The notes: generated by a model not told the origin, from the sequence alone. Counted from the stretch's first letter, positions 1 to 64,000 are shown. The stretch is 64,000 nt of DNA from an uncultured Verrucomicrobiales bacterium (GCA_964622095.1 CAZUPP010000008.1:15773-79772), one strand, 5' to 3'. Numbers and translations are program-made.

Positions 1-1231
1 CACCTGATTGTGGCAGGGACGGCTCAATAATTTCGTCTTCGTCCGCTTCACTAATGACGCCGTCGCTGATTTCTTCGTCACTTAGCGGAAGCGGTTCATC
101 CACTAAGATATCCGTCGCCTCGGCTGCGCTGCTGATTTCTTTTTCACCGCCCGTGTCTGCCTGCGGAAGAATGGGTGCCGGGATGGCAGAATCCTGAGAC
201 AGTCCGGCCGTCGCATTGGCGAGGGCTCTCGGCAAACCCTGGCTCAAGGCAGACTCGATATCCGCCTGCTCGGTCTGTGCCTGGCGCCTCTCCGCCGAGG
301 CGGTCAGGTCATCGAAGCGGTCACCGGATTCTGCTCTTTCCCGCTCGTTTTCTGCCGCCGCCTGCGCGGTGTAGCCGTCACCGAATTTCGCCTCCATGGC
401 CAACTGCCCCAGCGCGGTGACGATCGCTTTCTCGCTGCTGGTGGCGACAAAGGTCAGCGCATAACCTTTCTGGACCGTAACCAGATACGCCTGGTAAAGC
501 TCATTTTCCCCGGCATTTAATTGATAAGCCGCCAGAGCGAAGCGCGCACCGAACCGGTATTTTTTTTCAATCTGCCCAAGCCGTTCATAGCTCAGCATAC
601 TGCCACGCAGTGCGTTATCGATTGTCTCCAGATATGCGACTTCTGTAGTGCCTGGACCAAGCCGTTCGGCCACCAGGATAAGGGCGGAGTTATCGGAAGC
701 GCTCTCGTTGATCTTATCTTTTGAAACAAGCAACAGCGGATAGCGCCATTGCCGCTGAGGCGCGGAATTTTCCGGGTCATCAATCTCATCCAGCTCTGCG
801 CCCTTCGCTTCCAGTTCGTCAAAGGCTCGCGCACTGGCAATGAGCCAACGATCCGGGATTTCCCAGACCATCTCAAAGAATTCATTCACATAGCGGTTAC
901 CCTGCACGGCGCCGGAGTCCGGCAGCATACCCTGCTCCCGCAGCTCAGCTTCTTCCATGCGGATTTCCAGGGCATGAATCTCATCCTCCGTGCGCGCGGT
1001 CAGAGGGCTGGCATCATTTGACCCTTCCTCTGTCTCCTGATCGGGCCGCACCGCCGAAGGCACGGAACCATTCTCCAGATCGGCAAAGATGCCCCGGGGC
1101 GGCTCCGTCTTCTGGGTTTGCTCGGTTTCTCCCGCAGCCTTTTCTTCAGATTTTTTCTGACACCCGCCAAGGGCGAGAATAGAAAGGGCGAGGAAAGGAA
1201 GAAGGAGTCGCAGTTGGTGGGGAACAGTCAT
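1..1231 (-). CDS. putative lipoprotein, C-terminal end cut by the window edge
   Basis: ATG at 1231..1229. My translation is MTVPHQLRLLLPFLALSILALGGCQKKSEE..., a signal peptide with a lipobox-like LGGC. The frame appeared open in my hand translation (not checked codon by codon) down to position 1, and its absence from the ORF track is consistent with no stop in the window. The rest is acidic and low-complexity. Confidence 0.6.
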   Translation of the reverse strand, partial: MTVPHQLRLLLPFLALSILALGGCQKKSEEKAAGETEQTQKTEPPRGIFADLENGSVPSAVRPDQETEEGSNDASPLTARTEDEIHALEIRMEEAELREQGMLPDSGAVQGNRYVNEFFEMVWEIPDRWLIASARAFDELEAKGAELDEIDDPENSAPQRQWRYPLLLVSKDKINESASDNSALILVAERLGPGTTEVAYLETIDNALRGSMLSYERLGQIEKKYRFGARFALAAYQLNAGENELYQAYLVTVQKGYALTFVATSSEKAIVTALGQLAMEAKFGDGYTAQAAAENERERAESGDRFDDLTASAERRQAQTEQADIESALSQGLPRALANATAGLSQDSAIPAPILPQADTGGEKEISSAAEATDILVDEPLPLSDEEISDGVISEADEDEIIEPSLPQSG

Positions 1232-1305
1232 GGTGTGATGGACAATGGCAAACTCTGCGCGGGAACGAACGCAGGTCAACGGACAAACGCGCGCACTGGC
1301 CCAGA

Positions 1306-2130
1306 TCAGATGGTCATCGCCGCATAGCCACCGTCCACGATGATCTCCGCGCCGGTGATGAACCCCCCCGCCCGGTCACTGGCCAGCAGTAGCGTGGCGC
1401 CGATCAGCTCTGAAGATTCTCCAAAGCGTTTCATCGGCGTATGGCCCATGATCTGTTCCACCCGTTCCGGGGTAAGCACTTTTCGGTTCTGCTCGGCGGG
1501 AAAAAAACCGGGCACGATCGTGTTGACCCGGATCCCTCGAATGGCCCATTCCCGTGCCAGATTTTTGGAGAGATTGTGCACCGCGGCTTTGGTCATGGAG
1601 TAGGTAAAGACGCGCGAAAGCGGGATGACGCCGGACATGGAGCCGATATTGATAATCGAGGCAGGCTCACCGCGCTCGATAAAATAGCGGCCGAACACCT
1701 GGCAGGTGAGGAATACCGCTTTGCAGTTTACGTCCATGATCCGGTCATATTCTTCCTCTTGGACGTCGAGAAAGGGTGTGGGCGAATTGACCCCGGCACC
1801 GTTGACGAGGATGTCGACCTTACCGCTGCGCTCAATCACGGCATTGCGAACCGCTTCGATCGACTCGGCCCGGCCCACATCGCCGGTAATGAAGTAACCT
1901 GCGCCTCCCGCCGCCTGGATCGCGGCCAGCTTGGCCTCGGCCTTCTCCTTATTCCGGCCGATGATCGCCACCTCTGCGCCCGCCGCGGCAAGGCCCTCGG
2001 CCATCTTACCGCAGAGTTCTCCTGTCCCGCCGATGACCGCCGCGACTTTGCCCTGAAGTCCAAACAACGTGTTCAGGTAATCACTGGCGTGACCGCTGCT
2101 GCTGCCGTTACTACTGCTGATGCTGCTCAT
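1306..2130 (-). CDS. SDR family NAD(P)-dependent oxidoreductase
   Basis: 274 aa. Rossmann motif GGTGELCG and catalytic [13 protein letters not shown] (YxxxK). Confidence 0.85.
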
Positions 2131-2219
2131 CGTGCACGCACCTTGGGCAATGGCGCGGCACGGCGCAACCTCATTTCAACCGTGCGGATCGCTCGAGGGC
2201 GGGGTATTGTTGCGAGGAT

Positions 2220-2633
2220 ATGGTGCAACTCAAAGACAATGGAGACAACGGTAGTGACCGGCAGGAAACACGCGCCCGCAATGTGCTGGGCGGCCCTCTG
2301 AAGTTATGCTCGGCTGCGCCGATGACTGGTTTTTTTCGCGATGGCTGCTGTCATACCGCGGCGAATGATCTGGGACTGCATGTGGTCTGTGCGGTGATGA
2401 CAGAGAAGTTTCTCATCTTTACCCGGACCCAGGGCAATGACCTCAGCACTCCACGGCCGCAGTTCAATTTTCCCGGCCTGAAACCAGGCGATCGCTGGTG
2501 CCTCTGCGCCGGACGCTGGCAGGAGGCGCTTGAAGCAGGCATGGCACCACCGGTCGTGCTCCAAGCCTGCCATGAGCGCGCCCTCGAGGTTGTCTCTCTG
2601 GAAGACCTCACGGCTCACGCGGTGGAAGAGTAA
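2220..2633 (+). CDS. DUF2237 family protein
   Basis: NVLGGPLKLCS..PMTGFFRDGCCHT....LG.H.VCAVMT..FL.F....GNDLSTPRP.F.FPGLKPGDRWCLCA.RWQEA matches the DUF2237 pattern as I remember it. The start could be a downstream GTG. Confidence 0.8.
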   Translation: MVQLKDNGDNGSDRQETRARNVLGGPLKLCSAAPMTGFFRDGCCHTAANDLGLHVVCAVMTEKFLIFTRTQGNDLSTPRPQFNFPGLKPGDRWCLCAGRWQEALEAGMAPPVVLQACHERALEVVSLEDLTAHAVEE

Positions 2634-2669
2634 ATTGCGAGAAACTTTGCTCCGGCTATATTTTGATCA

Positions 2670-3224
2670 ATGACCATCACGATTGAAACTCCTCCTCTGG
2701 AAAAACAACACGCGATTAATCTTGCCGCAATGGAACGTATGCTGGCTGACCCCAAGCTGCATGAATATCCAGGCAAGGTCGAAAGCGATCAATTTGGAAA
2801 CATCATTACAATGGCTTCTGCGACAGCTGACCACCGCGATTTTCAAGGTGAGATTGTTTTCTTGTTACGAAGCCTACTTGGCAGAAAGTCTATGCCCGAA
2901 TTACCCGTTTCGACTTCACTCGGCGTGAAACTTCCTGATGTGGTCTGGTGCTCTCCGGTAAGATATAAAGAATCTCTTGAAAAAGGCATTCTTCTCACCG
3001 CCCCTGAAATTTGTGTGGAAGTGCTCTCTCCCAGCAACACGCCAGAAGAATTGCGGATAAAAAGTGCTCTTTACTTCGAAGGGGGCGCGGAGGAAGTGTG
3101 GCAATGCGACGAAGACGGAAGGATGACTTTTTTTGCGCCAGGTAAGAGACCGGGCGCAGAGCCGGTGGTCCTGGAAAAATCAATTCGGTGCCCGGACTTT
3201 CCGGCGCGAATCGATCTGGACTAA
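2670..3224 (+). CDS. Uma2 family (DUF820) putative endonuclease
   Basis: 184 aa. LPDVVW...APEICVEVLSPSN...K...Y...G..EVW is the typical Uma2 / PD-(D/E)xK-like core. Confidence 0.7.
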   Translation: MTITIETPPLEKQHAINLAAMERMLADPKLHEYPGKVESDQFGNIITMASATADHRDFQGEIVFLLRSLLGRKSMPELPVSTSLGVKLPDVVWCSPVRYKESLEKGILLTAPEICVEVLSPSNTPEELRIKSALYFEGGAEEVWQCDEDGRMTFFAPGKRPGAEPVVLEKSIRCPDFPARIDLD

Positions 3225-3246
3225 CGGTGAGGGTTTATTATGCCGA

Positions 3247-3474
3247 TCAGAAAGTAATTGTCGCCTGCGGCCCGATCGGGTCACTGACGCGCTCTTCTTT
3301 CGGCTCAAGGTAACTGCCGGAGACTGAGCCTTGCCGGGCACGATAGTCCCTCACCCCATATTCCACCGGAGCACCAACCATATCTTCAATCGCTTCCTCT
3401 GTTGGCAAGGTTTCGCACCCTGCGAATACGGCGATGGTCAAAGGGATGAAGAGATAGAGAAAGAGCCGATACAT
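3247..3474 (-). CDS. small putative lipoprotein
   Basis: MYRLFLYLFIPLTIAVFAGCETL: hydrophobic signal sequence with an FAGC lipobox. 75 aa. Confidence 0.45.
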   Translation of the reverse strand: MYRLFLYLFIPLTIAVFAGCETLPTEEAIEDMVGAPVEYGVRDYRARQGSVSGSYLEPKEERVSDPIGPQATITF

Positions 3475-3562
3475 TAAACTCTACTTGACGGTCAGCTCCT
3501 AAAAAGCATCAACATCCTCTCCGCCGCCAAGCCAGACGCGATCACGAAGGTCCGGAGATAGT

Positions 3563-5071
3563 TCACATTTCGTATTGCGGGCGGCCGGGTTTGGGCCAGT
3601 CAAGGTGGAAGAATTTTCCGCGGGGCTGGTCGACGCGTTCGTAGGTGTGTGCGCCGAAGTAATCGCGTTGGGCCTGGAGCAGATTGGCGGGGAGCCGTTC
3701 CGCGCGATAGCTGTCATAATAGTTCAGCGCACTGCTGAAGCACGGGGTGGGAATGCCGGCCTGGACGGCTGAGGCGACGACGCTGCGCCAGTTGGCCTGG
3801 CAACGATCGATTTCTTCCTTGAAATAAGGATCAAGCAACAGATTTGCGAGAGACGCGTCGCGCTCATAGGCTTCGGTGATTTTCTGGAGAAAACGCGCTC
3901 GGATAATGCAGCCGCCCCGCCAGATTTTTGCAATCGCTCCGAAATCCAGGGTCCAGTCATATTCTTTTTGTGCTTCGCGCATAAGCTGGAATCCCTGCGC
4001 ATAGGAACAGATTTTCGAGCAATAAAGCGCATCGTGAATGGCCTGAATATAGGTTTCTTTGTTCGCTGGTTTTTCGCAGTCCGGGCAATTCAGGATTTTA
4101 GAAGCGGCCACACGTTCGTCTTTAATGGCGCTGATCGTGCGGGCAAAAACCGCTTCCGCCACCGTTTGCGCGGGCACGCCCATATCCAGCGCGCTGATCG
4201 AGGTCCATTTTCCGGTTCCCTTCTGTCCGGCTGTATCCAAAACAATATCGACAAAGGGCTGCCCGGTGACCGGATCTTTTTGCTTGAGGATATCGGCGGT
4301 GATTTCGATGAGAAAGCTGTCCAGCACGCCGGTGTTCCAATGGGCGAAAATATCAGACATTTCATCCGGGCTCAGGCCGAGCAGATCTTTCATGAGCATG
4401 TAGGCCTCACAAATCATCTGCATGTCACCATACTCGATCCCGTTGTGGACCATCTTTACATAGTGGCCGGCCCCGTTGGCGCCGATGTAAGTCGTGCAGG
4501 CTTCCCCGCCGGTCACTGGTTTTCCGGGCTCAGCGCCGAGTAGAGGTTTACCGGTTTCTGGATCGACCTTGGCGGCAATGGCTTCCCAGATGGGCCTGAG
4601 TTCTTCATACGCGCTCTCCTGGCCGCCCGGCATAAGGCTGGGGCCGAAACGAGCACCTTCTTCCCCGCCGGACACGCCGGAGCCCACAAAGCGGAAGCCT
4701 TTGTCATTCAGATCCTTTTCCCGCCGGATGGTATCATTCCAGTTTGCGTTGCCGCCATCGATGATGATGTCCCCCTGGTCGAGCAGCGGGATCAGCCCGT
4801 TGATCACCGCGTCCGTGCCGGCCCCGGCCTGGACCATGATGATGATCTTGCGCGGCTTTTTCAGCGAACGCACAAAATCACCCAATTCGGCTACGCCTAC
4901 CAGTCCTCCAGGGGTATCCGGGTGCTCCGCGACGAACTCCTCCATCTTGGAGGTTGTCCGGTTGTAGACGCTGATGCGGAATCCGTGATCCGCGATGTTC
5001 AGGGCAAGATTCTGCCCCATGACGGCGAGGCCGATCAGACCGATGTCACTTTGCTCTTGGGTAACGCTCAT
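3563..5071 (-). CDS. gnd: 6-phosphogluconate dehydrogenase, decarboxylating
   Basis: [22 protein letters not shown] (NADP fold), [33 protein letters not shown] moved the start to ATG 5071 ([14 protein letters not shown]). The ORF-track extension to 5248 overlaps the bcp promoter side and looks non-coding. Confidence 0.9.
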
Positions 5072-5273
5072 ACTGGGTGTGATTTGGCGGATTCTGCCGC
5101 GCTTGGAAAGGAAAGAGTTGGCCGCAGCTGGTGAATGAGTGACCAACGGAAATGATCGAGGGTTGGGGCTCCGTCTCATTCCCGAAAAGCGATCCTCTTT
5201 TCTGCGCAAAAGCTTTTCGGCAACTGCACCGCCCGGGAATGCGTTCACCCTTCAGCACTCCACTCTTACGCAT

Positions 5274-5768
5274 ATGATTGATACCGCAGACATTCTCATG
5301 CCCGGCGCAAAGGCTCCGGATTTCCGTGCCATGGCCGTCGGCGGTCCTTACGGGCACGACGGGAAGGAAGTTTCACTGAGCGACTTCGGCGGGAAATGCG
5401 TCGTCCTGTATTTCTACCCCAAGGACGACACCCCCGGCTGTACTACCCAGGCCTGCGCGCTGCGCGATGAGTGGAGCGATTTCGAAAAGCATGCCGCGAT
5501 CTTTGGGGTAAGCATCGATGATGCGGCCAGCCACCGACAGTTTATCCAGAAGTATACCCTGCCTTTCCCGCTGCTCAGTGATCCGCAGAAGGAGATGGTC
5601 CAAGCCTACGGGGTGTGGGTGGAGAAAAACATGTATGGCAAGACTTTCATGGGCACGGAGCGGTCTACTTTTGTTATTGGGCCCGATGGCAATCTGCTGG
5701 AGATATTTCGCAAGGTCAGCCCGGCCCGGCATACCGGTCTGCTCCGTGAGGTGCTGGGGATCACCTGA
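5274..5768 (+). CDS. bcp: thioredoxin-dependent peroxiredoxin (Bcp type)
   Basis: APDFRA....GK.V.LSDF.GKCVVLYFYPKDDTPGCTTQAC is the AhpC/TSA motif with the peroxidatic Cys. Start moved to ATG 5274 (MIDTADIL). Confidence 0.9.
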   Translation: MIDTADILMPGAKAPDFRAMAVGGPYGHDGKEVSLSDFGGKCVVLYFYPKDDTPGCTTQACALRDEWSDFEKHAAIFGVSIDDAASHRQFIQKYTLPFPLLSDPQKEMVQAYGVWVEKNMYGKTFMGTERSTFVIGPDGNLLEIFRKVSPARHTGLLREVLGIT

Positions 5769-6242
5769 TCATCTCTCTTTCCAGGCGGAGCTGCGATCAA
5801 AGCCATGCTCCGTCAGCATGTCCTGCGCGATTTCTTTGAGCGGCAGGCTGGGGCTGCGTGAACTCATCATGCAGCAGCATTCCAGATAACCCAGGATATC
5901 ATCGAAGTTCGCCCGCAAGCGCAGATCATCCAGCCAGCCTTCCACCGTCGCGATGGCTTCCAGCCACTGGCGGAGATCGAACGGGCTGTCATCCACCTTG
6001 GCCGCCAGCATCTGGTAGACATCCGGGGTGTTTGGGTGCTGGCGCGCATATGCTGCCATCGCTTCCATCAGATCGACGAGGTGATACTTCGGGCACTCCT
6101 CCACCAGCCGGGCAAATTCGGCTTCGCTCAGGTCTGCTTCGCGTGCCTTGACCTCGGCCCGCTCGAGATGATCCATCCACTCCTGGACTTCGTCTTCCCT
6201 TTCCGCCTTTTCCTCCGCAATTTGATGTAAATTCCATGCCAT
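5769..6242 (-). CDS. hypothetical acidic helical protein
   Basis: Only the C-terminal 157 aa of the 312-aa ORF look protein-like (MAWNLHQIAEEKAERE...). The upstream part overlaps the better + strand gene at 6306..6833. ATG at 6242. Confidence 0.5.
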   Translation of the reverse strand: MAWNLHQIAEEKAEREDEVQEWMDHLERAEVKAREADLSEAEFARLVEECPKYHLVDLMEAMAAYARQHPNTPDVYQMLAAKVDDSPFDLRQWLEAIATVEGWLDDLRLRANFDDILGYLECCCMMSSRSPSLPLKEIAQDMLTEHGFDRSSAWKER

Positions 6243-6305
6243 GGTTGGATTACGTAACGAATGGGCGCGAGTTGACAAGGGGCGCGATGATTCTATGCTC
6301 GCTTT

Positions 6306-6833
6306 ATGAAGGTCTCGCGTGATTCCGCCATCGTCATCCTCGCCCTCACGTTCTCTGTGTTGATGGGGAATCTTCCGGCGTTTGCGGATGAAGCGGCCAA
6401 CAACAACGCTGAGTCCAGCTCGAGCGCGCAGGTCGAGGCGGGGGAAGGGAATGTCCCGGAGTTCCAGCTCGAGCGCGCTTCGACCTTTGCTTACAGTGCT
6501 AAGCGCAGCCCCTTCTGGCCAATCGGCTGGGAGCCTGGGCAGGAAGAGGTTGAAGAGAAGAAGAAGAGCTTCACCCCTACGGATTACTTTGAAGTGAGCT
6601 CGGTTTTGCTGGGAGACACCCCGCTGGCCGTGGTGAAGACCAATGTGAAGCCGCGGGGTGGCCACTACACCATTGGCGAACGCGTTCCGTTTGATTTCGA
6701 CGGTCAACGGCTTGAGGTCACCATGAAGAAAATTGTCGACGGCGGATGTCAGTTCCAGATCGGCCGCCAGACCTTCTGGATCCGGTTAAACCGCGGTGAT
6801 GCGGGCGTCGGGCAACCCGAACCGGTGGAGTAG
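6306..6833 (+). CDS. secreted hypothetical protein (possibly PilP/GspC-like)
   Basis: Signal peptide MKVSRDSAIVILALTFSVLMGNLPAFADE, an RSPFWPIGW motif, then a small beta-rich domain. Confidence 0.6.
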   Translation: MKVSRDSAIVILALTFSVLMGNLPAFADEAANNNAESSSSAQVEAGEGNVPEFQLERASTFAYSAKRSPFWPIGWEPGQEEVEEKKKSFTPTDYFEVSSVLLGDTPLAVVKTNVKPRGGHYTIGERVPFDFDGQRLEVTMKKIVDGGCQFQIGRQTFWIRLNRGDAGVGQPEPVE

Positions 6834-6847
6834 CAAGCCCGTCCCGG

Positions 6848-8299
6848 CTAGGAGCTTTCGCCCTGATCTTTATCGCTGTTTCCACGGCGGGCTTCCAGTT
6901 CCCGGCAGATCGCAGCGTGCTTATCCCGGGTGATGGGAAAACGCCAGGCGAGGATGGCGGCAATGACCAAGCAGACCATGGGGATGGGTCCCACGATGAT
7001 GCGGATGGCCATGAGAGCACTTTCGGGCTGCTCCATGACCGGTGAGGGTGTCTCTCCCGGCGAAGGACGGACGAACCCCTGCATGTCGAGGATAACCCCT
7101 ACGATATAGAGGGCTAAGGCGAGTCCGAGCTTCTGCAGAAGCACCATGAAGCCGAAGAAAACCCCTTCCCGCCGGTGGCCGGTTTCGTATTCATCGAACT
7201 CCACGATATCGGGAATCATCGACCATGGAATTAAATAGGCGACCGACACCCCAAGCCCGGCGGTGACCGCGAGAACGAAGACGACATTCCCCGCGTCTGA
7301 TGGCAGAAAAAACAACCCGGTCTGCGCACCGATCCAGAAAACCGTTCCGATCCCGAAAACCGATCGTTTTCCGAGCTTCGAACTGAGCCACGCCCAGAAA
7401 GGCAGGACCAGCATAGCCGTCCCCTGCACCGCGAGGATGACCATGACAAAATAGCCCATGTCTTTCTTCAGCCAGTAAATGACGTAGAAATTAAGGACGG
7501 ACGCCGTCAGCTGAACCGCCATCCAGGAAAATAAATAAAGGACGCAAACAATCACAAAAGGCCGGTTACAGAGGGCGATCTGGAACTGTCTCAAAAAAGG
7601 AATCGGCTTGTGATGCAGTTCCCGGTTTTCCAGCCTTTTTTCCCGTGCGCGAACCTGCGGGAATACCCCGATCACACACCAGGCCAGGAAAATGACGATC
7701 AGAGCGCCGCAAGCCATGCCAAGGACTGAATGGGCGGTGCGCTGATCACCCTCCCAAACATCAAAAATCAGTCCAGCCAACATGACACCGGCGATATTCG
7801 CGAAGAGCGAAAACCCGAAGCGGTATCCATTGAGCGTGGTACGTTCGTCATAATTTTCCGTAATCTCCGCGGTCAGCGTGGTGTAGGGAATCGTGACGAT
7901 GGTGAATAAGGTCTGCATCAGAGTGCCAACCGCCAGATAGTAGATCAGCCGGACCGTTTCATTTTTCTGCGGGTCCGAGGCGAAATCAAAAACCTGCCAT
8001 TGCAGAGCCACGATCACGGCCAGGGGTAAGGTGCCGAGCACCATATAGGGCAGGCGCCGTCCAAAGCGGGACTTTGTGCGGTCCGTCAGCCAGCCCATCG
8101 CAGGATCTGTCAGGGCGTCCCAGAGCTTGCTCACCATGAGAATCATGCCGGCCACACCGGGCGACAGTCCTGCCACGACAATGAGAAAGGGCAGGAGGAA
8201 AAAAATGATGAGCGCACCGGATAGGGCGGGTCCAAATTCCCCCGCGCCGAAAGCCAGTTTCGTGGCCAGTGAGACCCGGTCTTTCTTGAGGGAGTTCAT
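6848..8299 (-). CDS. MFS transporter, glycoside-pentoside-hexuronide (GPH):cation symporter family
   Basis: 483 aa, about 12 TM segments. DALTDPAMGWLTDRTKSRFGRRLPYM is the GPH signature (D-x-x-x-D-P..G...DRT...G.RRP). Confidence 0.85.
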   Translation of the reverse strand: MNSLKKDRVSLATKLAFGAGEFGPALSGALIIFFLLPFLIVVAGLSPGVAGMILMVSKLWDALTDPAMGWLTDRTKSRFGRRLPYMVLGTLPLAVIVALQWQVFDFASDPQKNETVRLIYYLAVGTLMQTLFTIVTIPYTTLTAEITENYDERTTLNGYRFGFSLFANIAGVMLAGLIFDVWEGDQRTAHSVLGMACGALIVIFLAWCVIGVFPQVRAREKRLENRELHHKPIPFLRQFQIALCNRPFVIVCVLYLFSWMAVQLTASVLNFYVIYWLKKDMGYFVMVILAVQGTAMLVLPFWAWLSSKLGKRSVFGIGTVFWIGAQTGLFFLPSDAGNVVFVLAVTAGLGVSVAYLIPWSMIPDIVEFDEYETGHRREGVFFGFMVLLQKLGLALALYIVGVILDMQGFVRPSPGETPSPVMEQPESALMAIRIIVGPIPMVCLVIAAILAWRFPITRDKHAAICRELEARRGNSDKDQGESS

Positions 8300-9153
8300 G
8301 ATTTCGGGGCGCTGCTGCTACTGTTGTTGCTGCCGCGGCGCCGCCTGCGGAAGGGGCGGGCGCTGGATTTACGGCAGCGCGTTTTCCGGGTGGCCTGGGG
8401 CTTTCGCATGACCGCCGTGTTAGAGTTGCTCTTGCCGGAGCGACCTTTCTTTGGCGAGATTTTCTTTTTCGGGGCCGGTTTCTTCGGCTTCTTTTTGGTG
8501 GCTGGGGTGCGCTTGGCTGCGACACCTGAGGCCGCTTTCGTCTCTCCATTGCCTTTGAGCGGCAGGGCGATCTGCGGCAGGCCCAGGTTAGGAGCACGCT
8601 GACAGATGATCCATGCGGTGATCACCCCGGAGAGAAGCCCAAAGAGATGGCCTTCCCACGAGATGTTATCCCGCTGAAAGGGCGAGAGCCCGGCCAGCAT
8701 TCCCCAGTAGCTGAGGACAACAATGAGCCCGACGATGATGGCAGGCAGACTGCGTTCAAACCAGGCCTGGGCGACGAGGAAGCCGAAGTAACCGAAGACC
8801 AGGCCGCTGCAGCCGATGTGCAGGGTGTTCGGGTCAGCCAGGAAAAAGACCGCGGCTCCGCTGACCACCGTCGTGACCACGGTGGCAATGATCCAGCGCC
8901 AGGGATTGTGAAAGACGATCATCCCGCCCAGCACCAGCATGGGCAGAGTATTGCCGGCGAGGTGCCCAAAGCCGTCATGGAGGAACGGCATGAGCAGGAT
9001 GCCGTAGAGGTGAGACCAGTCACGGGGCCGGATGCCATACTCATTCAGCGGCTGGGAGCCTTGCCCGAGAAAGAGATCCAGGGCCTCCAGCAGGTAAAGG
9101 ACAGCCAGAAAGCCGGCCAGCAATTGTAAGCCTTCCCAACGGCCGAACCGCAT
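8296..9153 (-). CDS. rhomboid family intramembrane serine protease with a polybasic C-terminal tail
   Basis: FLHDGFGHLAGN, IGCSGLVFGYFG (GxSG) and WEGHLFGLLSG (catalytic His). The tail is KKKPKKPAPKKKISPKKGRSGKS...RRRRRG. Start moved to ATG 9153 (MRFGRWEGLQLL). The stop overlaps the start of the GPH gene by 4 nt. Confidence 0.8.
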   Translation of the reverse strand: MRFGRWEGLQLLAGFLAVLYLLEALDLFLGQGSQPLNEYGIRPRDWSHLYGILLMPFLHDGFGHLAGNTLPMLVLGGMIVFHNPWRWIIATVVTTVVSGAAVFFLADPNTLHIGCSGLVFGYFGFLVAQAWFERSLPAIIVGLIVVLSYWGMLAGLSPFQRDNISWEGHLFGLLSGVITAWIICQRAPNLGLPQIALPLKGNGETKAASGVAAKRTPATKKKPKKPAPKKKISPKKGRSGKSNSNTAVMRKPQATRKTRCRKSSARPFRRRRRGSNNSSSSAPKS

Positions 9154-9375
9154 GATGAAGAATGAAGAGATGTGGAAGCGAAATACCGGTGCCAAGTCAG
9201 GTTCGCGGCGGGCGGGCCTGCGCCGAGGAGAAACCGGGTAAAGAAGAGTAAAAAGGAGTCCTGGAACAGGACGGACCAGCCTTGCCCGGGCTGAGCCATT
9301 GCGCAAGAGCCGGAGTATGGGAAAATCTGGATTGCGATGGACAAGCCCAGACACATCCGGCATCCTTAGCCCCGC

Positions 9376-10341
9376 ATGACAGCCCCACCAATTGCTAATG
9401 TCCGCGCCGTTACTCTCTCTGTCACCGCTCTCTCTGTTTTCTCTCTTGCTTCTGCCGTCGCAGAGAGTTTATCGCCGGGAGGCAGTCTGAAATCTGTCGC
9501 GGCCAAGACCGATCCGGTTGTTGCTCCAGTTGAAGAAGTCGCTCCGCCTGCGCTTGAGGTGAATCTGCGTTCCTTTTACACCTTCGAATCGGACTTTGAG
9601 GACCGTTTCGCCAATGACACTGCGATGAGCACCGTGAATCTGGAGGGGGAGATCATCGGCCGGGTGCCCCTCAATGATAATGGCTGGTATTTTACAGGGG
9701 GGCTCTTTTACGGAGCTCTCCTGAACTCCGATACCAGCGCACCGATCCCTTCTACCTTTCAGCGTGCCAATGGCGTTCTGGGCGTTGAGTGGTACAAGGG
9801 GAAAGCGCGTTTCCCGAAGTTCCTCATCACCACACGGCCGGGGTTCTTTTTTGAGACAGATATTGATGCCGGAGACTTTGATTTTCCGACCCTGGCTCTT
9901 TACGGCTTTGATATCACGGAAAGTCTCCGCCTCTATGTGGGTGGGCGGACTTCTATTCTGCGGGAGGCTCCTTTCATTCCGTTTGGCGGATTTCTTTGGG
10001 AGCCCGCGCCATGGTTCATCGTCCAGGCGGCCTATCCTCAAAGTGGAATCTTCATTTCGCCAAGCCGTAAGCTGACCCTCTTTGCCGGGGCAGAGGTAAC
10101 CTTCCTCACCCTGCGGACGGACGATGGGGATGATCTTCCTCCCGGGCTGAATGATGCTCTGGTGGATTACGATGAGTTCCGGGCCGTAACCGGTTTTATC
10201 TACCGGCCCACAGATACGATGGATATCTCCGTTCGTGGCGGCTGGAGCATTCGACGCAGTTGGGATTATTACCGGGCGGAAGTTGGGTTGGAACAGGAAG
10301 GCGCTCCGACCGTGGCAGCCAGTCTCACGCTGAAATTCTGA
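9376..10341 (+). CDS. hypothetical outer-membrane-type protein
   Basis: N-terminal signal-like segment (VTALSVFSLASAVAESL). Alternating aromatic/Gly-rich sequence ending in ...ASLTLKF, a C-terminal Phe typical of beta-barrel OMPs. Confidence 0.55.
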   Translation: MTAPPIANVRAVTLSVTALSVFSLASAVAESLSPGGSLKSVAAKTDPVVAPVEEVAPPALEVNLRSFYTFESDFEDRFANDTAMSTVNLEGEIIGRVPLNDNGWYFTGGLFYGALLNSDTSAPIPSTFQRANGVLGVEWYKGKARFPKFLITTRPGFFFETDIDAGDFDFPTLALYGFDITESLRLYVGGRTSILREAPFIPFGGFLWEPAPWFIVQAAYPQSGIFISPSRKLTLFAGAEVTFLTLRTDDGDDLPPGLNDALVDYDEFRAVTGFIYRPTDTMDISVRGGWSIRRSWDYYRAEVGLEQEGAPTVAASLTLKF

Positions 10342-10410
10342 GACGGAGGCACCTGCGGAACGATCAATTCTTGCCAGAGGCAGCCAACGGCGTTAACGAC
10401 TCAACGCTCG

Positions 10411-10439
10411 ATCAATCAATCAACGTCGTTCGTTCGTTC
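10411..10439. repeat. two adjacent tetranucleotide micro-repeats, (ATCA)x3 and (TCGT)x3
   Basis: atcaatcaatca-acg-tcgttcgttcgttc, ending 2 nt before the TolC-family ATG at 10442. Confidence 0.9.
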
Positions 10440-10441
10440 TC

Positions 10442-11872
10442 ATGCGCGTCCTGCCCTGCCCTGTCACCGCTTTTACAGCCGGTCTTGTCCTCGGTTTCTG
10501 CCATTCCGCCACCGCTGGAGAATCCGCTGCTGAGACCTCTTCATGGCAAGGCGGCCAAGAGATCCGCCTGGATGCTCTGACCCTGGAAGACGCGCTTATC
10601 CTTGCCGTGCGGGAGAATTTTGCAATCCGCCGCGCCCGGGAGTCCATTAGCTTCCAGCGCGCCCGCGTGAGTGAAGCGCGTGGGCTGCTCCTGCCGCAGG
10701 TCACTGCGCAGGGATCAGCGTCAACCGTGGAGGAATCCCGGGTTGCCAACTTTGGGCCCCTGGTCACGCAGGATCTGGACGACTGGAGAGTAACGATGGA
10801 GGCCGCCCAGACCATCTTTGCCGGCGGTTCGAATTGGAACACGCTGAAACGCGAGCTGGAGCTGCTGGCTCAGAGCAGTGCTCAATTGCGCGCAGAAATG
10901 AACAACACCGTCTTCAATGTGAAGCAGCTCTTTTACGACGTCCTGCTCAACGAGACGCAGATCGTCGTGCAGGAGCAGCTCCTAGAGTTGAGGCAAAGCG
11001 AATTTCAGGACGCGGAAGACCGGCTCGATGCCGGGGTAGGTTCTAATTTTGAGGCGCTCCGAGCCAAGGTTGCCGTAGCCAACGCCAAGCCGGATCTGAT
11101 CCGGGCGCGCAACAGCTACAAGGTTAATCTGGAGCGGCTGCGTGAAGCGATGGGGTTGCGCAATGTCGACACCAGCCGCATGCAATTGATTGGTGAGCTT
11201 CAGTTCGAAGCCTTCCCGATCAGTTCGGATGATGCCCTTGCTACCGCCTTTGGCAGCCGGCCGGAGCTAATCGCGTTTCAGGCCGCGGTCCAGGCGGGAG
11301 AACGCAATGTGAAGGTGGAGAAGGGTCAGCTCTTGCCACGGATTGAGATCTATGCAAACTACGGTTTTTTCCGCGCGCCAGAAGCGACGGAGGCCGATGT
11401 CCTGGATGGCTTCGAGATTGGCGTGCGCAGCACCTGGAACATCTGGTCAGGGGGCTCCCGGCGGGCGCGAGTCAGTCAGGCGAAAAGTGATGTGCGTGAT
11501 CTCAAGCTGCAACTGGACGAGCTTCTGCTGAACATTGAGGTCGACGTGCGCGATGCCTGGCTTTCGCTGCAGGACGCGGTGGAGCTGGTCAAAGCTTCGG
11601 AAGAGGTAGTAGTGGAAGCCGAAGAGAGTCTGCGCCTTGCACAAGCCCGCTTTGATGTGGGGGCGTCGACCCAGTTGGATGTCCTGGACGCCCAGGTATC
11701 CCTGACTGAAGCACGCACCAACCGGATCCAGGCGCTGCGGGATTACAACGTGGCAGTGGCCTCTCTGCAGACACAGATGGGTGAATTCTCTCCGGAGATC
11801 ATGACGATCCTGGAAGCGGCATTTCCCGCCACGGAACGGAACCTGCGCCGGCGCCGGGACAGCGCGGAATAG
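10442..11872 (+). CDS. TolC family outer membrane efflux protein
   Basis: Signal peptide, then LTLEDALILAVRENFAIRRA...R..EARG.LLPQV and a repeated coiled-coil/barrel architecture. 476 aa. Confidence 0.85.
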   Translation: MRVLPCPVTAFTAGLVLGFCHSATAGESAAETSSWQGGQEIRLDALTLEDALILAVRENFAIRRARESISFQRARVSEARGLLLPQVTAQGSASTVEESRVANFGPLVTQDLDDWRVTMEAAQTIFAGGSNWNTLKRELELLAQSSAQLRAEMNNTVFNVKQLFYDVLLNETQIVVQEQLLELRQSEFQDAEDRLDAGVGSNFEALRAKVAVANAKPDLIRARNSYKVNLERLREAMGLRNVDTSRMQLIGELQFEAFPISSDDALATAFGSRPELIAFQAAVQAGERNVKVEKGQLLPRIEIYANYGFFRAPEATEADVLDGFEIGVRSTWNIWSGGSRRARVSQAKSDVRDLKLQLDELLLNIEVDVRDAWLSLQDAVELVKASEEVVVEAEESLRLAQARFDVGASTQLDVLDAQVSLTEARTNRIQALRDYNVAVASLQTQMGEFSPEIMTILEAAFPATERNLRRRRDSAE

Positions 11873-11962
11873 TTTGAGGTTGAGCGTTCTGCGGATTGAC
11901 CTCGCTGCTAACCGCAGGCACTATGAAGGGGAACTCTTCCTGCATTTACCCTCATTATTGCC

Positions 11963-12157
11963 ATGACCAGCTTCTTCGGAAAACTTGTCCTGACTTTCAT
12001 CTATCTCATGACCACTTATTCCTCAGTCGTCATTTTTGAGTGGGGTCCGGAGCGGTTTATGGAAGGTTTTTTCCAGGAATACCGGAATTTCCTGCCTGGC
12101 AGTGGCGTTGACCCGGAGAACTTTGAGGAGGACGAAGATGAAGACACGCCGCTCTGA
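11963..12157 (+). CDS. small hypothetical membrane protein with an acidic tail
   Basis: 64 aa with one hydrophobic segment (KLVLTFIYLMTTYSSVVIF) and an EEDEDEDTPL tail. No homology recognised. Confidence 0.3.
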   Translation: MTSFFGKLVLTFIYLMTTYSSVVIFEWGPERFMEGFFQEYRNFLPGSGVDPENFEEDEDEDTPL

Positions 12158-12169
12158 GTAGTCTTCTCT

Positions 12170-12862
12170 TCAAGATTCCGAATGCCGGATCGCCGCTCCC
12201 GCTTCCTCAGCTTTTTCTCGGAGATCGCGGATGGCATTCCGATAGTTCGACTTGCCGAAGATTGACGTCCCCGCGACAAAGACGTTGGCACCGTGAGCGG
12301 CAGATTCGGCCGCGGACTTTTCATTGATCCCGCCATCCACCTGGATGTGAAAGTCTTTACCCAGCCGGGCCCGGGCGTGCCGTGCCGCATCGATTTTGGG
12401 TAAGGCGCTGCTGATAAAACTCTGCCCCCCGAAGCCGGGATTTACGGTCATGACCAGGAGTAAATCGATCTCCGAGAGATACGGCATGACCATATCGAAC
12501 TCTGTAGGAGGATTGAGCGCGAGCCCCGCGCCCTTCCCAGCCTGGCGGATTCGTTCGAGTGTCTCGCTTACTGCATGATCCGCTTCCACGTGAACGGTGA
12601 TGCGGTCCGCCCCGGCGCCGATGAAGTCATCCAGATAGTCGTCTGGCTTCTGGATCATGAGGTGCACGTCCAGTGGAGCTTCGGTTTGCTGCCTGACAGC
12701 TGCCACCACGGCTGGGCCGAAACTGAGGTTTGGGACAAAATGCCCGTCCATCACGTCCAGGTGCAGCCAATCTCCGCCTGCGCTGACGGCGCTGCGGGCT
12801 TCTTCTCCAATCCGCGAGAAATCACAGGCTAAGATAGAGGGCGCGATAACAATCGAATTCAT
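12170..12862 (-). CDS. rpe: ribulose-phosphate 3-epimerase
   Basis: IAPSILACDF....E.......G.DWLHLDVMDGHFVPNLSFGP, MTVNPGFGGQSF, VDGGIN. Start moved to ATG 12862 (MNSIVIAPSIL). Confidence 0.9.
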   Translation of the reverse strand: MNSIVIAPSILACDFSRIGEEARSAVSAGGDWLHLDVMDGHFVPNLSFGPAVVAAVRQQTEAPLDVHLMIQKPDDYLDDFIGAGADRITVHVEADHAVSETLERIRQAGKGAGLALNPPTEFDMVMPYLSEIDLLLVMTVNPGFGGQSFISSALPKIDAARHARARLGKDFHIQVDGGINEKSAAESAAHGANVFVAGTSIFGKSNYRNAIRDLREKAEEAGAAIRHSES

Positions 12863-13002
12863 AGGGTGATTCAGTGAGCAAGAGAGGAGTGCCAACGGAG
12901 CCTGAGGCTAGCAGGGGCAAAACTCACGCCAAGCGAAAGGTCATGCTTTTTTACTGATGATATCTCAAAGGGGCATTGCCATGGCATGTCGGATTGCGCT
13001 GA

Positions 13003-14388
13003 ATGGTCAGATTCCCAAGACCCGAATCCCACCTTTCCAAGATGCTCTTAAGCCTTTCCCATTTCCAAGATTTGCTTAAAAAAGCCATCCGCGTCCGCCA
13101 CGCGCTGGGTTATGACACGTCTGCCCTGGAAGAGGGGGCCGAGAGGGCGGCGGCGAGAGGTTATGACGCTCTCGTTGCCGTCGCCCATGAGCTGTTGAAT
13201 CGCCCGAAGCGCGAAGATTTCCCATACATTGAACCGACCGAAATCACGGCCATTCAAGCGGAGTGCGACCCCGCACGTGAGAAGGGGTTGATCGCTCGCA
13301 TTGACCGGCAAGAGGCAGCCGGACGGGTGAGCGCGGGATTTCTTGGTTCGATTTGCGGGTGTCAGCTTGGCAAACCGCTGGAGTTTTCGCCCACCTTGGC
13401 GGAACTGCGCGAGGGCTTTGAAGCGGCCGGCGAATGGCCTATCCGTGATTACGTGCCCTTGGCAGTGCTGGAGAGCATTGGCAAGCGGCATGAATCCGCC
13501 CCGGAAACGACCCGGGCAAACCTGCGCTACGCGGCGCCGGACGATGACATCAATTACACGCTGCTCGGAATGCTGGTGCTTGAGGAGCATGGCCTCGACT
13601 TCAGTCAGGCTCAACTCAAGCGGCTTTGGCTGCGGCATCTGCCGATCCCTTCGACTTGGGCTTCCGAGCGCTCGCGGATGGCCGCGGCTTCCGTGCAGTT
13701 CGCGGCAGACAGTAAGGACGAGAGCGTCGAACCGATAACCGAGTTGCTGGTATTGGGAGACTGCTGGTGCGGAGCGCAAATCCGCGCGGACGCCTATGGA
13801 TATGTGGCGCCGGGCAACCCGGAGCTGGCCGCGGCTCTGGCCTGGCGGGATGCCTCTATCACGCATATCGGTATTGGCGGCTACGCCACAATGTGGACGG
13901 CGGCAGCGATCGCGATTGCCTGCGTTATTCGCGATCCGCTCGAAGTCATCCGGCGGGCGAACCAGTATGTGCCGGGGCAGTCGCGCTTTGCGGAGGTCGC
14001 GAGGCATTGCCTGGGGCTGGTAGAATCTGCCCGGGACTGGATGGATGGCTACGAAAAGATCCATGCCGCTTACAGGCAATACGGGCACTGCATGGTTCTG
14101 CAGGAGACGGGCACCCTTATGAACACCTTGCGCTTTGCCCAAGACGTGGGGGACGGCATCTGTCTCCAGGTAATGCAGGGAAATGACACCGACAGCTATG
14201 GCGCAACGGCCGGAGCCATGTTGGGTTGCCTTTTCGGCCCGGGCCATCTGGAAGAGCGCTGGCTGGCACCAATAAATGACACCATCCATACGACTCTGGC
14301 TGATCTTCATGAGCAACGCCTCAGCGCCCTTGCCCGCAGGATCGCGAAGTTGCCGGAGTTGAGTCTGAGCGCTCAACCACCAGGTTAG
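13003..14388 (+). CDS. ADP-ribosylglycohydrolase family protein
   Basis: AAPDDDINYTLLG and QGNDTDSYGATAGAMLG are the two metal-binding Asp motifs of the ARH/DraG family. An alternative start is ATG 13042. Confidence 0.8.
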   Translation: MVRFPRPESHLSKMLLSLSHFQDLLKKAIRVRHALGYDTSALEEGAERAAARGYDALVAVAHELLNRPKREDFPYIEPTEITAIQAECDPAREKGLIARIDRQEAAGRVSAGFLGSICGCQLGKPLEFSPTLAELREGFEAAGEWPIRDYVPLAVLESIGKRHESAPETTRANLRYAAPDDDINYTLLGMLVLEEHGLDFSQAQLKRLWLRHLPIPSTWASERSRMAAASVQFAADSKDESVEPITELLVLGDCWCGAQIRADAYGYVAPGNPELAAALAWRDASITHIGIGGYATMWTAAAIAIACVIRDPLEVIRRANQYVPGQSRFAEVARHCLGLVESARDWMDGYEKIHAAYRQYGHCMVLQETGTLMNTLRFAQDVGDGICLQVMQGNDTDSYGATAGAMLGCLFGPGHLEERWLAPINDTIHTTLADLHEQRLSALARRIAKLPELSLSAQPPG

Positions 14389-14657
14389 TTTTCATTTTCA
14401 CTACGCCTCATAAGAAAACGGACCGCCGACCAGAGTCCGGCGAACTTGTAGCGGTCGTCGATATATTTTTCGATGACGTAAAAGGCGAAGTAATAAGCGC
14501 GGCAAAAGCCAAAAATGGTGGCGGTCAGTAAACCGGCGGTAATCCAGCCGGGATAGAGCAGGAGGAGAAGAGCGGCCGCGAAGAGCCCGCAGAAAAGCAT
14601 GAGGATGCCTTTGAGAATGAGAAGGCGCGGGCTTGTGATATCGTCGGTGAGGCGCAT
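14385..14657 (-). CDS. small two-TM membrane protein
   Basis: 90 aa (MRLTDDITSPRLLILKGILMLFCGLFAAALLLLLYPGWITAGLLTATIFGF...). The 275-aa ORF-track version runs antisense through the nifS-like gene, so I rejected it. Confidence 0.5.
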   Translation of the reverse strand: MRLTDDITSPRLLILKGILMLFCGLFAAALLLLLYPGWITAGLLTATIFGFCRAYYFAFYVIEKYIDDRYKFAGLWSAVRFLMRRSENEN

Positions 14658-14675
14658 AACGTAAGTTTTAATGAG

Positions 14676-15860
14676 GTGATCTATCTGGACAACAATTCGA
14701 CCACCGCCGTTGCGCCGGAAGTTGCTGAAGCGATGGAGCCGTATCTGGCGGATGGACGTTACGGGAACCCATCCAGTCCCTACCGCTTCGGCCAGGAAGC
14801 AGCCGCGGCGCTGACGCAGGCGCGCCAGCAAGTGGCGAGGCTGATCGGGGCGAATCCGGAGATGGAGCGTGAGGTGATTTTCACCAGTTGCGCGAGCGAG
14901 TCGATCACCAGCGTTTTCCGCTCGGCGGTTCGTCTGTTCCCGGAGCGCAAACGCCTTGTGGTCAGCGCGGTGGAGCACGCCATCACGCTCAATCTCTGTG
15001 AAGAGCTGGAAACGGAACTGGATTATCGGGTCACCCGGGTGCCGGTGGATGGCAGCGGGCACCTCGACATCGAGGCTCTGGAGACAGCGCTGAATGATAA
15101 AGATGACCCGCCCGCTCTGGCATCTATCATGTGGGCGAACAATGAGACGGGCGTTATCTTTCCGGTGCAGCGGATTTCCGAGCTTTGCCGGGGGGCGGGG
15201 GTGCCCCTGCACTGCGATGCCGTGCAGGCCGTGGGTAAATTGCCAGTTAACGTGAGTGCTCTCCCGGGAATCAGCTACCTATCGCTGAGCGGACATAAAA
15301 TGCATGCTCCAAAGGGAATTGGAGCTCTCTATATCAGCCGCCGCAGCCGCTATAAACCCCTCTTACCCGGCAGCCAGCAGAGCAACCGCCGGGCAGGCAC
15401 AGAAAACATGGCGTCCATCGTGGGATTTGGAAAAGCGGCGGAAATGGCGGTGGACGGGTTGAAGAGCGGAAAAATGGAGCGAGTGGCAGAGCTTCGTGAC
15501 GAACTGGAGAAAGGAATTCTACAGAATATCAGGGACACCGAGATCATTGGAGGAGCGAAGGGGGCAGAACGGATTCCCAATACAGCCAAGGTATTGATCT
15601 ATGGCGCTGAGGCGGAGGGTCTGCTCATGATGCTGGATCAGGCCGGAATCAACGTCTCAACGGGATCGGCCTGCACGACGGGATCGCTGGGGCCTTCGCA
15701 TGTTCTGACGGCGATGGGACTAAGCGAAAAGGAAGCAAAAAGCTGCCTGCGCTTGAGCCTGAGCCGGTTTACGACACGCGAAGAAATCTATGAAGTGCTG
15801 GAAATACTTCCCGGGCTAGTCGAGCGAATGCGCGCTCTTTTTGCGGGAGCGGCAAAGTGA
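14676..15860 (+). CDS. cysteine desulfurase, NifS/IscS family (PLP-dependent)
   Basis: IYLDNNSTT, GNPSS.Y..G, FTSCASES and SLSGHKMHAPKGIGALY (PLP-binding Lys). GTG start. Confidence 0.9.
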   Translation: MIYLDNNSTTAVAPEVAEAMEPYLADGRYGNPSSPYRFGQEAAAALTQARQQVARLIGANPEMEREVIFTSCASESITSVFRSAVRLFPERKRLVVSAVEHAITLNLCEELETELDYRVTRVPVDGSGHLDIEALETALNDKDDPPALASIMWANNETGVIFPVQRISELCRGAGVPLHCDAVQAVGKLPVNVSALPGISYLSLSGHKMHAPKGIGALYISRRSRYKPLLPGSQQSNRRAGTENMASIVGFGKAAEMAVDGLKSGKMERVAELRDELEKGILQNIRDTEIIGGAKGAERIPNTAKVLIYGAEAEGLLMMLDQAGINVSTGSACTTGSLGPSHVLTAMGLSEKEAKSCLRLSLSRFTTREEIYEVLEILPGLVERMRALFAGAAK

Positions 15861-15920
15861 GGGCCTGCCGTAGAAATTATTCCCGGCGGAATACCCCGCA
15901 TAAGGTTCGCTCATGGGAAC

Positions 15921-17366
15921 ATGAAGAGCGATTGCCCATCCTGTTGTGAAAACTACCGGGCGTTACAGCCGCTGGTAAGACACTGGCGGATTTTTGCCAT
16001 CACCGGTCTGGTCGTGATTTTGACTGGCTTTTTCTTTGCTCAAGCCTCCCCGGGGACGGAAATCAATTCCCGTCAGGTGGAAAAGGAGGTGGAGAAAGTA
16101 TTGCAACTGACTTTCCGCAATCCCGGCGTGCGTGCGGATGCGATTGACTGGATTCAGGATAATCACCGCCCGGAAATGGCTGGTATGCTTCTGCAGGCCT
16201 ACCGGTTTACAGACACGCCCACCCGAGATGCCATCGCCGCTATTCTCACCAAGTCAGCCGGGAAAACCTATGGAGATTCCTGGGCGGACTGGATGCAATG
16301 GCTCTGGACGGAAGAACCGGCCCAGCATCCACATATGGCGGAGTTCATGGGACGTCTGCATGAACCGATCGATAAAAGGTTCACAGATTATTTTGATGAT
16401 AATCCTCCCAGTCGAATTCGGTTGGATGAAATTGTCTGGGGCGGCGTCCAGCAGGATGGAATTCCGCCCTTGCGCCGGCCGAAGATGATCAGTGTGCAGG
16501 AGGCCGATGAGTGGCTGGAGCACGATCACGTGGTTTTCGGGATCGAGGTAGAGGGCGATGTCCGCGCGTATCCGAAGCGCATTCTGGCCTGGCACGAAAT
16601 GTTTGTCGACAAGGTGGGCGGAGAGAATGTTGCCGGAGTGTATTGTACTCTATGCGGATCCATGATCCTTTACAAAACGGAGGTAGATGGGCGTAAACAC
16701 GAGGTCGGGACCAGTGGATTTTTGTACCGGTCCAATAAACTGATGTATGACAAACGCACTTCAACACTCTGGAATACCCTCACGGGTGAACCGGTGGTCG
16801 GACCTCTGGTAGGGAAGGGGATCGCACTGGAACGGTTAAGTGTTGTCACGACGAGCTGGGTTGAATGGCGGAGGCGACATCCCGAGACGCAGGTTCTTTC
16901 TCTCGAGACTGGCCACCAGCGAGACTATGGCGAAGGCGTGGCGTATCGCGACTACTTTGCAAACGATAGCCTGATGTTTCCCGTGCCGGATCGCGATCAA
17001 CGTCTTAACAATAAATCAGAAGTTCTCGCGCTGCGTTTTCCGGATCAACCGAAGATAAGACCGATCGCGCATGCAAGCAGTTTTCTCCGCGGCAATCCGG
17101 TGTATCAGGGAAAAGCGGGTCGAGTCAATTATGTTATCCTCACGGACAAAAGCGGAGCAAGCAGGGTGTATGAAACGAAGGAAGAAAGATTCACTTCCTG
17201 GGATCAGGATCAAACGGCCAAGGACGAGAGCGGAACCATTTGGAAGGTTACCGAAGCGGGTTTAATCGGTCCGAATGATCAGAGGTTGCCCCGGCTACCG
17301 GCCCACCGCGCTTTCTGGTTCGGATGGCACGCGCAGTATCCGGAGACACATTTAGTGGGATCATAG
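15921..17366 (+). CDS. DUF3179 domain-containing protein with an N-terminal TM anchor
   Basis: DGIPPLRRPKMISVQEA...VVFGIEVEGDVRAYP..ILAWHEM..D.VGG....V.YCTLCGS...Y......GTSGFLYRSNKLMYD..T.TLW matches DUF3179 as I remember it. Confidence 0.8.
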   Translation: MKSDCPSCCENYRALQPLVRHWRIFAITGLVVILTGFFFAQASPGTEINSRQVEKEVEKVLQLTFRNPGVRADAIDWIQDNHRPEMAGMLLQAYRFTDTPTRDAIAAILTKSAGKTYGDSWADWMQWLWTEEPAQHPHMAEFMGRLHEPIDKRFTDYFDDNPPSRIRLDEIVWGGVQQDGIPPLRRPKMISVQEADEWLEHDHVVFGIEVEGDVRAYPKRILAWHEMFVDKVGGENVAGVYCTLCGSMILYKTEVDGRKHEVGTSGFLYRSNKLMYDKRTSTLWNTLTGEPVVGPLVGKGIALERLSVVTTSWVEWRRRHPETQVLSLETGHQRDYGEGVAYRDYFANDSLMFPVPDRDQRLNNKSEVLALRFPDQPKIRPIAHASSFLRGNPVYQGKAGRVNYVILTDKSGASRVYETKEERFTSWDQDQTAKDESGTIWKVTEAGLIGPNDQRLPRLPAHRAFWFGWHAQYPETHLVGS

Positions 17367-17587
17367 TGGTTGTTTTGCGGAGGGGCGTGTTGCAAATAAA
17401 GTGGCGAGTGATGAAAAATGCATGTCTCTGGAAGAGTGCGTTCGGCACCGGGAAAAAGTCGGGCCGATTCTAAAGGAAATCGAGAAACGGGAACTGCAAT
17501 CGCTGACTCTTGGGGAATCCCAACCGCGCGCCGCGGCCGGTTTATCATTTCATCCTGATCGCGTCTGGATTCCTCCGGAGCGAGTTA

Positions 17588-18943
17588 TCAGCTTCTCGCT
17601 TCCGCTTGCGTCACGACCCGCTGAAAACCTCCGGTAGGTTCAGCGTGCGGCCGAATTTCCGGTTCTCGTTCTCCCGCTTCGCGCATGCGGCGTAGCAACC
17701 GTTCACGCATGATGGAACGGACTTCCGCGTGCGAATTCATCCTAATCAGGTTCGTCAATTCATAAGGATCAGCTTCCAGGTCATAAAGAAATGCTTCTTC
17801 ATAAACGGGCGACCAATCCTGCGGAAATTTTCCATTCTCGTCGCTTGGCGCGGACACACTATATTTCCAGCGCTGGGTGCGCACGGCGCGGCCATTCTCC
17901 GCTTCGCTGATCTGCACGAAAATCTCTTCCGGCCAATCGGCTTCGTGACTACGGCGGCTGTCCAGCAGGGGAGTGATGGAGCGGCCCTGCATCTCTTCAG
18001 GAACGGGAATACCAGCGCCATCCAGCAAGGTAGGGGGAAGGTCGACCAGACTCACGAGATGATCCACCGTGCCGCCGCCGTTGAACCCCGGACCCATTAT
18101 TGCGGTGGGGACGCGGATGGAACTCTCATGACAGGACCGTTTATATTCGCTATTTCGTGTCTTGAAATGGCACCCATGATCTGAGGTGAAAAGAATGATT
18201 GTATTGTCCTGCATATCCAGGCTCTTGAGGGCATCCATGAGCCGGCCGAGAGCCTCGTCCAGACGCTTAACCATACCATAGTAACCGCCGAGATGCTGCT
18301 GAGTTGAGCCGCTGAGCGCAGCCAGATCCGGTGGAACCCACCGGTTGGCATAACGTTCCCGGTAACCATCCGGCGGCGGATAATCGTCCAGATGATTCTG
18401 GTGGTGGGGTTCCAGATAAGAAATAAAGAGAAAAAAAGGATCATTCTGATGCCGATTTATATATTGGATGGCCGCATCCGTCTGGCCGTCCACTCGGTAC
18501 CCTGGCATCTTAACGGGCTGTCCGTCATTGTCATGGAGGACGCAATCATAGTAATTCGAAGTGAATTCCAGGACATTGGACCCCAGCCAGAATTCATAAC
18601 CGCCACGTTCTTCCTCGGGCACAATCGTATTTTCAGCCAGGTGCCATTTTCCAATGTAGCCAGTGGTGTATCCGGCTGACTTAAAATAATGTGCCAGCGT
18701 GCGGGAATCCCGCCGGAGCGGGATCCCATTGGTGTAGCAGCCGGTGGTGGTGGCATATTGGCCGGTCTGCAGGCAGGAGCGGGCGGGCCCGCAAACCGGC
18801 TGGCAGGTAAACATTCTTGAAAGATGGGTACCGCGTTGCGCCATCCGGTCAAAATTCGGCATCAAATCCAGCGGATTGCCGTGCAGCCCGGAGCAATCCC
18901 ACCTCTGCTGGTCCGTGAAGAAGACGATGACGTTTGGCTTCAT
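17588..18943 (-). CDS. sulfatase (arylsulfatase A family), no signal peptide
   Basis: MKPNVIVFFTDQQR and the CGPARSCLQTGQY motif (C-x-P-x-R formylglycine site). SDHG and GKWH are present. Start moved to ATG 18943; the 603-aa ORF-track version overlaps the divergent heme oxygenase gene. Confidence 0.85.
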   Translation of the reverse strand: MKPNVIVFFTDQQRWDCSGLHGNPLDLMPNFDRMAQRGTHLSRMFTCQPVCGPARSCLQTGQYATTTGCYTNGIPLRRDSRTLAHYFKSAGYTTGYIGKWHLAENTIVPEEERGGYEFWLGSNVLEFTSNYYDCVLHDNDGQPVKMPGYRVDGQTDAAIQYINRHQNDPFFLFISYLEPHHQNHLDDYPPPDGYRERYANRWVPPDLAALSGSTQQHLGGYYGMVKRLDEALGRLMDALKSLDMQDNTIILFTSDHGCHFKTRNSEYKRSCHESSIRVPTAIMGPGFNGGGTVDHLVSLVDLPPTLLDGAGIPVPEEMQGRSITPLLDSRRSHEADWPEEIFVQISEAENGRAVRTQRWKYSVSAPSDENGKFPQDWSPVYEEAFLYDLEADPYELTNLIRMNSHAEVRSIMRERLLRRMREAGEREPEIRPHAEPTGGFQRVVTQAEARS

Positions 18944-19033
18944 AAAGACCGATGCTAGATGGCCGCCCGAGCATAACGCAATCAGGAATTTTGAAGGTGG
19001 CAGGCGGTTGATTGAAATGCTATAGAAACCGCT

Positions 19034-19753
19034 ATGACGGGGCAGTCGGCAGGTGAGGCGCAGACGAATCGGGGGTCGATACATGAGCAGATAACCGAGG
19101 CCACGCGGGAGCTGCATGATCAGGCGCACCGCCACCCCTTTATGATTGCTCTGACCGAGGGCGCTTTGGAGCCAGAGCTCTACGCGGCCTATTTGGCCCG
19201 TTTGGGAATTGTCTATCGCGCTCTGGACGACGCGGTACGCATCGCCTTGGACAATGGATCGCTTTTGCGTGCCTTGAAGCTGGACAGCCGGCTGGCGCGC
19301 AGTCAGGCGATCGCCAGTGATCTTCAACTTCTCGCCAACAGTCACGGCGCGGCGCTGAAGCTGATGGAGCGGGCCGCCCTTGAGTCGCGGGCTGCCCAAG
19401 ATTACTCCAGGCAGATCACGAAACTAGCCGGGCAGGATGAATGGGAATGGCGGCTCGCGGCGCATGCCTATGTGCGCTATTTTGCGGAACTGGCTGGTGG
19501 CTCTGCATTGAAGATTATCGTCGAGCGTATTTATGGTCCACAATTCGGGAATGTCACCGCGGTTTACCGTTTCGCGGAGATCGAAGACAAGCTTACTTAC
19601 CGCAGAGCATTTCGCGAGAAACTGGAGACCGCTGCCCGCGAAGCCGAATTACGCTTGAGCGCAGCCATGGTCGAGGAATCCCAGAAAGCCTTTGCCTTAA
19701 ATTTACAATTGTTCGATGAAATGCATCAGGTGATGTTTGAAAGGGAAAGATGA
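19034..19753 (+). CDS. heme oxygenase (HmuO/HO-1 family)
   Basis: ATRELHDQAHRHPFM (proximal His region), AHAYVRYFAELAGGSALKII (compare HxYVRYLGDLSGGQ) and VYRFAEIEDKLTYRRAFREKL. Confidence 0.8.
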   Translation: MTGQSAGEAQTNRGSIHEQITEATRELHDQAHRHPFMIALTEGALEPELYAAYLARLGIVYRALDDAVRIALDNGSLLRALKLDSRLARSQAIASDLQLLANSHGAALKLMERAALESRAAQDYSRQITKLAGQDEWEWRLAAHAYVRYFAELAGGSALKIIVERIYGPQFGNVTAVYRFAEIEDKLTYRRAFREKLETAAREAELRLSAAMVEESQKAFALNLQLFDEMHQVMFERER

Positions 19754-20706
19754 ACGGCAGGCGTTTCCGTCAACGTCTTGATGGTGGCCGTGCCCAGAAA
19801 ACTCAGGCTCTGCCCGGGGAAACGAAGCGGTCCCCCAAAAAACTGCTTTTTGTTTTAGGTGGATTTCTCTTAAGCGGCGTGCTCAGTTCTTCCGTAATTA
19901 CCTATGGAGCCTTAGTAAGGGCTGAGCCCGCGCTGGCTTCCATTTTTGTTTATCTGGCCGGATGGCTCATTCATTACGGTGCGCTATGGCAGTTACGGAT
20001 TGTCAGACAAAGCCCGGATGCATCTGGAGGTGTCGAAACATCAGGCAAAAAAAGAACGTTCCGGTGGTGGATTATTCTTGAGGCTGCCGTGGTCCAGGTG
20101 GGGTCGATCCTGCTCATCGATCCACGGCTGTTCTTTGCCATTCTGCCTCTCTGGCTTTATCTTGGTATGAGCCTGGTTTTTCGTCCGAAAAGACCCGGCC
20201 TTTTTCTGGGATGGGGGGCGCTCTTTCTGCCGGCGATCGACTTAATGCTGCTTTTTCTGGAATGGTTGCCGGGCGAATCGTGGCGAGATTTTCCGTGGGC
20301 TGTGACTCCCTTTTTGCTCATGAGCCTGCTGTGCGGAGCGCTGGTTGAACTAAGTCGCGGGATGGGTTTGCCTCGAACTGGGAAGCGCCCCCCAGCCATC
20401 ACTGGATTCGCCACCGTTTGGGGAGCGAGAAAAGCAGCGTGGGGATACTACGGGCTGCTTATCGCCACGGGACTTTTGATTCTCTATGTCGCCTGGCAAA
20501 CGGACCTGGTCGAACTGGTCGCAGGAACGATTATTGTCTGGATGATTGGCGGCTGGTTTTTGGCCAAACGCTTCGCTCAATCACCTATTCCCAAGCTGAC
20601 CGTGATTTTTCTTCCGTTCAGCGGAATTCTGGTTGCGATGGCCTATGCGCTGCTGGGATTCATTCCTTTCATTCTTGTTCTTATCGCGAGTTCTTCCGCA
20701 CGATGA
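19750..20706 (+). CDS. polytopic membrane protein, family not recognised
   Basis: 318 aa, about 8 hydrophobic segments. Its ATG overlaps the heme oxygenase stop (ATGA at 19750-19753). Confidence 0.6.
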   Translation: MNGRRFRQRLDGGRAQKTQALPGETKRSPKKLLFVLGGFLLSGVLSSSVITYGALVRAEPALASIFVYLAGWLIHYGALWQLRIVRQSPDASGGVETSGKKRTFRWWIILEAAVVQVGSILLIDPRLFFAILPLWLYLGMSLVFRPKRPGLFLGWGALFLPAIDLMLLFLEWLPGESWRDFPWAVTPFLLMSLLCGALVELSRGMGLPRTGKRPPAITGFATVWGARKAAWGYYGLLIATGLLILYVAWQTDLVELVAGTIIVWMIGGWFLAKRFAQSPIPKLTVIFLPFSGILVAMAYALLGFIPFILVLIASSSAR

Positions 20707-20725
20707 ACAGAGTAAAATGAGTAAT

Positions 20726-21514
20726 TTACTCCCTCGGGCTGCCTGCTACGGAAATCCCCAGTCCGCCATCAATACGAATGGCTTGGCCGGTCATAAAAGC
20801 AGACCGGCCGCTGCATAGATAGACGATTAATTCACCCACCTCCTCTGCTTTCGCGATGCGTTGCAGGACATGCATGCGCGCACTCTCTTGATAAAGCCCC
20901 TCTGCATCGCCGGCCTCCGTCCAGGCTTTCCATGCCATCGGCGTATCGACTGTGCCCGGGCAAACGGCGAGGGCGCGAACCTTTGGCCCAAAATCAATGG
21001 CCAGGCTGCGAGTAAAACCAAGCAGAGCGGATTTTGCGGTGGTGTAGTGCACCATATTTCCGCTCGAAACGAAGGATTGTGCGCTGGCCACGTTAATGAT
21101 CACCGCGGCCTCACGCTGGATAAGATGAGGCAAGGCGTATTTTGCGCAGAGAAAATAACTCTTGAGATTCACGTTCATAATGCGATCCCAATCCTCCTCT
21201 GTGCAGGTCATGGCGTTGGCATAGTGAAGAATACCCACATTATTGACTAAGTAATCCAGACGGCCAAAGTGTGAGACAACCTGGGAAACCGCTTCTTCTA
21301 CAGCCCCGCTTTGACTGACATCGACTGGGTAGAATGAGCAGGACTTTCTATATTTGCCGGCCGCCGCCGCCCCTGCTTCCTCGTCCAGATCAAAAATCGC
21401 CACCCGGGCGCCTTCACGAAGAAAAATCTCCGTTGCGGACAGCCCAATGCCCTTGGCTCCGCCCGTGACAATTGCGACTTCCCCTTCAGCAAAGTAAGCC
21501 ATGGGCTCTACCAA
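20726..21514 (-). CDS. SDR family oxidoreductase
   Basis: AIVTGGAKGIGLS, NNVG, YTTAKSALLGFTRSLA (YxxxK). Overlaps the upstream ManD-type gene by 7 nt. Confidence 0.85.
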   Translation of the reverse strand: MVEPMAYFAEGEVAIVTGGAKGIGLSATEIFLREGARVAIFDLDEEAGAAAAGKYRKSCSFYPVDVSQSGAVEEAVSQVVSHFGRLDYLVNNVGILHYANAMTCTEEDWDRIMNVNLKSYFLCAKYALPHLIQREAAVIINVASAQSFVSSGNMVHYTTAKSALLGFTRSLAIDFGPKVRALAVCPGTVDTPMAWKAWTEAGDAEGLYQESARMHVLQRIAKAEEVGELIVYLCSGRSAFMTGQAIRIDGGLGISVAGSPRE

Positions 21515-22719
21515 TCATGGATTGATCCATCGATCAACCGGGTGATGGGCAAATAAGCGGACTGATAGGGATGAGCAGAGGCGAGGTCTTCCCGGAAATC
21601 CACGCCCAGACCAGCCTGACTGCCACCCAGATGGAGATAGCCATCCTCGAAATAATATTCATGGGGGAAAATCTCATCGACAAGTGAAGGGTATCCCATG
21701 AATTCCTGAATACCGTAATTATGAATGGCCATGCCGAAGTGAAGGCACGCGGCCAGCGCCACCGGCGAAATATCCGAAGGGCCATGGCAGCCGGTCCTAA
21801 CCTGATGAGCTTCGGCCAAATGGGCAATTTTCAGCATGGGAGTGATGCCGCCTCCGTGAGAAACAGTCATTCGGATATAGTCGATCCACCGGTTCTGGAT
21901 CAGTTCCTGGGCGTCATAAATCGAGTTGAAAATCTCGCCCACCGCCAGCGGGATCGTGGTGTGATGCCGGATCTCGCGGAACGCTGCCGGATTTTCCGCC
22001 GGAGTCGCGTCCTCCAGCCAGAATAGATCGAAAGGCTCCAGATCCTGGCCCAACCGAGCAGCTTCCATGGGGGTCAACCGGTGATGAGCGTCATGCAGGA
22101 TGATCGGTTCAGGGCCAATGGTTTCCCGCACCTGATGAAAAACTTCGGGGATATGATTGAGATATTTCCGAGTGTCCCAATCGCGTTCTTCCACCGGAAG
22201 GTTGCTGCGCTGTGCGGGCTCATATTGTCCGGAAGAAATACCATACATGAGCGGAATGCCGGGCACCCCCGTTTGCACGCGGATCGCCTGGTAACCCTGC
22301 GCGATCATTTTCTCTACGGCAGCGAGTACACCCTCCGTTTCCGGTGCACTGGCGTGTCCGTAGCAGAGAAGTTTTTGTCGGCTGCGACCACCGAGAAGAT
22401 TGTAGACGGGCTGATTAAGCGCTTTTCCTTTGATATCCCAAAGGGCCATATCGATCGCGCCAAGGGCGGTCATGGTCACCGGTCCTTTTCGCCAATAGGC
22501 GCCCCGGTAGAAATACTGCCAGATATCTTCTGTATCAAACGGGTTGCGACCGGTCAGACAGGGAACCAGATGATCCTTCAGGTAAGACACGACGGCCAGT
22601 TCCCGGCCGTTCAGAGTCGCATCACCGAGTCCATAGATGCCTGCGTCCGTATGAACGCGCAGGGTCACATAATTGCGCACCGGAGAATTTACGAATACTT
22701 CCGCGTGCGTGATTTTCAT
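21508..22719 (-). CDS. enolase-superfamily dehydratase, D-mannonate dehydratase (ManD/RspA) subgroup
   Basis: MKITHAEVFV.SP.RNYVTLRV.TD.G.YGLGDATLNGRELAV..YL.DH..P.L.GR.P...EDIWQY.YRGAYWR.GPV.M.A..A.DMALWDIKGK. Start moved to ATG 22719. Confidence 0.85.
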   Translation of the reverse strand: MKITHAEVFVNSPVRNYVTLRVHTDAGIYGLGDATLNGRELAVVSYLKDHLVPCLTGRNPFDTEDIWQYFYRGAYWRKGPVTMTALGAIDMALWDIKGKALNQPVYNLLGGRSRQKLLCYGHASAPETEGVLAAVEKMIAQGYQAIRVQTGVPGIPLMYGISSGQYEPAQRSNLPVEERDWDTRKYLNHIPEVFHQVRETIGPEPIILHDAHHRLTPMEAARLGQDLEPFDLFWLEDATPAENPAAFREIRHHTTIPLAVGEIFNSIYDAQELIQNRWIDYIRMTVSHGGGITPMLKIAHLAEAHQVRTGCHGPSDISPVALAACLHFGMAIHNYGIQEFMGYPSLVDEIFPHEYYFEDGYLHLGGSQAGLGVDFREDLASAHPYQSAYLPITRLIDGSIHDW

Positions 22720-22753
22720 AGCCGGAAAAAGCAAAAGGAATCAATTGGCTTAA

Positions 22754-23731
22754 TCAGGCCCCGAAAAGCGCGCCGACCGGAATCACTCCCTCATTTATCA
22801 GCAGGACCACGATATAGGTTACGTAAATCACAAGCAGGGCAAACCCTTCCAGGCGGGTCAATTTGAATCCCGTCGACATCAGCGGTAACAATACGATGGA
22901 CAGGCCGAGCATGGTGATCAGGTCGATCCATTGAATATCTACCGCCTGCAATGGAATAATTGTTCCAGAGACTCCCAGAATAAGAAGAATGTTTTGGATA
23001 TTCGAGCCGATGATGTTGCCCACGGCAATGTCCGCTTTTTTCTCACGGGCTGCGACAAGGCACGTCGCTAACTCCGGCGCGCTTGTTCCTACCGCGATAA
23101 TGGTCAGGCCAATCGCAGCTTCTGACATATTTGCGGCTTCCGCTACGGCCACAGCGCCGCGAATAAGAAGCTCGCCGCCACCCGCCAGGCAAATCCCCCC
23201 CAGCAGGATAAAAGCGAGGTCATGCCAGATTGTCTTGAGTGGTTCTTCTTCCGCTTCGAACAGATCTTCCTCCCCGGTCTTTTTGGCCAGGCGGAATAGG
23301 AAGTATGTGAAAATGATGAGGGTGATAAACAGTCCGAGAGCTTCATAGCGGCTGATCAGATTATCCCAAAGCATGAGGACCAGAGCCCCGCTCACCAGAA
23401 GCATGAAAGGCGTATCGAACTTAATCACGCGGCTTTGCACGGCCAACGGCATAACCAGCGCCGTAATCGCCAGGATAAGCCCGACATTGGCGATGTTTGA
23501 GCCAATGACATTTCCCAGGGCGATATCACCTTTTCCCTGGACGGCAGCGTTCAGGGCAATAACCAGCTCCGGCGCGCTCGTTCCAAAAGCGACAATCGTT
23601 AAACCCACTACAAGAGACGGAACGCCGAAGCGTAAGGCCAGGCTGGCCGCGCCCTTGACCAGAAGGTTGGCTCCGAAGACGAGGAAAAAGAGACCGCCCA
23701 GAACAAGAGAGAGATTAATCAGCAGATCCAT
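22754..23731 (-). CDS. calcium/sodium antiporter (CaCA family, YrbG-like)
   Basis: Two alpha-repeats: GLTIVAFGTSAPELVIAL...GNVIGSNIANVGLIL and GLTIIAVGTSAPELATCL...GNIIGSNIQNILLILG. Start moved to ATG 23731. Confidence 0.85.
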   Translation of the reverse strand: MDLLINLSLVLGGLFFLVFGANLLVKGAASLALRFGVPSLVVGLTIVAFGTSAPELVIALNAAVQGKGDIALGNVIGSNIANVGLILAITALVMPLAVQSRVIKFDTPFMLLVSGALVLMLWDNLISRYEALGLFITLIIFTYFLFRLAKKTGEEDLFEAEEEPLKTIWHDLAFILLGGICLAGGGELLIRGAVAVAEAANMSEAAIGLTIIAVGTSAPELATCLVAAREKKADIAVGNIIGSNIQNILLILGVSGTIIPLQAVDIQWIDLITMLGLSIVLLPLMSTGFKLTRLEGFALLVIYVTYIVVLLINEGVIPVGALFGA

Positions 23732-23854
23732 AGAAACGTTTTGGAGTAGAGCACGAATGCGGGTCCATCGCACAGAGACCCCAAGTGGTTGAATGCCACA
23801 CGGAGACCCGTCAAGTCTCGATAGAACCTGCCCCAAGGCCAGGCGGTGCCTCGC

Positions 23855-25894
23855 TCACTTGATCACGTCTTCGTCTTCGTCCTTCTTGCGCTTTTTCTTC
23901 AAGCCGCCAAGAAGCTTTTTGCCCCAGCCCGCATTTGCTTCTTCTTCCTCCTCCAGTTCCTTCAGGCTCTTTGGAGCTACGGGCCGGGGAGCCGCAAGGT
24001 TTGAGGTGACTGGCTTCACGGCCCGCGGTGCCTTGAATTCAGGTTTCGCGACGAAATGGGAGCTGGCGCTGGGTGGACGCTGCACATCCTGCTTCGGGAC
24101 ACGATCCTCCTCTGGCCCGTGATAGGCCTGAAGGATGTTACTGCTGGCGGCATGGGATTTATCTCCGCTTCGAGGTTCTTCCGAAGGACGCCGATTGCTG
24201 CTCCCAGGCTTGGTCTTCGCCAGATCCGCCAGCCGGCGTTCCGCGCGGGCCATGAGTTCACTGCTGGAAAGTGAGCTGGTCTGTTCTTCCTCCCCGTCCT
24301 GCGCGGTTTCTGCGTGCTTACCAGCACCATTCTTTGTCCCGCCCGGAACGGAGATTTCACTGATCTCTTCCGCGCGCGTACCTTTGGGCGCCATGGGAGG
24401 GGGTGGCATCTGTTCCGGCACTTTGGCGACCCGCAGCGCCTTCGGTGTGCCGCTGTCTGTGGTTGGAACAAAGGAAGGATCCTCCGCCGGATCATACCCA
24501 TGATCTTCGCCGAGTGGCGTGAGAGAACTGCCAAAGCTGGGTTGATCCCTCTCATCAAACTCCGGCAGTGGCGCCACCGGGCCCATTTCTGTTTCTCTAC
24601 CGGTCTCTTTATCCCGGGAAAGCTGCAGCGGCCTGGCGACGGCACTCATGATGCTCATCTGCATGCCTCTGCCTGAACCCCGAGGGGCCGCGGGGATCGA
24701 GACCGGATCAGGAGGTGGCGACGAAACTTTTGCGCCTGTTTCCAGCGGAGTTTCGGCTGGCGTTACTGATTTGGGTGTAGCCTCTGCTTCCGCTGGCGCC
24801 GGAGATCCAGCCACGTTGCTGGCAGTTGCTGCGCCCGTGTGCACCTTCGTTTCATTGGCAACGGCGTTTTCGCGTTCCTCGCGTTCGGCCAGACGGGCGG
24901 CCTCCTGGCTGCGCGCTTCCTGGACCGCGCGGGCGGCACGGGCAGCTACTTTCAGACAGAGATGACTGCGCGTTTCCTCATCCGAGACGAAATGGTAGCT
25001 GAGGAGAAGCGAGGGTTCCGTGACAGGGATGTGGGTTGCCCGGCTCTTCTCCAAAGTTGGCCCCAGCATTAACTCAGGTATCCCGAGGGCATCATTTCCA
25101 TGAAGGAGCAACTCACGTAGGTTCGCGGTCGAGGTCAGTTCTTTCGGCAAGGACGAAATCTGATTGTCGCGCAGATCAAGCGTGGTGAGATTTGGCAGGG
25201 CTGCGATAAAGGCGGGAACAGTCGTGAGCTGATTCCCTTCCAGATAAATCTTTTGCAGCCGGTGAAGTCCAGCCGTGCCGTAGTCCGGGATTTCTCTAAG
25301 CTGGTTATGGTCCAGTCCCAGCATTTTCAGCGCACCCAGTTCAAGAAGAGCGGGAGCCAGTTCGCTGATTTGATTGTTGCCCAGCCAGAGGATCTCCAGA
25401 GACCTGAGCCGGGCCAGGGCGGGGGAAATGGCCGTCAATTGGTTTCCATCCAGATACAGCTCGCGGAGGCGCTCCAGATGGCGGACGGAATCCGGAACGG
25501 CCGCGAGTTGATTGTTACTCAGGTAAACTTCCTGGAGATAGGTGAGCTGGCCGAAACCCTCCGGGAGCTCTTTGATCTGGTTGTCTGACAGGTAGACCGC
25601 GGTGAGCTTTTTCAGCTCCAAGAGCCGGGGCGACAGTTGCTTTAGACCGCATTCTTTAGCGAAGAGCACGCTCAGGTGCGTCAGCTCAAAGAGTTCCTCT
25701 GGCAGCTCATCCAGCTCGAGCTTGCTCAGACTAAGGCTCGGCGCCTGCTCGCGGGCGGCGCGAGCAATTCTCTCTTGGGCTATCTGGAGAGGGTCAGACA
25801 CGGGTAACGGTCTCTGCGGGAATTGTCTGGTCAGGACACAGGCTCTCTCGTCGCTGGAATGGCGATTCTCAATTGTGCATTGGCCAACCATCAT
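23855..25894 (-). CDS. leucine-rich repeat protein with a long disordered C-terminal region
   Basis: About 10 consecutive ~23-residue LRRs (LxxLxLxxNQLxxLPxxxxxL), e.g. LTAVYLSDNQIKELPEGFGQLTY and LQEVYLSNNQLAAVPDSVRHLER. These are followed by about 370 aa of P/S/A/E-rich sequence ending KKLLGGLKKKRKKDEDEDVIK. No signal peptide. Confidence 0.8.
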   Translation of the reverse strand: MMVGQCTIENRHSSDERACVLTRQFPQRPLPVSDPLQIAQERIARAAREQAPSLSLSKLELDELPEELFELTHLSVLFAKECGLKQLSPRLLELKKLTAVYLSDNQIKELPEGFGQLTYLQEVYLSNNQLAAVPDSVRHLERLRELYLDGNQLTAISPALARLRSLEILWLGNNQISELAPALLELGALKMLGLDHNQLREIPDYGTAGLHRLQKIYLEGNQLTTVPAFIAALPNLTTLDLRDNQISSLPKELTSTANLRELLLHGNDALGIPELMLGPTLEKSRATHIPVTEPSLLLSYHFVSDEETRSHLCLKVAARAARAVQEARSQEAARLAEREERENAVANETKVHTGAATASNVAGSPAPAEAEATPKSVTPAETPLETGAKVSSPPPDPVSIPAAPRGSGRGMQMSIMSAVARPLQLSRDKETGRETEMGPVAPLPEFDERDQPSFGSSLTPLGEDHGYDPAEDPSFVPTTDSGTPKALRVAKVPEQMPPPPMAPKGTRAEEISEISVPGGTKNGAGKHAETAQDGEEEQTSSLSSSELMARAERRLADLAKTKPGSSNRRPSEEPRSGDKSHAASSNILQAYHGPEEDRVPKQDVQRPPSASSHFVAKPEFKAPRAVKPVTSNLAAPRPVAPKSLKELEEEEEANAGWGKKLLGGLKKKRKKDEDEDVIK

Positions 25895-26183
25895 GAGTCA
25901 TACGAACGCCCGGAAAACCCGGCGGTTTTACCGAAGCAGGACGGATGCTAAGTGACCGGCAGACGAACAAAAAGCGGACGTAGGCTTGCGGCGCTGTATG
26001 TAGAGCAGCCACCCGGTTTGTGGTCCCGGTAAAGCGCTCTCAATGGTGAAAAAAGACTTCGAGCTCCGAGGTATCTCGCAGTCCACAACTTGAGGGGGAT
26101 CTCCGCCCCGTTCCGGAAGGGAACTGTGACGGAAGATTACTTAAGTCTTAGCGTTATCAACGTGCGGCCGGAGCAGGAACTGG

Positions 26184-27260
26184 TCAAGGGGAAAGCCGTT
26201 CCTCACCATCTTCCGTGGCGTCCTCCGCCGGATCAACGTCATCCTTTGAACGAGCCGCTTGCGAGTAAAGCTCCGCCCAGCCGCTGCTGCCCAGCCGTTC
26301 GGCCCTCTCTTTTTCGCGGGCCTCGCGTTCTGCCGCACGTTTGGCGGCGAGAGTTTCCAGGTGTACTTTTTGATGAAAGCGAGCTCCCACAACCGCTCCG
26401 GCGAAAATCATGGCGATGACCGCACCTTTCGCGATTGCTGGGATTCTCGGCCTGAGCGCCGGGATCAGCAGAATGACGGCTAGCAGCGGAACGAGACCGA
26501 TAAGGGCCATGCTGATGGTGGAAACCGAGCCCATCGTCATGGAGACCAGATTGTAGTTCAGCAATAGTGCGACGGCGGGAATGGAAGCGAGGGTGAGTAG
26601 CTTTTTGCCCCACGGGAACAACGTCGCCAGCGTGATGGTGCCAATGGCCAGACCGGTGGACAGGATAAAGAAATTCTGCGCCGTGGCGCCGGCCAGATAG
26701 TAGAGCACCAGAAAAGAAGTGGCCCAAGCGCCGAGCAGAACTCCGGAAAGAAAAGGCTGAAAGTGGCGGCAAAAGAGCTCGATGCACGCCATCAGGACCA
26801 GGCCATCGATCGTGGCAAGGGCGATCCACCTCAGAAGTTTGCCATTGTCCCACGGCGAAGTCGGAGCGGTGGCGATTTCTCTCAAGCTGACCCAGGCGAC
26901 GAGGGCGAGCAACACCGCCCGCAGCACCCAGCCCACGACCATGCGCACGAGGCGGTTGGGCACTTCACAATTCAGGATGGCCACCAGAAGGGCGACAACA
27001 CCGCCGATGAGGGCGGTGTGAGGTGCCCAATCACTCCCGGATTCTGGTATGAGCTGGAAATCCCGGCCCCGGATGGTGAGGTTGACGACCAGGGTGCCAG
27101 CGAAGGCGCCCAGCCCGATTCCCAGAGCGCCAGTCCCGGCCATGGCATGATCGGCCCACTTTTCGTGACGGTGCAGTTTCAGCGCCCAGGCGAGGAGCGC
27201 GACTGCTCCCGCCGTTAGAACGGCCGCTGCGAAAATGGGGATGAGTTGCTCAATGGTCAT
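26184..27260 (-). CDS. polytopic membrane protein with a charged C-terminal tail
   Basis: 358 aa, about 9-10 hydrophobic segments. The tail is AAKRAAEREAREKERAERL...DDVDPAEDATEDGEE. No family recognised. Confidence 0.6.
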   Translation of the reverse strand: MTIEQLIPIFAAAVLTAGAVALLAWALKLHRHEKWADHAMAGTGALGIGLGAFAGTLVVNLTIRGRDFQLIPESGSDWAPHTALIGGVVALLVAILNCEVPNRLVRMVVGWVLRAVLLALVAWVSLREIATAPTSPWDNGKLLRWIALATIDGLVLMACIELFCRHFQPFLSGVLLGAWATSFLVLYYLAGATAQNFFILSTGLAIGTITLATLFPWGKKLLTLASIPAVALLLNYNLVSMTMGSVSTISMALIGLVPLLAVILLIPALRPRIPAIAKGAVIAMIFAGAVVGARFHQKVHLETLAAKRAAEREAREKERAERLGSSGWAELYSQAARSKDDVDPAEDATEDGEERLSP

Positions 27261-27370
27261 GGATCGCAGCTCTTACTACTGCACAGGGAAACGAAAAAGG
27301 CGGGTGCACGGGATTCGATTCATGTCGTCTGCCGCGCACCCGCCGAAACCTTTCGAGGGGCGATCCTGGA

Positions 27371-27967
27371 TTACTGCTTGATTCCTTCAACCGCCACAAT
27401 CATCTCAACTTCGTCTCCGATACCGTTGTTCTCGAGGAAGGCGGTCATGCCGAAGTCACTGCGCTTAAAGGCAAAAGTGGCCTCGCCACCGCGAATGTCA
27501 GCGCCCGCCGGGTTTTTCCCGGTGCCGATGTCCGTATAGGTCACGGTGATCGGCTTGGTCTCACCGAGCAGGGTGAGGTTGCCCTTGACTTCGTAGACCC
27601 CATCGCCCTTGGCCGACACCTCAGTGCTCTCGAAGGTCGCTTTCGGATGGACCTTCACATTGAAGAAGTCTTCGCCGCGCAAGTGGTTATCACGGTCTTC
27701 GTTGGCCGTATCAATACTTTCGGTCATGATCTCGAATTTTACCGAGCTCTTTGCCGGGTCGGCTTCATCGAAGGATATCGACCCGATGAATTCATTGAAG
27801 CGCCCATAGGTCTTGCCGACTCCTGCGTGCAGGACTTCGAAGACGATGTAAGAGTGCACGGGATCGACCTCGTAGGTCTGAGCCTGGGCGGCCGGAGAAC
27901 CCGCCGTGAAAAAAACCGCACCGCTGATGAGTGCGCCTGCGAGGAGAGTTGAGAGCGTGTTTTTCAT
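27371..27967 (-). CDS. YceI family periplasmic protein
   Basis: Signal peptide, then Y.VDPVHSYIVFEV.H.GVGKTYGRF..F.G.I.FD...P..S.V...I...SIDT....RD.HLRG.DFF.V..HP.ATF.S. Confidence 0.85.
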   Translation of the reverse strand: MKNTLSTLLAGALISGAVFFTAGSPAAQAQTYEVDPVHSYIVFEVLHAGVGKTYGRFNEFIGSISFDEADPAKSSVKFEIMTESIDTANEDRDNHLRGEDFFNVKVHPKATFESTEVSAKGDGVYEVKGNLTLLGETKPITVTYTDIGTGKNPAGADIRGGEATFAFKRSDFGMTAFLENNGIGDEVEMIVAVEGIKQ

Positions 27968-28409
27968 AATCTGTCAGTATCTAGTTAGAGGTGTTTGCAG
28001 AAAGCGGACGCAGGAGGCCCTGGGTGCGAAGATATTCCCGAGGGGAGAAAGCCCCGCCCCGCTGGGAGCGTAAGACAGTCGACCCGGAGGAACGTTGAGC
28101 CAGCAGCGGGCGATGTCCGGCGCAGCGTGACATTTTTGGCGCAAAGCGGGAATTCCGGGCTTGCACTTTCTGAGGAGGCCATGTTCGGTAGCGCCACTTA
28201 AGCCGCTCCAGGCGGTCTGCGCAGCTTCCCAGCGGGCTGAGGAGAAACCCTGGCGGCTTTGAAAAAGTCTCAGGCAGCCGCGATCAATCGCAGCCTGTGG
28301 CAACCCCGGCGAGACAGCGAACGTTGAACCGAGGGACGAACACGGAGATTCCCAGAGGTCTACAACTGATTGACGCTCAAGGCGCCTTGGCAGGCGGCGG
28401 CAGATGCTG

Positions 28410-28449
28410 ATTGACTCTACCCGGCCTCGACAATTTCCATTGACTCTAC
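28410..28449. repeat. 11-nt perfect direct repeat ATTGACTCTAC x2 with 29-bp period
   Basis: Copies at 28410-28420 and 28439-28449. The second ends 28 nt upstream of the ATG at 28478. Confidence 0.9.
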
Positions 28450-28477
28450 TTTCAGGAAAAGTTCAGAAAAAAAGGCT

Positions 28478-29575
28478 ATGAAGATTCTCTTACTCGGTGC
28501 CGGCGGCTTCATCGGAGCTCACCTGACCCAACGATTGATCGAAGACGGAGTTCACGAGATCACCGCCGTTGATATCGACGACGAGCGCCTGGAAGAGACC
28601 GGCTCGACCAGCCGGATCAACTATCTGCACCTAGACATCCGCACGGAGCAGGACCGGCTGGAGCAACTGGTGATCGACAACGATGTCACGGTGGATCTCG
28701 TCGCGCTGGCCAATCCGGCGCTCTACGTGGAAGATCCCGTGGGTGTTTTTGAGCTGAATTTCACCGAGAATCTGAAGATTGCCGATTATTGCGTGAAGCA
28801 TAAGAAGCGTATCGTGCAGTTCTCCACCTGTGAGGTGTATGGAAAGACGGTAGCGAGTGTGCTCGGCAAAGATCCCGCAGAAATGCCCTTCCCATTTCAT
28901 GAGGATACCACCCCGCTGATTATGGGGCCGGTGAACAATCATCGCTGGATTTACGCCTGCGCCAAGCAACTGCTGGAGCGCGTGCTGCATGCTTATGGGC
29001 TGCAGAAAGGCCTGAATTATACCATCATTCGCCCCTTCAACTTTATTGGACCGCGCATCGATTATCTTCCGAGCGAGAAAGAAGGGAACCCTCGCGTCTT
29101 CAGCCACTTCATGAATGCCCTGCTCTACGGCACGCCGATGAAGCTGGTCGATGGTGGGAAAAATTACCGGGCCTACACCTACATCGACGACGCGGTGGAA
29201 TGCATTGTGCGCATTCTGGAGAACAAGGGCGGTGTCTGTGACCGTGAGATCTTCAACATTGGCTCGCCGGAAAATGAGATCACCATCCGGCAAATGGCCG
29301 AGATGATGCGTGAAATCTTCGACGCAGAGTTCCGTCAGCCGGGTGATCCACTGCCGGAGATCATCTCAGTGCCTTCCGAGGATTTTTACGGCAAAGGATA
29401 CGAAGACTGCGACCGCCGCATCCCAGATGTGACGAAGGCCCGCACACTGCTTGGCTGGCAGCCTGATCACTCGATTCGCGATGTGTATTACAAGTCCATG
29501 AAATACTTCGTGGAGCGCCATCGTGCCCGTCAAGGACAGGCTGCTCAGGCGCAACCGGCGGCAGCTGCGGTCTAA
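28478..29575 (+). CDS. NAD-dependent nucleotide-sugar decarboxylase of the ArnA-C-terminal / UDP-apiose-xylose synthase (AXS) type
   Basis: MKILLLGAGGFIGAHL; FSTCEVYGKT; WIYACAKQLLERV (YxxxK); IIRPFNFIGPR; KLVDGG; RRIPDVTKARTLLGWQP. From memory these motifs match plant AXS1 (FSTCEVYGKT, WSYACAKQLIERL, RIPDMT...LGWNP) better than E. coli ArnA (PSTSEVYG, WIYSVSKQLLDRV). Confidence 0.8.
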   Translation: MKILLLGAGGFIGAHLTQRLIEDGVHEITAVDIDDERLEETGSTSRINYLHLDIRTEQDRLEQLVIDNDVTVDLVALANPALYVEDPVGVFELNFTENLKIADYCVKHKKRIVQFSTCEVYGKTVASVLGKDPAEMPFPFHEDTTPLIMGPVNNHRWIYACAKQLLERVLHAYGLQKGLNYTIIRPFNFIGPRIDYLPSEKEGNPRVFSHFMNALLYGTPMKLVDGGKNYRAYTYIDDAVECIVRILENKGGVCDREIFNIGSPENEITIRQMAEMMREIFDAEFRQPGDPLPEIISVPSEDFYGKGYEDCDRRIPDVTKARTLLGWQPDHSIRDVYYKSMKYFVERHRARQGQAAQAQPAAAAV

Positions 29576-29649
29576 CCGCCTGGACCGGGGTTCAGAGATT
29601 TCTTGCTGGCCGCGCTGCGCCATGATGATAGCGTCTCCCCTTGGGGAAT

Positions 29650-30894
29650 ATGAAGGCGCTGATTCTGACGAATGAATATCCGCCAGACGTCTATGGCGGA
29701 GCCGGGGTGCACGTGGACTATTTGAGCCGTGAGCTGGCGAGGCTCATGGAAGTGGAAGTGCGTGCCTTTGGCAGCCAGAGCCACGCTGAATCAACGGAAG
29801 GCGGCAGCCTCACCGTGAGAGGTTTTCCTGTAGATAAATCTGTTTACGCCTGTGGCGATCATCTCAAGGGGATCTTCGCTGCCGCGGAGCGCGGAGTGGC
29901 TTGGAACGCGGCGGGCATTGAGGCGGACCTTGTCCATACGCACACCTGGTACTCCCAACTGGGCGGCCTGATGGCCAAGCATAACTACGGTCTGCCCCTT
30001 ATCACCACCGTGCACAGCCTGGAACCTCTCCGTCCCTGGAAACGGGAGCAACTGGGCGGCGGGTATGATTGGACCCTTTGGATGGAGCGTCAGGCGATGG
30101 AGTCAGCCGACAGCGTCATCGCCGTTTCAGAAGGAACCCGGCATGATGTGCTGCTCTGTTACAAGGTGGAGTCAGAACGCGTGAAGATCATCTATAACGG
30201 TATTGACCCAGAAGAATACAAACCGGCTGCGGCCGATGACCATGACGCGCTCAAACGGCACGGCGTGGATCCTTCCCGGCCCTACCTGCTATTTGTCGGA
30301 CGGATTACCCGGCAAAAGGGAATCGTTTATCTGGTTGAAGCGATCAAGTATATGGATCCTGGATTCCAGATCGTGCTGTGCGCGGGCGCACCGGACACCG
30401 CGGAGATTGCTACGGAAATGCGTGAGGCCGTCGAGCGGGTCTCCGCGCAGCGGCCGGATATCATCTGGATCGAAGAAATGCTGCCCCGGCCGGATATCAT
30501 TCAATTCTACAGCCACGCCTCAGTCTTTTGCTGTCCGTCGATCTACGAGCCTTTCGGAATCATCAACCTCGAAGCCATGGCCTGTGAGACCGCCGTCGTC
30601 GCGGCGGCGGTGGGAGGAATGAAGGAAGTGGTGGTGGACGGGGAGACCGGCATTCTTGTCCCGCTCAATCAGATGCTTGAGAGTCCCTTTGAACCGGTAA
30701 ACCCCGATCACTATGCCCAGGACCTGGCCCGCGCCGTGAACGAGCTGATGGGCAATCCGGAGCGCCGCCGTCAGATGGCCGAAGCAGGTCGCCGCCGGGC
30801 CGTAAACCATTTCAGTTGGGCGGAAATCGCCCGTCAGACGGCCGATCTCTATGCGCAGGTACTCGAGCGGCACCGGGCCAAGGCCAAAGGCTAG
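29650..30894 (+). CDS. GT4 glycosyltransferase, actinobacterial-type glycogen synthase / GlgM-like
   Basis: MKALILTNEYPPDVYGGAGVHVDYLSRELARL..V.V..FG, LFVGRITRQKG, PSIYEPFGIINLEAMAC..AVVA...GG..EVV.DGETG. Start taken at ATG 29650. Confidence 0.8.
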   Translation: MKALILTNEYPPDVYGGAGVHVDYLSRELARLMEVEVRAFGSQSHAESTEGGSLTVRGFPVDKSVYACGDHLKGIFAAAERGVAWNAAGIEADLVHTHTWYSQLGGLMAKHNYGLPLITTVHSLEPLRPWKREQLGGGYDWTLWMERQAMESADSVIAVSEGTRHDVLLCYKVESERVKIIYNGIDPEEYKPAAADDHDALKRHGVDPSRPYLLFVGRITRQKGIVYLVEAIKYMDPGFQIVLCAGAPDTAEIATEMREAVERVSAQRPDIIWIEEMLPRPDIIQFYSHASVFCCPSIYEPFGIINLEAMACETAVVAAAVGGMKEVVVDGETGILVPLNQMLESPFEPVNPDHYAQDLARAVNELMGNPERRRQMAEAGRRRAVNHFSWAEIARQTADLYAQVLERHRAKAKG

Positions 30895-30906
30895 AGACCT
30901 CAATAG

Positions 30907-31554
30907 TCATGCGCTGCCGATGGCCTGCAGGATCGCTGCACGGCGCGCCTCATATTCCGCATCGGCGATGGCGGGCGCTGCTCCCTCAAGCGATACTGAG
31001 TCAGCTCTGACAGGCAGTTCTACCCAACTGCGGCATCCGCTGAACTCCGGGCCGTCCGGGACCACGAAAGCTTCGCTGAGGCGATAGACACGGACAATGG
31101 CGAGGCTGATCTGCTGGCCGCCCTTCCATGCGAAGCGCTCTCGGATGGTTTCCCTCTGCCAAAGGTGATACGGCTCAAGGGCAGCTACGCGCTCCCAATC
31201 CGTCAACACCTCGGAGAAGTCCACCCGTGCAAAGAGGCGGAGCCGGTAAGCGCCTTCTGGACCGGGCGAAGTGGCGTCCTCTGCCAGAGAAGGAAAATCT
31301 TCTGGCAGTCCACGCCGGGCATCCGGCATGCGCAGGGTATGCTCCGGCTGGTGATAGAGGGTTGGCAGCAGAAAAAAGCGTTCGTGCCCTTCAAAGCTGA
31401 AGCCCCCTCTCTTCTCTGCGATGCCGCCGCGGCGAAGAATGATGGTCTGTTCGCCACGCGCAAGGGCATCACAGACCTGAGCCCATTCTTTAAAGGCGTA
31501 AAGATTACTTTGTTTGAGGGTGGGTGTGCTGGTGCTGGAACTGCTTTCGGTCAT
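30907..31554 (-). CDS. DUF1802 family protein
   Basis: AFKEWAQVCDALARGEQTIILRRGGI.E.....F...H..F.L.PT..HQ resembles the DUF1802 N-terminal pattern (from memory). Confidence 0.55.
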   Translation of the reverse strand: MTESSSSTSTPTLKQSNLYAFKEWAQVCDALARGEQTIILRRGGIAEKRGGFSFEGHERFFLLPTLYHQPEHTLRMPDARRGLPEDFPSLAEDATSPGPEGAYRLRLFARVDFSEVLTDWERVAALEPYHLWQRETIRERFAWKGGQQISLAIVRVYRLSEAFVVPDGPEFSGCRSWVELPVRADSVSLEGAAPAIADAEYEARRAAILQAIGSA

Positions 31555-31571
31555 GATCTGGATCGGTTCGA

Positions 31572-32213
31572 TCAGCCAACGATTTCTTTCTCTTCTTCGA
31601 TTGCCGTGACCGGTTTGGGCTTGCCATAAATGAACCAGAGATTGCGCAAATAGATGCTCCAGCCAAAGCCTTGGGCCAGGATGCTCACGGGATCTTTACG
31701 CCAGATGTAGTAAATGATGAGCATGGAAGCGCCCAGGAGGCTGAGCCACCAGAAAGCGGGTGGCACCACGCTGCTCCTGGCTTTTTCCGAGGCCAGCCAC
31801 TGAATCACCATACGGCTCATGAAGACGGCCTGCGCGCCAAATCCAAAGGCGATCCAGCATAAGCTGGCCCAGCTCGTGATATCCAGGGCGTTAAAGAGGC
31901 CCCGCCAGCCTTCATTGTCCGCCTGCCTTTTCTGGACTTCCGCCAAAAACTCGTCCGCACGGTAGGTTTTCTGAAAGTCCGGCCGGTCATAGATGACAAT
32001 GAGATCACCGTCCGGGCCCTCCTCGACTGGGATCATGGAGAGGCGATCGGAAAGGTTAAAGGGGGGAAACATCGCCTTTCCGGGCTGGGGCAGAATACCC
32101 GCGGAGATGAGCACCAACCAGGTCACCAAAGGAATAATAATCACCGCTGCTGCGCCGCCCAGCACCAGCAGCCTCCTGTTTTTCACGCGAATCATGGCGG
32201 AAAGAGGGATCAC
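31572..32213 (-). CDS. lipid-A-biosynthesis N-terminal (LAB_N) domain membrane protein
   Basis: FGFGAQAVFMSRMVIQWLASEKARSSVVPPAFWWLSLLGASMLIIYYIWRKDPVSILAQ matches the LAB_N (PF07578) consensus. An extra N-terminal TM and periplasmic region is present. Confidence 0.75.
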   Translation of the reverse strand: MIPLSAMIRVKNRRLLVLGGAAAVIIIPLVTWLVLISAGILPQPGKAMFPPFNLSDRLSMIPVEEGPDGDLIVIYDRPDFQKTYRADEFLAEVQKRQADNEGWRGLFNALDITSWASLCWIAFGFGAQAVFMSRMVIQWLASEKARSSVVPPAFWWLSLLGASMLIIYYIWRKDPVSILAQGFGWSIYLRNLWFIYGKPKPVTAIEEEKEIVG

Positions 32214-32334
32214 AGGGGATCAGGGAAAGCAAGCCCGCAACGCCGCATTTCCGCCGTATGAGCTTGCGCCCATGAAAAGTGGATGATTTTCTGACACTTA
32301 GAAGTACAGATTCCCCGAGTCTACCGTCACGACC

Positions 32335-33612
32335 ATGGCTACTCCCAGAAAGAAAGCGCCTTCTCCATCGTCTTCCGCCAAGGGCGGCGGAGGGAAGAAA
32401 GACGCAGGCAAGGCCAGCCCGGCGAAATCCGCTTCGATCTCGACCTTTTCAGAAACGATGAAGGTGATTGCACCGGGCATCGCCGAGATCGTGAACGAGA
32501 AAGAGCTGGAAGAAAAGCTCAAGGAAGGACGTCCCCTCAGAATTAAATTGGGAGTCGACCCCACCGCGCCTGATATTCATCTCGGGCATACGGTGGTGCT
32601 GCAGAAATTGCGTCAGTTTCAGGACCTCGGACATGATGCAATTCTGATTATCGGTGATTTCACCGCGATGATAGGTGACCCCAGCGGACGCTCCGCCACA
32701 CGTCCGCAGTTGACCCATGATCAGGTTCTGGAGAACGCCAAGACCTACCAGGAACAGGCTTTTAAGGTGCTGGACCCGGACCGGGTGAGAATTATTTTCA
32801 ATGGGGACTGGTTTGAGATCATGCACCTGGAAGAGATTTTAAAGCTAACCAGTATGGTCACCATGCAGCAGATGCTGCAGCGTGAAGATTTCAAAGAGCG
32901 TCTCAACAAAGAGCAGCCCATCCGCGCTCACGAAATTCTTTATCCCATCATGCAAGGCTGGGACAGCGTCCGGATCAAGGCGGACGTCGAGCTGGGCGGC
33001 ACGGACCAATTATTTAATATTATGGTCGGGCGAAATCTGCAGAAGGAGCAGAAAATGCCGCAGCAGGTCGGCATTACCCTGAATATCCTGGAAGGCACGG
33101 ATGGGGTAAAAAAGATGAGCAAAAGCCTGGGGAATTACATTGGCGTGACCGAGCCGCCCAAAGAAATGTTTGGCAAAGTCATGAGCATTTCCGACGAATT
33201 AATGGTGCGGTACTATGCGCTGCTCCTCGGCGAAGTGCTTGATAAAAAAGCGCACCCCATGGAGGCCAAAAAAGAGTTGGCCCGGCGGTTGGTCGAGCGC
33301 TATCATTCTACCCAAGACGCCAAGGATTCAGTCGAAGACTGGAACACGCGATTCAGTAAAGGTGCTCTCGAAGAGGCAGATCTTCCGGAATTCAGTCTGC
33401 CTGATGCTTCTCCGGGAGATATTGTGTCGATTGTCGTGGCAGCCTACGAAGGTCTGGGGCAAACACGCTCCAAGAGTGAGGTTCGCCGTCTGCTTCAACA
33501 GGGCAGCGTTCAGCTCAATGGCGAAAAGCTGCAGGACCCCGCCGCCACACCTGACCTGAAAGCTGGCGATGTCCTGCGCCTCGACAAAAAGCGGGCGGTG
33601 CGAGTGGGCTAG
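32335..33612 (+). CDS. tyrS: tyrosine--tRNA ligase
   Basis: DPTAPDIHLGH (HIGH), GDFTAMIGDPSGRS, KMSKS (KMSKSLGNYI), and a C-terminal S4-like domain. The first 41 aa (MATPRKKAPSPSSSAKGGGGKKDAGKASPAKS...) form a Lys/Ser-rich extension. An alternative start is ATG 32458. Confidence 0.9.
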   Translation: MATPRKKAPSPSSSAKGGGGKKDAGKASPAKSASISTFSETMKVIAPGIAEIVNEKELEEKLKEGRPLRIKLGVDPTAPDIHLGHTVVLQKLRQFQDLGHDAILIIGDFTAMIGDPSGRSATRPQLTHDQVLENAKTYQEQAFKVLDPDRVRIIFNGDWFEIMHLEEILKLTSMVTMQQMLQREDFKERLNKEQPIRAHEILYPIMQGWDSVRIKADVELGGTDQLFNIMVGRNLQKEQKMPQQVGITLNILEGTDGVKKMSKSLGNYIGVTEPPKEMFGKVMSISDELMVRYYALLLGEVLDKKAHPMEAKKELARRLVERYHSTQDAKDSVEDWNTRFSKGALEEADLPEFSLPDASPGDIVSIVVAAYEGLGQTRSKSEVRRLLQQGSVQLNGEKLQDPAATPDLKAGDVLRLDKKRAVRVG

Positions 33613-34544
33613 GCGCCTTCAGTCTGCATCAGCCAGCCCGCGATATCTCCGCAAGCGCGATCGATCAGTTCTTCGCGATCATAGAAATTCGTCTGAAAAT
33701 CCACGCCGTCTTCGTAAAAGAGGAAGCTTTTATCCGGGTGTGGGATCTGATCAAAAACGCGCCGTGCAGAGCCGGGATTCGTTGACTTATTGCCGTGAAT
33801 AATCAGCGCTGGTTTACGAAGATTTTGTGCGTCTTCTGCAGAATCATAATTATAGATAAAATAATCACTCATCACGGCATAACGATTCTCCCATCGGCTT
33901 TTCTCCTCCCATGGGCTATACCAGGCATAGAGAGCAGGGTAAGGAAGGGCGGCATCCTGCCGCTTATCGTGAACGATGGGCAGATAATCCACTTCACCGG
34001 TTTCCTCGTACTTCTGTAAGGCCGCTTTGCCCTGGGCGATGCGCTGGGCTTTATAGCCCTTTTCCGCTTCCAAACTGACATCGTCAAAATAGAAACCGGA
34101 CACCCCAATGAAGCGATCTACTGCGTGGCTCAGCCGGGCGGCCCGCAGAGAATAGGCGCCCCCTTTACAGATGCCCAGCAGGCTCACCGTGGAATCGTTC
34201 GGGAATTGGAGTGGCCCTCCTCCCTCCTTGATAAATTCCCCAAGCGCTATCAGATCCGCAGCCTTGTGTAATGGATTTTCAAATTGGCGAGGTTCACCGT
34301 CGCTTTCTCCAAAGTAACGATGATCAAAGGTGAGGCAGGTCATTCCGAGCGCAGACAGGCGGCGGGCGTATTGCCAGGGAGCCTGCTCCTGTACCATGCC
34401 AATCGCGCCTGTGATGGCGACGATCTGCTTGCTCTCCTGCGGATTACCAAAAACCAATCCGCGGCAAACGGTTGACTCACCCGCGGGAAATTCAAAGTGA
34501 ACGGTCGTGGGAAGTTCCAGGGTTGTGTCGGTTGAGTGTGGCAT
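33609..34544 (-). CDS. alpha/beta hydrolase with a Cys at the nucleophile elbow (dienelactone-hydrolase-like)
   Basis: FDHRYFGESDG and the nucleophile elbow LLGICKGGAYS (G-x-C-x-G instead of G-x-S-x-G). 311 aa. Confidence 0.7.
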   Translation of the reverse strand: MPHSTDTTLELPTTVHFEFPAGESTVCRGLVFGNPQESKQIVAITGAIGMVQEQAPWQYARRLSALGMTCLTFDHRYFGESDGEPRQFENPLHKAADLIALGEFIKEGGGPLQFPNDSTVSLLGICKGGAYSLRAARLSHAVDRFIGVSGFYFDDVSLEAEKGYKAQRIAQGKAALQKYEETGEVDYLPIVHDKRQDAALPYPALYAWYSPWEEKSRWENRYAVMSDYFIYNYDSAEDAQNLRKPALIIHGNKSTNPGSARRVFDQIPHPDKSFLFYEDGVDFQTNFYDREELIDRACGDIAGWLMQTEGA

Positions 34545-34669
34545 AAATTGATGATATCTGTCGCGAAGTTAATCTTGGAGAGCGGATTTCCGCGCTCCAC
34601 AACGTTCAGGAAACCGAGTATGTCCAGGGTTACAAATTTGTAACCTCGCCTCGAGCCAATCATCGCTTT

Positions 34670-35053
34670 ATGTTTCGCAAGAAGACTTCGACGAACTTTC
34701 AGAACGAGCAGCGTCTCATTATTGAATGCCCCATGACCTACACTTTCACCCTGTTAGGGACCCGGTGGCGGCCCATAATTATGTGGAAGATAAATGAAGG
34801 CGCGGAGACCTTTTCGGCTTTGCAGCGCGAGATTCCTCTCATCAGCAAAAAGATGCTCTATGAAGACCTGGCGGCTCTGGTGAGACGAGCGCTGGTCGAT
34901 AAGGGACCGGCGGAATCTCATTCAGGCAACTACCGTCTGACTCCATTGGGGGAGAGCCTTTTACCGGTGCTGGAGGCGGCATGGGCGTGGGGTCAGGATC
35001 ATGCGGAGCAGGGAGAAAGAATCGCTGCGATGGATGCGGGAAAGGCTGGTTAA
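34670..35053 (+). CDS. HxlR family transcriptional regulator
   Basis: CPMTYTFTLLGTRWRPIIMWKI.EGAETFSALQREIP.IS.KML...L..L is the HxlR winged-helix pattern. Divergent from the hydrolase gene. Confidence 0.8.
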   Translation: MFRKKTSTNFQNEQRLIIECPMTYTFTLLGTRWRPIIMWKINEGAETFSALQREIPLISKKMLYEDLAALVRRALVDKGPAESHSGNYRLTPLGESLLPVLEAAWAWGQDHAEQGERIAAMDAGKAG

Positions 35054-35118
35054 AGATCGTCTAGGACCGGACCGGCTTCGCTTGCAACCCGCCGAAGTCA
35101 GTGCGACAGATTCCGGCT

Positions 35119-36642
35119 ATGGGCATCGGGATTGGTATCGATTTCGGCACCTCAAACAGCTCCGTAGCTGTGTATGACGGGGAACGACTGACTTTTATCC
35201 ACCTGCGCGACAAGCTGGAGGAGCAGGAGGCTGAGGCGGAAGCGCTACAAAGTTCGCCAGCGGTCGGGGGAGATCCCGTGCAGGGAGAACTCTTTGCCGA
35301 AGGCCAGCCTGAGACCAAGGGCGACCCGGTGGAGAAGGACTATATACCGACCGCGCTCTATCTGGACCGGGAACATCAGCCGACCGTTGGCCAGGGTGCG
35401 ATTGATCGTTATCTGCGCGACAATGCCGGGCGGCAGATCGAGCTGGGACGCGAAGAGCTGGGTGAGCTGGAAATGACGCTCTCCGTTGATCAGTTCGACG
35501 CGGTCAGTATGAAGGTGGAGACGCACGCTCTTACGGATGTCAATATGCCGGGGCGTTTATTTCGCGGGATCAAAACCTGGCTGGGAGATAAAGGACTCGA
35601 GCGGGTGCAGGTGTTTAATAAGAAATATAAATTGCTCGCGCTCCTTACCCCCATTCTGAAATTTCTCCGGGAGGAAGCGATGGAACGGCTGCAGAAGCCA
35701 GTCAGCTATGTGCACGTGGGCCGGCCGGTCAACTACAGCGGTGAGGGAGAGGACGCGAATGAAGTGGCGATGGAACGCTTTCAGGAGGCTTGTGCACTGG
35801 CCGGGCTGGAGGAAGCGGTTTATTATCCGGAGCCCGTGGCGGCAGCGCTGAGTTATTTGCGGCAAAGCGAAACGGACACAGTCGAAGCAGCGCCCCTTGA
35901 ACAGAATATCTTGTGTTTCGATTTCGGCGGCGGAACTCTGGACTTATGTATTCTGCGATCCAAAGGAGCCCTTGATAATTTTGAGGTGGCAGCGACACAC
36001 GGCACGCCATTGGGCGGCGATTCGATTGATAAGCTGGTTTATGCCGATTTAGTCTTCCCGGAGTTGGGGAAAGGCTGCGAGGTGAAGATGGGAACGGCGG
36101 CCGATGCGCCAATCGGGGAGTTTCGTTTCTATTTATTTCAGGAGGGGCTGCTCAATTGGCAGTTCACGCACACTTTGAATACGCCGGAATTACGATCGCA
36201 TATCCGGATGGGTATTGATCTGGGCGGAGAGAATCAGGTTAAGCTTGACCGCCTGCGGCGTTTGATCACGCGTAATCTTTCCTATGATGTTTTCAGCGCG
36301 ATTGAGCAGGCAAAAATGGATCTGAGCAGCCAGGAAAAAGCGTCCATCACAGTAAAGCCGCTCAAACTGAACGTGCCAATTACAAGAGCTTATTTCGAGA
36401 AACTGATGCAGGAACCGCTCCGGCGTGTCGGCCGAACCATTGACGAAACCTTGAGCCAGGCCGGAATGACCCGCGAAGATATCGATATCGTTGTGCGAAC
36501 CGGCGGATCGTCGCGCATTCCTTGTGTTCAGAATCTGATGAAAGATTACTTTCCCGGCCGGGTGGTCGAGCACCGCACATACACTGGAATTTCCGCCGGA
36601 TTGGCCATTGCCAATTGGAAGCAATTGAACTGGGAGCCTTGA
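35119..36642 (+). CDS. Hsp70 family ATPase, nucleotide-binding domain only
   Basis: GIDFGTSNSSVAV (phosphate-1), FDFGGGTLDLCIL (phosphate-2) and VRTGGSSRIPCVQNLM (adenosine motif) about 40 aa from the C-terminus. No substrate-binding domain. Start taken at ATG 35119. Confidence 0.8.
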   Translation: MGIGIGIDFGTSNSSVAVYDGERLTFIHLRDKLEEQEAEAEALQSSPAVGGDPVQGELFAEGQPETKGDPVEKDYIPTALYLDREHQPTVGQGAIDRYLRDNAGRQIELGREELGELEMTLSVDQFDAVSMKVETHALTDVNMPGRLFRGIKTWLGDKGLERVQVFNKKYKLLALLTPILKFLREEAMERLQKPVSYVHVGRPVNYSGEGEDANEVAMERFQEACALAGLEEAVYYPEPVAAALSYLRQSETDTVEAAPLEQNILCFDFGGGTLDLCILRSKGALDNFEVAATHGTPLGGDSIDKLVYADLVFPELGKGCEVKMGTAADAPIGEFRFYLFQEGLLNWQFTHTLNTPELRSHIRMGIDLGGENQVKLDRLRRLITRNLSYDVFSAIEQAKMDLSSQEKASITVKPLKLNVPITRAYFEKLMQEPLRRVGRTIDETLSQAGMTREDIDIVVRTGGSSRIPCVQNLMKDYFPGRVVEHRTYTGISAGLAIANWKQLNWEP

Positions 36643-39228
36643 TCAATTCTCAAAAAAGGAGAGCTGCACATCCTGCGGCGCTTTATCTTCCACACGAGGT
36701 GACACCTTTTTCGTTCTTTGTTTCGGCATTTTGCCAGATTGTTCGCCGCCCATAGAAGCGGCTTGAGTATCGTCATCGAAGTCCAGGCCTGCGCCTGACT
36801 CCAGTCTCGCCAGGATATGTTTGGCTCGTGCAATGACGGAAGGCGGCAGCCCAGCTAGCTGCGCTACCTGAATGCCGTAGCTGCGGTCGGCCGCCCCTTC
36901 GACGATTTTTCGCAGAAAGATAATCTGATCATTCCATTCCCGCACCGCGACGTTAAGATTACACACGCCCGGGTATCTTGCCGCCAAGTGAGTCAGCTCA
37001 TGGTAATGCGTGGCGAAAAGCGTACGCGCACCAATCTCCGTAAGCAAATGTTCGGCGACGCTCCACGCGATTGAAAGGCCATCATAGGTCGCGGTCCCCC
37101 GGCCGATTTCATCGAGAATAACGAGACTGTTCCCGGTGGCAGAATTGATGATATTCGCCGTTTCGTTCATTTCGACCATAAACGTGCTTTGACCGCGGCT
37201 GATATCATCACTCGCGCCGACCCGTGTGAAAATGCGATCCACCAAGCTTAAGCGGGCTTCCCGTGCCGGCACCCACGAGCCCATCTGGGCCATTATGGAA
37301 ATGAGGGCCACCTGCCGGATAAAAGTACTTTTGCCCGCCATGTTTGGACCGGTAATAATGGACAGGCAACGGTCCTCGAGATTGAGATGCGCGTCGTTCG
37401 GAACAAATTTTTCTTCGACCAGATTCTGGTCAAGCACCGGATGGCGCCCGTCGACAATTTCTGTCACGCCACGGTCCGTGTCGAGTACCGGCCGGACATA
37501 ACGATAGTGCCGCGCAATTTCGGCGAGGGAGGCCACGCAATCCAGCGTCGCAACGGCGTTGGCGAGGCTTTGCAGGTCATCCGTCCAGGTCAGAACGCGG
37601 TCACGCAGTTGGAGGAATAATTCATATTCAAGCTGCCGGGACTTTTCATCTGCGCCCAGGATCTTGCTTTCCATTTCCTTGAGCTCCGGCGTGATGAATC
37701 TCTCTGCGTTGGCCATCGTCTGCTTCCGGATATAATCATCCGGCACACTCTCCAGATTCGCCTTTGTGATCTCGATGTAATAACCGAATACTGAATTGAA
37801 GCGGACCTTCAGATTCTTGATTCCCGTGCGCTTGATTTCCTCAGCTTGAAGACGCGCAATCCAGTCTTTACCGTCTCGCGAACCCTGGCGAAAGCTGTCG
37901 AGCTCCGAGTGGTAGCCGTCTTTGAAAATGCCGCCTTCCTTGAGAGCGGCTGGCGGTTCCTCGGTCAGAGCGCTTTCCAGCAGCTCCACCAGTTCCGGCA
38001 GCAAGACCAGGCCGTCCAGCGTTTCCTGAGCTAACGGACTGGCGCTGTTCTTATCTTCTTCATCATCTACCAATCGCCGCAGCAAAACGGAAAGATGTTC
38101 CTGTAATTCCGGGATTTGCTCGAGACTGGTTTTCAAAGATTGCATGTCCCTCGCATTACCGGTGGACTGAGAAAGTCGCCCGATCGTTCGCTGAATATCG
38201 CGCACCGGCTTCAGGCTTTCGCGCATTTCGGCAAGGAGAAAAGGTTCCTCGAGCAGGTCGGCAATAAATTGTTGGCGATGCTGCAGCCGCTCAAGGTTTC
38301 GCAGTGGATGCAAAAGCCACTCACGCAGCAGTCGCCCGCCCATGGGTGTTACGGTCCGGTCGAGCGCTTTGAGGAGAGTATTATCTTTCGAGCCGCGGCT
38401 GGAAATAAGTTCCAGATTCGACTGCGTGACGGGATCAAGAATCAAATAATCCGTTCGGTGATAGCGCCGCAGACTGCGCACCGCGTCGAGCTTTCGCCGA
38501 AGCTGATTCTCAAGATAATGCAAGACCGCCCCGGCTGCCCCCACCGCGACCGGACAATCCCCGCAACCGAAACCATCCAGGCTCTGCACACGGAAATGAT
38601 TCCGCAAAACATACTCCGCCTGATCGAAGAGAAAAGGATAAGCATCGTAAGCGAGGGATGCCGGAAGCTTCTCAAATAATTCAACCTGATCGTCCCGATA
38701 AATCAATTCAGTGGGAGCGAGACGGGATAACTCCTGCTCAAATTCCTCACGTGAATGAAGTTCAATGACTCGAAAATCCCCGGCCGATAGATCAATCACC
38801 GCGATGCCAAAGCTGGACTTTTCCGCATTGACCGCGGCGAGATAATTCGGCATCGAGCCTTCGAGCAGATTCAGGTCGTCAATTGTGCCTGCCGTCACGA
38901 TCTGTGTCACCTCGCGCTCGACGATTTTTCCGGGCTGCGGTTCGCTGATCTGGTCACAGATCGCGACGCGCTTGTTGGCCTTGATTAATTTCGCGATGTA
39001 ATTCTCCGCGGCATGATAAGGCACCCCGCACATGGGAGTGTTGTGTCGTTTTGTTAATGCGACATTAAGAATTCCCGCGGCTGTCTTGGCGTCATCGAAA
39101 AACAATTCATAAAAATCTCCCAGACGAAAAAACAGGAGAACATCCTCCGGTAACCGGCGTCGGATGCCCTGATACTGCTTCATCATGGGGGTGAGCTTTT
39201 CAGCGCTGGCCATAGAATCCGTAAGCAT
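36643..39228 (-). CDS. mutS: DNA mismatch repair protein MutS
   Basis: TPMMKQYQGIRRRLPEDVLLFFRLGDFYELFFDDA, Walker A GPNMAGKSTF, STFMVEM, DEIGRGTATYDG. 861 aa. Confidence 0.95.
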   Translation of the reverse strand: MLTDSMASAEKLTPMMKQYQGIRRRLPEDVLLFFRLGDFYELFFDDAKTAAGILNVALTKRHNTPMCGVPYHAAENYIAKLIKANKRVAICDQISEPQPGKIVEREVTQIVTAGTIDDLNLLEGSMPNYLAAVNAEKSSFGIAVIDLSAGDFRVIELHSREEFEQELSRLAPTELIYRDDQVELFEKLPASLAYDAYPFLFDQAEYVLRNHFRVQSLDGFGCGDCPVAVGAAGAVLHYLENQLRRKLDAVRSLRRYHRTDYLILDPVTQSNLELISSRGSKDNTLLKALDRTVTPMGGRLLREWLLHPLRNLERLQHRQQFIADLLEEPFLLAEMRESLKPVRDIQRTIGRLSQSTGNARDMQSLKTSLEQIPELQEHLSVLLRRLVDDEEDKNSASPLAQETLDGLVLLPELVELLESALTEEPPAALKEGGIFKDGYHSELDSFRQGSRDGKDWIARLQAEEIKRTGIKNLKVRFNSVFGYYIEITKANLESVPDDYIRKQTMANAERFITPELKEMESKILGADEKSRQLEYELFLQLRDRVLTWTDDLQSLANAVATLDCVASLAEIARHYRYVRPVLDTDRGVTEIVDGRHPVLDQNLVEEKFVPNDAHLNLEDRCLSIITGPNMAGKSTFIRQVALISIMAQMGSWVPAREARLSLVDRIFTRVGASDDISRGQSTFMVEMNETANIINSATGNSLVILDEIGRGTATYDGLSIAWSVAEHLLTEIGARTLFATHYHELTHLAARYPGVCNLNVAVREWNDQIIFLRKIVEGAADRSYGIQVAQLAGLPPSVIARAKHILARLESGAGLDFDDDTQAASMGGEQSGKMPKQRTKKVSPRVEDKAPQDVQLSFFEN

Positions 39229-39340
39229 AGAGCAGGGCCGGACCTCGGCAACCCCTCACGTCAGAGATCGCAGAAGCGGCGGCATGTTGCGCCTGGATGG
39301 ATGCCATGGCGGAACTAACGTTGCTGGATGGACGGCCCGT

Positions 39341-40225
39341 TTAGGCAGCCACCTCAGCCGCAATAATCTGGCTGCGAGCGCCGGTTTCAGCCAGGCGCTC
39401 CTGCGCCACCTGCAGGTAGGCCAGATCAATATCAAAGCCCACAAAGCGCTTCACCCCACAGTTCTGCGCCGCGACCGCTGAACTGCCCAGCCCCAGAAAC
39501 GGGTCCAGCACCAGATCAGCGGGTTTGAGGCCATGGATGCGTAGACAATTCTCCGCCAGCCTCACCGGGAAAGTTGCCGGATGCGGGCGGTCCCGGTCGC
39601 GAACCTGGATTGTCTCGTAGGGCACGTACCAGGTATTGCCCCGGCAGCGTCTGTCCCGGCCACCGGTATGCGCCCAGCGCCTGATGTTACTCTTGTCTGC
39701 GTAAGTCACGCCCACGGCCAGCCGGTCCAGCGGGGTCCGCCCGGTCGTGGTCAGGTGGAAGACATACTCATGGCAGTCATTGACAAAGCGCTGGCTGTTT
39801 ATCGGCTTGAAATGTCCCACGCTCAGTTCTTCGCCGTCGTCCGGCTGCTCGATGGTAATCGCCTTGATCCAGTGAAATGTGTTCTGCAGCACAAAGGGTC
39901 CGTCGCCCCCGGACAACCGTTGGACCACCTGAAGCGGCAGCAGTGGCTTGGACGGTGAACCCGCGACATTCAGAAAAAACGAACCGTTCTCACTGAGCAC
40001 ACGGGCGATCTCCGCGCCCCATTGCGTGGTCCACGCCAGATAATCCTCTTCACTCAGGCGGTCGCGATACTTGCTGTATGCGATGCCGAGGTTATAGGGC
40101 GGCGAGGTGATAACAGCTTCCACGCAACCATCCGGCAAGGCGGTCAAGCCCTCCAGGCAGTCGCAATGAAAAAGGCTGTAACCACCAGACCGCACGAGGT
40201 CACGCGACGATCTGGGCAGAGACAT
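39341..40225 (-). CDS. site-specific DNA methyltransferase, beta class (SPPY motif; N4-cytosine or N6-adenine)
   Basis: Motif IV VITSPPYNLG lies near the N-terminus. HPATFPVRLAENCL follows, and AdoMet motif I VLDPFLGLGSSAVAA lies near the C-terminus. Confidence 0.85.
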   Translation of the reverse strand: MSLPRSSRDLVRSGGYSLFHCDCLEGLTALPDGCVEAVITSPPYNLGIAYSKYRDRLSEEDYLAWTTQWGAEIARVLSENGSFFLNVAGSPSKPLLPLQVVQRLSGGDGPFVLQNTFHWIKAITIEQPDDGEELSVGHFKPINSQRFVNDCHEYVFHLTTTGRTPLDRLAVGVTYADKSNIRRWAHTGGRDRRCRGNTWYVPYETIQVRDRDRPHPATFPVRLAENCLRIHGLKPADLVLDPFLGLGSSAVAAQNCGVKRFVGFDIDLAYLQVAQERLAETGARSQIIAAEVAA

Positions 40226-40264
40226 GCCAGCGAGTTTCTAAGGTGGTAGTGAAGGTGATGAGAC

Positions 40265-40322
40265 AGGTCCTGCCACCGGACAGTTCCCCGTTGAGGCTCG
40301 GGAGAAGACTTCGGCAGGACCT
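40265..40322. repeat. 10-bp inverted repeat (AGGTCCTGCC / GGCAGGACCT) with a 38-nt loop
   Basis: Lies between the esterase stop (40400) and the methyltransferase start (40225). It could act as a terminator for the esterase gene, but no U-run follows. Confidence 0.5.
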
Positions 40323-40399
40323 AAGGCGAGGTCAGCTTAGCGCCCGAAATCATCAAGCCAACAAAATAATCAACTAAACCAAAATAAATTCCGCGTGTC

Positions 40400-41242
40400 T
40401 CACTCTGATGGGGAGCTGCTCGTCGCCATGCCTTCCAGCAAGTTTATCATCTTCGTGGCCATCCGCTGGCCCAGGGTCTCAGCGCTTTGGCCGTCATAGT
40501 GCCAGTGATCAAACTTTCTCAGGTCATCAGATGATGCGACCGCTGACAAGCTGATCCGGCCTGGCAGCATCGCCAGACCGTCGTTGATTGGGTTCTCGCC
40601 AGAAATCTCTCCTGCAACGAAAGCCACCTCTCCAAATTCTTCGCGAAAGGCCGCAATCATCCTCTCCAGGTTCGGCAGGTAATCCGCCTCCTTACCCTGA
40701 GCCAGATCTGTTTCACCTTGGATCCAAAGGATGCCGGACAGGGTGCCGCCGCTTTTCAGAGCTTCTTTGGTGCGCCGAACCGCTTCCTGAAAAAGTTGAC
40801 CTTCCGGCTGCCATTCCGCGGCGCTGGTCCAGCCCTTGGCGTTGACCACCAGACCAATGGCGCGCTCCGGGAAGCCCTCGCGCATCCGCTTCGCGAACCC
40901 GAAGGCAGGGCTGATCCCCTGCAGACCGATGCCCTTTCGGACCGTGGAAAATTCGTTATACGGATGGCGGGCCGGCACCCACAGCCCATTCCCGTCCAGC
41001 AGCCACACACCATTCAGCTCGCCGGTGTCACTCTCTGCGGGCATGGCACGGCCTGCCATGTTGCTCTGGCCGATACAGAGAAACACCTTCAACTCGTCCT
41101 TTGGGGGTTGAGCCTGACCGTGGAGTGTCCAGCACACCAAGAAAAAGGTCACGGGCAGAATGAGTCGTGGCCATACCGGTCCCGTCGATTTCGTCTGGGG
41201 TGAGATTTGTTTGATCACAGTGGAGGAGTCGAGCATGCTCAC
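40400..41242 (-). CDS. sialate O-acetylesterase-like carbohydrate esterase (SASA domain)
   Basis: Signal peptide, then VFLCIGQSNMAGR, WIQGETD and a DHWHY region. The start is GTG 41242 or ATG 41236. Confidence 0.8.
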   Translation of the reverse strand: MSMLDSSTVIKQISPQTKSTGPVWPRLILPVTFFLVCWTLHGQAQPPKDELKVFLCIGQSNMAGRAMPAESDTGELNGVWLLDGNGLWVPARHPYNEFSTVRKGIGLQGISPAFGFAKRMREGFPERAIGLVVNAKGWTSAAEWQPEGQLFQEAVRRTKEALKSGGTLSGILWIQGETDLAQGKEADYLPNLERMIAAFREEFGEVAFVAGEISGENPINDGLAMLPGRISLSAVASSDDLRKFDHWHYDGQSAETLGQRMATKMINLLEGMATSSSPSE

Positions 41243-41244
41243 CG

Positions 41245-41715
41245 GTGATGAAGTTTTACCCCTGCAGAATGATTATGGCATGGGGCATGGGGCATGGCCA
41301 GCATGATTCTTGGATTCTCTATGCTCTGCGGTTACGCTCAGAACAAGCCTTACGCATGGTTCGACGAAGGTGTCCATGTTCATACCATGGCGTGGTCTGC
41401 AGCTCAAAAGTCGCTCTATCGCCGGGCAGATCAAAGGGCGCTCCGGAAAATGAAACGAACTGGGAAATGTTTCAGGACGGATCGCATCCCGGCAGCACCG
41501 TCGTGGATATCCAGAGGGGGAAACATCTGATTTTTCTGCAAATGGGCGCCAGTTGCGCCAGCTTCGCCGGCACCTATATGATTGAGCGCTCCCTCCATAC
41601 GGAAGCGGTCGGAAAATATCTGATCGAAAATTCGCCGGTCGACGTCTCCGGTATGCCGCCAGTGGACGACACGGATACTCTCGAGGAGCCGAAGGCTGAG
41701 ACCCCGGATGAATGA
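41245..41715 (+). CDS. hypothetical protein; start and reading frame uncertain (possible frameshift)
   Basis: Only the C-terminal ~100 aa of this frame look protein-like (ENETNWEMFQDGSHPGSTVVDIQRGKHLIFLQMG...). A second frame (41294..41530) carries a plausible N-terminus (MASMILGFSMLCGYAQNKPYAWFDEGVHVHTMAW). Confidence 0.3.
   Translation: MMKFYPCRMIMAWGMGHGQHDSWILYALRLRSEQALRMVRRRCPCSYHGVVCSSKVALSPGRSKGAPENETNWEMFQDGSHPGSTVVDIQRGKHLIFLQMGASCASFAGTYMIERSLHTEAVGKYLIENSPVDVSGMPPVDDTDTLEEPKAETPDE
41276..41300. repeat. short tandem repeat TGGCA-TGGGGCA-TGGGGCA-TGGCCA
   Basis: Read directly from the sequence. The heptamer unit is not a multiple of 3 and sits at the 5' end of the ambiguous ORF. 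Confidence 0.85.
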
Positions 41716-41757
41716 TCATCACCTTGAAAAGCACCCCTCAACGCAATAAAGCAGATC

Positions 41758-42162
41758 ATGGCCTACGTGAGCATTCGCACCAACTGTTATGTAGATGAAA
41801 GTTATGTCGACAGCCTGCTTGTCGCGCTGTCGGATAAGGTCGCCCGGCGTCTGGGCAAAAGCGAGGATCAGGTCATGGTGGCGCTCCAGGACGGGGTCAA
41901 GATGGTGATGGGCGGCACCTATGATCCGGCCGCTCTCGTGGAAATCCGCAGCCTTGAGCTGGACAGTGAGGATACCACCCCGCTTGCGGTGGAGATCGCG
42001 GATTACATCGAGAAATACCTCACCATTCCCCATGCACGGTTGTACATCGGATTTGCAGGTGTGATGGAAAGCATGTGGGCCTGGCACGATGGCGAGTTCA
42101 GTGTGTGGTCCGCCCCGCGCAGACAGGCCACCTACGGGGACTATACAAGTGGTGAGAATTGA
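41758..42162 (+). CDS. MIF / tautomerase-superfamily protein with Ala instead of Pro at position 2
   Basis: MAYVSIRTNC...SLLVALSDKVARRLGKSEDQVMVAL.DGV.MVMGG..DPAALVEIRSL......T..LA.EIADYIEKYL.IP..RLYI.F. Layout and length (134 aa) fit MIF/D-dopachrome tautomerase (MPxxxxxTN...). An in-frame TGA at 41725 excludes an upstream start. Confidence 0.7.
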   Translation: MAYVSIRTNCYVDESYVDSLLVALSDKVARRLGKSEDQVMVALQDGVKMVMGGTYDPAALVEIRSLELDSEDTTPLAVEIADYIEKYLTIPHARLYIGFAGVMESMWAWHDGEFSVWSAPRRQATYGDYTSGEN

Positions 42163-44178
42163 TCAAACCACTTTCACCGGGCATTCCGGCAGGGCCTGAA
42201 TAAAGGCGCGGCCGTAATTCTTTTTCACAATGCGGTTATCCAAGATCGCGACAATCCCATGATCTTTTTTCGAGCGGATCAGTCGCCCGACACCCTGACG
42301 CAGCTTGAGGATCGCTTCGGGCACGGAATAACTCATAAAGGAATCCCCGCCCTCCGCCTCGATCTTCTCCATGCGCGCGGCGATAATCGGATGATCAGGA
42401 ACGGCAAAAGGCAGGCGTGTGATGATAATGCTGCGTAAGGCCTCACCGGGGACATCCACTCCGGACCAGAAACTGTCCGTGCCGAAAAGAACGCTGTCGT
42501 TGGATTTCTTGAATTGCTCCACCAGCCGGTGACGCGAGCCACCACCTGAGCTCTGGACGAGCAGCGGCCATTTTTGCCGTTTACAGTAATTTTCCAGGCG
42601 GGCCGCCATCGCCTGCATGAGCCGGTAACTGGTAAACAAAACAAAGGCACCCCCCGCCGTCTGATTTAAGAAATGGGTGATCCATTTTTCACAACCGTCT
42701 TCAAATTGAGGGCTGCGCGGGTCCGGCATACTTTTCACCAGGATCAATTCCATCTGGTTCTCATAATCAAACGGGCTGCCAATCTGTTCCTGGCGCACAT
42801 TTGATGCGCCGACGCGATGGCAGAAATAATCCATTTCCTGCGGGCCTGCGGAAAGTGTTGCGCTCGTCAGCACCGCCCGCGCGCCGGAGAAAAATAATAG
42901 TTCCTGCAGGTGCTGATCTACCTGAATCGGAGTGGAATGCAGACGCAGGGACCGGCCCTCCTTGCCAAAGCGTTGGGCCCAGTAAACCAGGTCGGGCTCC
43001 TTTTGTTTCATGAAAATCGTGACCGCTTCCCGGATCGCTTCGATGCGGGACCGGGCATCGCGCAACTCAGCCTTAAGATTTTCATTGTCCATGTTGCGCG
43101 CGAGCGAATCCACCGTGCGCTGCAATTCCAGCAGAGGATCGGAAAGATCATCTTCCGTGAGTTCACGCTCCCGCACCCGGCATTCCCTGCCGTGGTCGCC
43201 GCGAGGGAAGGGGCAGGCCTCACGCACCCGCTCGAAAAAGCCATCGGACAGATCGAGGCAATCCACCGTTTTCTGAATCGCTTCACCGGATGGGAAAGTT
43301 CCGAGCAGCCCCTTGCGTGTGCGCGGATTCCATAGGCGTGAAAGCACGGCACGCACGTCATAGTCGGAAACCTGATAGCCCAGTTGTTGTGCGGCGATCG
43401 CTTCCACGGTGTGAGCTTCATCCAGCACCACGAAATCCCTGGGAAAAATGAAGCCCTGCTCCGCCCCCTCACCGGGACTTCCCTGCTGCTGTTCCCGCCC
43501 GGCCAGCAGCATAAAAAAAAGGGTGTGATTGAGCACGACAACACGAGCCTGCATCACCCGGCGTCTCGCGGTTTGATAGTGGCAACCGCTCCCGGGCGGG
43601 CACGAGCGCGTGGTGCAGATATTCGGTTCACTGCAGACCGCGGACCATACCCCGTGGCTTGGCTCAAATGGCAGGTCACTCAAAGTGCCGTCCTCCGTGG
43701 TCTGCGCCCAGTCCATGATCCTGTCCAGCTCCGCCGCACCGGCGCGCTCAAAGAGATCTCCCGCCTGCTCCAGGGCGCGCTTGAGCCGGGTGGTACAAAG
43801 ATAATTCTGGCGGCCCTTCAGCAGAACGGCATCCACGCTTTTCCCCAGGAGCCGCTGCACCAGTGGCAGATCCTTGGTCATAAGCTGCTCCTGCAGATTG
43901 ATCGTGTGCGTGGAGACAATCATTTTCCGGTCCGTTTCCAGGGCAAAAAGCAGTCCGGGCGCCAGATAGGCCAGGCTCTTGCCCACACCGGTGCCTGCCT
44001 CCACAATGAGCGGTTCCGCATCCTGCAGGCTGCGGGCGATCTCCAGGGCCATCCGCTGCTGCTGAGGTCTGAACTCATAATGCTCCGCCGCGGCCATCGG
44101 CCCTTTCGGAGAGAAGAACGTCTCCACCTCTTCCAGGTAATCATGAGCAAGAAATCCTGTCGGGAAGGGGTCGAGCAT
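42163..44178 (-). CDS. dinG: ATP-dependent DNA helicase, DinG/XPD (Rad3) family
   Basis: EAGTGVGKSLAYL (Walker A), VLDEAHT (DEAH box), a Cys cluster (YLCTT..., VCSEPNICTTRSCPPGSGCHY) for the Fe-S domain, and C-terminal FTSY...LLVQ. Confidence 0.85.
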   Translation of the reverse strand: MLDPFPTGFLAHDYLEEVETFFSPKGPMAAAEHYEFRPQQQRMALEIARSLQDAEPLIVEAGTGVGKSLAYLAPGLLFALETDRKMIVSTHTINLQEQLMTKDLPLVQRLLGKSVDAVLLKGRQNYLCTTRLKRALEQAGDLFERAGAAELDRIMDWAQTTEDGTLSDLPFEPSHGVWSAVCSEPNICTTRSCPPGSGCHYQTARRRVMQARVVVLNHTLFFMLLAGREQQQGSPGEGAEQGFIFPRDFVVLDEAHTVEAIAAQQLGYQVSDYDVRAVLSRLWNPRTRKGLLGTFPSGEAIQKTVDCLDLSDGFFERVREACPFPRGDHGRECRVRERELTEDDLSDPLLELQRTVDSLARNMDNENLKAELRDARSRIEAIREAVTIFMKQKEPDLVYWAQRFGKEGRSLRLHSTPIQVDQHLQELLFFSGARAVLTSATLSAGPQEMDYFCHRVGASNVRQEQIGSPFDYENQMELILVKSMPDPRSPQFEDGCEKWITHFLNQTAGGAFVLFTSYRLMQAMAARLENYCKRQKWPLLVQSSGGGSRHRLVEQFKKSNDSVLFGTDSFWSGVDVPGEALRSIIITRLPFAVPDHPIIAARMEKIEAEGGDSFMSYSVPEAILKLRQGVGRLIRSKKDHGIVAILDNRIVKKNYGRAFIQALPECPVKVV

Positions 44179-44367
44179 GGGGCGTCAGAGTGGTGCTTAA
44201 GATAGAGGAAGTTGAAGGAAGATACGCCGCAGCGCCGTCCTGTTTTGCGCACTCTGGAAAAACTTAGCCACTTGCCGTTCGGCGACAGCCGGGTTTCACG
44301 TCTAAAGAGCACCAGTTATTTGACAAAAGTCGGTGAGAATGCACTGAAAAGGCGCCCTTGGGGTCCT

Positions 44368-44383
44368 TGGCACGTTCGTTGCT
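44368..44383 (+). promoter_or_regulatory. sigma-54 (-24/-12) promoter upstream of glnN
   Basis: TGGCACGttcgTTGCT matches the consensus TGGCACG-N4-TTGCW exactly. It lies 82 nt upstream of the glnN ATG, and a GGGAG Shine-Dalgarno sits 8-12 nt before the ATG. Confidence 0.65.
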
Positions 44384-44464
44384 TCAAACGCGGGCCCCAA
44401 ATTGTGCGGGGAGCGAAATCTGTTCCTCAGACCTACTTAATAACCCGAAGGGAGAAACACCTAA

Positions 44465-46648
44465 ATGAAATATAACACGGTTCGACAGGATGCCATCAAG
44501 GCGGTAGCCGCCCGGGGCATTACCGAGACCACCATCGACTATATCAATGAGCCTTCCAGCTCGGTCTTTGGCGAAAACGTTTTCAGCCTCGACCTGATGG
44601 AAGAGCGTCTGCCTAAGGACGTCTTCAAGAAGCTCAAGAAAACCATCGCGGATGGGGATAAACTGGACTTGGCCGTGGCTGATGCCGTGGCGATCGCGAT
44701 GCGTGACTGGGCCTTGGAGCATGGCGCCACCCACTTTGCTCACGTTTTCCAGCCTCTGACTGGTTTCACCGCGGAAAAGCATGACGCTTTCATCAATCCG
44801 GACGGTCACGGCGGCGCGATTTGGGAATTCAGCGGTTCTGATCTGGTCCAGGGTGAGCCGGACGCCTCCAGCTTCCCCTCCGGTGGATTGCGACCCACCT
44901 TTGAAGCGCGTGGCTACACGGCCTGGGATGTTAGCAGCCCGGCTTATATTTACGAGAACCCCAACGGTGCCACCCTTTCCATCCCGACGGCCTTTGTCTC
45001 CTGGACCGGTGAAGCGCTCGATAAGAAAACGCCACTGTTGCGCTCTGATCAGGCTTTGGCCGCGCAGGCCGCCCGGGTTCTAAAGCTGTTCGGTCGGGAT
45101 CCCGGCCGGATTACCTCCAGTGGAGGCCCGGAACAGGAATACTTCCTGATCGACAGCCACTTCTACTACGCCCGCCCGGACCTCGTTGCGTCTGGCCGCA
45201 CCCTTTTCGGGGCGGAGCCAGCTAAGGGACAGGAGTTCAGTGATCACTACTTTGGCGCCATCGTGGAGCGGGTCAATGCCTGCATGTTTGAGACCGAACG
45301 CGAGCTCTATCGTCTCGGTATTCCGGTCAAGACTCGCCATAACGAGGTGGCCCCGTCTCAGTATGAGATTGCTCCGGTTTACGAAAGCGCCAACGTGGCA
45401 GCGGACCATCAGCAGCTGATCATGCTCATGCTGAAAAAGGTAGCCCGCAAGTATGGTCTGGTGGCCCTCCTTCATGAGAAGCCGTTCGCGGAATTGAACG
45501 GCTCAGGCAAGCACCTGAACTGGTCCCTGGGCGGCCCTAACGTTGGCAACCTGCTCGAGCCGGGTGCAACCCCGCACGACAACGCGCAGTTCCTCGTCTT
45601 CTGCGGTGCGGTGATCCGTGCGGTCTCCAAGCACGCCCGCCTCTTGCGCGCGGTTATCGCCCACGCTGGCAATGACCACCGTTTGGGTGCCAATGAGGCT
45701 CCACCCGCGATCATCTCGATCTTCCTCGGTGATCAGCTCTTTGACGTTTTCATGCAGATCAAGCAGGGCGGCGCGAAGAGTTCCAAGGAAAGCGGCTACC
45801 TCGAGGTTGGCGTGGACACCCTTCCTGTCCTCCCCCGTCACGCCGGAGACCGGAACCGGACCAGCCCATTCGCCTTCACCGGAAACAAGTTTGAGTTCCG
45901 TGCCGTTGGATCCAACCAATCCATCTCTCAACCGCTCACGGTGCTGAATACGATTATGGCGGAGAGCTTGGATTACATGGCGACGGAACTGGAGAATAAA
46001 ACCGGCGGAGATCCCAGCCGTCTGAATGCCGCAGTTCAGGAAGTCCTGCAGAAGGTCATCACAGAGCACGAAACTGTTCTCTTCAACGGTGATAACTACT
46101 CGGAAGAATGGCACAAGGAAGCGGAGCGCCGTGGCTTGCCGAATCTGCGCACCACCCCCGAGGCTCTGCCGACGATCATCGATCCCGAAGTTATCGCGAT
46201 GTTTGGCAAATATGACGTGATGAGCGAGACCGAGCTGAAGTTGCGCTACGAGGTTTTCGTGGAGCAATATGTCATGACCCTCAATGTCGAAGGCCGGATG
46301 GCTCTGGAAATCGCGCAGACTCAGATTCTGCCGACGGCCATTTCGTATGAGAAAGAACTCTGCGAAAGTGTCATCGCCATGAAAAACATTGGGCGTAACC
46401 CGAGCACTCCTCTGCTCGATCGAGTCAGTTCGCTCATCGCCGAATTGCAGAAGGGAATCGAGAAGCTGGAAAACGCCCTCGAAAATGCCCCTCAAGAAGG
46501 AGATGTTCTGCAGGCGGCAATCTATTATCGCGACAGCGTTCTCGCGTCGGCCAAGGAAGTGCGTGTTGCCGCGGACAAACTCGAGGCGATCTGCCCCGAT
46601 GATATGTGGCCGCTGCCGACCTACCTGGAGATGCTGTTTATCAAGTAA
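44465..46648 (+). CDS. glnN: glutamine synthetase, type III
   Basis: 727 aa. [42 protein letters not shown]...GATHF.H.FQP; [12 protein letters not shown]; NGSGKH.NWS. Confidence 0.92.
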
Positions 46649-46686
46649 TTCCAGAATTCAGGCTCGCTAACGCCTTAAACAATCGT

Positions 46687-46722
46687 AACCTGCCATGGCC
46701 GAAAGGCTGTGGCAGGTTTTTT
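46687..46722 (+). terminator. rho-independent terminator of glnN
   Basis: A 14-bp stem (aacctgccatggcc / ggctgtggcaggtt, including 2 G-U pairs) with a GAAA tetraloop, followed by a T run (the 3' arm ends in TT and four more T follow, giving TTTTTT). Confidence 0.75.
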
Positions 46723-46757
46723 GTTGAAAGGCGGCTCCTTGCAACAAGTGGCAAGGT

Positions 46758-47348
46758 TCAGGGAACTTCTTTAGTCAGAAGGAATCTCCCGGTTAAAGAA
46801 AATCCCTGCTTATCCGGATCAGAACCGGCTCCCGTGATACTGACTGAATTAATTTCAAAAAGCTTTTCCCTTGATTCAAGCGCAGCGAGCGCGTTACCCA
46901 TCGTCACAAAATTAACCGGTCCACTGTCAATTGACACCTTCACAGTGTTGAAGTCGTTTTCGAGCCCGGGCACATTGGCATCGCCCGTTTCCGAGATGGC
47001 GGTGGCTGGTTTCTCTACTCCCAGACTATTGAGTTGCCGGTTGATTCTCGGCGGCAGCCAGGTGATCGGGTCGCGCAGGGGCATTTCTTCCTCGTTGGTC
47101 AACGCGATATAATTTCGGCTTTTCTCCGCGGATTCCGCCGCCGCCTCGTTCGCGCTGCGGATCATTTGATTCGCGGTTTTGATGTTGCGCTGCATCAGTG
47201 CGATTTGCTGGTCCAGAGACTTCAATTCTTCCACCCGCGGCTTAACGAGCATCTGATGGATAAGATAAACCACCACCACGACGAGGATCACGCCGATTAA
47301 CATGCGCTTCTGTTGCTCCGGCGTCAGCCGGTCGAGACTTATCTTCAT
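46758..47348 (-). CDS. pilO: PilO-like pilus/secretion assembly protein
   Basis: Short cytoplasmic N-terminus, one TM (MLIGVILVVVVVYLI), a coiled coil (VEELKSLDQQIALMQRNIKTANQM), then a small alpha/beta domain. Third gene of the M-N-O triad. Confidence 0.6.
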   Translation of the reverse strand: MKISLDRLTPEQQKRMLIGVILVVVVVYLIHQMLVKPRVEELKSLDQQIALMQRNIKTANQMIRSANEAAAESAEKSRNYIALTNEEEMPLRDPITWLPPRINRQLNSLGVEKPATAISETGDANVPGLENDFNTVKVSIDSGPVNFVTMGNALAALESREKLFEINSVSITGAGSDPDKQGFSLTGRFLLTKEVP

Positions 47349-47378
47349 AAGGTGAATGGGGAAAACTACAAAATGAAC

Positions 47379-48050
47379 TTAGCCACCCGCCTGCGCTGTG
47401 GCTGGCGCTTCGCTGGCCAAGCCGTCCGCCGAGTCAGGTTTCTTGATCGCCACCATTTGAACTTCGAAATCCGTGAGGCCGTATTTCTCTCCCTCCAGGG
47501 AAACGGTGTTTTCTGCAGAGTAGAGCATCATGGGAAAATCTTTATTCACGTCAAAACCCAGGTCCTCCAGCCTGTTTTCAAACCTCTGGCTGAATTCGTC
47601 CGCCGTGTCATTGGCGTCTTTCTGATCCTTGCCTGCTGCACGTCCCCGGAAGGTCAGATTCAATATCTTCCCATCAGGCGTATAGGTGCCGTTGAGGGAA
47701 ATAATCTGAACCTTGGGTGGAGTCGCCTGCGCCAGTTCAGATAAAATGGGTGACCAGTAAAACCGGCTATTCACCCAATTCACCAGTGCTTCCGCGGTGG
47801 CGCTCTGCGCGAGATCTTCTTCTTTCTGAACGGCCGCTTCTTTGGAGCGAGGTTCCAGCTCCCTCCATTTCCGGTTCAAGTCCTCAAAAACATTGCGCTG
47901 GCCCTGCACCTTCGCGCCCAGCAGCATCCACCACGCAATCATTCCCATGCAAATCACCAGGGCTAAAAGCAGGCCGATCTTAATCGGATCCAGTTTTCTT
48001 TCCAGATCCGCCTGCTGTTTGGGAAATAGTAGATTTACTTCGAGCGCCAT
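47379..48050 (-). CDS. pilN: PilN-like pilus/secretion assembly protein
   Basis: N-terminal EVNLLFPKQQ (PilN INLLP-type motif), one TM (IGLLLALVICMGMIAWWML), a coiled coil and a periplasmic domain. Confidence 0.65.
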   Translation of the reverse strand: MALEVNLLFPKQQADLERKLDPIKIGLLLALVICMGMIAWWMLLGAKVQGQRNVFEDLNRKWRELEPRSKEAAVQKEEDLAQSATAEALVNWVNSRFYWSPILSELAQATPPKVQIISLNGTYTPDGKILNLTFRGRAAGKDQKDANDTADEFSQRFENRLEDLGFDVNKDFPMMLYSAENTVSLEGEKYGLTDFEVQMVAIKKPDSADGLASEAPATAQAGG

Positions 48051-48079
48051 ATTGCCTCCGAAAAAAAGAAAACGATCGG

Positions 48080-49159
48080 TCAGTGAGAGCTGCCTGTGAC
48101 TTGAAGTTGCTCCAGCGCGACCCCGGCGGCCACGGTGAGATTGATAAAGTCCGCCTGAAACGCTTCTTCCTGTCTCTTCGGTAGCTTTCTCTCACATAAC
48201 TCCGGGGGAAGCGGATCCCATAGCTCACACGGGATATCTACAAAACCCACCAGAGCCTGCAGAAGTCCCTGGGACGCCGCCATGCCGCCGGAGATTAATA
48301 CTTTGCTGATACTCTGGTCCTTGAGATTCTCGAAAAAACCGGCGGAATTCATGATCTCCCGGCTCAGGCCGGCAATATAGTTTTCTGCCCGCTGAACTAC
48401 TTCACGGTCGTCATTCTGCAGGCTGCCGATCACCTCCTCCGCACTCATCCCACTGTCCGCAGCCAGATAACTGATCAGTCCCTGGCCGCCATACTCCACC
48501 TTGCGGACTACGAACAGCTCTCCAAATGCGCCAATAATCAGATTGGTTTCCAGATGTCCTATATCCACCAGCATAAAGGCGCTGTTGTAGAAGGTTTGCT
48601 TCTGGGCAAACTGAAAGGCGTTAAAGATAGACACCGGCGCGGCCTGAAGTGATTTTGGATTGATGCGCTCTTTCAGGGTCGCGTTCCAGACCATTTCCAC
48701 CGTCGCCGCCGGCAGACCCGCCACCAGGTATTGCCGCTTGCGCTTGGTCCTCGAGCCGCTGGCGGATTCGGCCTCGGCCGCTTCGATCTTCGCGGGAGTC
48801 TCATTGAGCACGGTATCAAGGACGTAGCTGGTCACGTCCTGATCCAGGATGGCACTGCCGTTCATGCGCAGGGCATCACGTAGAATCGGTTTGGGCGTTT
48901 CGGATTGCTCGATGTTCTTGATGATCGCCTCAGGCTGCGTAATCGCCAAGCCGATCGTCTTGGAAGGAGCACCTACCCGTTTGATGGATTGCTTCAGGTA
49001 AAGAGAAAGCTCCTGCGCCGTGCGAATTTCACCGTCCACGAGCAGGTTGCTGTAACCGGTCACCGTCACACGATCCTTGCCTTTGCGCTGAAGGGAGATC
49101 GCCTTAATCGAATGATGACCGATATCAATGCCGGTCGCCGTGCTGGGAGCTTTTGCCAT
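48080..49159 (-). CDS. pilM: PilM-like actin-fold pilus assembly protein
   Basis: TGIDIGHHSIKAISL, MLVDIGHLETNLII and ISGGMAASQGL are the FtsA/PilM-type ASKHA motifs. 359 aa. Confidence 0.8.
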   Translation of the reverse strand: MAKAPSTATGIDIGHHSIKAISLQRKGKDRVTVTGYSNLLVDGEIRTAQELSLYLKQSIKRVGAPSKTIGLAITQPEAIIKNIEQSETPKPILRDALRMNGSAILDQDVTSYVLDTVLNETPAKIEAAEAESASGSRTKRKRQYLVAGLPAATVEMVWNATLKERINPKSLQAAPVSIFNAFQFAQKQTFYNSAFMLVDIGHLETNLIIGAFGELFVVRKVEYGGQGLISYLAADSGMSAEEVIGSLQNDDREVVQRAENYIAGLSREIMNSAGFFENLKDQSISKVLISGGMAASQGLLQALVGFVDIPCELWDPLPPELCERKLPKRQEEAFQADFINLTVAAGVALEQLQVTGSSH

Positions 49160-49397
49160 GACTGGTGAGAAAGAGGAAAGAAACTGATCTGTGGAGAACT
49201 GACCTGAAACTGGTCGAAAGCCGGAGACGGTGATTCAGGTGCCCGAATGACCCCGGACGATTGCTTCCGCTATCGCCCGCTTATATTTCACCTAGCTTAA
49301 CCGAGTTCATTCGGGAAGCAAAGTCTTCACCATCGCGGACGCGATGGATCAAAGGTCGGAGGGGGGAGAGAAATGTCATCGTCAGCCATCGGCTGCG

Positions 49398-50414
49398 TCA
49401 CACAAACATCTCCTGCTGCATATGTAGCCAGCGGTAGAGACGCAACTCGAACATTTGCGCAATGAGCGCGTCAACCGGGTCTGGCTGCATCAGCGTGGTA
49501 CAGATGCTGACCAGAAAGATTCGGAGAAGCTCGGAAGGCAGCCAGGCCCGCTCTTCCGCGGTCAGGGGCAGGTGCGTGGTGTCGTTGTAATATTCCACCC
49601 AGCTCTGGATGTGGTGCCAGGCCAGTTGACCATAGTCCGTCAGTTGGCGCTGGTGCGTCGCGCTCAGGTATGTGATGGCGCTCTGCAGGGCGTAGGCGAT
49701 GTCAAACAGGCGCTCGCGCTCTTGGAGAAAGTCATAATCCACCACCCCGGCAATCCCATCCCCGCGGTAGAGGATGTTCCAGAAATGGTAATCCCCATGC
49801 ACGGTGAGCCACGGTAACTGACCAATCCTCTGATTGTAGCCGTCCACCAGCGGAAGAAGAGCCTCCTTGGCTTCCCGCACGATATCCAGCGCCTGCCTGG
49901 CATCTGCCCGGGACTCCGCCGCTTCCTCCAGATTCGCTTCTCCATCTTCGAGGAAGGTCAGGATGGAATCCGGCCCGATGTCATTTCGCAGCTCCGGATT
50001 CACCGGTGTGATGTTCATGGGGCGTTCACAGAGAATGCGGTGCAGATCACCCAAGGCTCCTGCCGCACTGTGCATGCGGGCCCAGTCACGATGCACCCCG
50101 GTATCATGTGGGATGTAGCGGTGGACCTCTACGATGCGCTCTCCCCATACCACACAGCCGGAGCCTTCTGGCGTGCGCATGACCTCCGGTACTGGGAAGC
50201 CGCCCACACGCAGATTGTCCATGGCGGCGTGGATATACTCCACACGCTCGGCGAACTCATCCCCATGGCGCGCTCGAAGCATAAACATCCCGCGACCGGT
50301 GCGGAACGGCTCGGTTGTGTTGCACTGGGTGTCGATCGGCTTATCCATCCGGGTGACCCGGCCCAGATCGAACTTGTCCACCAGGCTCTGCAGTTGGGAC
50401 AAGCTGAGGTCCAT
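49398..50414 (-). CDS. phosphotransferase (APH / choline-kinase-like kinase family)
   Basis: HGDYHFWNILY (HxDxxxxN catalytic loop) and VVDYDF (metal-binding D). I took the start at ATG 50414; 50498 is also possible. Confidence 0.75.
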   Translation of the reverse strand: MDLSLSQLQSLVDKFDLGRVTRMDKPIDTQCNTTEPFRTGRGMFMLRARHGDEFAERVEYIHAAMDNLRVGGFPVPEVMRTPEGSGCVVWGERIVEVHRYIPHDTGVHRDWARMHSAAGALGDLHRILCERPMNITPVNPELRNDIGPDSILTFLEDGEANLEEAAESRADARQALDIVREAKEALLPLVDGYNQRIGQLPWLTVHGDYHFWNILYRGDGIAGVVDYDFLQERERLFDIAYALQSAITYLSATHQRQLTDYGQLAWHHIQSWVEYYNDTTHLPLTAEERAWLPSELLRIFLVSICTTLMQPDPVDALIAQMFELRLYRWLHMQQEMFV

Positions 50415-50858
50415 TCGCGTCCGAGGCAGTTTGCCTGAGCGCGTGTTAACGGTGACCTGAACGGTGATCTTCTTCGGTGGTGAGGCGCCTAGGGCCATGG
50501 GTATACGCGTTGATGGGCCAGTTCTGCAGCCCGTGCACGTCGGATTGCTTGCTTGCAAGCGACAAGACGGGGTCAGACTCAGCCAGATAAACCTGCCATA
50601 GCGGGAAGGGAAAAATGGTGTCCGCTTCGGGGGCGCACGGTCACACCACGTGATTATCTAACCCGCTCCTGCTTGAGAATCAATCCATTCTGTGCGTCGT
50701 GCGCTCTCCTCTTGTCACCCGGAGAGCCTTTTGCCATCTTTGCTTCACGCAGGTCCTTCCCAGGACCGCTTTCGCGGCAAGTTCCCCCACCGATGCGGCC
50801 GGCCATCCTTCCCCACACCCCTGGATTTATTGTTGTCAATCGACTCATTGCCACCCGT

Positions 50859-51395
50859 ATGAATTCGGAAAACCAGTTTCAGCAGTGGTTCCTGCTCAAA
50901 AAGAACGAATCTGAGCCGTTTGGTCCTTCCACCCTGGATCAGCTCCGCGCCTGGGCTGCGAGTGCAAAGATCTCGCCCATGGATATGGTGTCCAGTGATC
51001 AGGAGTCCTGGTTCCGCGCCCCTATGCTTCCAGAACTGGAGATGGACTGGCTCATTAAGATCTCCGCTGATCAATACTATGGGCCCACCACCCTGGGAGC
51101 GGTGAATGAGTTCCTGGAGGCAGGGGAGATCAATATCGACACCATGCTCATCAACTGTAAGTCTGGCCAGCAGCACTACATCGCGGACATGGATCTGGAG
51201 ATCGTGGATCTCTCAGAAGAAGACTCTGGAGCGCCCGCCGCGGAAACTTCCATCGGGCTGAGCCCGGAAGAAAAGATTCGCGCTCTGGAAGAAACGCTGG
51301 AGGAGGAGCGCCGCACCCTGCGGACGCTTGAACAGCAGTTCCACCAGTTGAGCGTGTTGTATAAGCAGGAAACCGGAAAAGATCCCCGGATTTAG
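50859..51395 (+). CDS. GYF_2 (DUF4339)-type double-domain protein with a C-terminal coiled coil
   Basis: Two copies of W-(x)n-GP-(x)-L......G.I pattern: QWFLLKKNESEPFGPSTLDQLRAWAASAKISPMDMV and DWLIKISADQYYGPTTLGAVNEFLEAGEINIDTML. Start moved to ATG 50859. Confidence 0.6.
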   Translation: MNSENQFQQWFLLKKNESEPFGPSTLDQLRAWAASAKISPMDMVSSDQESWFRAPMLPELEMDWLIKISADQYYGPTTLGAVNEFLEAGEINIDTMLINCKSGQQHYIADMDLEIVDLSEEDSGAPAAETSIGLSPEEKIRALEETLEEERRTLRTLEQQFHQLSVLYKQETGKDPRI

Positions 51396-51439
51396 TTGGT
51401 TAGGACTATTGAGATCTCAGTTAGCCGAAGGAGACGAGA

Positions 51440-52072
51440 ATGCGATTATTGTTTTCCATCCTTATCGTGTCAGGGCTGATCGCTCTGTTTCTTTATATCT
51501 GGAGTGTGATTGGTGCACCATGGCTGGAGGGTAATCTGGATGAGCCCAAAGAAATCACTCTCATGCTTATCTCCCTCGCGGTGATGGTGACAGTCTTCGT
51601 CATCCTCTTCACGTTTGTCATTCCAGATTTGGCGCAGGGTGTAGGTAACCTCTTTTACACGCCAGCACGCACCGAAGCGACGGAGAACAAGTATGCCACC
51701 GCTCTCAGCGCCCAGGCCCGAGGCGATTACGAAGAAGCGGTACAGGCCTACCTCGAGATCGCCCAGCAGGACCCGGAAGACATCCACGCCGTTTGTGAGG
51801 CGGCCAAAATCCGGGCCAACCGCCTGGACGATCCGGATTCTGCGATGGAATTGCTCAGCGAATACCTCGATGCGGGTCACGAGCCAGAAGCGGCCTCGCA
51901 ACTGGCTTTCATGCTGGCGGATATCGCCAAGGAAGGTAAGCAGGACTATGACTATGCCGCCGTGGTCCTGCGGCAAGTCATCGAAACTATGCCCGCTACA
52001 CCTCAAGCCCTGCATGCCGCCCAGGAAATCCGGCGTATGGAGCAAAAGGGGCAGATTGAACCTGCGGCCTGA
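51440..52072 (+). CDS. two-TM membrane protein with a TPR-like cytoplasmic domain
   Basis: MRLLFSILIVSGLIALFLYIW and ITLMLISLAVMVTVFVILFTFVI, followed by ALSAQARGDYEEAVQAYLEIAQQDPEDIHAV (TPR-like). Confidence 0.55.
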   Translation: MRLLFSILIVSGLIALFLYIWSVIGAPWLEGNLDEPKEITLMLISLAVMVTVFVILFTFVIPDLAQGVGNLFYTPARTEATENKYATALSAQARGDYEEAVQAYLEIAQQDPEDIHAVCEAAKIRANRLDDPDSAMELLSEYLDAGHEPEAASQLAFMLADIAKEGKQDYDYAAVVLRQVIETMPATPQALHAAQEIRRMEQKGQIEPAA

Positions 52073-52097
52073 ATTACCGTTAACCCTGAGACCTCAG

Positions 52098-53057
52098 ATG
52101 ATCTTCAATCAGTTAGGCCGGACCGGCCTCAAAATCTCCGCCCTTTCCTACGGCACCTGGCAGACCTTCGGCGAAACCGTGGAGCTTCCGGAGGCTGATG
52201 CCATTGTCTCGAAAGCATGGGACCTGGGTATCCGCTGCTTCGATGGCGCCGAAGCTTATGCCTTGGGCAAGGCGGATGAAATGATGGGGAATGTCCTTAA
52301 GAACAAGAACTGGCTTCGCGAAGAATATGTTCTGACCGGCAAATGCATCCGCGGCGCGGATGGTCCTCAGCACCACGGCATCTCCCGGAAGCGGCTGGTT
52401 TCATGCTGTGAGCGTACCCTCAAAAAGTATCATACGGATTATCTGGACCTGTTTTTCTGCCACCGCCCGGATGGCGTGACCCCCCCGGAAGAGATCGTCA
52501 TTACGATGAACGCCCTGATTCAGCAGGGCAAAATCCTTTACTGGGGGACAAGCGAATTTGAGCCCATGACCATCGAGCGGTTGTGGCAGTTTGCTGGCAG
52601 GCATGGCCTCGCCGGTCCCGTCGTTGAGCAGACCGGCTATAACCTGCTCAGCCGCGACCGGATGGAAAAGGATCTCCTCCCGCTCTTCGAAAAATGGGGC
52701 ATGGGCACGACGGTTTACTCACCCATCGCCGTGGGGCAACTGAGCGGGAAATACAATAACGGCATCCCGGAAGGGACACGCCTGGCCGATCACGAATGGC
52801 TGAGGAACCAATTGACGCCGCAGCGGCTCCAGCAATTGCAGAATCTCCAAAGGGTGGCGGATGAAATGGGCCAGCCCATGGCAACCATGGCCCTGGCCTG
52901 GGTCCTGAAGAAGCCGAACGTTTCTACCGCGATCACTGGGGCGCGCCGGGCCGATCAAGTGGAACGTAATCTGGGCGCAATCGAACTGGCGGAGAAGCTT
53001 ACGACGGAAGACCTCACAAGAATCGAGGCTGCACTCAACGTCGAAGCCGCCATTTAA
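52098..53057 (+). CDS. aldo/keto reductase (Kv-beta / YajO-like)
   Basis: LGRTGLKISALSYGTW, FDGAEAYALGKADEMMG, DLFFCHRPD, YWGTSEF. Start moved to ATG 52098. Confidence 0.85.
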   Translation: MIFNQLGRTGLKISALSYGTWQTFGETVELPEADAIVSKAWDLGIRCFDGAEAYALGKADEMMGNVLKNKNWLREEYVLTGKCIRGADGPQHHGISRKRLVSCCERTLKKYHTDYLDLFFCHRPDGVTPPEEIVITMNALIQQGKILYWGTSEFEPMTIERLWQFAGRHGLAGPVVEQTGYNLLSRDRMEKDLLPLFEKWGMGTTVYSPIAVGQLSGKYNNGIPEGTRLADHEWLRNQLTPQRLQQLQNLQRVADEMGQPMATMALAWVLKKPNVSTAITGARRADQVERNLGAIELAEKLTTEDLTRIEAALNVEAAI

Positions 53058-53791
53058 CCTGCCTCCAGCAGCCTGCAAAAGGTCATTGCGTCCCACTGCC
53101 CGCGCACGGCATGAGTTCCGAGATGCACATAGTTCAGGCGCGAGCCTGCCCGGGCAAGGATGAGCCGAGAGTAAGCGCCGAAAGGAGCGCCCATGCCCAT
53201 CGCGGCCCAGATCAGTCCGCTTTCGCTGGCGGCCTCCGCAAAGCGGAGCAGCTCATTGAGTTCGCGAAGCGCCACGGTGGTGGTGGCGGCCTTGAAGATA
53301 TCCACGGGCAGATCGCGGAGAGCGGTCCGGGCGCAATCCAGCAACCGGTCGCTGGCCGGTGTGCCCGTTAAATCATGCACAGAACACACGACGCGGATCC
53401 CCTGCGATCTCAGATCAGTTGCCAGTCCGGCAAACCTGGCCCCGACCTGCGGATCAATCAATGAAGCCAGCTCCATATCTGCCAGGCTGGCAAAAGGAGC
53501 GAAGCGGCAAAGAACCTCCACCCTCTGTAGGTCGCTCAGTCCGGCGGACGCGCCCCCTTCATCGGCCCGGCGGCAGGTAATGAGAAATCGTGGCGGTCCA
53601 CCCGGTGAAAGCTCCTGGAGCAGATCCTCCACTTCATCCAGATCCGCCGCCAGGCAATCAAGGCGCAGCTCCAGGAGAGAACAGGCCCGGATCATGGGAG
53701 CATCCGGGGCCGAGACGAGAAGGTGCAGATTCTCGCGGGTGTGAATGACCCCGACGATTTCACCCTGACGGTTTTCCGCGCTACCTTCCAT
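53054..53791 (-). CDS. aroD: type I 3-dehydroquinate dehydratase
   Basis: Motif-by-motif match to E. coli AroD: ELRLDCL/EWRVDHY, FLITCRRADEGG/LLFTFRSAKEGG, VVCSVHDLTGTP/VVMSNHDFHKTP, DIFKAATT/DIPKIALM (Schiff-base Lys), MGMGAPFGAYSRL/MSMAKTGVISRL. Confidence 0.75.
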   Translation of the reverse strand: MEGSAENRQGEIVGVIHTRENLHLLVSAPDAPMIRACSLLELRLDCLAADLDEVEDLLQELSPGGPPRFLITCRRADEGGASAGLSDLQRVEVLCRFAPFASLADMELASLIDPQVGARFAGLATDLRSQGIRVVCSVHDLTGTPASDRLLDCARTALRDLPVDIFKAATTTVALRELNELLRFAEAASESGLIWAAMGMGAPFGAYSRLILARAGSRLNYVHLGTHAVRGQWDAMTFCRLLEAG

Positions 53792-53934
53792 TTGCTGTGC
53801 GATACTCTTTAAAATTTATGCCACCCGGCCGGTAAGAAGAAGGTTCCGGGTGATATAAACAGGTTTCTTTTGACTCACTGCACCACCGCGGTCAGAACTC
53901 TCGCCGGTTTCCGCTGATTACATTTCTGGTCCCC

Positions 53935-55329
53935 ATGCTTCGTCGAACGCGAGAGCTTAATCAACAACTCTACCAGCTCTTGGACGGCCTGCTTCTGGGG
54001 TTGGCCTTTTTCCTCGCGCATGCCGTCCGCTATTACCTGACACCTTACACGGAGCTTTTCACGGCACGCATCGCTCCGTTTCAGAGTTTCCTCTGGATCA
54101 TCTTCATCATCGTTCCGTTCGGGCCTATTTTCCTGGAACTGCAGGGATTCTACCGGCAGCAACTGGGGCGCGGCCTGGAGCGTGCCATCTCCCAGATCAT
54201 TATTGCCATGCTGGGTCTTGCCCTGGTGCTGGGCATCTGCATTCTGCTGCTTCGTTACCCGGCGCCGCCCCGTTCAGTATCCGTCTTTTTTGCTGGGGCT
54301 GCCGTCTTTCTGCTTCTGGCCAGGCATCTCTTTGCCCGCTGGCTTTACCGGCACCGCACCCGTAAAGAAGCCCTTCGCGAGACCATCGTGCTGGCCGGCA
54401 CAGATGAGGACATCGCGTCCTTCGAGAACGAGATGGATTCAGAGTTCTATAGCCAATTCCGCGTGGTTGACCGGGTGGATATCCAACGCCAGCCCACCTC
54501 GGATCTGGTCGAGGTTCTCCACGAGTATTCCGTCAGCAAGGTCATCTTCGTCGCCGGTCACAGTTACCTCGGCAAAGTGGAGGAGGCCATCGGCGCCTGC
54601 GAGATCGAAGGGGTGGAGGTGTGGCTTCTGGCCAGCTTTATCACCACAAAGATCGCCCGGCCCCAGTTTGAGAGCCTCTTCGGCCACCCACTCATGGTCT
54701 TCCGGTCGACTCCGGAATCATCCTGGAGCTTGTGGATCAAGGAATTAATGGACCGGGTGGGATCGCTCGGGCTGATCATCGCGCTTTCGCCCCTGCTGAT
54801 CACCGTTTCTATCCTCGTTCGGCTAACCTCGCCGGGCCCTGCGATTTTCAAGCAGAAGCGGGCTGGCCTGCACGGTCGCGCCTTCACCATGTTTAAATTC
54901 CGGTCGATGTATCAGGACGCAGAACAGCGGAAAGCGGAGCTGGACGCGCTCAACCAGATGAGTGGACCGGTCTTTAAAATGGAAAATGATCCCCGGATCA
55001 CGGCCCTCGGCCGATTCATCCGGCGCACAAGCATTGATGAATTGCCGCAGCTTTTCAACGTGCTCCGGGGGGAAATGAGTCTGGTCGGGCCACGCCCGCT
55101 GCCGCTCTACGAAGTTGCGCAATTCGGAGACCGCGCGCAGCGGCGGCGTCTCAGTGTGAAGCCGGGTCTGACCTGTCTCTGGCAGATCAGTGGCCGCAAT
55201 AAGGTGACGGACTTTGAGGAGTGGGTCCGGCTGGACCTCGAATACATCGATCGCTGGTCCCTCTGGCTGGACATCAAAATCCTCCTGCGCACGATTCCTG
55301 CTGTGCTCTTTGGATCAGGAGCCCGTTAA
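53935..55329 (+). CDS. polyprenyl-phosphate glycosyl-1-phosphate transferase (WbaP/EpsB-type sugar transferase)
   Basis: N-terminal TM bundle. C-terminal bacterial sugar transferase domain: GPAIFKQKRAGLHGRAFTMFKFRSM, DPRIT..GRFIRRTSIDELPQLFNVLRGEMSLVGPRP. Confidence 0.85.
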   Translation: MLRRTRELNQQLYQLLDGLLLGLAFFLAHAVRYYLTPYTELFTARIAPFQSFLWIIFIIVPFGPIFLELQGFYRQQLGRGLERAISQIIIAMLGLALVLGICILLLRYPAPPRSVSVFFAGAAVFLLLARHLFARWLYRHRTRKEALRETIVLAGTDEDIASFENEMDSEFYSQFRVVDRVDIQRQPTSDLVEVLHEYSVSKVIFVAGHSYLGKVEEAIGACEIEGVEVWLLASFITTKIARPQFESLFGHPLMVFRSTPESSWSLWIKELMDRVGSLGLIIALSPLLITVSILVRLTSPGPAIFKQKRAGLHGRAFTMFKFRSMYQDAEQRKAELDALNQMSGPVFKMENDPRITALGRFIRRTSIDELPQLFNVLRGEMSLVGPRPLPLYEVAQFGDRAQRRRLSVKPGLTCLWQISGRNKVTDFEEWVRLDLEYIDRWSLWLDIKILLRTIPAVLFGSGAR

Positions 55330-55510
55330 CCTGAATCCACTGTTAAGCACTATCCTTCACCACCCGCGCGTGTTTCGCCCGTCCAGTCACCCGTCGATTT
55401 GTCCCAGACTGCCTCGCTTTGTATTGTGCTCCTGTTTCAGTCTGTGCTAGCCATGGCCCGCCTTTCGACCGACGCTGTTCTGGCCGCCGCGCCCTGCCCA
55501 CGGCCAAACC

Positions 55511-56548
55511 ATGTCTAATCTCATCCATCTGATGAATCCGGCTTCTTCTGACAGTTCAAAGCATGAAAAACCGGTCTCCGTTATCACCGGCGGAGCTGGT
55601 TTTCTGGGATCACATCTCAGTGAGCGGCTGCTCGAAGCCGGGCATCAGGTCATCGTTTTTGACAGCCTGCTCACCGGTAAGCTTTCCAACATCGAACATC
55701 TGGGTGACCGCCCGGATTTTCGTTACATTCGCTATAATGTGACGAACTACATCATGGTCTCCGGACCGGTTGATTACGTCTTTCACTTTGCTTCTCCGGC
55801 AAGCCCGGTGGACTACCTGGAGCATCCCATTCCGACCCTGAAAGTCGGCGGGCTCGGCACCCACAATGCCCTCGGCCTCGCCAAGGATAAGGGCGCCACC
55901 TTTCTTCTGGCCTCCACTTCAGAGGTTTACGGTGATCCGCTCGTCCACCCTCAGAAGGAAGACTACTGGGGCAATGTCAATCCGATCGGCCCTCGCGGAG
56001 TCTATGATGAGGCCAAGCGTTTCGCCGAAGCGATCACTATGGCCTACCACCGCTTTCATGGGGTGGATACCAAGATTGTCCGTATCTTTAACACCTACGG
56101 CCCGCGCATGCGCCTCCATGATGGGCGGGTCGTGCCCACCTTCATCGCCCAGGCTCTCAATGGTCAGCCCCTCAGTGTTTATGGAGATGGCAGCCAGACC
56201 CGCAGCTTCTGTTATGTCAGTGACCTGATCGAGGGGATTTTTCGCCTCGCCATGAGTGACTATCACGAGCCGGTAAACATCGGTAACCCCCATGAAATGA
56301 CCATTCTTGAGTTTGCCAAGGCCATCATCCGCATCACCGGTCAGGACGTGCCGATCCAGTTCAAGCCGCTCCCGCAGGATGATCCCAAGATTCGTCAGCC
56401 GGATATCTCCCTGGCACGGCGTATCCTGAACTGGGATGTCCAGGTGGACTTTGAAACCGGTATCCGCCGGACGGTTGAATTCTTCAAATCCCGCCCGGAA
56501 GAGGTGCGGGCCTTTGCCGAAGCCAATCAGCTTAAGGCCAGCGCCTGA
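55511..56548 (+). CDS. UDP-glucuronate decarboxylase (UDP-xylose synthase, UXS)
   Basis: [44 protein letters not shown] (YxxxK), [22 protein letters not shown]. Confidence 0.9.
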
Positions 56549-56614
56549 GGTCAGATCTGGCGGGCAGATCCAGGGCTCTCCGAAAAGCAGGAAAACTGAG
56601 CGGCGACTGAGCTG

Positions 56615-56643
56615 ACATGTCTTTCTGTGTTAGAAAGACTTGT
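56615..56643 (+). terminator. hairpin downstream of UXS (candidate terminator)
   Basis: acatgtctttct-gtgtt-agaaagacttgt forms a 12-bp stem with one mismatch. Only a short TTGT follows. Confidence 0.4.
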
Positions 56644-56699
56644 CCTCCCATGGCAGTCCGTTCACTGTTTTCCGCGTAGAAACTTTCGATCGCACAATT

Positions 56700-57317
56700 A
56701 TGAAACCAAAGCTCTTCCCCACTGCTTACCTGCTAATCGGACTTGCCGCTTTCGGGCTGATCAATCTTACCACTCAGGCTCAAGCTCAGGCCCAGCAGCC
56801 AAGAATCGAGATCAAAGAGATCTCCGTTACCAACATCACTTCACCGGATTACACTTTCACCAAGTCCGAGGACTTTCGTTCCCGCGGGGGTGAATGGCTC
56901 CTGATCGAGGTGGAACTCGAGAACAAGGAGGAACTCGTGTCAGAGATTGCCGTGCGCTTCCACGTCGTGACCGAAAAAATGGCCAACCGCTCGGAAGGTC
57001 CTCAGTATTTTACGGGAGAGGTGACCTACATCAATCTGTTCAAGAACCGGTCTCTCTTCGGTTCTATGTATCTGCCTCCGAACTCTCTGAAGTTCGTCAA
57101 TGAGGGCCGGGAAGTGAAGGCGAATGATGTGGCCGAAGTGGGCGTTGAGATTCTCTACCAGGGCGCGATTATTGCTCAGGCCAACATGAAGGACAACAAT
57201 CGAGGGCCTTGGTGGCAATCCATGCAACCGCTTCAGGGGCACATGCTGAACAAAAACCAGACGCCGTTTGCGCCCCTCTATTGGGACCGCTATGAGCAGA
57301 TCAAGGCGACGCCCTGA
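56700..57317 (+). CDS. secreted hypothetical protein, first gene of the pilus-like cluster
   Basis: Signal peptide MKPKLFPTAYLLIGLAAFGLINLTTQAQAQ, then a beta-rich 175-aa domain. It occupies the position that Amuc_1102 has in the Akkermansia cluster (synteny recalled from memory, no sequence comparison made). Start moved to ATG 56700. Confidence 0.6.
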   Translation: MKPKLFPTAYLLIGLAAFGLINLTTQAQAQAQQPRIEIKEISVTNITSPDYTFTKSEDFRSRGGEWLLIEVELENKEELVSEIAVRFHVVTEKMANRSEGPQYFTGEVTYINLFKNRSLFGSMYLPPNSLKFVNEGREVKANDVAEVGVEILYQGAIIAQANMKDNNRGPWWQSMQPLQGHMLNKNQTPFAPLYWDRYEQIKATP

Positions 57318-57531
57318 GTGATTGCTCGGGTTAGGGAGAACCGCCGTTCGCCGGAGGTTTTTCCGGCCAAGTGCAGAATTGATATTGCGCAGGAGCGGCA
57401 CGCCTGCCACGGTTTGGGTCTTCCGGGGCTGAACAAGCGGAAGCAGGCTGATTCAGGGCCGATGCCTCCCCTCGCTCCGGAGATTTCTAGTGCTCGATCA
57501 TTAACCTGTTTCCCTTTCAAGACCTTCCCAG

Positions 57532-59307
57532 ATGGCAACCGGTAACGCGATTACCTGTATCAATCTCGGTACTCAGTCCCTAAACCTGGCTACCTTTGTG
57601 CCTACCGGTTCCGGCGGGCTGACGCTGACCGGATACCACTCCACCCAGTTGCTGGCGGATCCCAACGCGGAGACCAGCCACATCCCGCAATTGCGGCTGG
57701 GACTGCGTGACCTGGCGACCCAGAGCGGAACGAAAGGGCGGCCAGTAAACTATTGCCTGCGCGGGGAGGCGGTCTTCAGCCGGTTTGTCCGGCTGCCCCG
57801 GCTGGACAGCAGCAAGGTGCAGCAGATCGTCACCTTTGAAGCTCAGCAGAACATCCCTTTTCCCTTAAAGGAAGTGGTGTGGGACTACCAGCTCGTCCAG
57901 CGCGGGCAGGAAGCGGAGATGGAGGTGGTGCTGGTGGCGATCAAGAAAGATCTCCTCAATGACGTAAATGAAGCGGTCGAGGACGCCGGGCTGGAAACAG
58001 AACTGGTGGACATTGCGCCGATGGCCCTGCTCAACGCTTTCCGGTTCAACTACTATGACGTCGACCAATGCTCCCTGGTCATTGACGTTGGCGCGCGCTC
58101 GACCAACCTGGCCTTCAGCGAGCCCGGCCTCATCTGGCTGCGCAGCTTTCGCCTCGGAGGAAATGACATCACCCAGGCCGTTTCCCGTGAGTTCAAGGAA
58201 GATTTTGCCGCCGCGGAGGAACGCAAAAAACGGGACGGCTTCGTGCATCTCGGCGGTGCTTATGAAGAGCCGGAAGATCCGGAGATCGCTACCCTGGGCA
58301 AGGTTATCCGCAATGCGATGACCCGCTTTCACACAGAGATCTCCCGCTCCATCAATTTCTACCGGTCCCAGCAGAAAGGCTCCAAGCCGGAGCGCATTTA
58401 CCTGGCAGGCAGCGGTTCAAGCCTGCCGTACATGACGGAGTTCTTTTCCGAAAAGTTCCAGGTCACCTGCGAATACTTCAATCCGCTGCGAAACGTGAAG
58501 CTGGGCAAGAACGTGCCTCAGGACGAACTGCTCGCGCAGCCCTACACCTTGGGAGAACTCGTCGGGGTAGCCCTGCGGCAGACCGGGCCGTGCCCGATGG
58601 AGATCAATCTTCAGCCGGACGCTGTCGCCGCTCGCAAGGAGCTGGGCTCCCGACGGCCCTTTTTCATCGCCGCCTCCATCTGCCTGCTGCTGGCCCTTGG
58701 CGGGTATTGGTTTTTCCTCACGCAGGGCAAGAAAAAAGCGGAAGCCGAACTGGCCGATCTTCAGCCCAAAGTTGCCGAATTCGAGCGCTATGCCCAGCAG
58801 ATCCGCGGTGCCCAAAGTGAACTGGACCGTCTGGAAAGGTTGGCTGCCCCGTATCTCCGCGCCAGTGAGCAGCCCGGCTATTGGGCTCGTGTTTTTGAGG
58901 ATCTCAATTCTCATCTGCCGGCTGAAGGCATCTGGCTGACCTCTGTCACTCCAGCACACGGAGAAAACCCCCTCTTGCCGGAAGACAACCAGGCGATCGC
59001 CAGCCTGTTGGAGGAAGAAAAGCCGGCATCCGCCCAGCCAGGGCGGCGCGGGGTAGAGTCAGAGGAAGAACAGGGGGTTTTTGTCGAGGCCCTGCTGGTA
59101 GAAGGGCTGGTTCTTGAAGGGTCCGAGCGCAAAGTGGACCTGGAGTTTTTGCCTGCCCTGCAGCGGGATTCAGAGATCTTCAATGTCACCAAGGAGGATG
59201 AGGATGAAATCATCGTCACCCCGGTGCAGCAGTCGCAAAAGCGGGACCGGTTCGCCATGCAGTTTCGGCTGCGTTTGCCGTTAAAGGATAAACTGCGCCT
59301 TGAATAG
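57532..59307 (+). CDS. PilM-PilN fusion protein
   Basis: N-terminal ~355 aa have the PilM/FtsA-type actin fold (INLGTQSLNLATF, LVIDVGARSTNLAF, YLAGSGSSLPYM). Next comes EINLQPD (PilN motif), a TM (FFIAASICLLLALGGYWFFL), a coiled coil and a periplasmic domain. Confidence 0.75.
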   Translation: MATGNAITCINLGTQSLNLATFVPTGSGGLTLTGYHSTQLLADPNAETSHIPQLRLGLRDLATQSGTKGRPVNYCLRGEAVFSRFVRLPRLDSSKVQQIVTFEAQQNIPFPLKEVVWDYQLVQRGQEAEMEVVLVAIKKDLLNDVNEAVEDAGLETELVDIAPMALLNAFRFNYYDVDQCSLVIDVGARSTNLAFSEPGLIWLRSFRLGGNDITQAVSREFKEDFAAAEERKKRDGFVHLGGAYEEPEDPEIATLGKVIRNAMTRFHTEISRSINFYRSQQKGSKPERIYLAGSGSSLPYMTEFFSEKFQVTCEYFNPLRNVKLGKNVPQDELLAQPYTLGELVGVALRQTGPCPMEINLQPDAVAARKELGSRRPFFIAASICLLLALGGYWFFLTQGKKKAEAELADLQPKVAEFERYAQQIRGAQSELDRLERLAAPYLRASEQPGYWARVFEDLNSHLPAEGIWLTSVTPAHGENPLLPEDNQAIASLLEEEKPASAQPGRRGVESEEEQGVFVEALLVEGLVLEGSERKVDLEFLPALQRDSEIFNVTKEDEDEIIVTPVQQSQKRDRFAMQFRLRLPLKDKLRLE

Positions 59308-59330
59308 ATTGTATTTCAGGTTGTTCACTC

Positions 59331-60323
59331 ATGGATTGGATTAAACAGAACCCCTTTATTGCTGGCCTGGCCGGCGTCACCCTGGTGATCGCCGGGGTGC
59401 TCATCTTCCTGATCATGCAGGCGGGCGGAGCGCTTCAGGAGGCAGAATCCGAGTATGCCACCCAAAAGAACAATCATGACGGCCTGGTGACCGCGCGGAT
59501 TTATCCCAGCAGGGACAGCGTGGAAGCACTCGAGGCGCAGCAGGACGAAGTGCGTGAACGCCTCCGTGAACTGCGTGAAGCCTTTTCCTCAAAGCAAGTT
59601 GCGCCTGAACCCCTCAGCCCGGCGGATCTGGTCAGCCTCATTGTGGATTCAGTCAATGCCACCTACAGTTTGGCCGCGGAACGCGGGGTCAACATGCCCG
59701 CGAGGGAGGAGTTTTTCCTTGGCTTTAACCGTTACGAAGAGTCGCCCCCGCGCTTGGAGGCCGTGGATGAGCTGAGCGTCCTGCTGCAAGTCATCAAGAG
59801 CGTCGCGGAGCTGCTCATGGAAGAACAGATTGATGAGCTGATTTCCATTTCCCGGGTTGAACTCGCGGTGGAGAACGGCGCTCCCGAGGAGGAGGAAGAA
59901 GAGCCGCAGGGAAGACGCGGCCGCGGCCGAAGGGCGCCTGTGGTAGAGAAGATGCCGGAGCAGTTGGAACGCTGGACCTTTATTGTGCGTTTCAAGTCCA
60001 CCCAGGAAGCGCTGCAAAGGGTGATCAACAGCCTTCAGGCGATGGATCAACTTCTGGTCACTCAGCTGATTGCGGTCACCAATGAGAGCAAAGAAGGTCC
60101 TCTCCGGGAACAGACGGAGAGTGGCGAAGTCCGCTTTGGTGAGGACGGACTTCCCTTGCCGCCTGAGGAAGAAGATGCTGAGGAGGGCGAGCCTTCAGTC
60201 CGGGTGGTGCTGGGCCGTGAAAAAGTCGAGTCAGCTCTGCGCATTCAACTGATCCGCCTGGCACAGAGTGAAGAAGAATTCGAAGCCACCCTGGCCGGCA
60301 CATCCCAGAAACCCCGGCGGTAA
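59331..60323 (+). CDS. membrane-anchored coiled-coil protein, Amuc_1100-like / PilO-position
   Basis: MDWIKQNPFIAGLAGVTLVIAGVLIFLI anchor, a coiled coil, then an alpha/beta region. 330 aa. Segments such as LGFNRYEE...VIKSVAELL, RWTFIVRFKSTQEALQRVINSLQAMDQLLVTQLIAVTNE and GREKVESALRIQLIRL line up with my recollection of Amuc_1100 (317 aa). Confidence 0.65.
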   Translation: MDWIKQNPFIAGLAGVTLVIAGVLIFLIMQAGGALQEAESEYATQKNNHDGLVTARIYPSRDSVEALEAQQDEVRERLRELREAFSSKQVAPEPLSPADLVSLIVDSVNATYSLAAERGVNMPAREEFFLGFNRYEESPPRLEAVDELSVLLQVIKSVAELLMEEQIDELISISRVELAVENGAPEEEEEEPQGRRGRGRRAPVVEKMPEQLERWTFIVRFKSTQEALQRVINSLQAMDQLLVTQLIAVTNESKEGPLREQTESGEVRFGEDGLPLPPEEEDAEEGEPSVRVVLGREKVESALRIQLIRLAQSEEEFEATLAGTSQKPRR

Positions 60324-60352
60324 CGCCATCTACGCCCTACCTTTGATCAGCG

Positions 60353-61402
60353 ATGGACTGGATAAAGAAACGTTACGACCGCTTTACCCTTTTGCTGGCG
60401 GCCATCATCCTGCTGGCCATGGCAGCTTTTGTCTACCTGCGGACGGGATCCTTCGGACAACAGTTCGAGCTGCAGACGGGCAATCCTAACGCCCAGCCGC
60501 CAACGAAGGATACCGAGGCCCTGAACGCGGCGCTCAACCAACTGCAGCAGCCGACTCCCTGGGAAGCGCGTGAAGAGGCTGACCCCAGTCTGTTCCGGGC
60601 AAAAACTCACCTTGTTCTGCCGGATGAAAACAAGCTGGTGAAAGTCGATCCGGAATCGGATATCACGATTTATGATCCCATCACCCTGCGCTGGATTCTG
60701 AAATACGATCTGCCTCTGGAAGATGACAGGCTGCCGCGGATGGATCCGGATGACGATGATTTCACGAATCAGGAAGAATTCCTCGCGGAAACCGATCCAA
60801 CCGATCCGGCAAGCCACCCGCCTTACACACGGCGGCTTTTTGTGAAGGAGGTCATTTCCAATCCGGATTTCTTTACCTTCGCGGCAAAACCGGCCGCGGA
60901 CACTTTTCAGATCAACCGGGAAGGGCGCCGGTCTCAATTTGTTCAGACCGGCTCCATCATTGAGGGCAGCGCCTGGAAGCTGATCGAATATACTGAAAAG
61001 ATGACGGAACGTCCGGGACGCGCTCCCCTCGATGAATCGGAGTTGACCCTGGAGAACACCGTGACCAGTGAGACCGCCACCCTGGTCAAAGGGAAGCGGA
61101 CAAACCTGGGGGATTTCACAGTGGTGCTGGAATACCTTTGGAAAGGGGATCAGGAATTTCGGCTCAAAGAGGACGGCACCTTCAATCTGCCGCCGGATAA
61201 CGACTCTTTCGTTGTTCAGGAAATCCAGCAAGATCCGCCGCTCGCCAAAGTTCAGCGTCAGGACGAATCCGGCAATCCCCAGGGCGAAGTGCTGAGCATT
61301 CGCGAACAGCAGCCGGGCGATATGCCTGAGCGTCTGAGCGGCAGTGCGGATGAAGGCGGCGAGGGCGAGTTCCCGGAAGGAGACGGAACCGCGGAGGGCT
61401 GA
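60353..61402 (+). CDS. membrane-anchored hypothetical protein with a thrombospondin-type-3-like acidic motif
   Basis: MDWIKKRYDRFTLLLAAIILLAMAAFVYL anchor; DPDDDDFTNQEEFLAETDPTDP (calcium-binding-type motif); acidic tail. It occupies the Amuc_1099 position. Confidence 0.6.
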   Translation: MDWIKKRYDRFTLLLAAIILLAMAAFVYLRTGSFGQQFELQTGNPNAQPPTKDTEALNAALNQLQQPTPWEAREEADPSLFRAKTHLVLPDENKLVKVDPESDITIYDPITLRWILKYDLPLEDDRLPRMDPDDDDFTNQEEFLAETDPTDPASHPPYTRRLFVKEVISNPDFFTFAAKPAADTFQINREGRRSQFVQTGSIIEGSAWKLIEYTEKMTERPGRAPLDESELTLENTVTSETATLVKGKRTNLGDFTVVLEYLWKGDQEFRLKEDGTFNLPPDNDSFVVQEIQQDPPLAKVQRQDESGNPQGEVLSIREQQPGDMPERLSGSADEGGEGEFPEGDGTAEG

Positions 61403-61672
61403 ACGGACGCTGCTGCCTTCGGTTCCGCAAATTTCTGGCCGCAAACCTGAAAAAAGGCGGTCATCTACCTTGACACACCCAAAGAAAAATCTGACACCCT
61501 TTGATAAATGAGCGTTCAACGGAGGGAGAGTGCTCCCGACCCGCAGATCGCTGACCCCCACCAGGGCTGACCGAGACCCCGTTTTCCTGATTTTCATAAA
61601 AGAAGCTTCAGGAGCGGATGTCAGTTCCTGGCCGCAGAATGATTCCACTGGCTAAGGCTACCACCCTACCAC

Positions 61673-64000
61673 ATGACCCAGCACAAAACTATCCTTATCG
61701 TTTTACGGCACCTTCTCTTGGGTGTGCTCATCTTCACTGGGATTCTCCAAGCCTCAGCGGTTGATCCGCTCATCCAGCAGCTGGCTGAAAGAGAAATCCA
61801 GCGCCGTCAGCAGATGGCCGTTCTGGCCCAGGAAAATATGGCGGAAGGCGCCGAAGCCTACAACGAGGGTGACTATGAACGGGCCGTCGGGCTTTACCGG
61901 GGTGCGGTTGAAATGCTGCCGGATTCTGAGCGGACCGGAGCCCTGCGTGAACAGGCGATCAGCGACATGGTGGACAGCGTTCTCCAACTGACTGAACAGC
62001 GCATTGCGGAAGCGCGCTGGGCGGATGCGGAAACTCTGGTCGACTTTGCTCTGGAATTCCGTCCTGAAGATGAACGGGCGCTGTCCTTGAAAGACAAGCT
62101 GATCGACCCTGAGTATTTCCCCAAACAACGCACACCGCGCTATGTAGCCCAGGTGCAGGACGTGAAGCGTCTGCTGCAGGAAGGACGCGGTTTTTATCTC
62201 GACGGTCAATATGATCTCGCCATCAAGCGCTGTGATCAGGTGCTGAATATCGATCCTTATAACGCCGCGGCTTACCGCTTGAAGGAAGAGGTCTGGTCGA
62301 CCATTCGCCGGGAAAATGTCCCGGCAGTTTACAATAACACCCGGGCCGAGCTGCTGAGTCAGGTGGGTATGGCTTGGGGCACACCGGTTAATGAGTACGG
62401 CGAGGTGCGCGGTTTTGGAGATGAAGGCCCGGGAGAGGAAATGGGTGAACGCGAGCGGATCAACCGACTACTCGATACGCTCATCGTTCCAACGGTGGAA
62501 CTGAATGACGCCACCGTAGAGGAGGCCCTGGAGTTTCTTCGCTTCCAATCCATCCAGCTTGATCCGGACGGGCAGGGGATCGACTTCGTGTTGCGCCTCG
62601 ATGAAGGCGGCTCGAGCGGTGGTGGAGCTCCTGCGCCGGCTGCAGATGAATCGATCGACTTCGATGACTTTGGTTCCTCAGATGACGCGGGTGCGGCTCC
62701 AGCTGCTTCCGGAGGGAGCGTTTCTGCTCTGCCTCGCATCGATCTGCGTCTGCGCAACGCCCCACTCCGTGAAGTGCTGCGATATGTCACGGAGATCGCC
62801 GGTCTGGAATTTATCGTGGAAGACTTCGCGGTTCTTATTGTACCGCAAGGCGCGGACACGGCGGCTCGCGGCCGTGTGATTACCAAGACCATTCGTGTCC
62901 CACCTGACTTCATCACGCGGGCAGTTGGCTCCGGCGGCGGCGGCGGTGACGCCAGCGGCGGCGGTGGTGGCGGATTTGGTTTCGGTGAGCCTTCCGGCGA
63001 CGGGGGAAGCGAGCCTTCTCTGTCTGGCCCGTCTGCCACGGCGGAAGAAGCTTTACGCCAGCTGGGAATCAATCTGCCTCCTGCCGGTGGAGCAACTTTC
63101 GACCCCGGCACGGCCACCCTGACCGTTACCGCAACTTCTGCTCAGATCCGGCAAATTGAGGCGATCGCGCAGCAGATGCAAAGTCAGGTCGCCAAGCAGG
63201 TGAAGATCGAAGCGAAATTCCTTGAGGTGACGCAGGATAACTTTACCGAGCTTGGGTTTGACTGGCTCCTCGGCGCGGCCAACGTGCCCGGTAACAACGG
63301 TGTCTTCTTCTCCGGAGGTACGGAGGGCTTTACCAATCCGCCTCTGGATCAGTCCACTTTTCCCTTCAATGCTCCCGGTGCGGGGGCTCCGGTGGGAACC
63401 AACCCGGTCACAGGTGGTCTTCGCTCCGGAAATGTGGGTATCGCCAGCGACTCAATTGACTCGCTGCTTTTCCCCGCCCCAGCCCGTGACGGACTGCTGA
63501 TCTCTCCGGGCATCTTCTCGGTGGCTGGTGTATTCACGGATCCCCAGTTTCAGGTGGTGGTTCGTGCCTTGGATCAGAAACGTGCGGTCGATCTGCTTTC
63601 CGCTCCATCGGTTACGACCAAGAGCGGTCAGCGAGCGGTTATTGAGGTTAACCGGGAATTCCGGTTTCCAGTCGAGTTCGACCCACCCCAGATTCCACAG
63701 GATTTCGGAAGTATTGGTGGAACAGCCCTTGTGCCTGGTACTCTGGGGACTCCTCCCAGTTCCTTCCCGGTCACCCCAACCACACCTGTCACCTTTGAGA
63801 CGAAAAACACAGGGGTGACTTTGGAAGTCGATCCAACAGTCGGCGCTGATAATGTGACGATTGATCTCAATCTGATCCCGGAAGTCATCGAATTCGAGGG
63901 CTTCATCAACTACGGAAGTCCCATTCAGACCTTTTCCACGAATGCGATTGGCGTTGCCACGCCCATTGTTATCACTCCCAACGTGATCAACCAGCCGGTG
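61673..64000 (+). CDS. secretin (GspD/PilQ family), C-terminus beyond the window
   Basis: Not in the ORF track because there is no stop in the window. My translation from ATG 61673 is MTQHKTILIVLRHLLLGVLIFTGILQASA (signal), then TPR-like helices, N-domains (LRLRNAPLREVLRYVTEIAGLEFIV) and the secretin core (KIEAKFLEVTQDNFTELGFDW, QVVVRALDQKRAVDLLSAPSVTTKSGQRAVIEV, TGVTLEVDPTVGADNVTIDL). Confidence 0.8.
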   Translation, partial: MTQHKTILIVLRHLLLGVLIFTGILQASAVDPLIQQLAEREIQRRQQMAVLAQENMAEGAEAYNEGDYERAVGLYRGAVEMLPDSERTGALREQAISDMVDSVLQLTEQRIAEARWADAETLVDFALEFRPEDERALSLKDKLIDPEYFPKQRTPRYVAQVQDVKRLLQEGRGFYLDGQYDLAIKRCDQVLNIDPYNAAAYRLKEEVWSTIRRENVPAVYNNTRAELLSQVGMAWGTPVNEYGEVRGFGDEGPGEEMGERERINRLLDTLIVPTVELNDATVEEALEFLRFQSIQLDPDGQGIDFVLRLDEGGSSGGGAPAPAADESIDFDDFGSSDDAGAAPAASGGSVSALPRIDLRLRNAPLREVLRYVTEIAGLEFIVEDFAVLIVPQGADTAARGRVITKTIRVPPDFITRAVGSGGGGGDASGGGGGGFGFGEPSGDGGSEPSLSGPSATAEEALRQLGINLPPAGGATFDPGTATLTVTATSAQIRQIEAIAQQMQSQVAKQVKIEAKFLEVTQDNFTELGFDWLLGAANVPGNNGVFFSGGTEGFTNPPLDQSTFPFNAPGAGAPVGTNPVTGGLRSGNVGIASDSIDSLLFPAPARDGLLISPGIFSVAGVFTDPQFQVVVRALDQKRAVDLLSAPSVTTKSGQRAVIEVNREFRFPVEFDPPQIPQDFGSIGGTALVPGTLGTPPSSFPVTPTTPVTFETKNTGVTLEVDPTVGADNVTIDLNLIPEVIEFEGFINYGSPIQTFSTNAIGVATPIVITPNVINQPV

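Follow-up and report, generated by a model that had tools for sequence, protein, structure and literature searches.

An uncultured Verrucomicrobiales bacterium carries a divergent version of the pilus-like MUL2 cluster (Amuc_1102-1098) of Akkermansia

In type IV pilus systems, pilMNOPQ operons are normally separate from the pilA and pilBCD genes, and a stand-alone pilMNOPQ-like operon is the usual arrangement. The closest described relative of the locus reported here is the Amuc_1102 to Amuc_1098 cluster of Akkermansia muciniphila, which Ottman 2017 and a review present as a cluster for type IV pili, and the proteins of which are among the most abundant envelope proteins of this organism (Ottman 2017). 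Under the name MUL2, the machine has been reported to be important for mucin acquisition in A. muciniphila, the only organism for which this role is reported, and its published interpretation is that of a pilus-like structure acting in attachment and uptake. A preliminary description of the present locus had held that the function of this machine was not established, a statement that does not stand beside these accounts. In addition, a 2026 publication followed the synteny of the cluster over Akkermansiaceae and Verrucomicrobiales, with dehydroquinase, coaE and rho genes as neighbours. Amuc_1100, a widely studied probiotic effector usually termed an outer-membrane pilus-like protein, has a crystal structure reported as PilO/PilN-like, and the machine that contains it has been linked to the acquisition of mucin and fucoidan. 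In A. muciniphila, PilC (Amuc_1584) is encoded away from the cluster, pilin-like genes also lie elsewhere, and the capsule locus (Amuc_2077-2098) is likewise distant.

Identity and spread of the five genes

In the present study, five open reading frames, designated G1 to G5, were re-read at unchanged coordinates in the window (the whole 64 kb stretch of DNA that was analysed), all on the + strand and with intergenic gaps of 214, 23, 29 and 270 bp from G1 to G5. Five NCBIfam models (NF042424, NF045709, NF038287, NF042425 and NF042912 for Amuc_1102, Amuc_1101, Amuc_1100, Amuc_1099 and Amuc_1098, respectively) were matched one-to-one, G2 falling just short of the curated Amuc_1101 cutoff, and the gene order is alike. 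The preliminary description had likened the locus to Amuc_1102-1098, and because each protein matches its own curated model, this comparison was right. The locus is a divergent version of a pilus-like cluster already known from Akkermansia (Amuc_1102-1098, MUL2), comprising an inner-membrane PilM-PilN/PilO-type scaffold and an outer-membrane secretin, and do not represent a new kind of system.

The five-gene order, the conservation of which across Verrucomicrobiota had been left to be checked, is kept outside the source genome, in 55 of the 61 testable loci, which span a number of PVC-group orders and phyla. Loci carrying the cluster belong to Chthoniobacterales, Verrucomicrobiales and Akkermansiaceae, with one each from metagenome-assembled genomes labelled Kiritimatiellia, Lentisphaerae and Blastochloridaceae, and the co-directional 1102-1101-1100-1099-1098 order is common to the window, L001 (a metagenome contig nearly identical to it), the closest relative, L126, and the majority of 80 related loci. 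An upstream dehydroquinase and downstream coaE-rho genes frame the cluster in the window and L001; these neighbours are shared with related loci and agree with the published MUL2 synteny. No canonical pilus operon, the presence of which would have made this an ordinary pilus or secretion locus in the preliminary description, follows the secretin in L001; coaE, rho and a 3'-5' exonuclease/HRDC (RNase D-like) gene were found there instead. Core status and synteny of the cluster extend far outside Akkermansiaceae, with strong conservation in Chthoniobacterales.

Domain composition of the five products

The preliminary labels (a secreted beta-rich protein, a PilM-PilN fusion, an anchored coiled-coil protein, an anchored protein with a D-rich calcium-type motif and a secretin) held for all five products. 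First, G1 (56700-57317, + strand, 205 aa) is an Amuc_1102-family (MUL2A-like), Sec-exported Ig-like beta protein. Direct reading of its N-terminus revealed a Sec-type (type I) signal peptide ending in AQA and no prepilin (class III) signal motif; the protein passes the Amuc_1102_rel model (NF042424; E 5e-30 and 104.5 bits, cutoff 55), aligns with the Amuc_1102 structure PDB 7DSZ (E 7e-10) and carries PF28178 in the precomputed annotation.

Second, G2 (57532-59307, + strand, 591 aa) belongs to the Amuc_1101 family, scoring 636.4 bits (E 6e-191) against NF045709, 14 bits short of the curated cutoff of 650, over a full-length alignment (residues 1-588 against 1-605 of 608). Residues 1-350 form a cytoplasmic actin-like PilM domain, which matches PilM_2 in Pfam (PF11104; 9e-35) and exceeds the cutoff of the PilM model TIGR01175 (152.4 against 133 bits). 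C-terminal to it lie the N-terminal motif of PilN, a membrane-spanning helix, a coiled-coil segment and a periplasmic domain built from two alpha-beta-beta units. The PilN-type linker and TM segment (58597..58722, + strand), consisting of MEINLQP at residues 356-362, a basic stretch and a TM helix at approximately 376-397, is conserved in 112 of 120 homologues, and the EINLQP motif lines up with the INLLP N-terminus of canonical PilN. When PilN, PilO and PilP references validated as PF05137, PF04350 and PF04351 were used in hhalign, the C-terminal profile of G2 matched canonical PilN at 95.1% (E 3e-8), and the C-terminal half also matched PilN of 3JC8, the M. xanthus type IVa pilus machine (E 2e-4). 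The AF2 model of this half (pLDDT 81) has an H-E-E/H-E-E topology; the sequence gave no Pfam PilN match, and Foldseek with the model retrieved no PilN/PilO structures. Judged from its sequence, G2 is a true PilM-PilN fusion.

Third, G3 (59331-60323, + strand, 330 aa) is an Amuc_1100-family bitopic protein (NF038287; 4e-58, 197.3 bits against a cutoff of 180), the family profile of which aligns with the Amuc_1100 crystal structures 6KNY/6LAD (E 1e-42). An N-terminal MDWIK peptide and TM helix are followed by a coiled coil and a PilO/PilN-like core, with an acidic insert, and the conservation of the N-terminal peptide argues for a retained inner-membrane anchor in this PilO-like protein. No Pfam PilO match (PF04350) was obtained, and the hhalign match to canonical PilO (38%, E 3e-4, 110 columns) exceeds the control of canonical PilN against PilO (25%, 18 columns).

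Fourth, G4 (60353-61402, + strand, 349 aa) is an Amuc_1099-family bitopic protein (NF042425; 3e-50, 171.8 bits against a cutoff of 50) that begins with an MDWIK peptide and a long TM helix, carries a loop of TSP3/EF-hand type and a beta-rich region in two parts, and has a disordered, acidic tail. The loop, DPDDDDFTNQEEF (60743..60781, + strand; residues 131-143), is a putative calcium-binding DxDxDG motif of TSP3/EF-hand type. Among 47 sequences, D131, F137 and E142 are invariant and D133 and D135 nearly so (at least 90%), and in alignments of 11 and of 26 sequences none of the five positions varies. The loop profile aligns with EF-hand loops (E 0.008), PF18884 (TSP3_bac) is annotated on several G4-family members as well as on TSP3-repeat proteins outside the family, and giant repeat proteins contain as many as 46 copies of the loop segment. 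No PDB match was found by sequence, and a Foldseek search of the PDB with the AF2 model (pLDDT 85.7) gave no significant match, GspC included (best E 0.028). Similarly, hhalign against validated PilP (PF04351) gave 1.4%, and the protein has a TM anchor and no lipobox. A relationship with PilP is not detectable at the level of sequence and predicted structure. Of the middle proteins, for which the preliminary description required PilN/PilO-like folds, G2 has a PilN-like module and G3 belongs to the PilO/PilN-like Amuc_1100 family.

Finally, G5 (61673 to beyond 64000, + strand) is an Amuc_1098-family secretin that runs off the end of the window after 776 aa and has a full length of 884 aa in L001. 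Besides a signal peptide and a TPR region (approximately 50-215), the protein has an STN/N0-like domain at 348-389 and an N1 domain at 458-503, together with Gly-rich linkers and a secretin domain that is split; Pfam returned TPR, STN and Secretin_N matches. The truncated protein scores 664.5 bits against NF042912 and the full-length protein 813.7 bits, above the cutoff of 750; the full-length protein also matches the secretin family PF00263 (1e-31). All classical secretin models stayed below their cutoffs, in the order GspD (TIGR02517; 147 bits against 351), MshL (125 bits) and PilQ (TIGR02515; 112.9 bits against 284), and HofQ (85 against 554) gave weak matches in the C-terminal secretin region. 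No AMIN domain was found in Pfam and NCBIfam scans.

The ranking of GspD first and the missing AMIN match are consistent with a type II secretion platform and secretin, in which G2 would be GspL, G3 GspM, G4 a TM-anchored GspC and G5 GspD. Enzymes such as glycoside hydrolases and sulfatases would be exported by such a machine, and the failure of mutants to grow on complex glycans would reflect a defect in secretion rather than in uptake. The fusion in G2 and the TM-anchored, non-lipoprotein nature of G4 resemble the GspL and GspC layout, and the sulfatase and sialate O-acetylesterase-family (SASA) carbohydrate esterase also encoded in the window fit a glycan-degrading lifestyle. However, the PilM domain lies above the type IV pilus PilM cutoff, the GspD score is far under its own, the GspM match is insignificant (E 0.04), and published work reads MUL2 as pilus-like. 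We regard this explanation as rather unlikely. The type II and pilus readings can also hold together, as a single secretin is able to work for more than one type IV filament system. The weak HofQ matches, together with a gene order fitting PilM-N-O-X-secretin and the TM-anchored, family-specific fourth gene of Thermus, might instead suggest a DNA-uptake (competence) conduit of the HofMNOPQ or Thermus PilMNOWQ type. This is hardly credible given the distance of HofQ from its cutoff, the abundance of the homologous proteins in the A. muciniphila envelope, and the glycan-acquisition phenotype reported for MUL2.

Neighbouring genes, distant motor genes and proposed function

Upstream of the cluster, Pfam families identified a 3-dehydroquinate dehydratase (aroD-like DHQase; 53054-53791, - strand), a WbaP-type sugar transferase (53935-55329, + strand) and a UDP-xylose synthase-like epimerase (UXS; 55511-56548, + strand), in an order shared with L126. 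Among related loci, UXS adjoins the cluster in 46 of 62, and WbaP and DHQase occur in 20 and 18 of 53, respectively; Akkermansiaceae loci are without WbaP and UXS, and there the dehydroquinase stands immediately before the Amuc_1102 homologue. In agreement with the preliminary description, no pilin, PilB/PilT ATPase, PilC or PilD gene was detected in the 64 kb window by Pfam on approximately 53 of the greedy-selected ORFs of at least 100 aa and by motif scans in all six frames, and none is present in the 3.6 kb downstream of it. Apart from sporadic single pilin-like genes, none was found within 10 kb on either side of the cluster in 80 related loci. Prepilin cleavage/methylation-domain proteins are encoded by cluster-bearing relatives.

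From the same absence, the preliminary description had considered an inner-membrane-to-secretin scaffold of unknown energy source and substrate, with a conceivable link to the export of surface glycans or glycoproteins. Such a conduit would work autonomously, with no pilin, ATPase or platform, and its cargo might be a glycan or glycoprotein produced with the help of the neighbouring WbaP and UXS enzymes. The absence of motor and pilin genes in cis, the co-directional and frequently adjacent WbaP and UXS genes, and the export of G1 by Sec and not as a prepilin would all accord with this proposal. Nevertheless, we consider it very improbable. To our knowledge, the conserved PilM domain has no role besides engaging the PilB/PilT/PilC motor in type IVa pili. 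Missing genes in cis need not mean an unknown substrate or energy source, since pilMNOPQ operons usually stand apart from the motor genes, and the inference is further weakened by the PilC and pilin-like proteins encoded elsewhere in A. muciniphila and by the prepilin-type proteins of relatives. The suggested link to glycan export is also weak, because WbaP and UXS are missing from Akkermansiaceae loci, the capsule locus of A. muciniphila lies elsewhere, and the published MUL2 phenotype is glycan acquisition and not export. Adjacency by itself is weak evidence because the conserved neighbourhood equally holds the housekeeping genes aroD, coaE and rho.

Herein, we propose that the five genes, orthologous to MUL2, probably specify the scaffold by which a type IV filament machine (pilus/type II secretion class) spans the envelope. 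The actin-like PilM domain of G2 would lie under the inner membrane, and the PilN INLxP peptide and a TM helix would connect it covalently with the PilN module in the periplasm, for which G3 would be the PilO-like partner. G4, by its gene position, would take the PilP/GspC place and reach across to the secretin's N-domains in the periplasm; G5 would be the outer-membrane channel, with its fused TPR region as a possible built-in pilotin, and G1 a Sec-exported Ig-like accessory protein. Filament subunits, prepilin peptidase, PilC platform and PilB/PilT-type ATPases would be encoded elsewhere in the source genome. The output might be a surface fibre or pseudopilus that catches complex glycans and delivers them to, or across, the outer membrane, in line with reports on MUL2.

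Several observations were counted against the type IV filament reading: G4 lacks PilP/GspC likeness, Foldseek recovered no PilN/PilO structure for the C-terminal model of G2, G2 is 14 bits below the Amuc_1101 cutoff, and motor and pilin genes were unseen in the 64 kb and 3.6 kb. To these was added a second, split PilM/PilN/PilO-like trio in the window (46758-49159, - strand), which the preliminary description had omitted and which means that more than one set of partners can be assigned to the secretin.

A quite doubtful alternative is a PVC-wide, vertically inherited glycan-uptake gate, in which the secretin would serve inward polysaccharide transport ("selfish" uptake) and the cluster would not be a passive alignment complex for a conventional pilus. 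Glycans would then be handled by G1, the Ig-like protein exported by Sec, and by the calcium/TSP3 module of G4. The cytoplasmic peptide M-[DN]-W-I-K-x-N, which G3 and G4 have in common, would couple both to the PilM ring, and the secretin might also serve the second split platform 7.5 kb away. Returning to the type IV filament scaffold, this divergent environmental copy sharpens the parts list to a PilM-PilN fusion, a PilO-like protein, a non-PilP calcium-loop protein and a TPR-secretin.

Comparison with known systems

The PilM-PilN-PilO-PilW-PilQ operon of Thermus thermophilus resembles the present locus in that the fourth gene encodes a lineage-specific membrane-anchored protein replacing PilP. 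As commonly described, that operon is also separate from the pilin and ATPase genes and serves both pili and DNA uptake; PilM and PilN are separate proteins, unlike the fusion observed here.

Compared with type IVa PilMNOPQ (P. aeruginosa, M. xanthus; 3JC8), the likenesses are a PilM domain above cutoff, the set of PilN elements (motif, TM helix, coiled coil and core), a third protein that resembles PilO, a final gene for a secretin and an operon apart from pilin and ATPase genes. In contrast, PilM and PilN are fused here, and the fourth protein, anchored by a TM helix and equipped with a calcium loop of TSP3 type, is not PilP. The secretin starts with a TPR region, gave no AMIN match and scores under the PilQ cutoff, and an Ig-like gene is added at the start of the cluster.

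The likeness to GspC-GspL-GspM and GspD is one of analogy: actin-like cytoplasmic and ferredoxin-like periplasmic domains share one polypeptide, as in GspL, with a bitopic partner, as GspM, and a TM-anchored protein before the secretin, as GspC. However, no GspL, GspM or GspC model matched significantly, GspD reached 147 against a cutoff of 351, and no gspE-K genes adjoin.

The closest counterpart is Amuc_1102-1098/MUL2. The host is not Akkermansia, the nearest loci are of Chthoniobacterales type with 28-52% identity over the five proteins, divergence is strong enough that structure alignments reach only E 1e-5 for Amuc_1100 and 7e-10 for Amuc_1102, and WbaP and UXS stand between dehydroquinase and G1, unlike in Akkermansiaceae loci. 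The two have in common the five families, their order and their single coding strand, the flanking dehydroquinase, coaE and rho genes, and homology to the solved Amuc_1100 and Amuc_1102 structures.

Gene layout and protein families

Five co-directional genes (G1 to G5) were found on the plus strand exactly where the preliminary description had placed them: G1 at 56700-57317 (205 aa), G2 at 57532-59307 (591 aa), G3 at 59331-60323 (330 aa), G4 at 60353-61402 (349 aa) and G5 from 61673 to past the window end, with gaps of 214, 23, 29 and 270 bp between them. The likeness to Amuc_1102 to Amuc_1098 of Akkermansia muciniphila, which the preliminary description had put forward, was borne out by the curated NCBIfam equivalog models, one built per Akkermansia cluster member (Amuc_1102_rel for G1, E 5e-30; Amuc_1101_fam for G2, 636 bits, 14 under the cutoff; Amuc_1100_fam for G3, E 4e-58; Amuc_1099_fam for G4, E 3e-50; Amuc_1098_fam for the full-length G5, 814 bits with a cutoff of 750), and by structure alignments with Amuc_1102 and Amuc_1100. 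Neither an intrinsic terminator nor a convincing promoter was found in the intergenic gaps of the cluster, the RNA structure of the 270-nt G4-G5 spacer is not unusual (z -0.77), and no Rfam families or tRNAs were found within the window. A minus-strand open reading frame of 433 aa (60347-61648), antisense to G4 and extending across this spacer, is almost certainly spurious, since it runs across the conserved G4 and L001, a near-identical metagenome (Logan) contig, has no gene call at this position. The secretin gene of L001 (11321-13975) differs from window 61673-64000 by several substitutions (for example, EVNREFRF versus QVNREFRY) and by one additional Gly in a poly-Gly linker; L001 is not identical to the window and therefore represents a closely related strain, from samples SRR6462987-SRR6462999.

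The proposed PilM-PilN fusion in G2 was confirmed. Residues 1-350 form a PilM domain that exceeds the TIGR01175 cutoff. MEINLQP, the 'INLLP' peptide of the PilN N-terminus, comes next, and beyond it lie a basic segment, a TM helix and a long coiled coil, with an alpha-beta-beta/alpha-beta-beta domain after them. The profile of this C-terminal half matched M. xanthus PilN of PDB 3JC8 (E 2e-4) and a canonical PilN alignment (hhalign 95.1%, E 3e-8, 144 columns), the reference ORFs of the canonical alignments having been checked as Pfam PilN, PilO and PilP; Foldseek with its structural model gave just generic ferredoxin-like or ACT-type matches (E 0.58 or worse). G3 aligned with the Amuc_1100 crystal structures 6KNY/6LAD both as a single sequence (E 1e-5) and as a family profile of 39 sequences (E 1e-42), and the structure of Amuc_1100 has been described in the literature as PilO/PilN-like. 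The match of G3 to canonical PilO was weak (hhalign 38%, E 3e-4, 110 columns), and the control comparison of canonical PilN with PilO was poorer (25% over 18 columns).

For G4, the AF2 model (pLDDT 85.7) predicts a long N-terminal TM helix, a beta-rich region of ~160 residues and an acidic tail. The loop DxDxDG-F-x-N-x-E-E-F aligns with EF-hand loops, the sole matches of the G4 profile among PDB sequences; loops of this type carry the annotation PF18884 TSP3_bac in several members of the family and in other TSP3-repeat proteins, and are repeated many times in giant repeat proteins. When representatives were searched exhaustively with the G4 profile, giant TSP3-repeat proteins dominated the matches, and no clean family count was obtained. 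Comparison of the G4 model with the PDB by Foldseek returned nothing significant (best E 0.028, TM <0.15). The identification of G4 as PilP was rejected, as hhalign with a validated PilP profile indicated no relationship (1.4%). The G3 and G4 families have in common an N-terminal M-[DN]-W-I-K-x-N ahead of the TM helix (plus strand, window 59331-59360 in G3 and 60353-60382 in G4; also at related loci L005-L084), present in 48 of 73 homologues for G3 and 66 of 79 for G4, and hhalign of the two families gave 92% over 36 columns. The conservation of this peptide at the extreme N-terminus suggests, from sequence, that both N-termini are retained signal anchors that might bind a common cytoplasmic partner. 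If the anchors are retained, the Amuc_1100 homologues would be inner-membrane, not outer-membrane, proteins.

G1, which aligns with the Amuc_1102 crystal structure 7DSZ, has an ordinary Sec signal peptide with an AQA cleavage site, and a class III prepilin signal is absent from its N-terminus. G5 has a split secretin domain along with a signal peptide, a TPR region, domains of the STN/N0-like and N1 types, and Gly-rich linkers; it scored under the cutoffs of the GspD, MshL, PilQ and HofQ models, with GspD as the top score among these classical secretin models. This ranking, the fused GspL-like layout of G2 and the TM-anchored G4 all fit a T2SS-like role in enzyme export, a serious rival that is compatible with the cluster being part of a type IV filament machine.

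Motor and pilin genes and a second PilM/PilN/PilO-like trio

Pfam scans of ~53 of the greedy-selected ORFs with a length of 100 aa or more, together with motif scans of all six frames, aimed at prepilin leaders and at the Walker A motif of T2SS_E, agreed with the preliminary description that no pilin, ATPase, platform or prepilin peptidase gene is present in the 64 kb. A pilus operon directly 3' of the secretin, which had also been considered, was not found, because in L001, which runs beyond the window and encodes a G5 homologue of 884 aa, the secretin gene is followed by coaE (dephospho-CoA kinase), rho and a gene for a 3'-5' exonuclease/HRDC protein. At none of the related loci does a conserved pilin or ATPase gene lie within 10 kb. 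A few relatives have, at a distance of 7-8 kb downstream, isolated genes for proteins with a prepilin-type cleavage/methylation domain that score above the TIGR02532 cutoff (L009 17326-18096, minus strand; L029 18694-19245; L033 18411-18983), and such genes match 'Verru_Chthon cassette' pilin-like families below threshold, the protein C/D families in the case of L009.

An autonomous machine, operating without pilin, ATPase or platform, had been proposed for such a gene complement, and this idea is poorly supported. Herein, the best-supported reading is that the cluster encodes the alignment scaffold and secretin of a type IV filament machine. In such a machine, a PilM ring fused to PilN would have the PilO-like protein as its partner, the lineage-specific calcium-loop protein (G4) would join this PilN/PilO-like scaffold to the TPR-secretin, and the exported Ig-like protein (G1) would be an accessory. 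The filament subunits and motor would be encoded elsewhere in the genome, the usual arrangement for pilMNOPQ operons.

A second, split PilM/PilN/PilO-like trio, unmentioned in the preliminary description, was observed on the minus strand at 46758-49159, 7.5 kb upstream of the five-gene cluster. It consists of a PilM-like gene (48080-49159; PilM_2, 5e-18), a PilN-like gene (47379-48050) whose product has EVNLLFP at its N-terminus and matches canonical PilN at 70% and the C-terminal half of G2 at 95%, and a PilO-like gene (46758-47348; phmmer 4e-4 to a canonical PilO). With TIGR01175, the PilM domain of G2 scored 152 bits and the PilM of the trio 72 bits. Genes for PilP, a secretin, a pilin or an ATPase are absent from beside the trio, and a metagenome scan with the second PilM revealed only distant (22-27%) canonical pilMNOPQ loci, which do not explain it. 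The trio may be a second inner-membrane platform sharing the secretin of the cluster.

Conservation and gene neighbourhood

A one-genome-per-species scan with the G4 family, in a representative set that does not include the window's own genome, gave 102 relatives, from which 80 loci were retained. Conservation of the gene order elsewhere in Verrucomicrobiota, which had been left to be verified, was established by the presence of all five genes in the same order at 55 of the 61 loci having enough flank. The hosts are mostly Chthoniobacterales, and also Verrucomicrobiales, Akkermansiaceae and MAGs labelled Kiritimatiellia, Lentisphaerae and Blastochloridaceae. The window lineage is a divergent one, with identities of 28-52% across the five proteins and ~55% for Rho; the locus with the closest G2 homologue (L126, 55% identity) is identical in synteny from the dehydroquinase through the RNase D-like gene.

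Two tandem full-length secretins follow the Amuc_1099 homologue at 19 of 61 loci, and one is present in the window and L001. The tandem loci, mainly from Chthoniobacter and Terrimicrobiaceae and with the pair positioned at ~10.9-16.3 kb in most cases, are L013, L015, L020, L029, L030, L033, L038, L039, L041, L044, L047, L049, L053, L058, L059, L069, L071, L076 and L081. The Amuc_1102 homologue is missing from the locus in one Chthoniobacteraceae clade (L006, L008 and L009; at positions ~7.1-7.4 kb), in which the gap from UXS to G2 is only 215-290 bp. At three Lentisphaerales loci (L070, L082 and L083), G1 and G3 homologues were not detectable, and a gap of ~1 kb is observed at the expected G3 position.

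A run of dehydroquinase (minus strand), WbaP sugar transferase, UXS epimerase, the five genes, coaE, rho and an RNase D-like gene, co-directional apart from the dehydroquinase, is conserved across orders and resembles a housekeeping super-operon. The upstream three genes occupy window 53054-56548, and the downstream three occupy L001 14036-17660. UXS lies directly upstream at 46 of 62 related loci, and coaE and rho lie downstream at 41 of 61. At Akkermansiaceae loci, the dehydroquinase immediately precedes G1 and WbaP/UXS are absent; thus, the suggested link to glycan export is poorly supported. The assignment of WbaP/UXS to a capsule locus was rejected for A. muciniphila, whose described cps1 locus lies elsewhere. 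Other window genes encode a Uma2-family endonuclease (2670-3224), a 679-aa leucine-rich-repeat protein (23855-25894) and an N6/N4 DNA methyltransferase (39341-40225). A sulfatase (17588-19399) and a SASA (sialate O-acetylesterase-like) protein (40400-41242) fit a glycan-degrading lifestyle.

Relation to the MUL2 system

The system is not new: it has been curated and, in part, characterised by genetic and structural work. In 2017, the products of the cluster were described as abundant proteins of the envelope and possible components of pili-like structures, and a review treats it as a gene cluster for type IV pili in which Amuc_1098 is PilQ. Now named MUL2, it is reported to be conserved across all species of Akkermansia and important for acquiring mucin; the cluster of the window may have such a role in glycan acquisition. 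PilC (Amuc_1584) is expressed by A. muciniphila from a separate locus, and further pilin-like genes of this species are reported to be needed for colonisation. A 2026 paper reported that MUL2 synteny, with secretin, coaE, rho and dehydroquinase as neighbours, is conserved in aquatic Akkermansiaceae and other Verrucomicrobiales, and tied MUL2 to attachment and fucoidan uptake. To this system, the window contributes a divergent member of the Amuc_1102-1098 cluster and some comparative detail.

Follow-up and report, generated by a model that had tools for sequence, protein, structure and literature searches.

Proteins of the Amuc_1100 family are curated by NCBI and Pfam under the name of their Akkermansia representative, for which NCBI uses the term 'pilus-like'. 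A crystal-structure paper of 2020 reportedly described a PilO-like fold for Amuc_1100 and is said to name PilO, PilN, and EpsL. In type IV pilus machines, PilN binds PilM through the motif INLLP. According to one report, Amuc_1100 is found on the cell surface and in fractions enriched in outer membrane (PMC5332112). Its surface exposure, TLR2 activation, and host immunomodulation, which were obtained by experiment (PMC5332112), are a membership criterion in neither of the two family models, NCBIfam NF038287 and Pfam PF28028. In a comparative study of 2026, the amuc_1099-1102 locus was found in 266 of 352 non-muciniphila Akkermansiaceae genomes and is syntenic across the Akkermansiaceae; it is often kept in other Verrucomicrobiales, less so in the Chthoniobacterales, and absent in the Methylacidiphilales (PMC13174399). 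The family and its spread in the Verrucomicrobiota are already catalogued (NCBIfam, Pfam, PMC13174399, PMC13119276).

The window analysed here, a stretch of 64,000 nucleotides from an uncultured Verrucomicrobiales bacterium, contains an ATG-started ORF whose limits coincide exactly with the interval proposed to encode an Amuc_1100 homologue (Table 1). Mechanical antisense ORFs aside, no competing long ORF was found on either strand over this interval. The encoded protein genuinely belongs to the Amuc_1100 family, as the original prediction had suspected, and is a divergent representative of it. It matches NF038287 ('Amuc_1100 family pilus-like protein') with an E-value of 4.2e-58, and its score of 197.3 bits barely clears the curated cut-off of 180; the alignment is full-length, covering protein residues 1-312 and model positions 1-325 of 326. 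A precomputed match to PF28028 (Amuc_1100) exists on the identical database protein P0001; the local Pfam scan did not include this model and is uninformative in this respect. Sequence comparisons with Amuc_1100 were significant by three routes. In a phmmer search of PDB sequences Amuc_1100 (6KNY, 6LAD) came out on top (E 1.4e-5, residues 54-312), pairwise BLASTP gave an E-value of 7e-6 with 24% identity over 187 columns, and a profile of 80 relatives retrieved Amuc_1100 (6KNY) from the PDB over nearly its whole length (E 8.3e-38). When the predicted structure was compared with the PDB by Foldseek, ranks 1-10 were all occupied by chains of the Amuc_1100 crystal structures (6KNY, 6LAD, 6LAF; E 5.9e-12 to 5e-11, target-normalised TM 0.74-0.88), and the Amuc_1100 core in 6LAF matched the modelled core with a TM of 0.80-0.88. 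The closest relative of the protein is 36% identical.

One might suspect a chance likeness between low-complexity, coiled-coil-rich proteins, because the pairwise identity to Amuc_1100 is only 24% over those 187 columns, charged residues are numerous, and phmmer also reported weak, coiled-coil-type matches to Cdc37. Passing the curated NF038287 model with full-length coverage is at odds with this explanation, as are the profile E-value and the ten best fold matches, and these results rule it out. Moreover, the four genes around the ORF each match the equivalent Akkermansia gene. We regard the probability of a chance resemblance as negligible.

Hydropathy and the AlphaFold2 model agree on the predicted layout of an N-terminal anchor, a coiled coil, and a C-terminal alpha/beta region. 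On the Kyte-Doolittle scale, hydropathy peaks at 2.7 in a window beginning at residue 9-10, and residues 9-30 are the sole strongly hydrophobic segment of the protein. In the model, which was computed with 80 relatives as input and reached a mean pLDDT of 87.8 and a pTM of 0.73, residues 8-54 form one unbroken helix, so that the membrane segment leads straight into the stalk. Two more long helices (61-88 and 97-118) precede a compact core in which the order helix-strand-strand occurs twice (H142-164, E169-175, E212-224, H225-236, E242-251, E298-310). The anchor is preceded by a conserved, presumably cytoplasmic motif, M-[ND]-W-x-[KR]-x-N. Thus, the protein has the layout of a bitopic membrane protein with a short N-terminus, one transmembrane helix, and a coiled coil that would be periplasmic; an uncleaved anchor with N-in topology appears probable. 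The small residues A-G-G at positions 31-33 would also make cleavage of a signal peptide possible. All four motifs that had been proposed for the family align to Amuc_1100 and coincide with the most conserved family columns (Table 1).

Table 1. Coordinates of the five-gene cluster, its conserved upstream neighbours, and the regions and motifs of the Amuc_1100 homologue. Motif remarks give conservation within the family; x/80, number of 80 sequences.
Feature	Position in window	Strand	Evidence or remark
3-dehydroquinate dehydratase	53054-53791	-	conserved upstream neighbour
Polyprenyl glycosylphosphotransferase	53935-55329	+	conserved upstream neighbour
NAD-dependent sugar epimerase/dehydratase	55511-56548	+	conserved upstream neighbour
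Amuc_1102-family pilus-like protein, Sec-type signal peptide	56699-57317	+	NF042424, E 6.7e-30, 104 bits, cut-off 55
Amuc_1101-family PilM-like protein	57532-59307	+	NF045709, E 5.8e-191, 636 bits, just below cut-off 650
Amuc_1100-family protein, 330 aa	59331-60323	+	NF038287, PF28028, PDB sequence and fold matches
N-terminal membrane anchor, ~residues 9-30	59355-59420	+	hydropathy and modelled helix 8-54
Helical stalk with coiled-coil character, ~residues 31-118	59421-59684	+	helices 8-54, 61-88, 97-118; pLDDT mostly >90
Alpha/beta core	59712-60260	+	modelled secondary structure; matches 6LAF, 5UVR, 2RJZ
Charged variable loop, residues 182-211: NGAPEEEEEEPQGRRGRGRRAPVVEKMPEQ	59874-59963	+	family loop comparison, n=80
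Second variable, acidic loop, residues 258-294	60102-60212	+	family loop comparison, n=80
Motif MDWIKQN			M1 invariant; W3 71/80; N7 77/80
Motif FLGFNRY..PP			F128, G131, Y135 at least 90%; P140 invariant
Motif ..VINSL...NE			N233 and N251 at least 90%
Motif LGREKV			G295 invariant; E297 at least 90%
Amuc_1099-family protein	60353-61402	+	NF042425, E 2.6e-50, 172 bits, cut-off 50
Amuc_1098-family secretin, cut by window end	61673-64000	+	NF042912, E 2e-199; weaker GspD, MshL, PilQ matches

The highly charged insert attributed to this copy requires a different description. The stretch in question, PEEEEEEPQGRRGRGRRAP (residues 185-203), is present and belongs to the loop that joins the first and second core strands (beta1 and beta2), a region of low model confidence (pLDDT ~67-76). 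Yet this loop is hypervariable throughout the family: with 30 residues in the window protein it is close to the family median of 27 (range 10-45), and although its charged fraction of 0.47 exceeds the median of 0.255, 10 of 80 sequences (the window protein included) are equally or more charged. Several family members also share its pattern of acidic followed by basic residues. The stretch is thus no copy-specific insert, and the region was taken for an insertion because the corresponding loop of Amuc_1100 itself is unusually short, 10-14 residues below the family norm. The second variable loop has an ordinary length (37 residues versus a median of 38; pLDDT 63-78) and is unusually acidic; its charged fraction is 0.41 (family median 0.15), a level reached by only three of the 80 sequences, the window protein included. 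The window protein and Amuc_1100 have two variable loops at identical positions, and their genes hold equivalent places in the five-gene cluster Amuc_1102-1101-1100-1099-1098. They differ in that their best local alignment reaches only ~24% identity and in the beta1-beta2 loop, which is 10-14 residues longer and strongly charged in the window protein. TLR2 activation and the other host effects of Amuc_1100 have no obvious relevance to the window homologue.

All four neighbours in the cluster match the NCBIfam models for the corresponding Akkermansia genes, and gaps of just 23 and 29 nt lie between the genes of the Amuc_1101, Amuc_1100, and Amuc_1099 homologues. The start assigned to the Amuc_1102-family gene is the called gene start in metagenome contig L001, where PF28178 is recorded on the identical gene. 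The Amuc_1101 homologue carries the Pfam PilM_2 domain (residues 13-350) and exceeds the cut-off of the pilM model TIGR01175 (152 versus 133 bits). Directly after the PilM domain it contains the PilN-type peptide 'EINLQP' (residues 357-362) and a transmembrane segment (~378-397). Since 'EINLQP' resembles INLLP, we read this protein as a PilM-PilN-type fusion with a putatively PilN-like C-terminal half, in which PilM and the PilN peptide that it normally binds look as if they were tethered together. The secretin gene, which is complete in contig L001, encodes a protein of 884 aa with the Pfam Secretin domain.

The Amuc_1099 homologue combines an N-terminal anchor with beta-rich domains and a DxDxDG motif of the calcium-binding type, in which D131, D133, D135, and E142 are invariant. 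The full invariant pattern, DxDxDGxxNxxE at residues 131-142, is of the thrombospondin type 3 (calcium-binding) kind, and relatives of the protein carry Pfam PF18884. Its N-terminus (MDWIKK) is similar to that of the Amuc_1100 homologue (MDWIKQ). Its position in the cluster raises the possibility of a PilP-type protein. This assignment is unsupported, because a model of the Amuc_1099 homologue (pLDDT 83) had no significant fold match in the PDB (best E 0.04) and shows neither a PilP-like nor another known PDB fold.

The wide verrucomicrobial distribution expected for the family is supported by 922 cluster representatives (50% identity) recovered at E <= 1e-3 in an exhaustive search, and by the maintenance of gene order across metagenome-assembled genomes (MAGs) from several lineages. 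The order 1102-1101-1100-1099-secretin occurs in 7/7 loci examined, inside a conserved aroD…coaE-rho neighbourhood. It is present in three metagenome contigs that bear the identical gene and is kept in contigs L011-L013, whose family members are 27-36% identical. A genome scan that used the PilM-like neighbour as query found only four loci in MAGs and missed the genome of the window itself; the order is kept in L004, L005, and L006, from MAGs labelled Verrucomicrobiae, Terrimicrobiaceae, and Victivallales, respectively. A PilM-like locus in a Brocadiaceae-labelled MAG (22% identical) has no Amuc_1100 relative at that locus. The flanking genes recur as well. All three upstream neighbours listed in Table 1 are found in L012, the epimerase in L011, and the glycosylphosphotransferase in L013; downstream of the cluster, dephospho-CoA kinase and Rho genes are followed by an RNase D-like gene in L011-L013. 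The published flanks of the MUL2 locus include 3-dehydroquinate dehydratase, dephospho-CoA kinase, and rho, and free-living lineages from water and soil also conserve the family (PMC13174399).

Some of these loci have peculiarities of their own. In the Victivallales-labelled MAG (L006, 7306-15580) the full five-gene order scores well under the curated cut-offs (50.7 bits versus 180 for the Amuc_1100 model), and the secretin has 1241 aa; the cluster may occur outside the Verrucomicrobiota, or the label of this MAG could be wrong. Two long tandem ORFs follow the Amuc_1099 homologue in the Verrucomicrobiae MAG (L004, 11737-16854; 838 and 861 aa) and in the Terrimicrobiaceae MAG (L005, 11680-16798; 831 and 870 aa), and the second one of L004, the sole one of the four scanned, matches the Amuc_1098 secretin family with 885 bits. 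The window lineage has a single secretin gene at this place. With regard to the lineage itself, the best relatives of its MutS are 57-65% identical, and the named ones are 'Verrucomicrobiota bacterium' MAGs only.

As to the function of the protein, the PilO-like position suggested earlier is supported: the gene follows a PilM-like gene, the secretin gene lies two genes downstream, and the next-best structural matches are PilO proteins. After the Amuc_1100 chains, Foldseek retrieved PilO 3JC8_Oa (E 3e-3); PilO 2RJZ matched the model with a probability of 0.99 and a TM of 0.59, and the PilO core 5UVR with a probability of 0.99 and an rmsd of 2.1 A over 102 columns. Overall, the scores for the PilO fold are modest (E 3e-3 to 7e-2, TM 0.35-0.59). 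The gene order, which reads PilM/N-like, PilO-like, unknown protein, and secretin, parallels pilMNOPQ. At the sequence level, the PilO, PilN, and GspM models of Pfam and NCBIfam did not match the protein at E <= 1, and hhalign comparisons of the family profile with the PilO-like and PilN-like proteins of a second, split gene set in the window gave probabilities of 0.4% and 15.6%, respectively; with the C-terminal half of the Amuc_1101 protein, too, the comparison gave nothing significant. The link to PilO is therefore one of fold and position only.

We consider it likely that this divergent Amuc_1100-family protein is a bitopic, PilO-like part of an inner-membrane platform directed toward the secretin. 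Its partner would be the Amuc_1101 homologue, whose PilN-like C-terminal half it would contact by way of its own transmembrane helix, stalk, and core. Jointly with the Amuc_1099 homologue it may form a bridge from this inner-membrane platform to the outer-membrane secretin of the Amuc_1098 family, and the pilin-like protein of the Amuc_1102 family would then be the subunit handled by this machine, for which published Akkermansia work proposes a role in the attachment and uptake of glycans or particles. A simple transfer of the PilO model is, however, opposed by the modest fold scores and the lack of matches to the PilO, PilN, and GspM models, by the Amuc_1099 homologue lacking a PilP-like fold, and by the gene content of the window, where searches revealed neither a PilB-like ATPase nor a PilC-like platform protein nor a class III prepilin.

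In common with PilO of Pseudomonas aeruginosa (2RJZ, 5UVR) and Myxococcus xanthus (3JC8), the gene stands after pilM/pilN and before the secretin gene. However, a sequence-level match was not detected, and the window protein, with ~330 aa versus ~200 aa in PilO, is distinguished by its longer stalk and a pair of long disordered loops. Relative to PilMNOPQ of type IVa pili, the PilN partner is apparently fused to PilM, and the gene at the PilP position has an unrelated predicted fold. With the periplasmic domains of GspM and GspL from type II secretion the protein has the fold class and predicted membrane topology in common, and the window's secretin also resembles GspD. Unlike in type II secretion, the cytoplasmic partner matches PilM (TIGR01175 above cut-off) and not GspL, GspM and GspL give no sequence match, and GspE, GspF, and pseudopilin genes are lacking in the window neighbourhood.

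Alternatively, the protein could be exposed at the surface or associated with a pilus in the outer membrane and act directly in adhesion or in contact with a host or substrate. The reports of Amuc_1100 at the surface and in outer-membrane fractions fit poorly with an inner-membrane anchor and thus speak against the PilO-like reading, and the A-G-G that follows the hydrophobic segment could be a signal-peptidase site. Against this, the segment spans ~20 residues and continues into the stalk as a single helix in the model, and strong conservation of the cytoplasmic motif in front of it is not what one would expect of a signal peptide that is discarded. The fold and gene position, which match PilO, and the conservation of the family in free-living aquatic and soil lineages (PMC13174399) also argue against a direct surface function, which we therefore find quite improbable.

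Somewhat less improbable, although still rather unlikely in our view, is the idea that the cluster builds, instead of a pilus, a channel for secretion or uptake on the plan of type II secretion, in which the protein would be GspM-like and support a short pseudopilus or a gate. The secretin scores better with GspD (E 1e-19) than with PilQ (E 2.8e-12), the Amuc_1102 homologue has a Sec-type signal peptide and not a prepilin leader, genes for a pilus ATPase or platform protein are not nearby, and the locus has been compared to a secretion system (PMC13174399). On the other hand, the first gene of the platform passes the PilM cut-off of TIGR01175 instead of matching GspL, and in published structures Amuc_1102 resembles a type IV pilin of archaea (PMC13174399). 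As PilO and GspM share one fold, the data cannot separate a pilus from a channel; the protein's own role would be the same in both.

A second PilM/PilN/PilO-type set, in which the genes are split, is located ~10 kb upstream on the other strand (46758-49159, minus strand). It comprises a 359-aa PilM (Pfam PilM_2 E 5e-18, TIGR01175 E 5e-20), a 223-aa protein that starts with the PilN-type motif MALEVNLLFP and has weak similarity to the C-terminal region of the Amuc_1101 model (E 3e-4), and a 196-aa PilO-like protein (46758-47348) with a transmembrane segment, a coiled coil, and a weak GspM match (E 0.018). No secretin gene follows this split set. Since the window contains both a split and a fused set, the genome has two platform sets. 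Elsewhere, the window encodes a sulfatase (17588-19399, minus strand) and a sialate-type carbohydrate esterase (SASA; 40400-41242, minus strand), which suit the glycan-degrading way of life that is typical for Verrucomicrobiota, and a leucine-rich-repeat protein of 679 aa (23855-25894, minus strand). Putative ORFs of ~290-360 aa that had no Pfam or NCBIfam match at E <= 1e-5 are located at 1441-2301, 5769-6707, 9376-10341, 19750-20706, and 26184-27260. No tRNA or Rfam match was obtained anywhere in the 64 kb window.

Because the protein passes the NF038287 cut-off, standard annotation would already name the gene, and its identification carries little weight as a discovery. Its value lies in being a deep-branching example, with a nearest relative of 36% identity, which illustrates that even distant lineages have kept both the cluster and its housekeeping flanks. 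This stability supports the view that Amuc_1100 is a structural part of a machine and that its effects on mammalian hosts are secondary. The most far-reaching reading concerns the whole cluster and not the Amuc_1100 homologue in particular. More tentatively, and with considerable doubt, the observations might be joined in one scenario, in which the cluster is an ancestral core locus of the Verrucomicrobiota, encodes a non-canonical member of the type IV filament systems, and accounts for the host effects of Amuc_1100 only incidentally. The locus would have been inherited vertically in a fixed housekeeping neighbourhood (aroD … coaE-rho-RNase D), and it has recognisable, sub-threshold relatives in the Victivallales-labelled MAG. 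In such a machine PilN would be fused to PilM, the Amuc_1102-type subunit would leave the cytoplasm through Sec without prepilin processing, and PilP might be replaced by the Amuc_1099-type protein with its novel fold and its DxDxDG motif of the calcium-binding type. If this is true, the host effects of Amuc_1100 would be an incidental property of a periplasmic platform protein.
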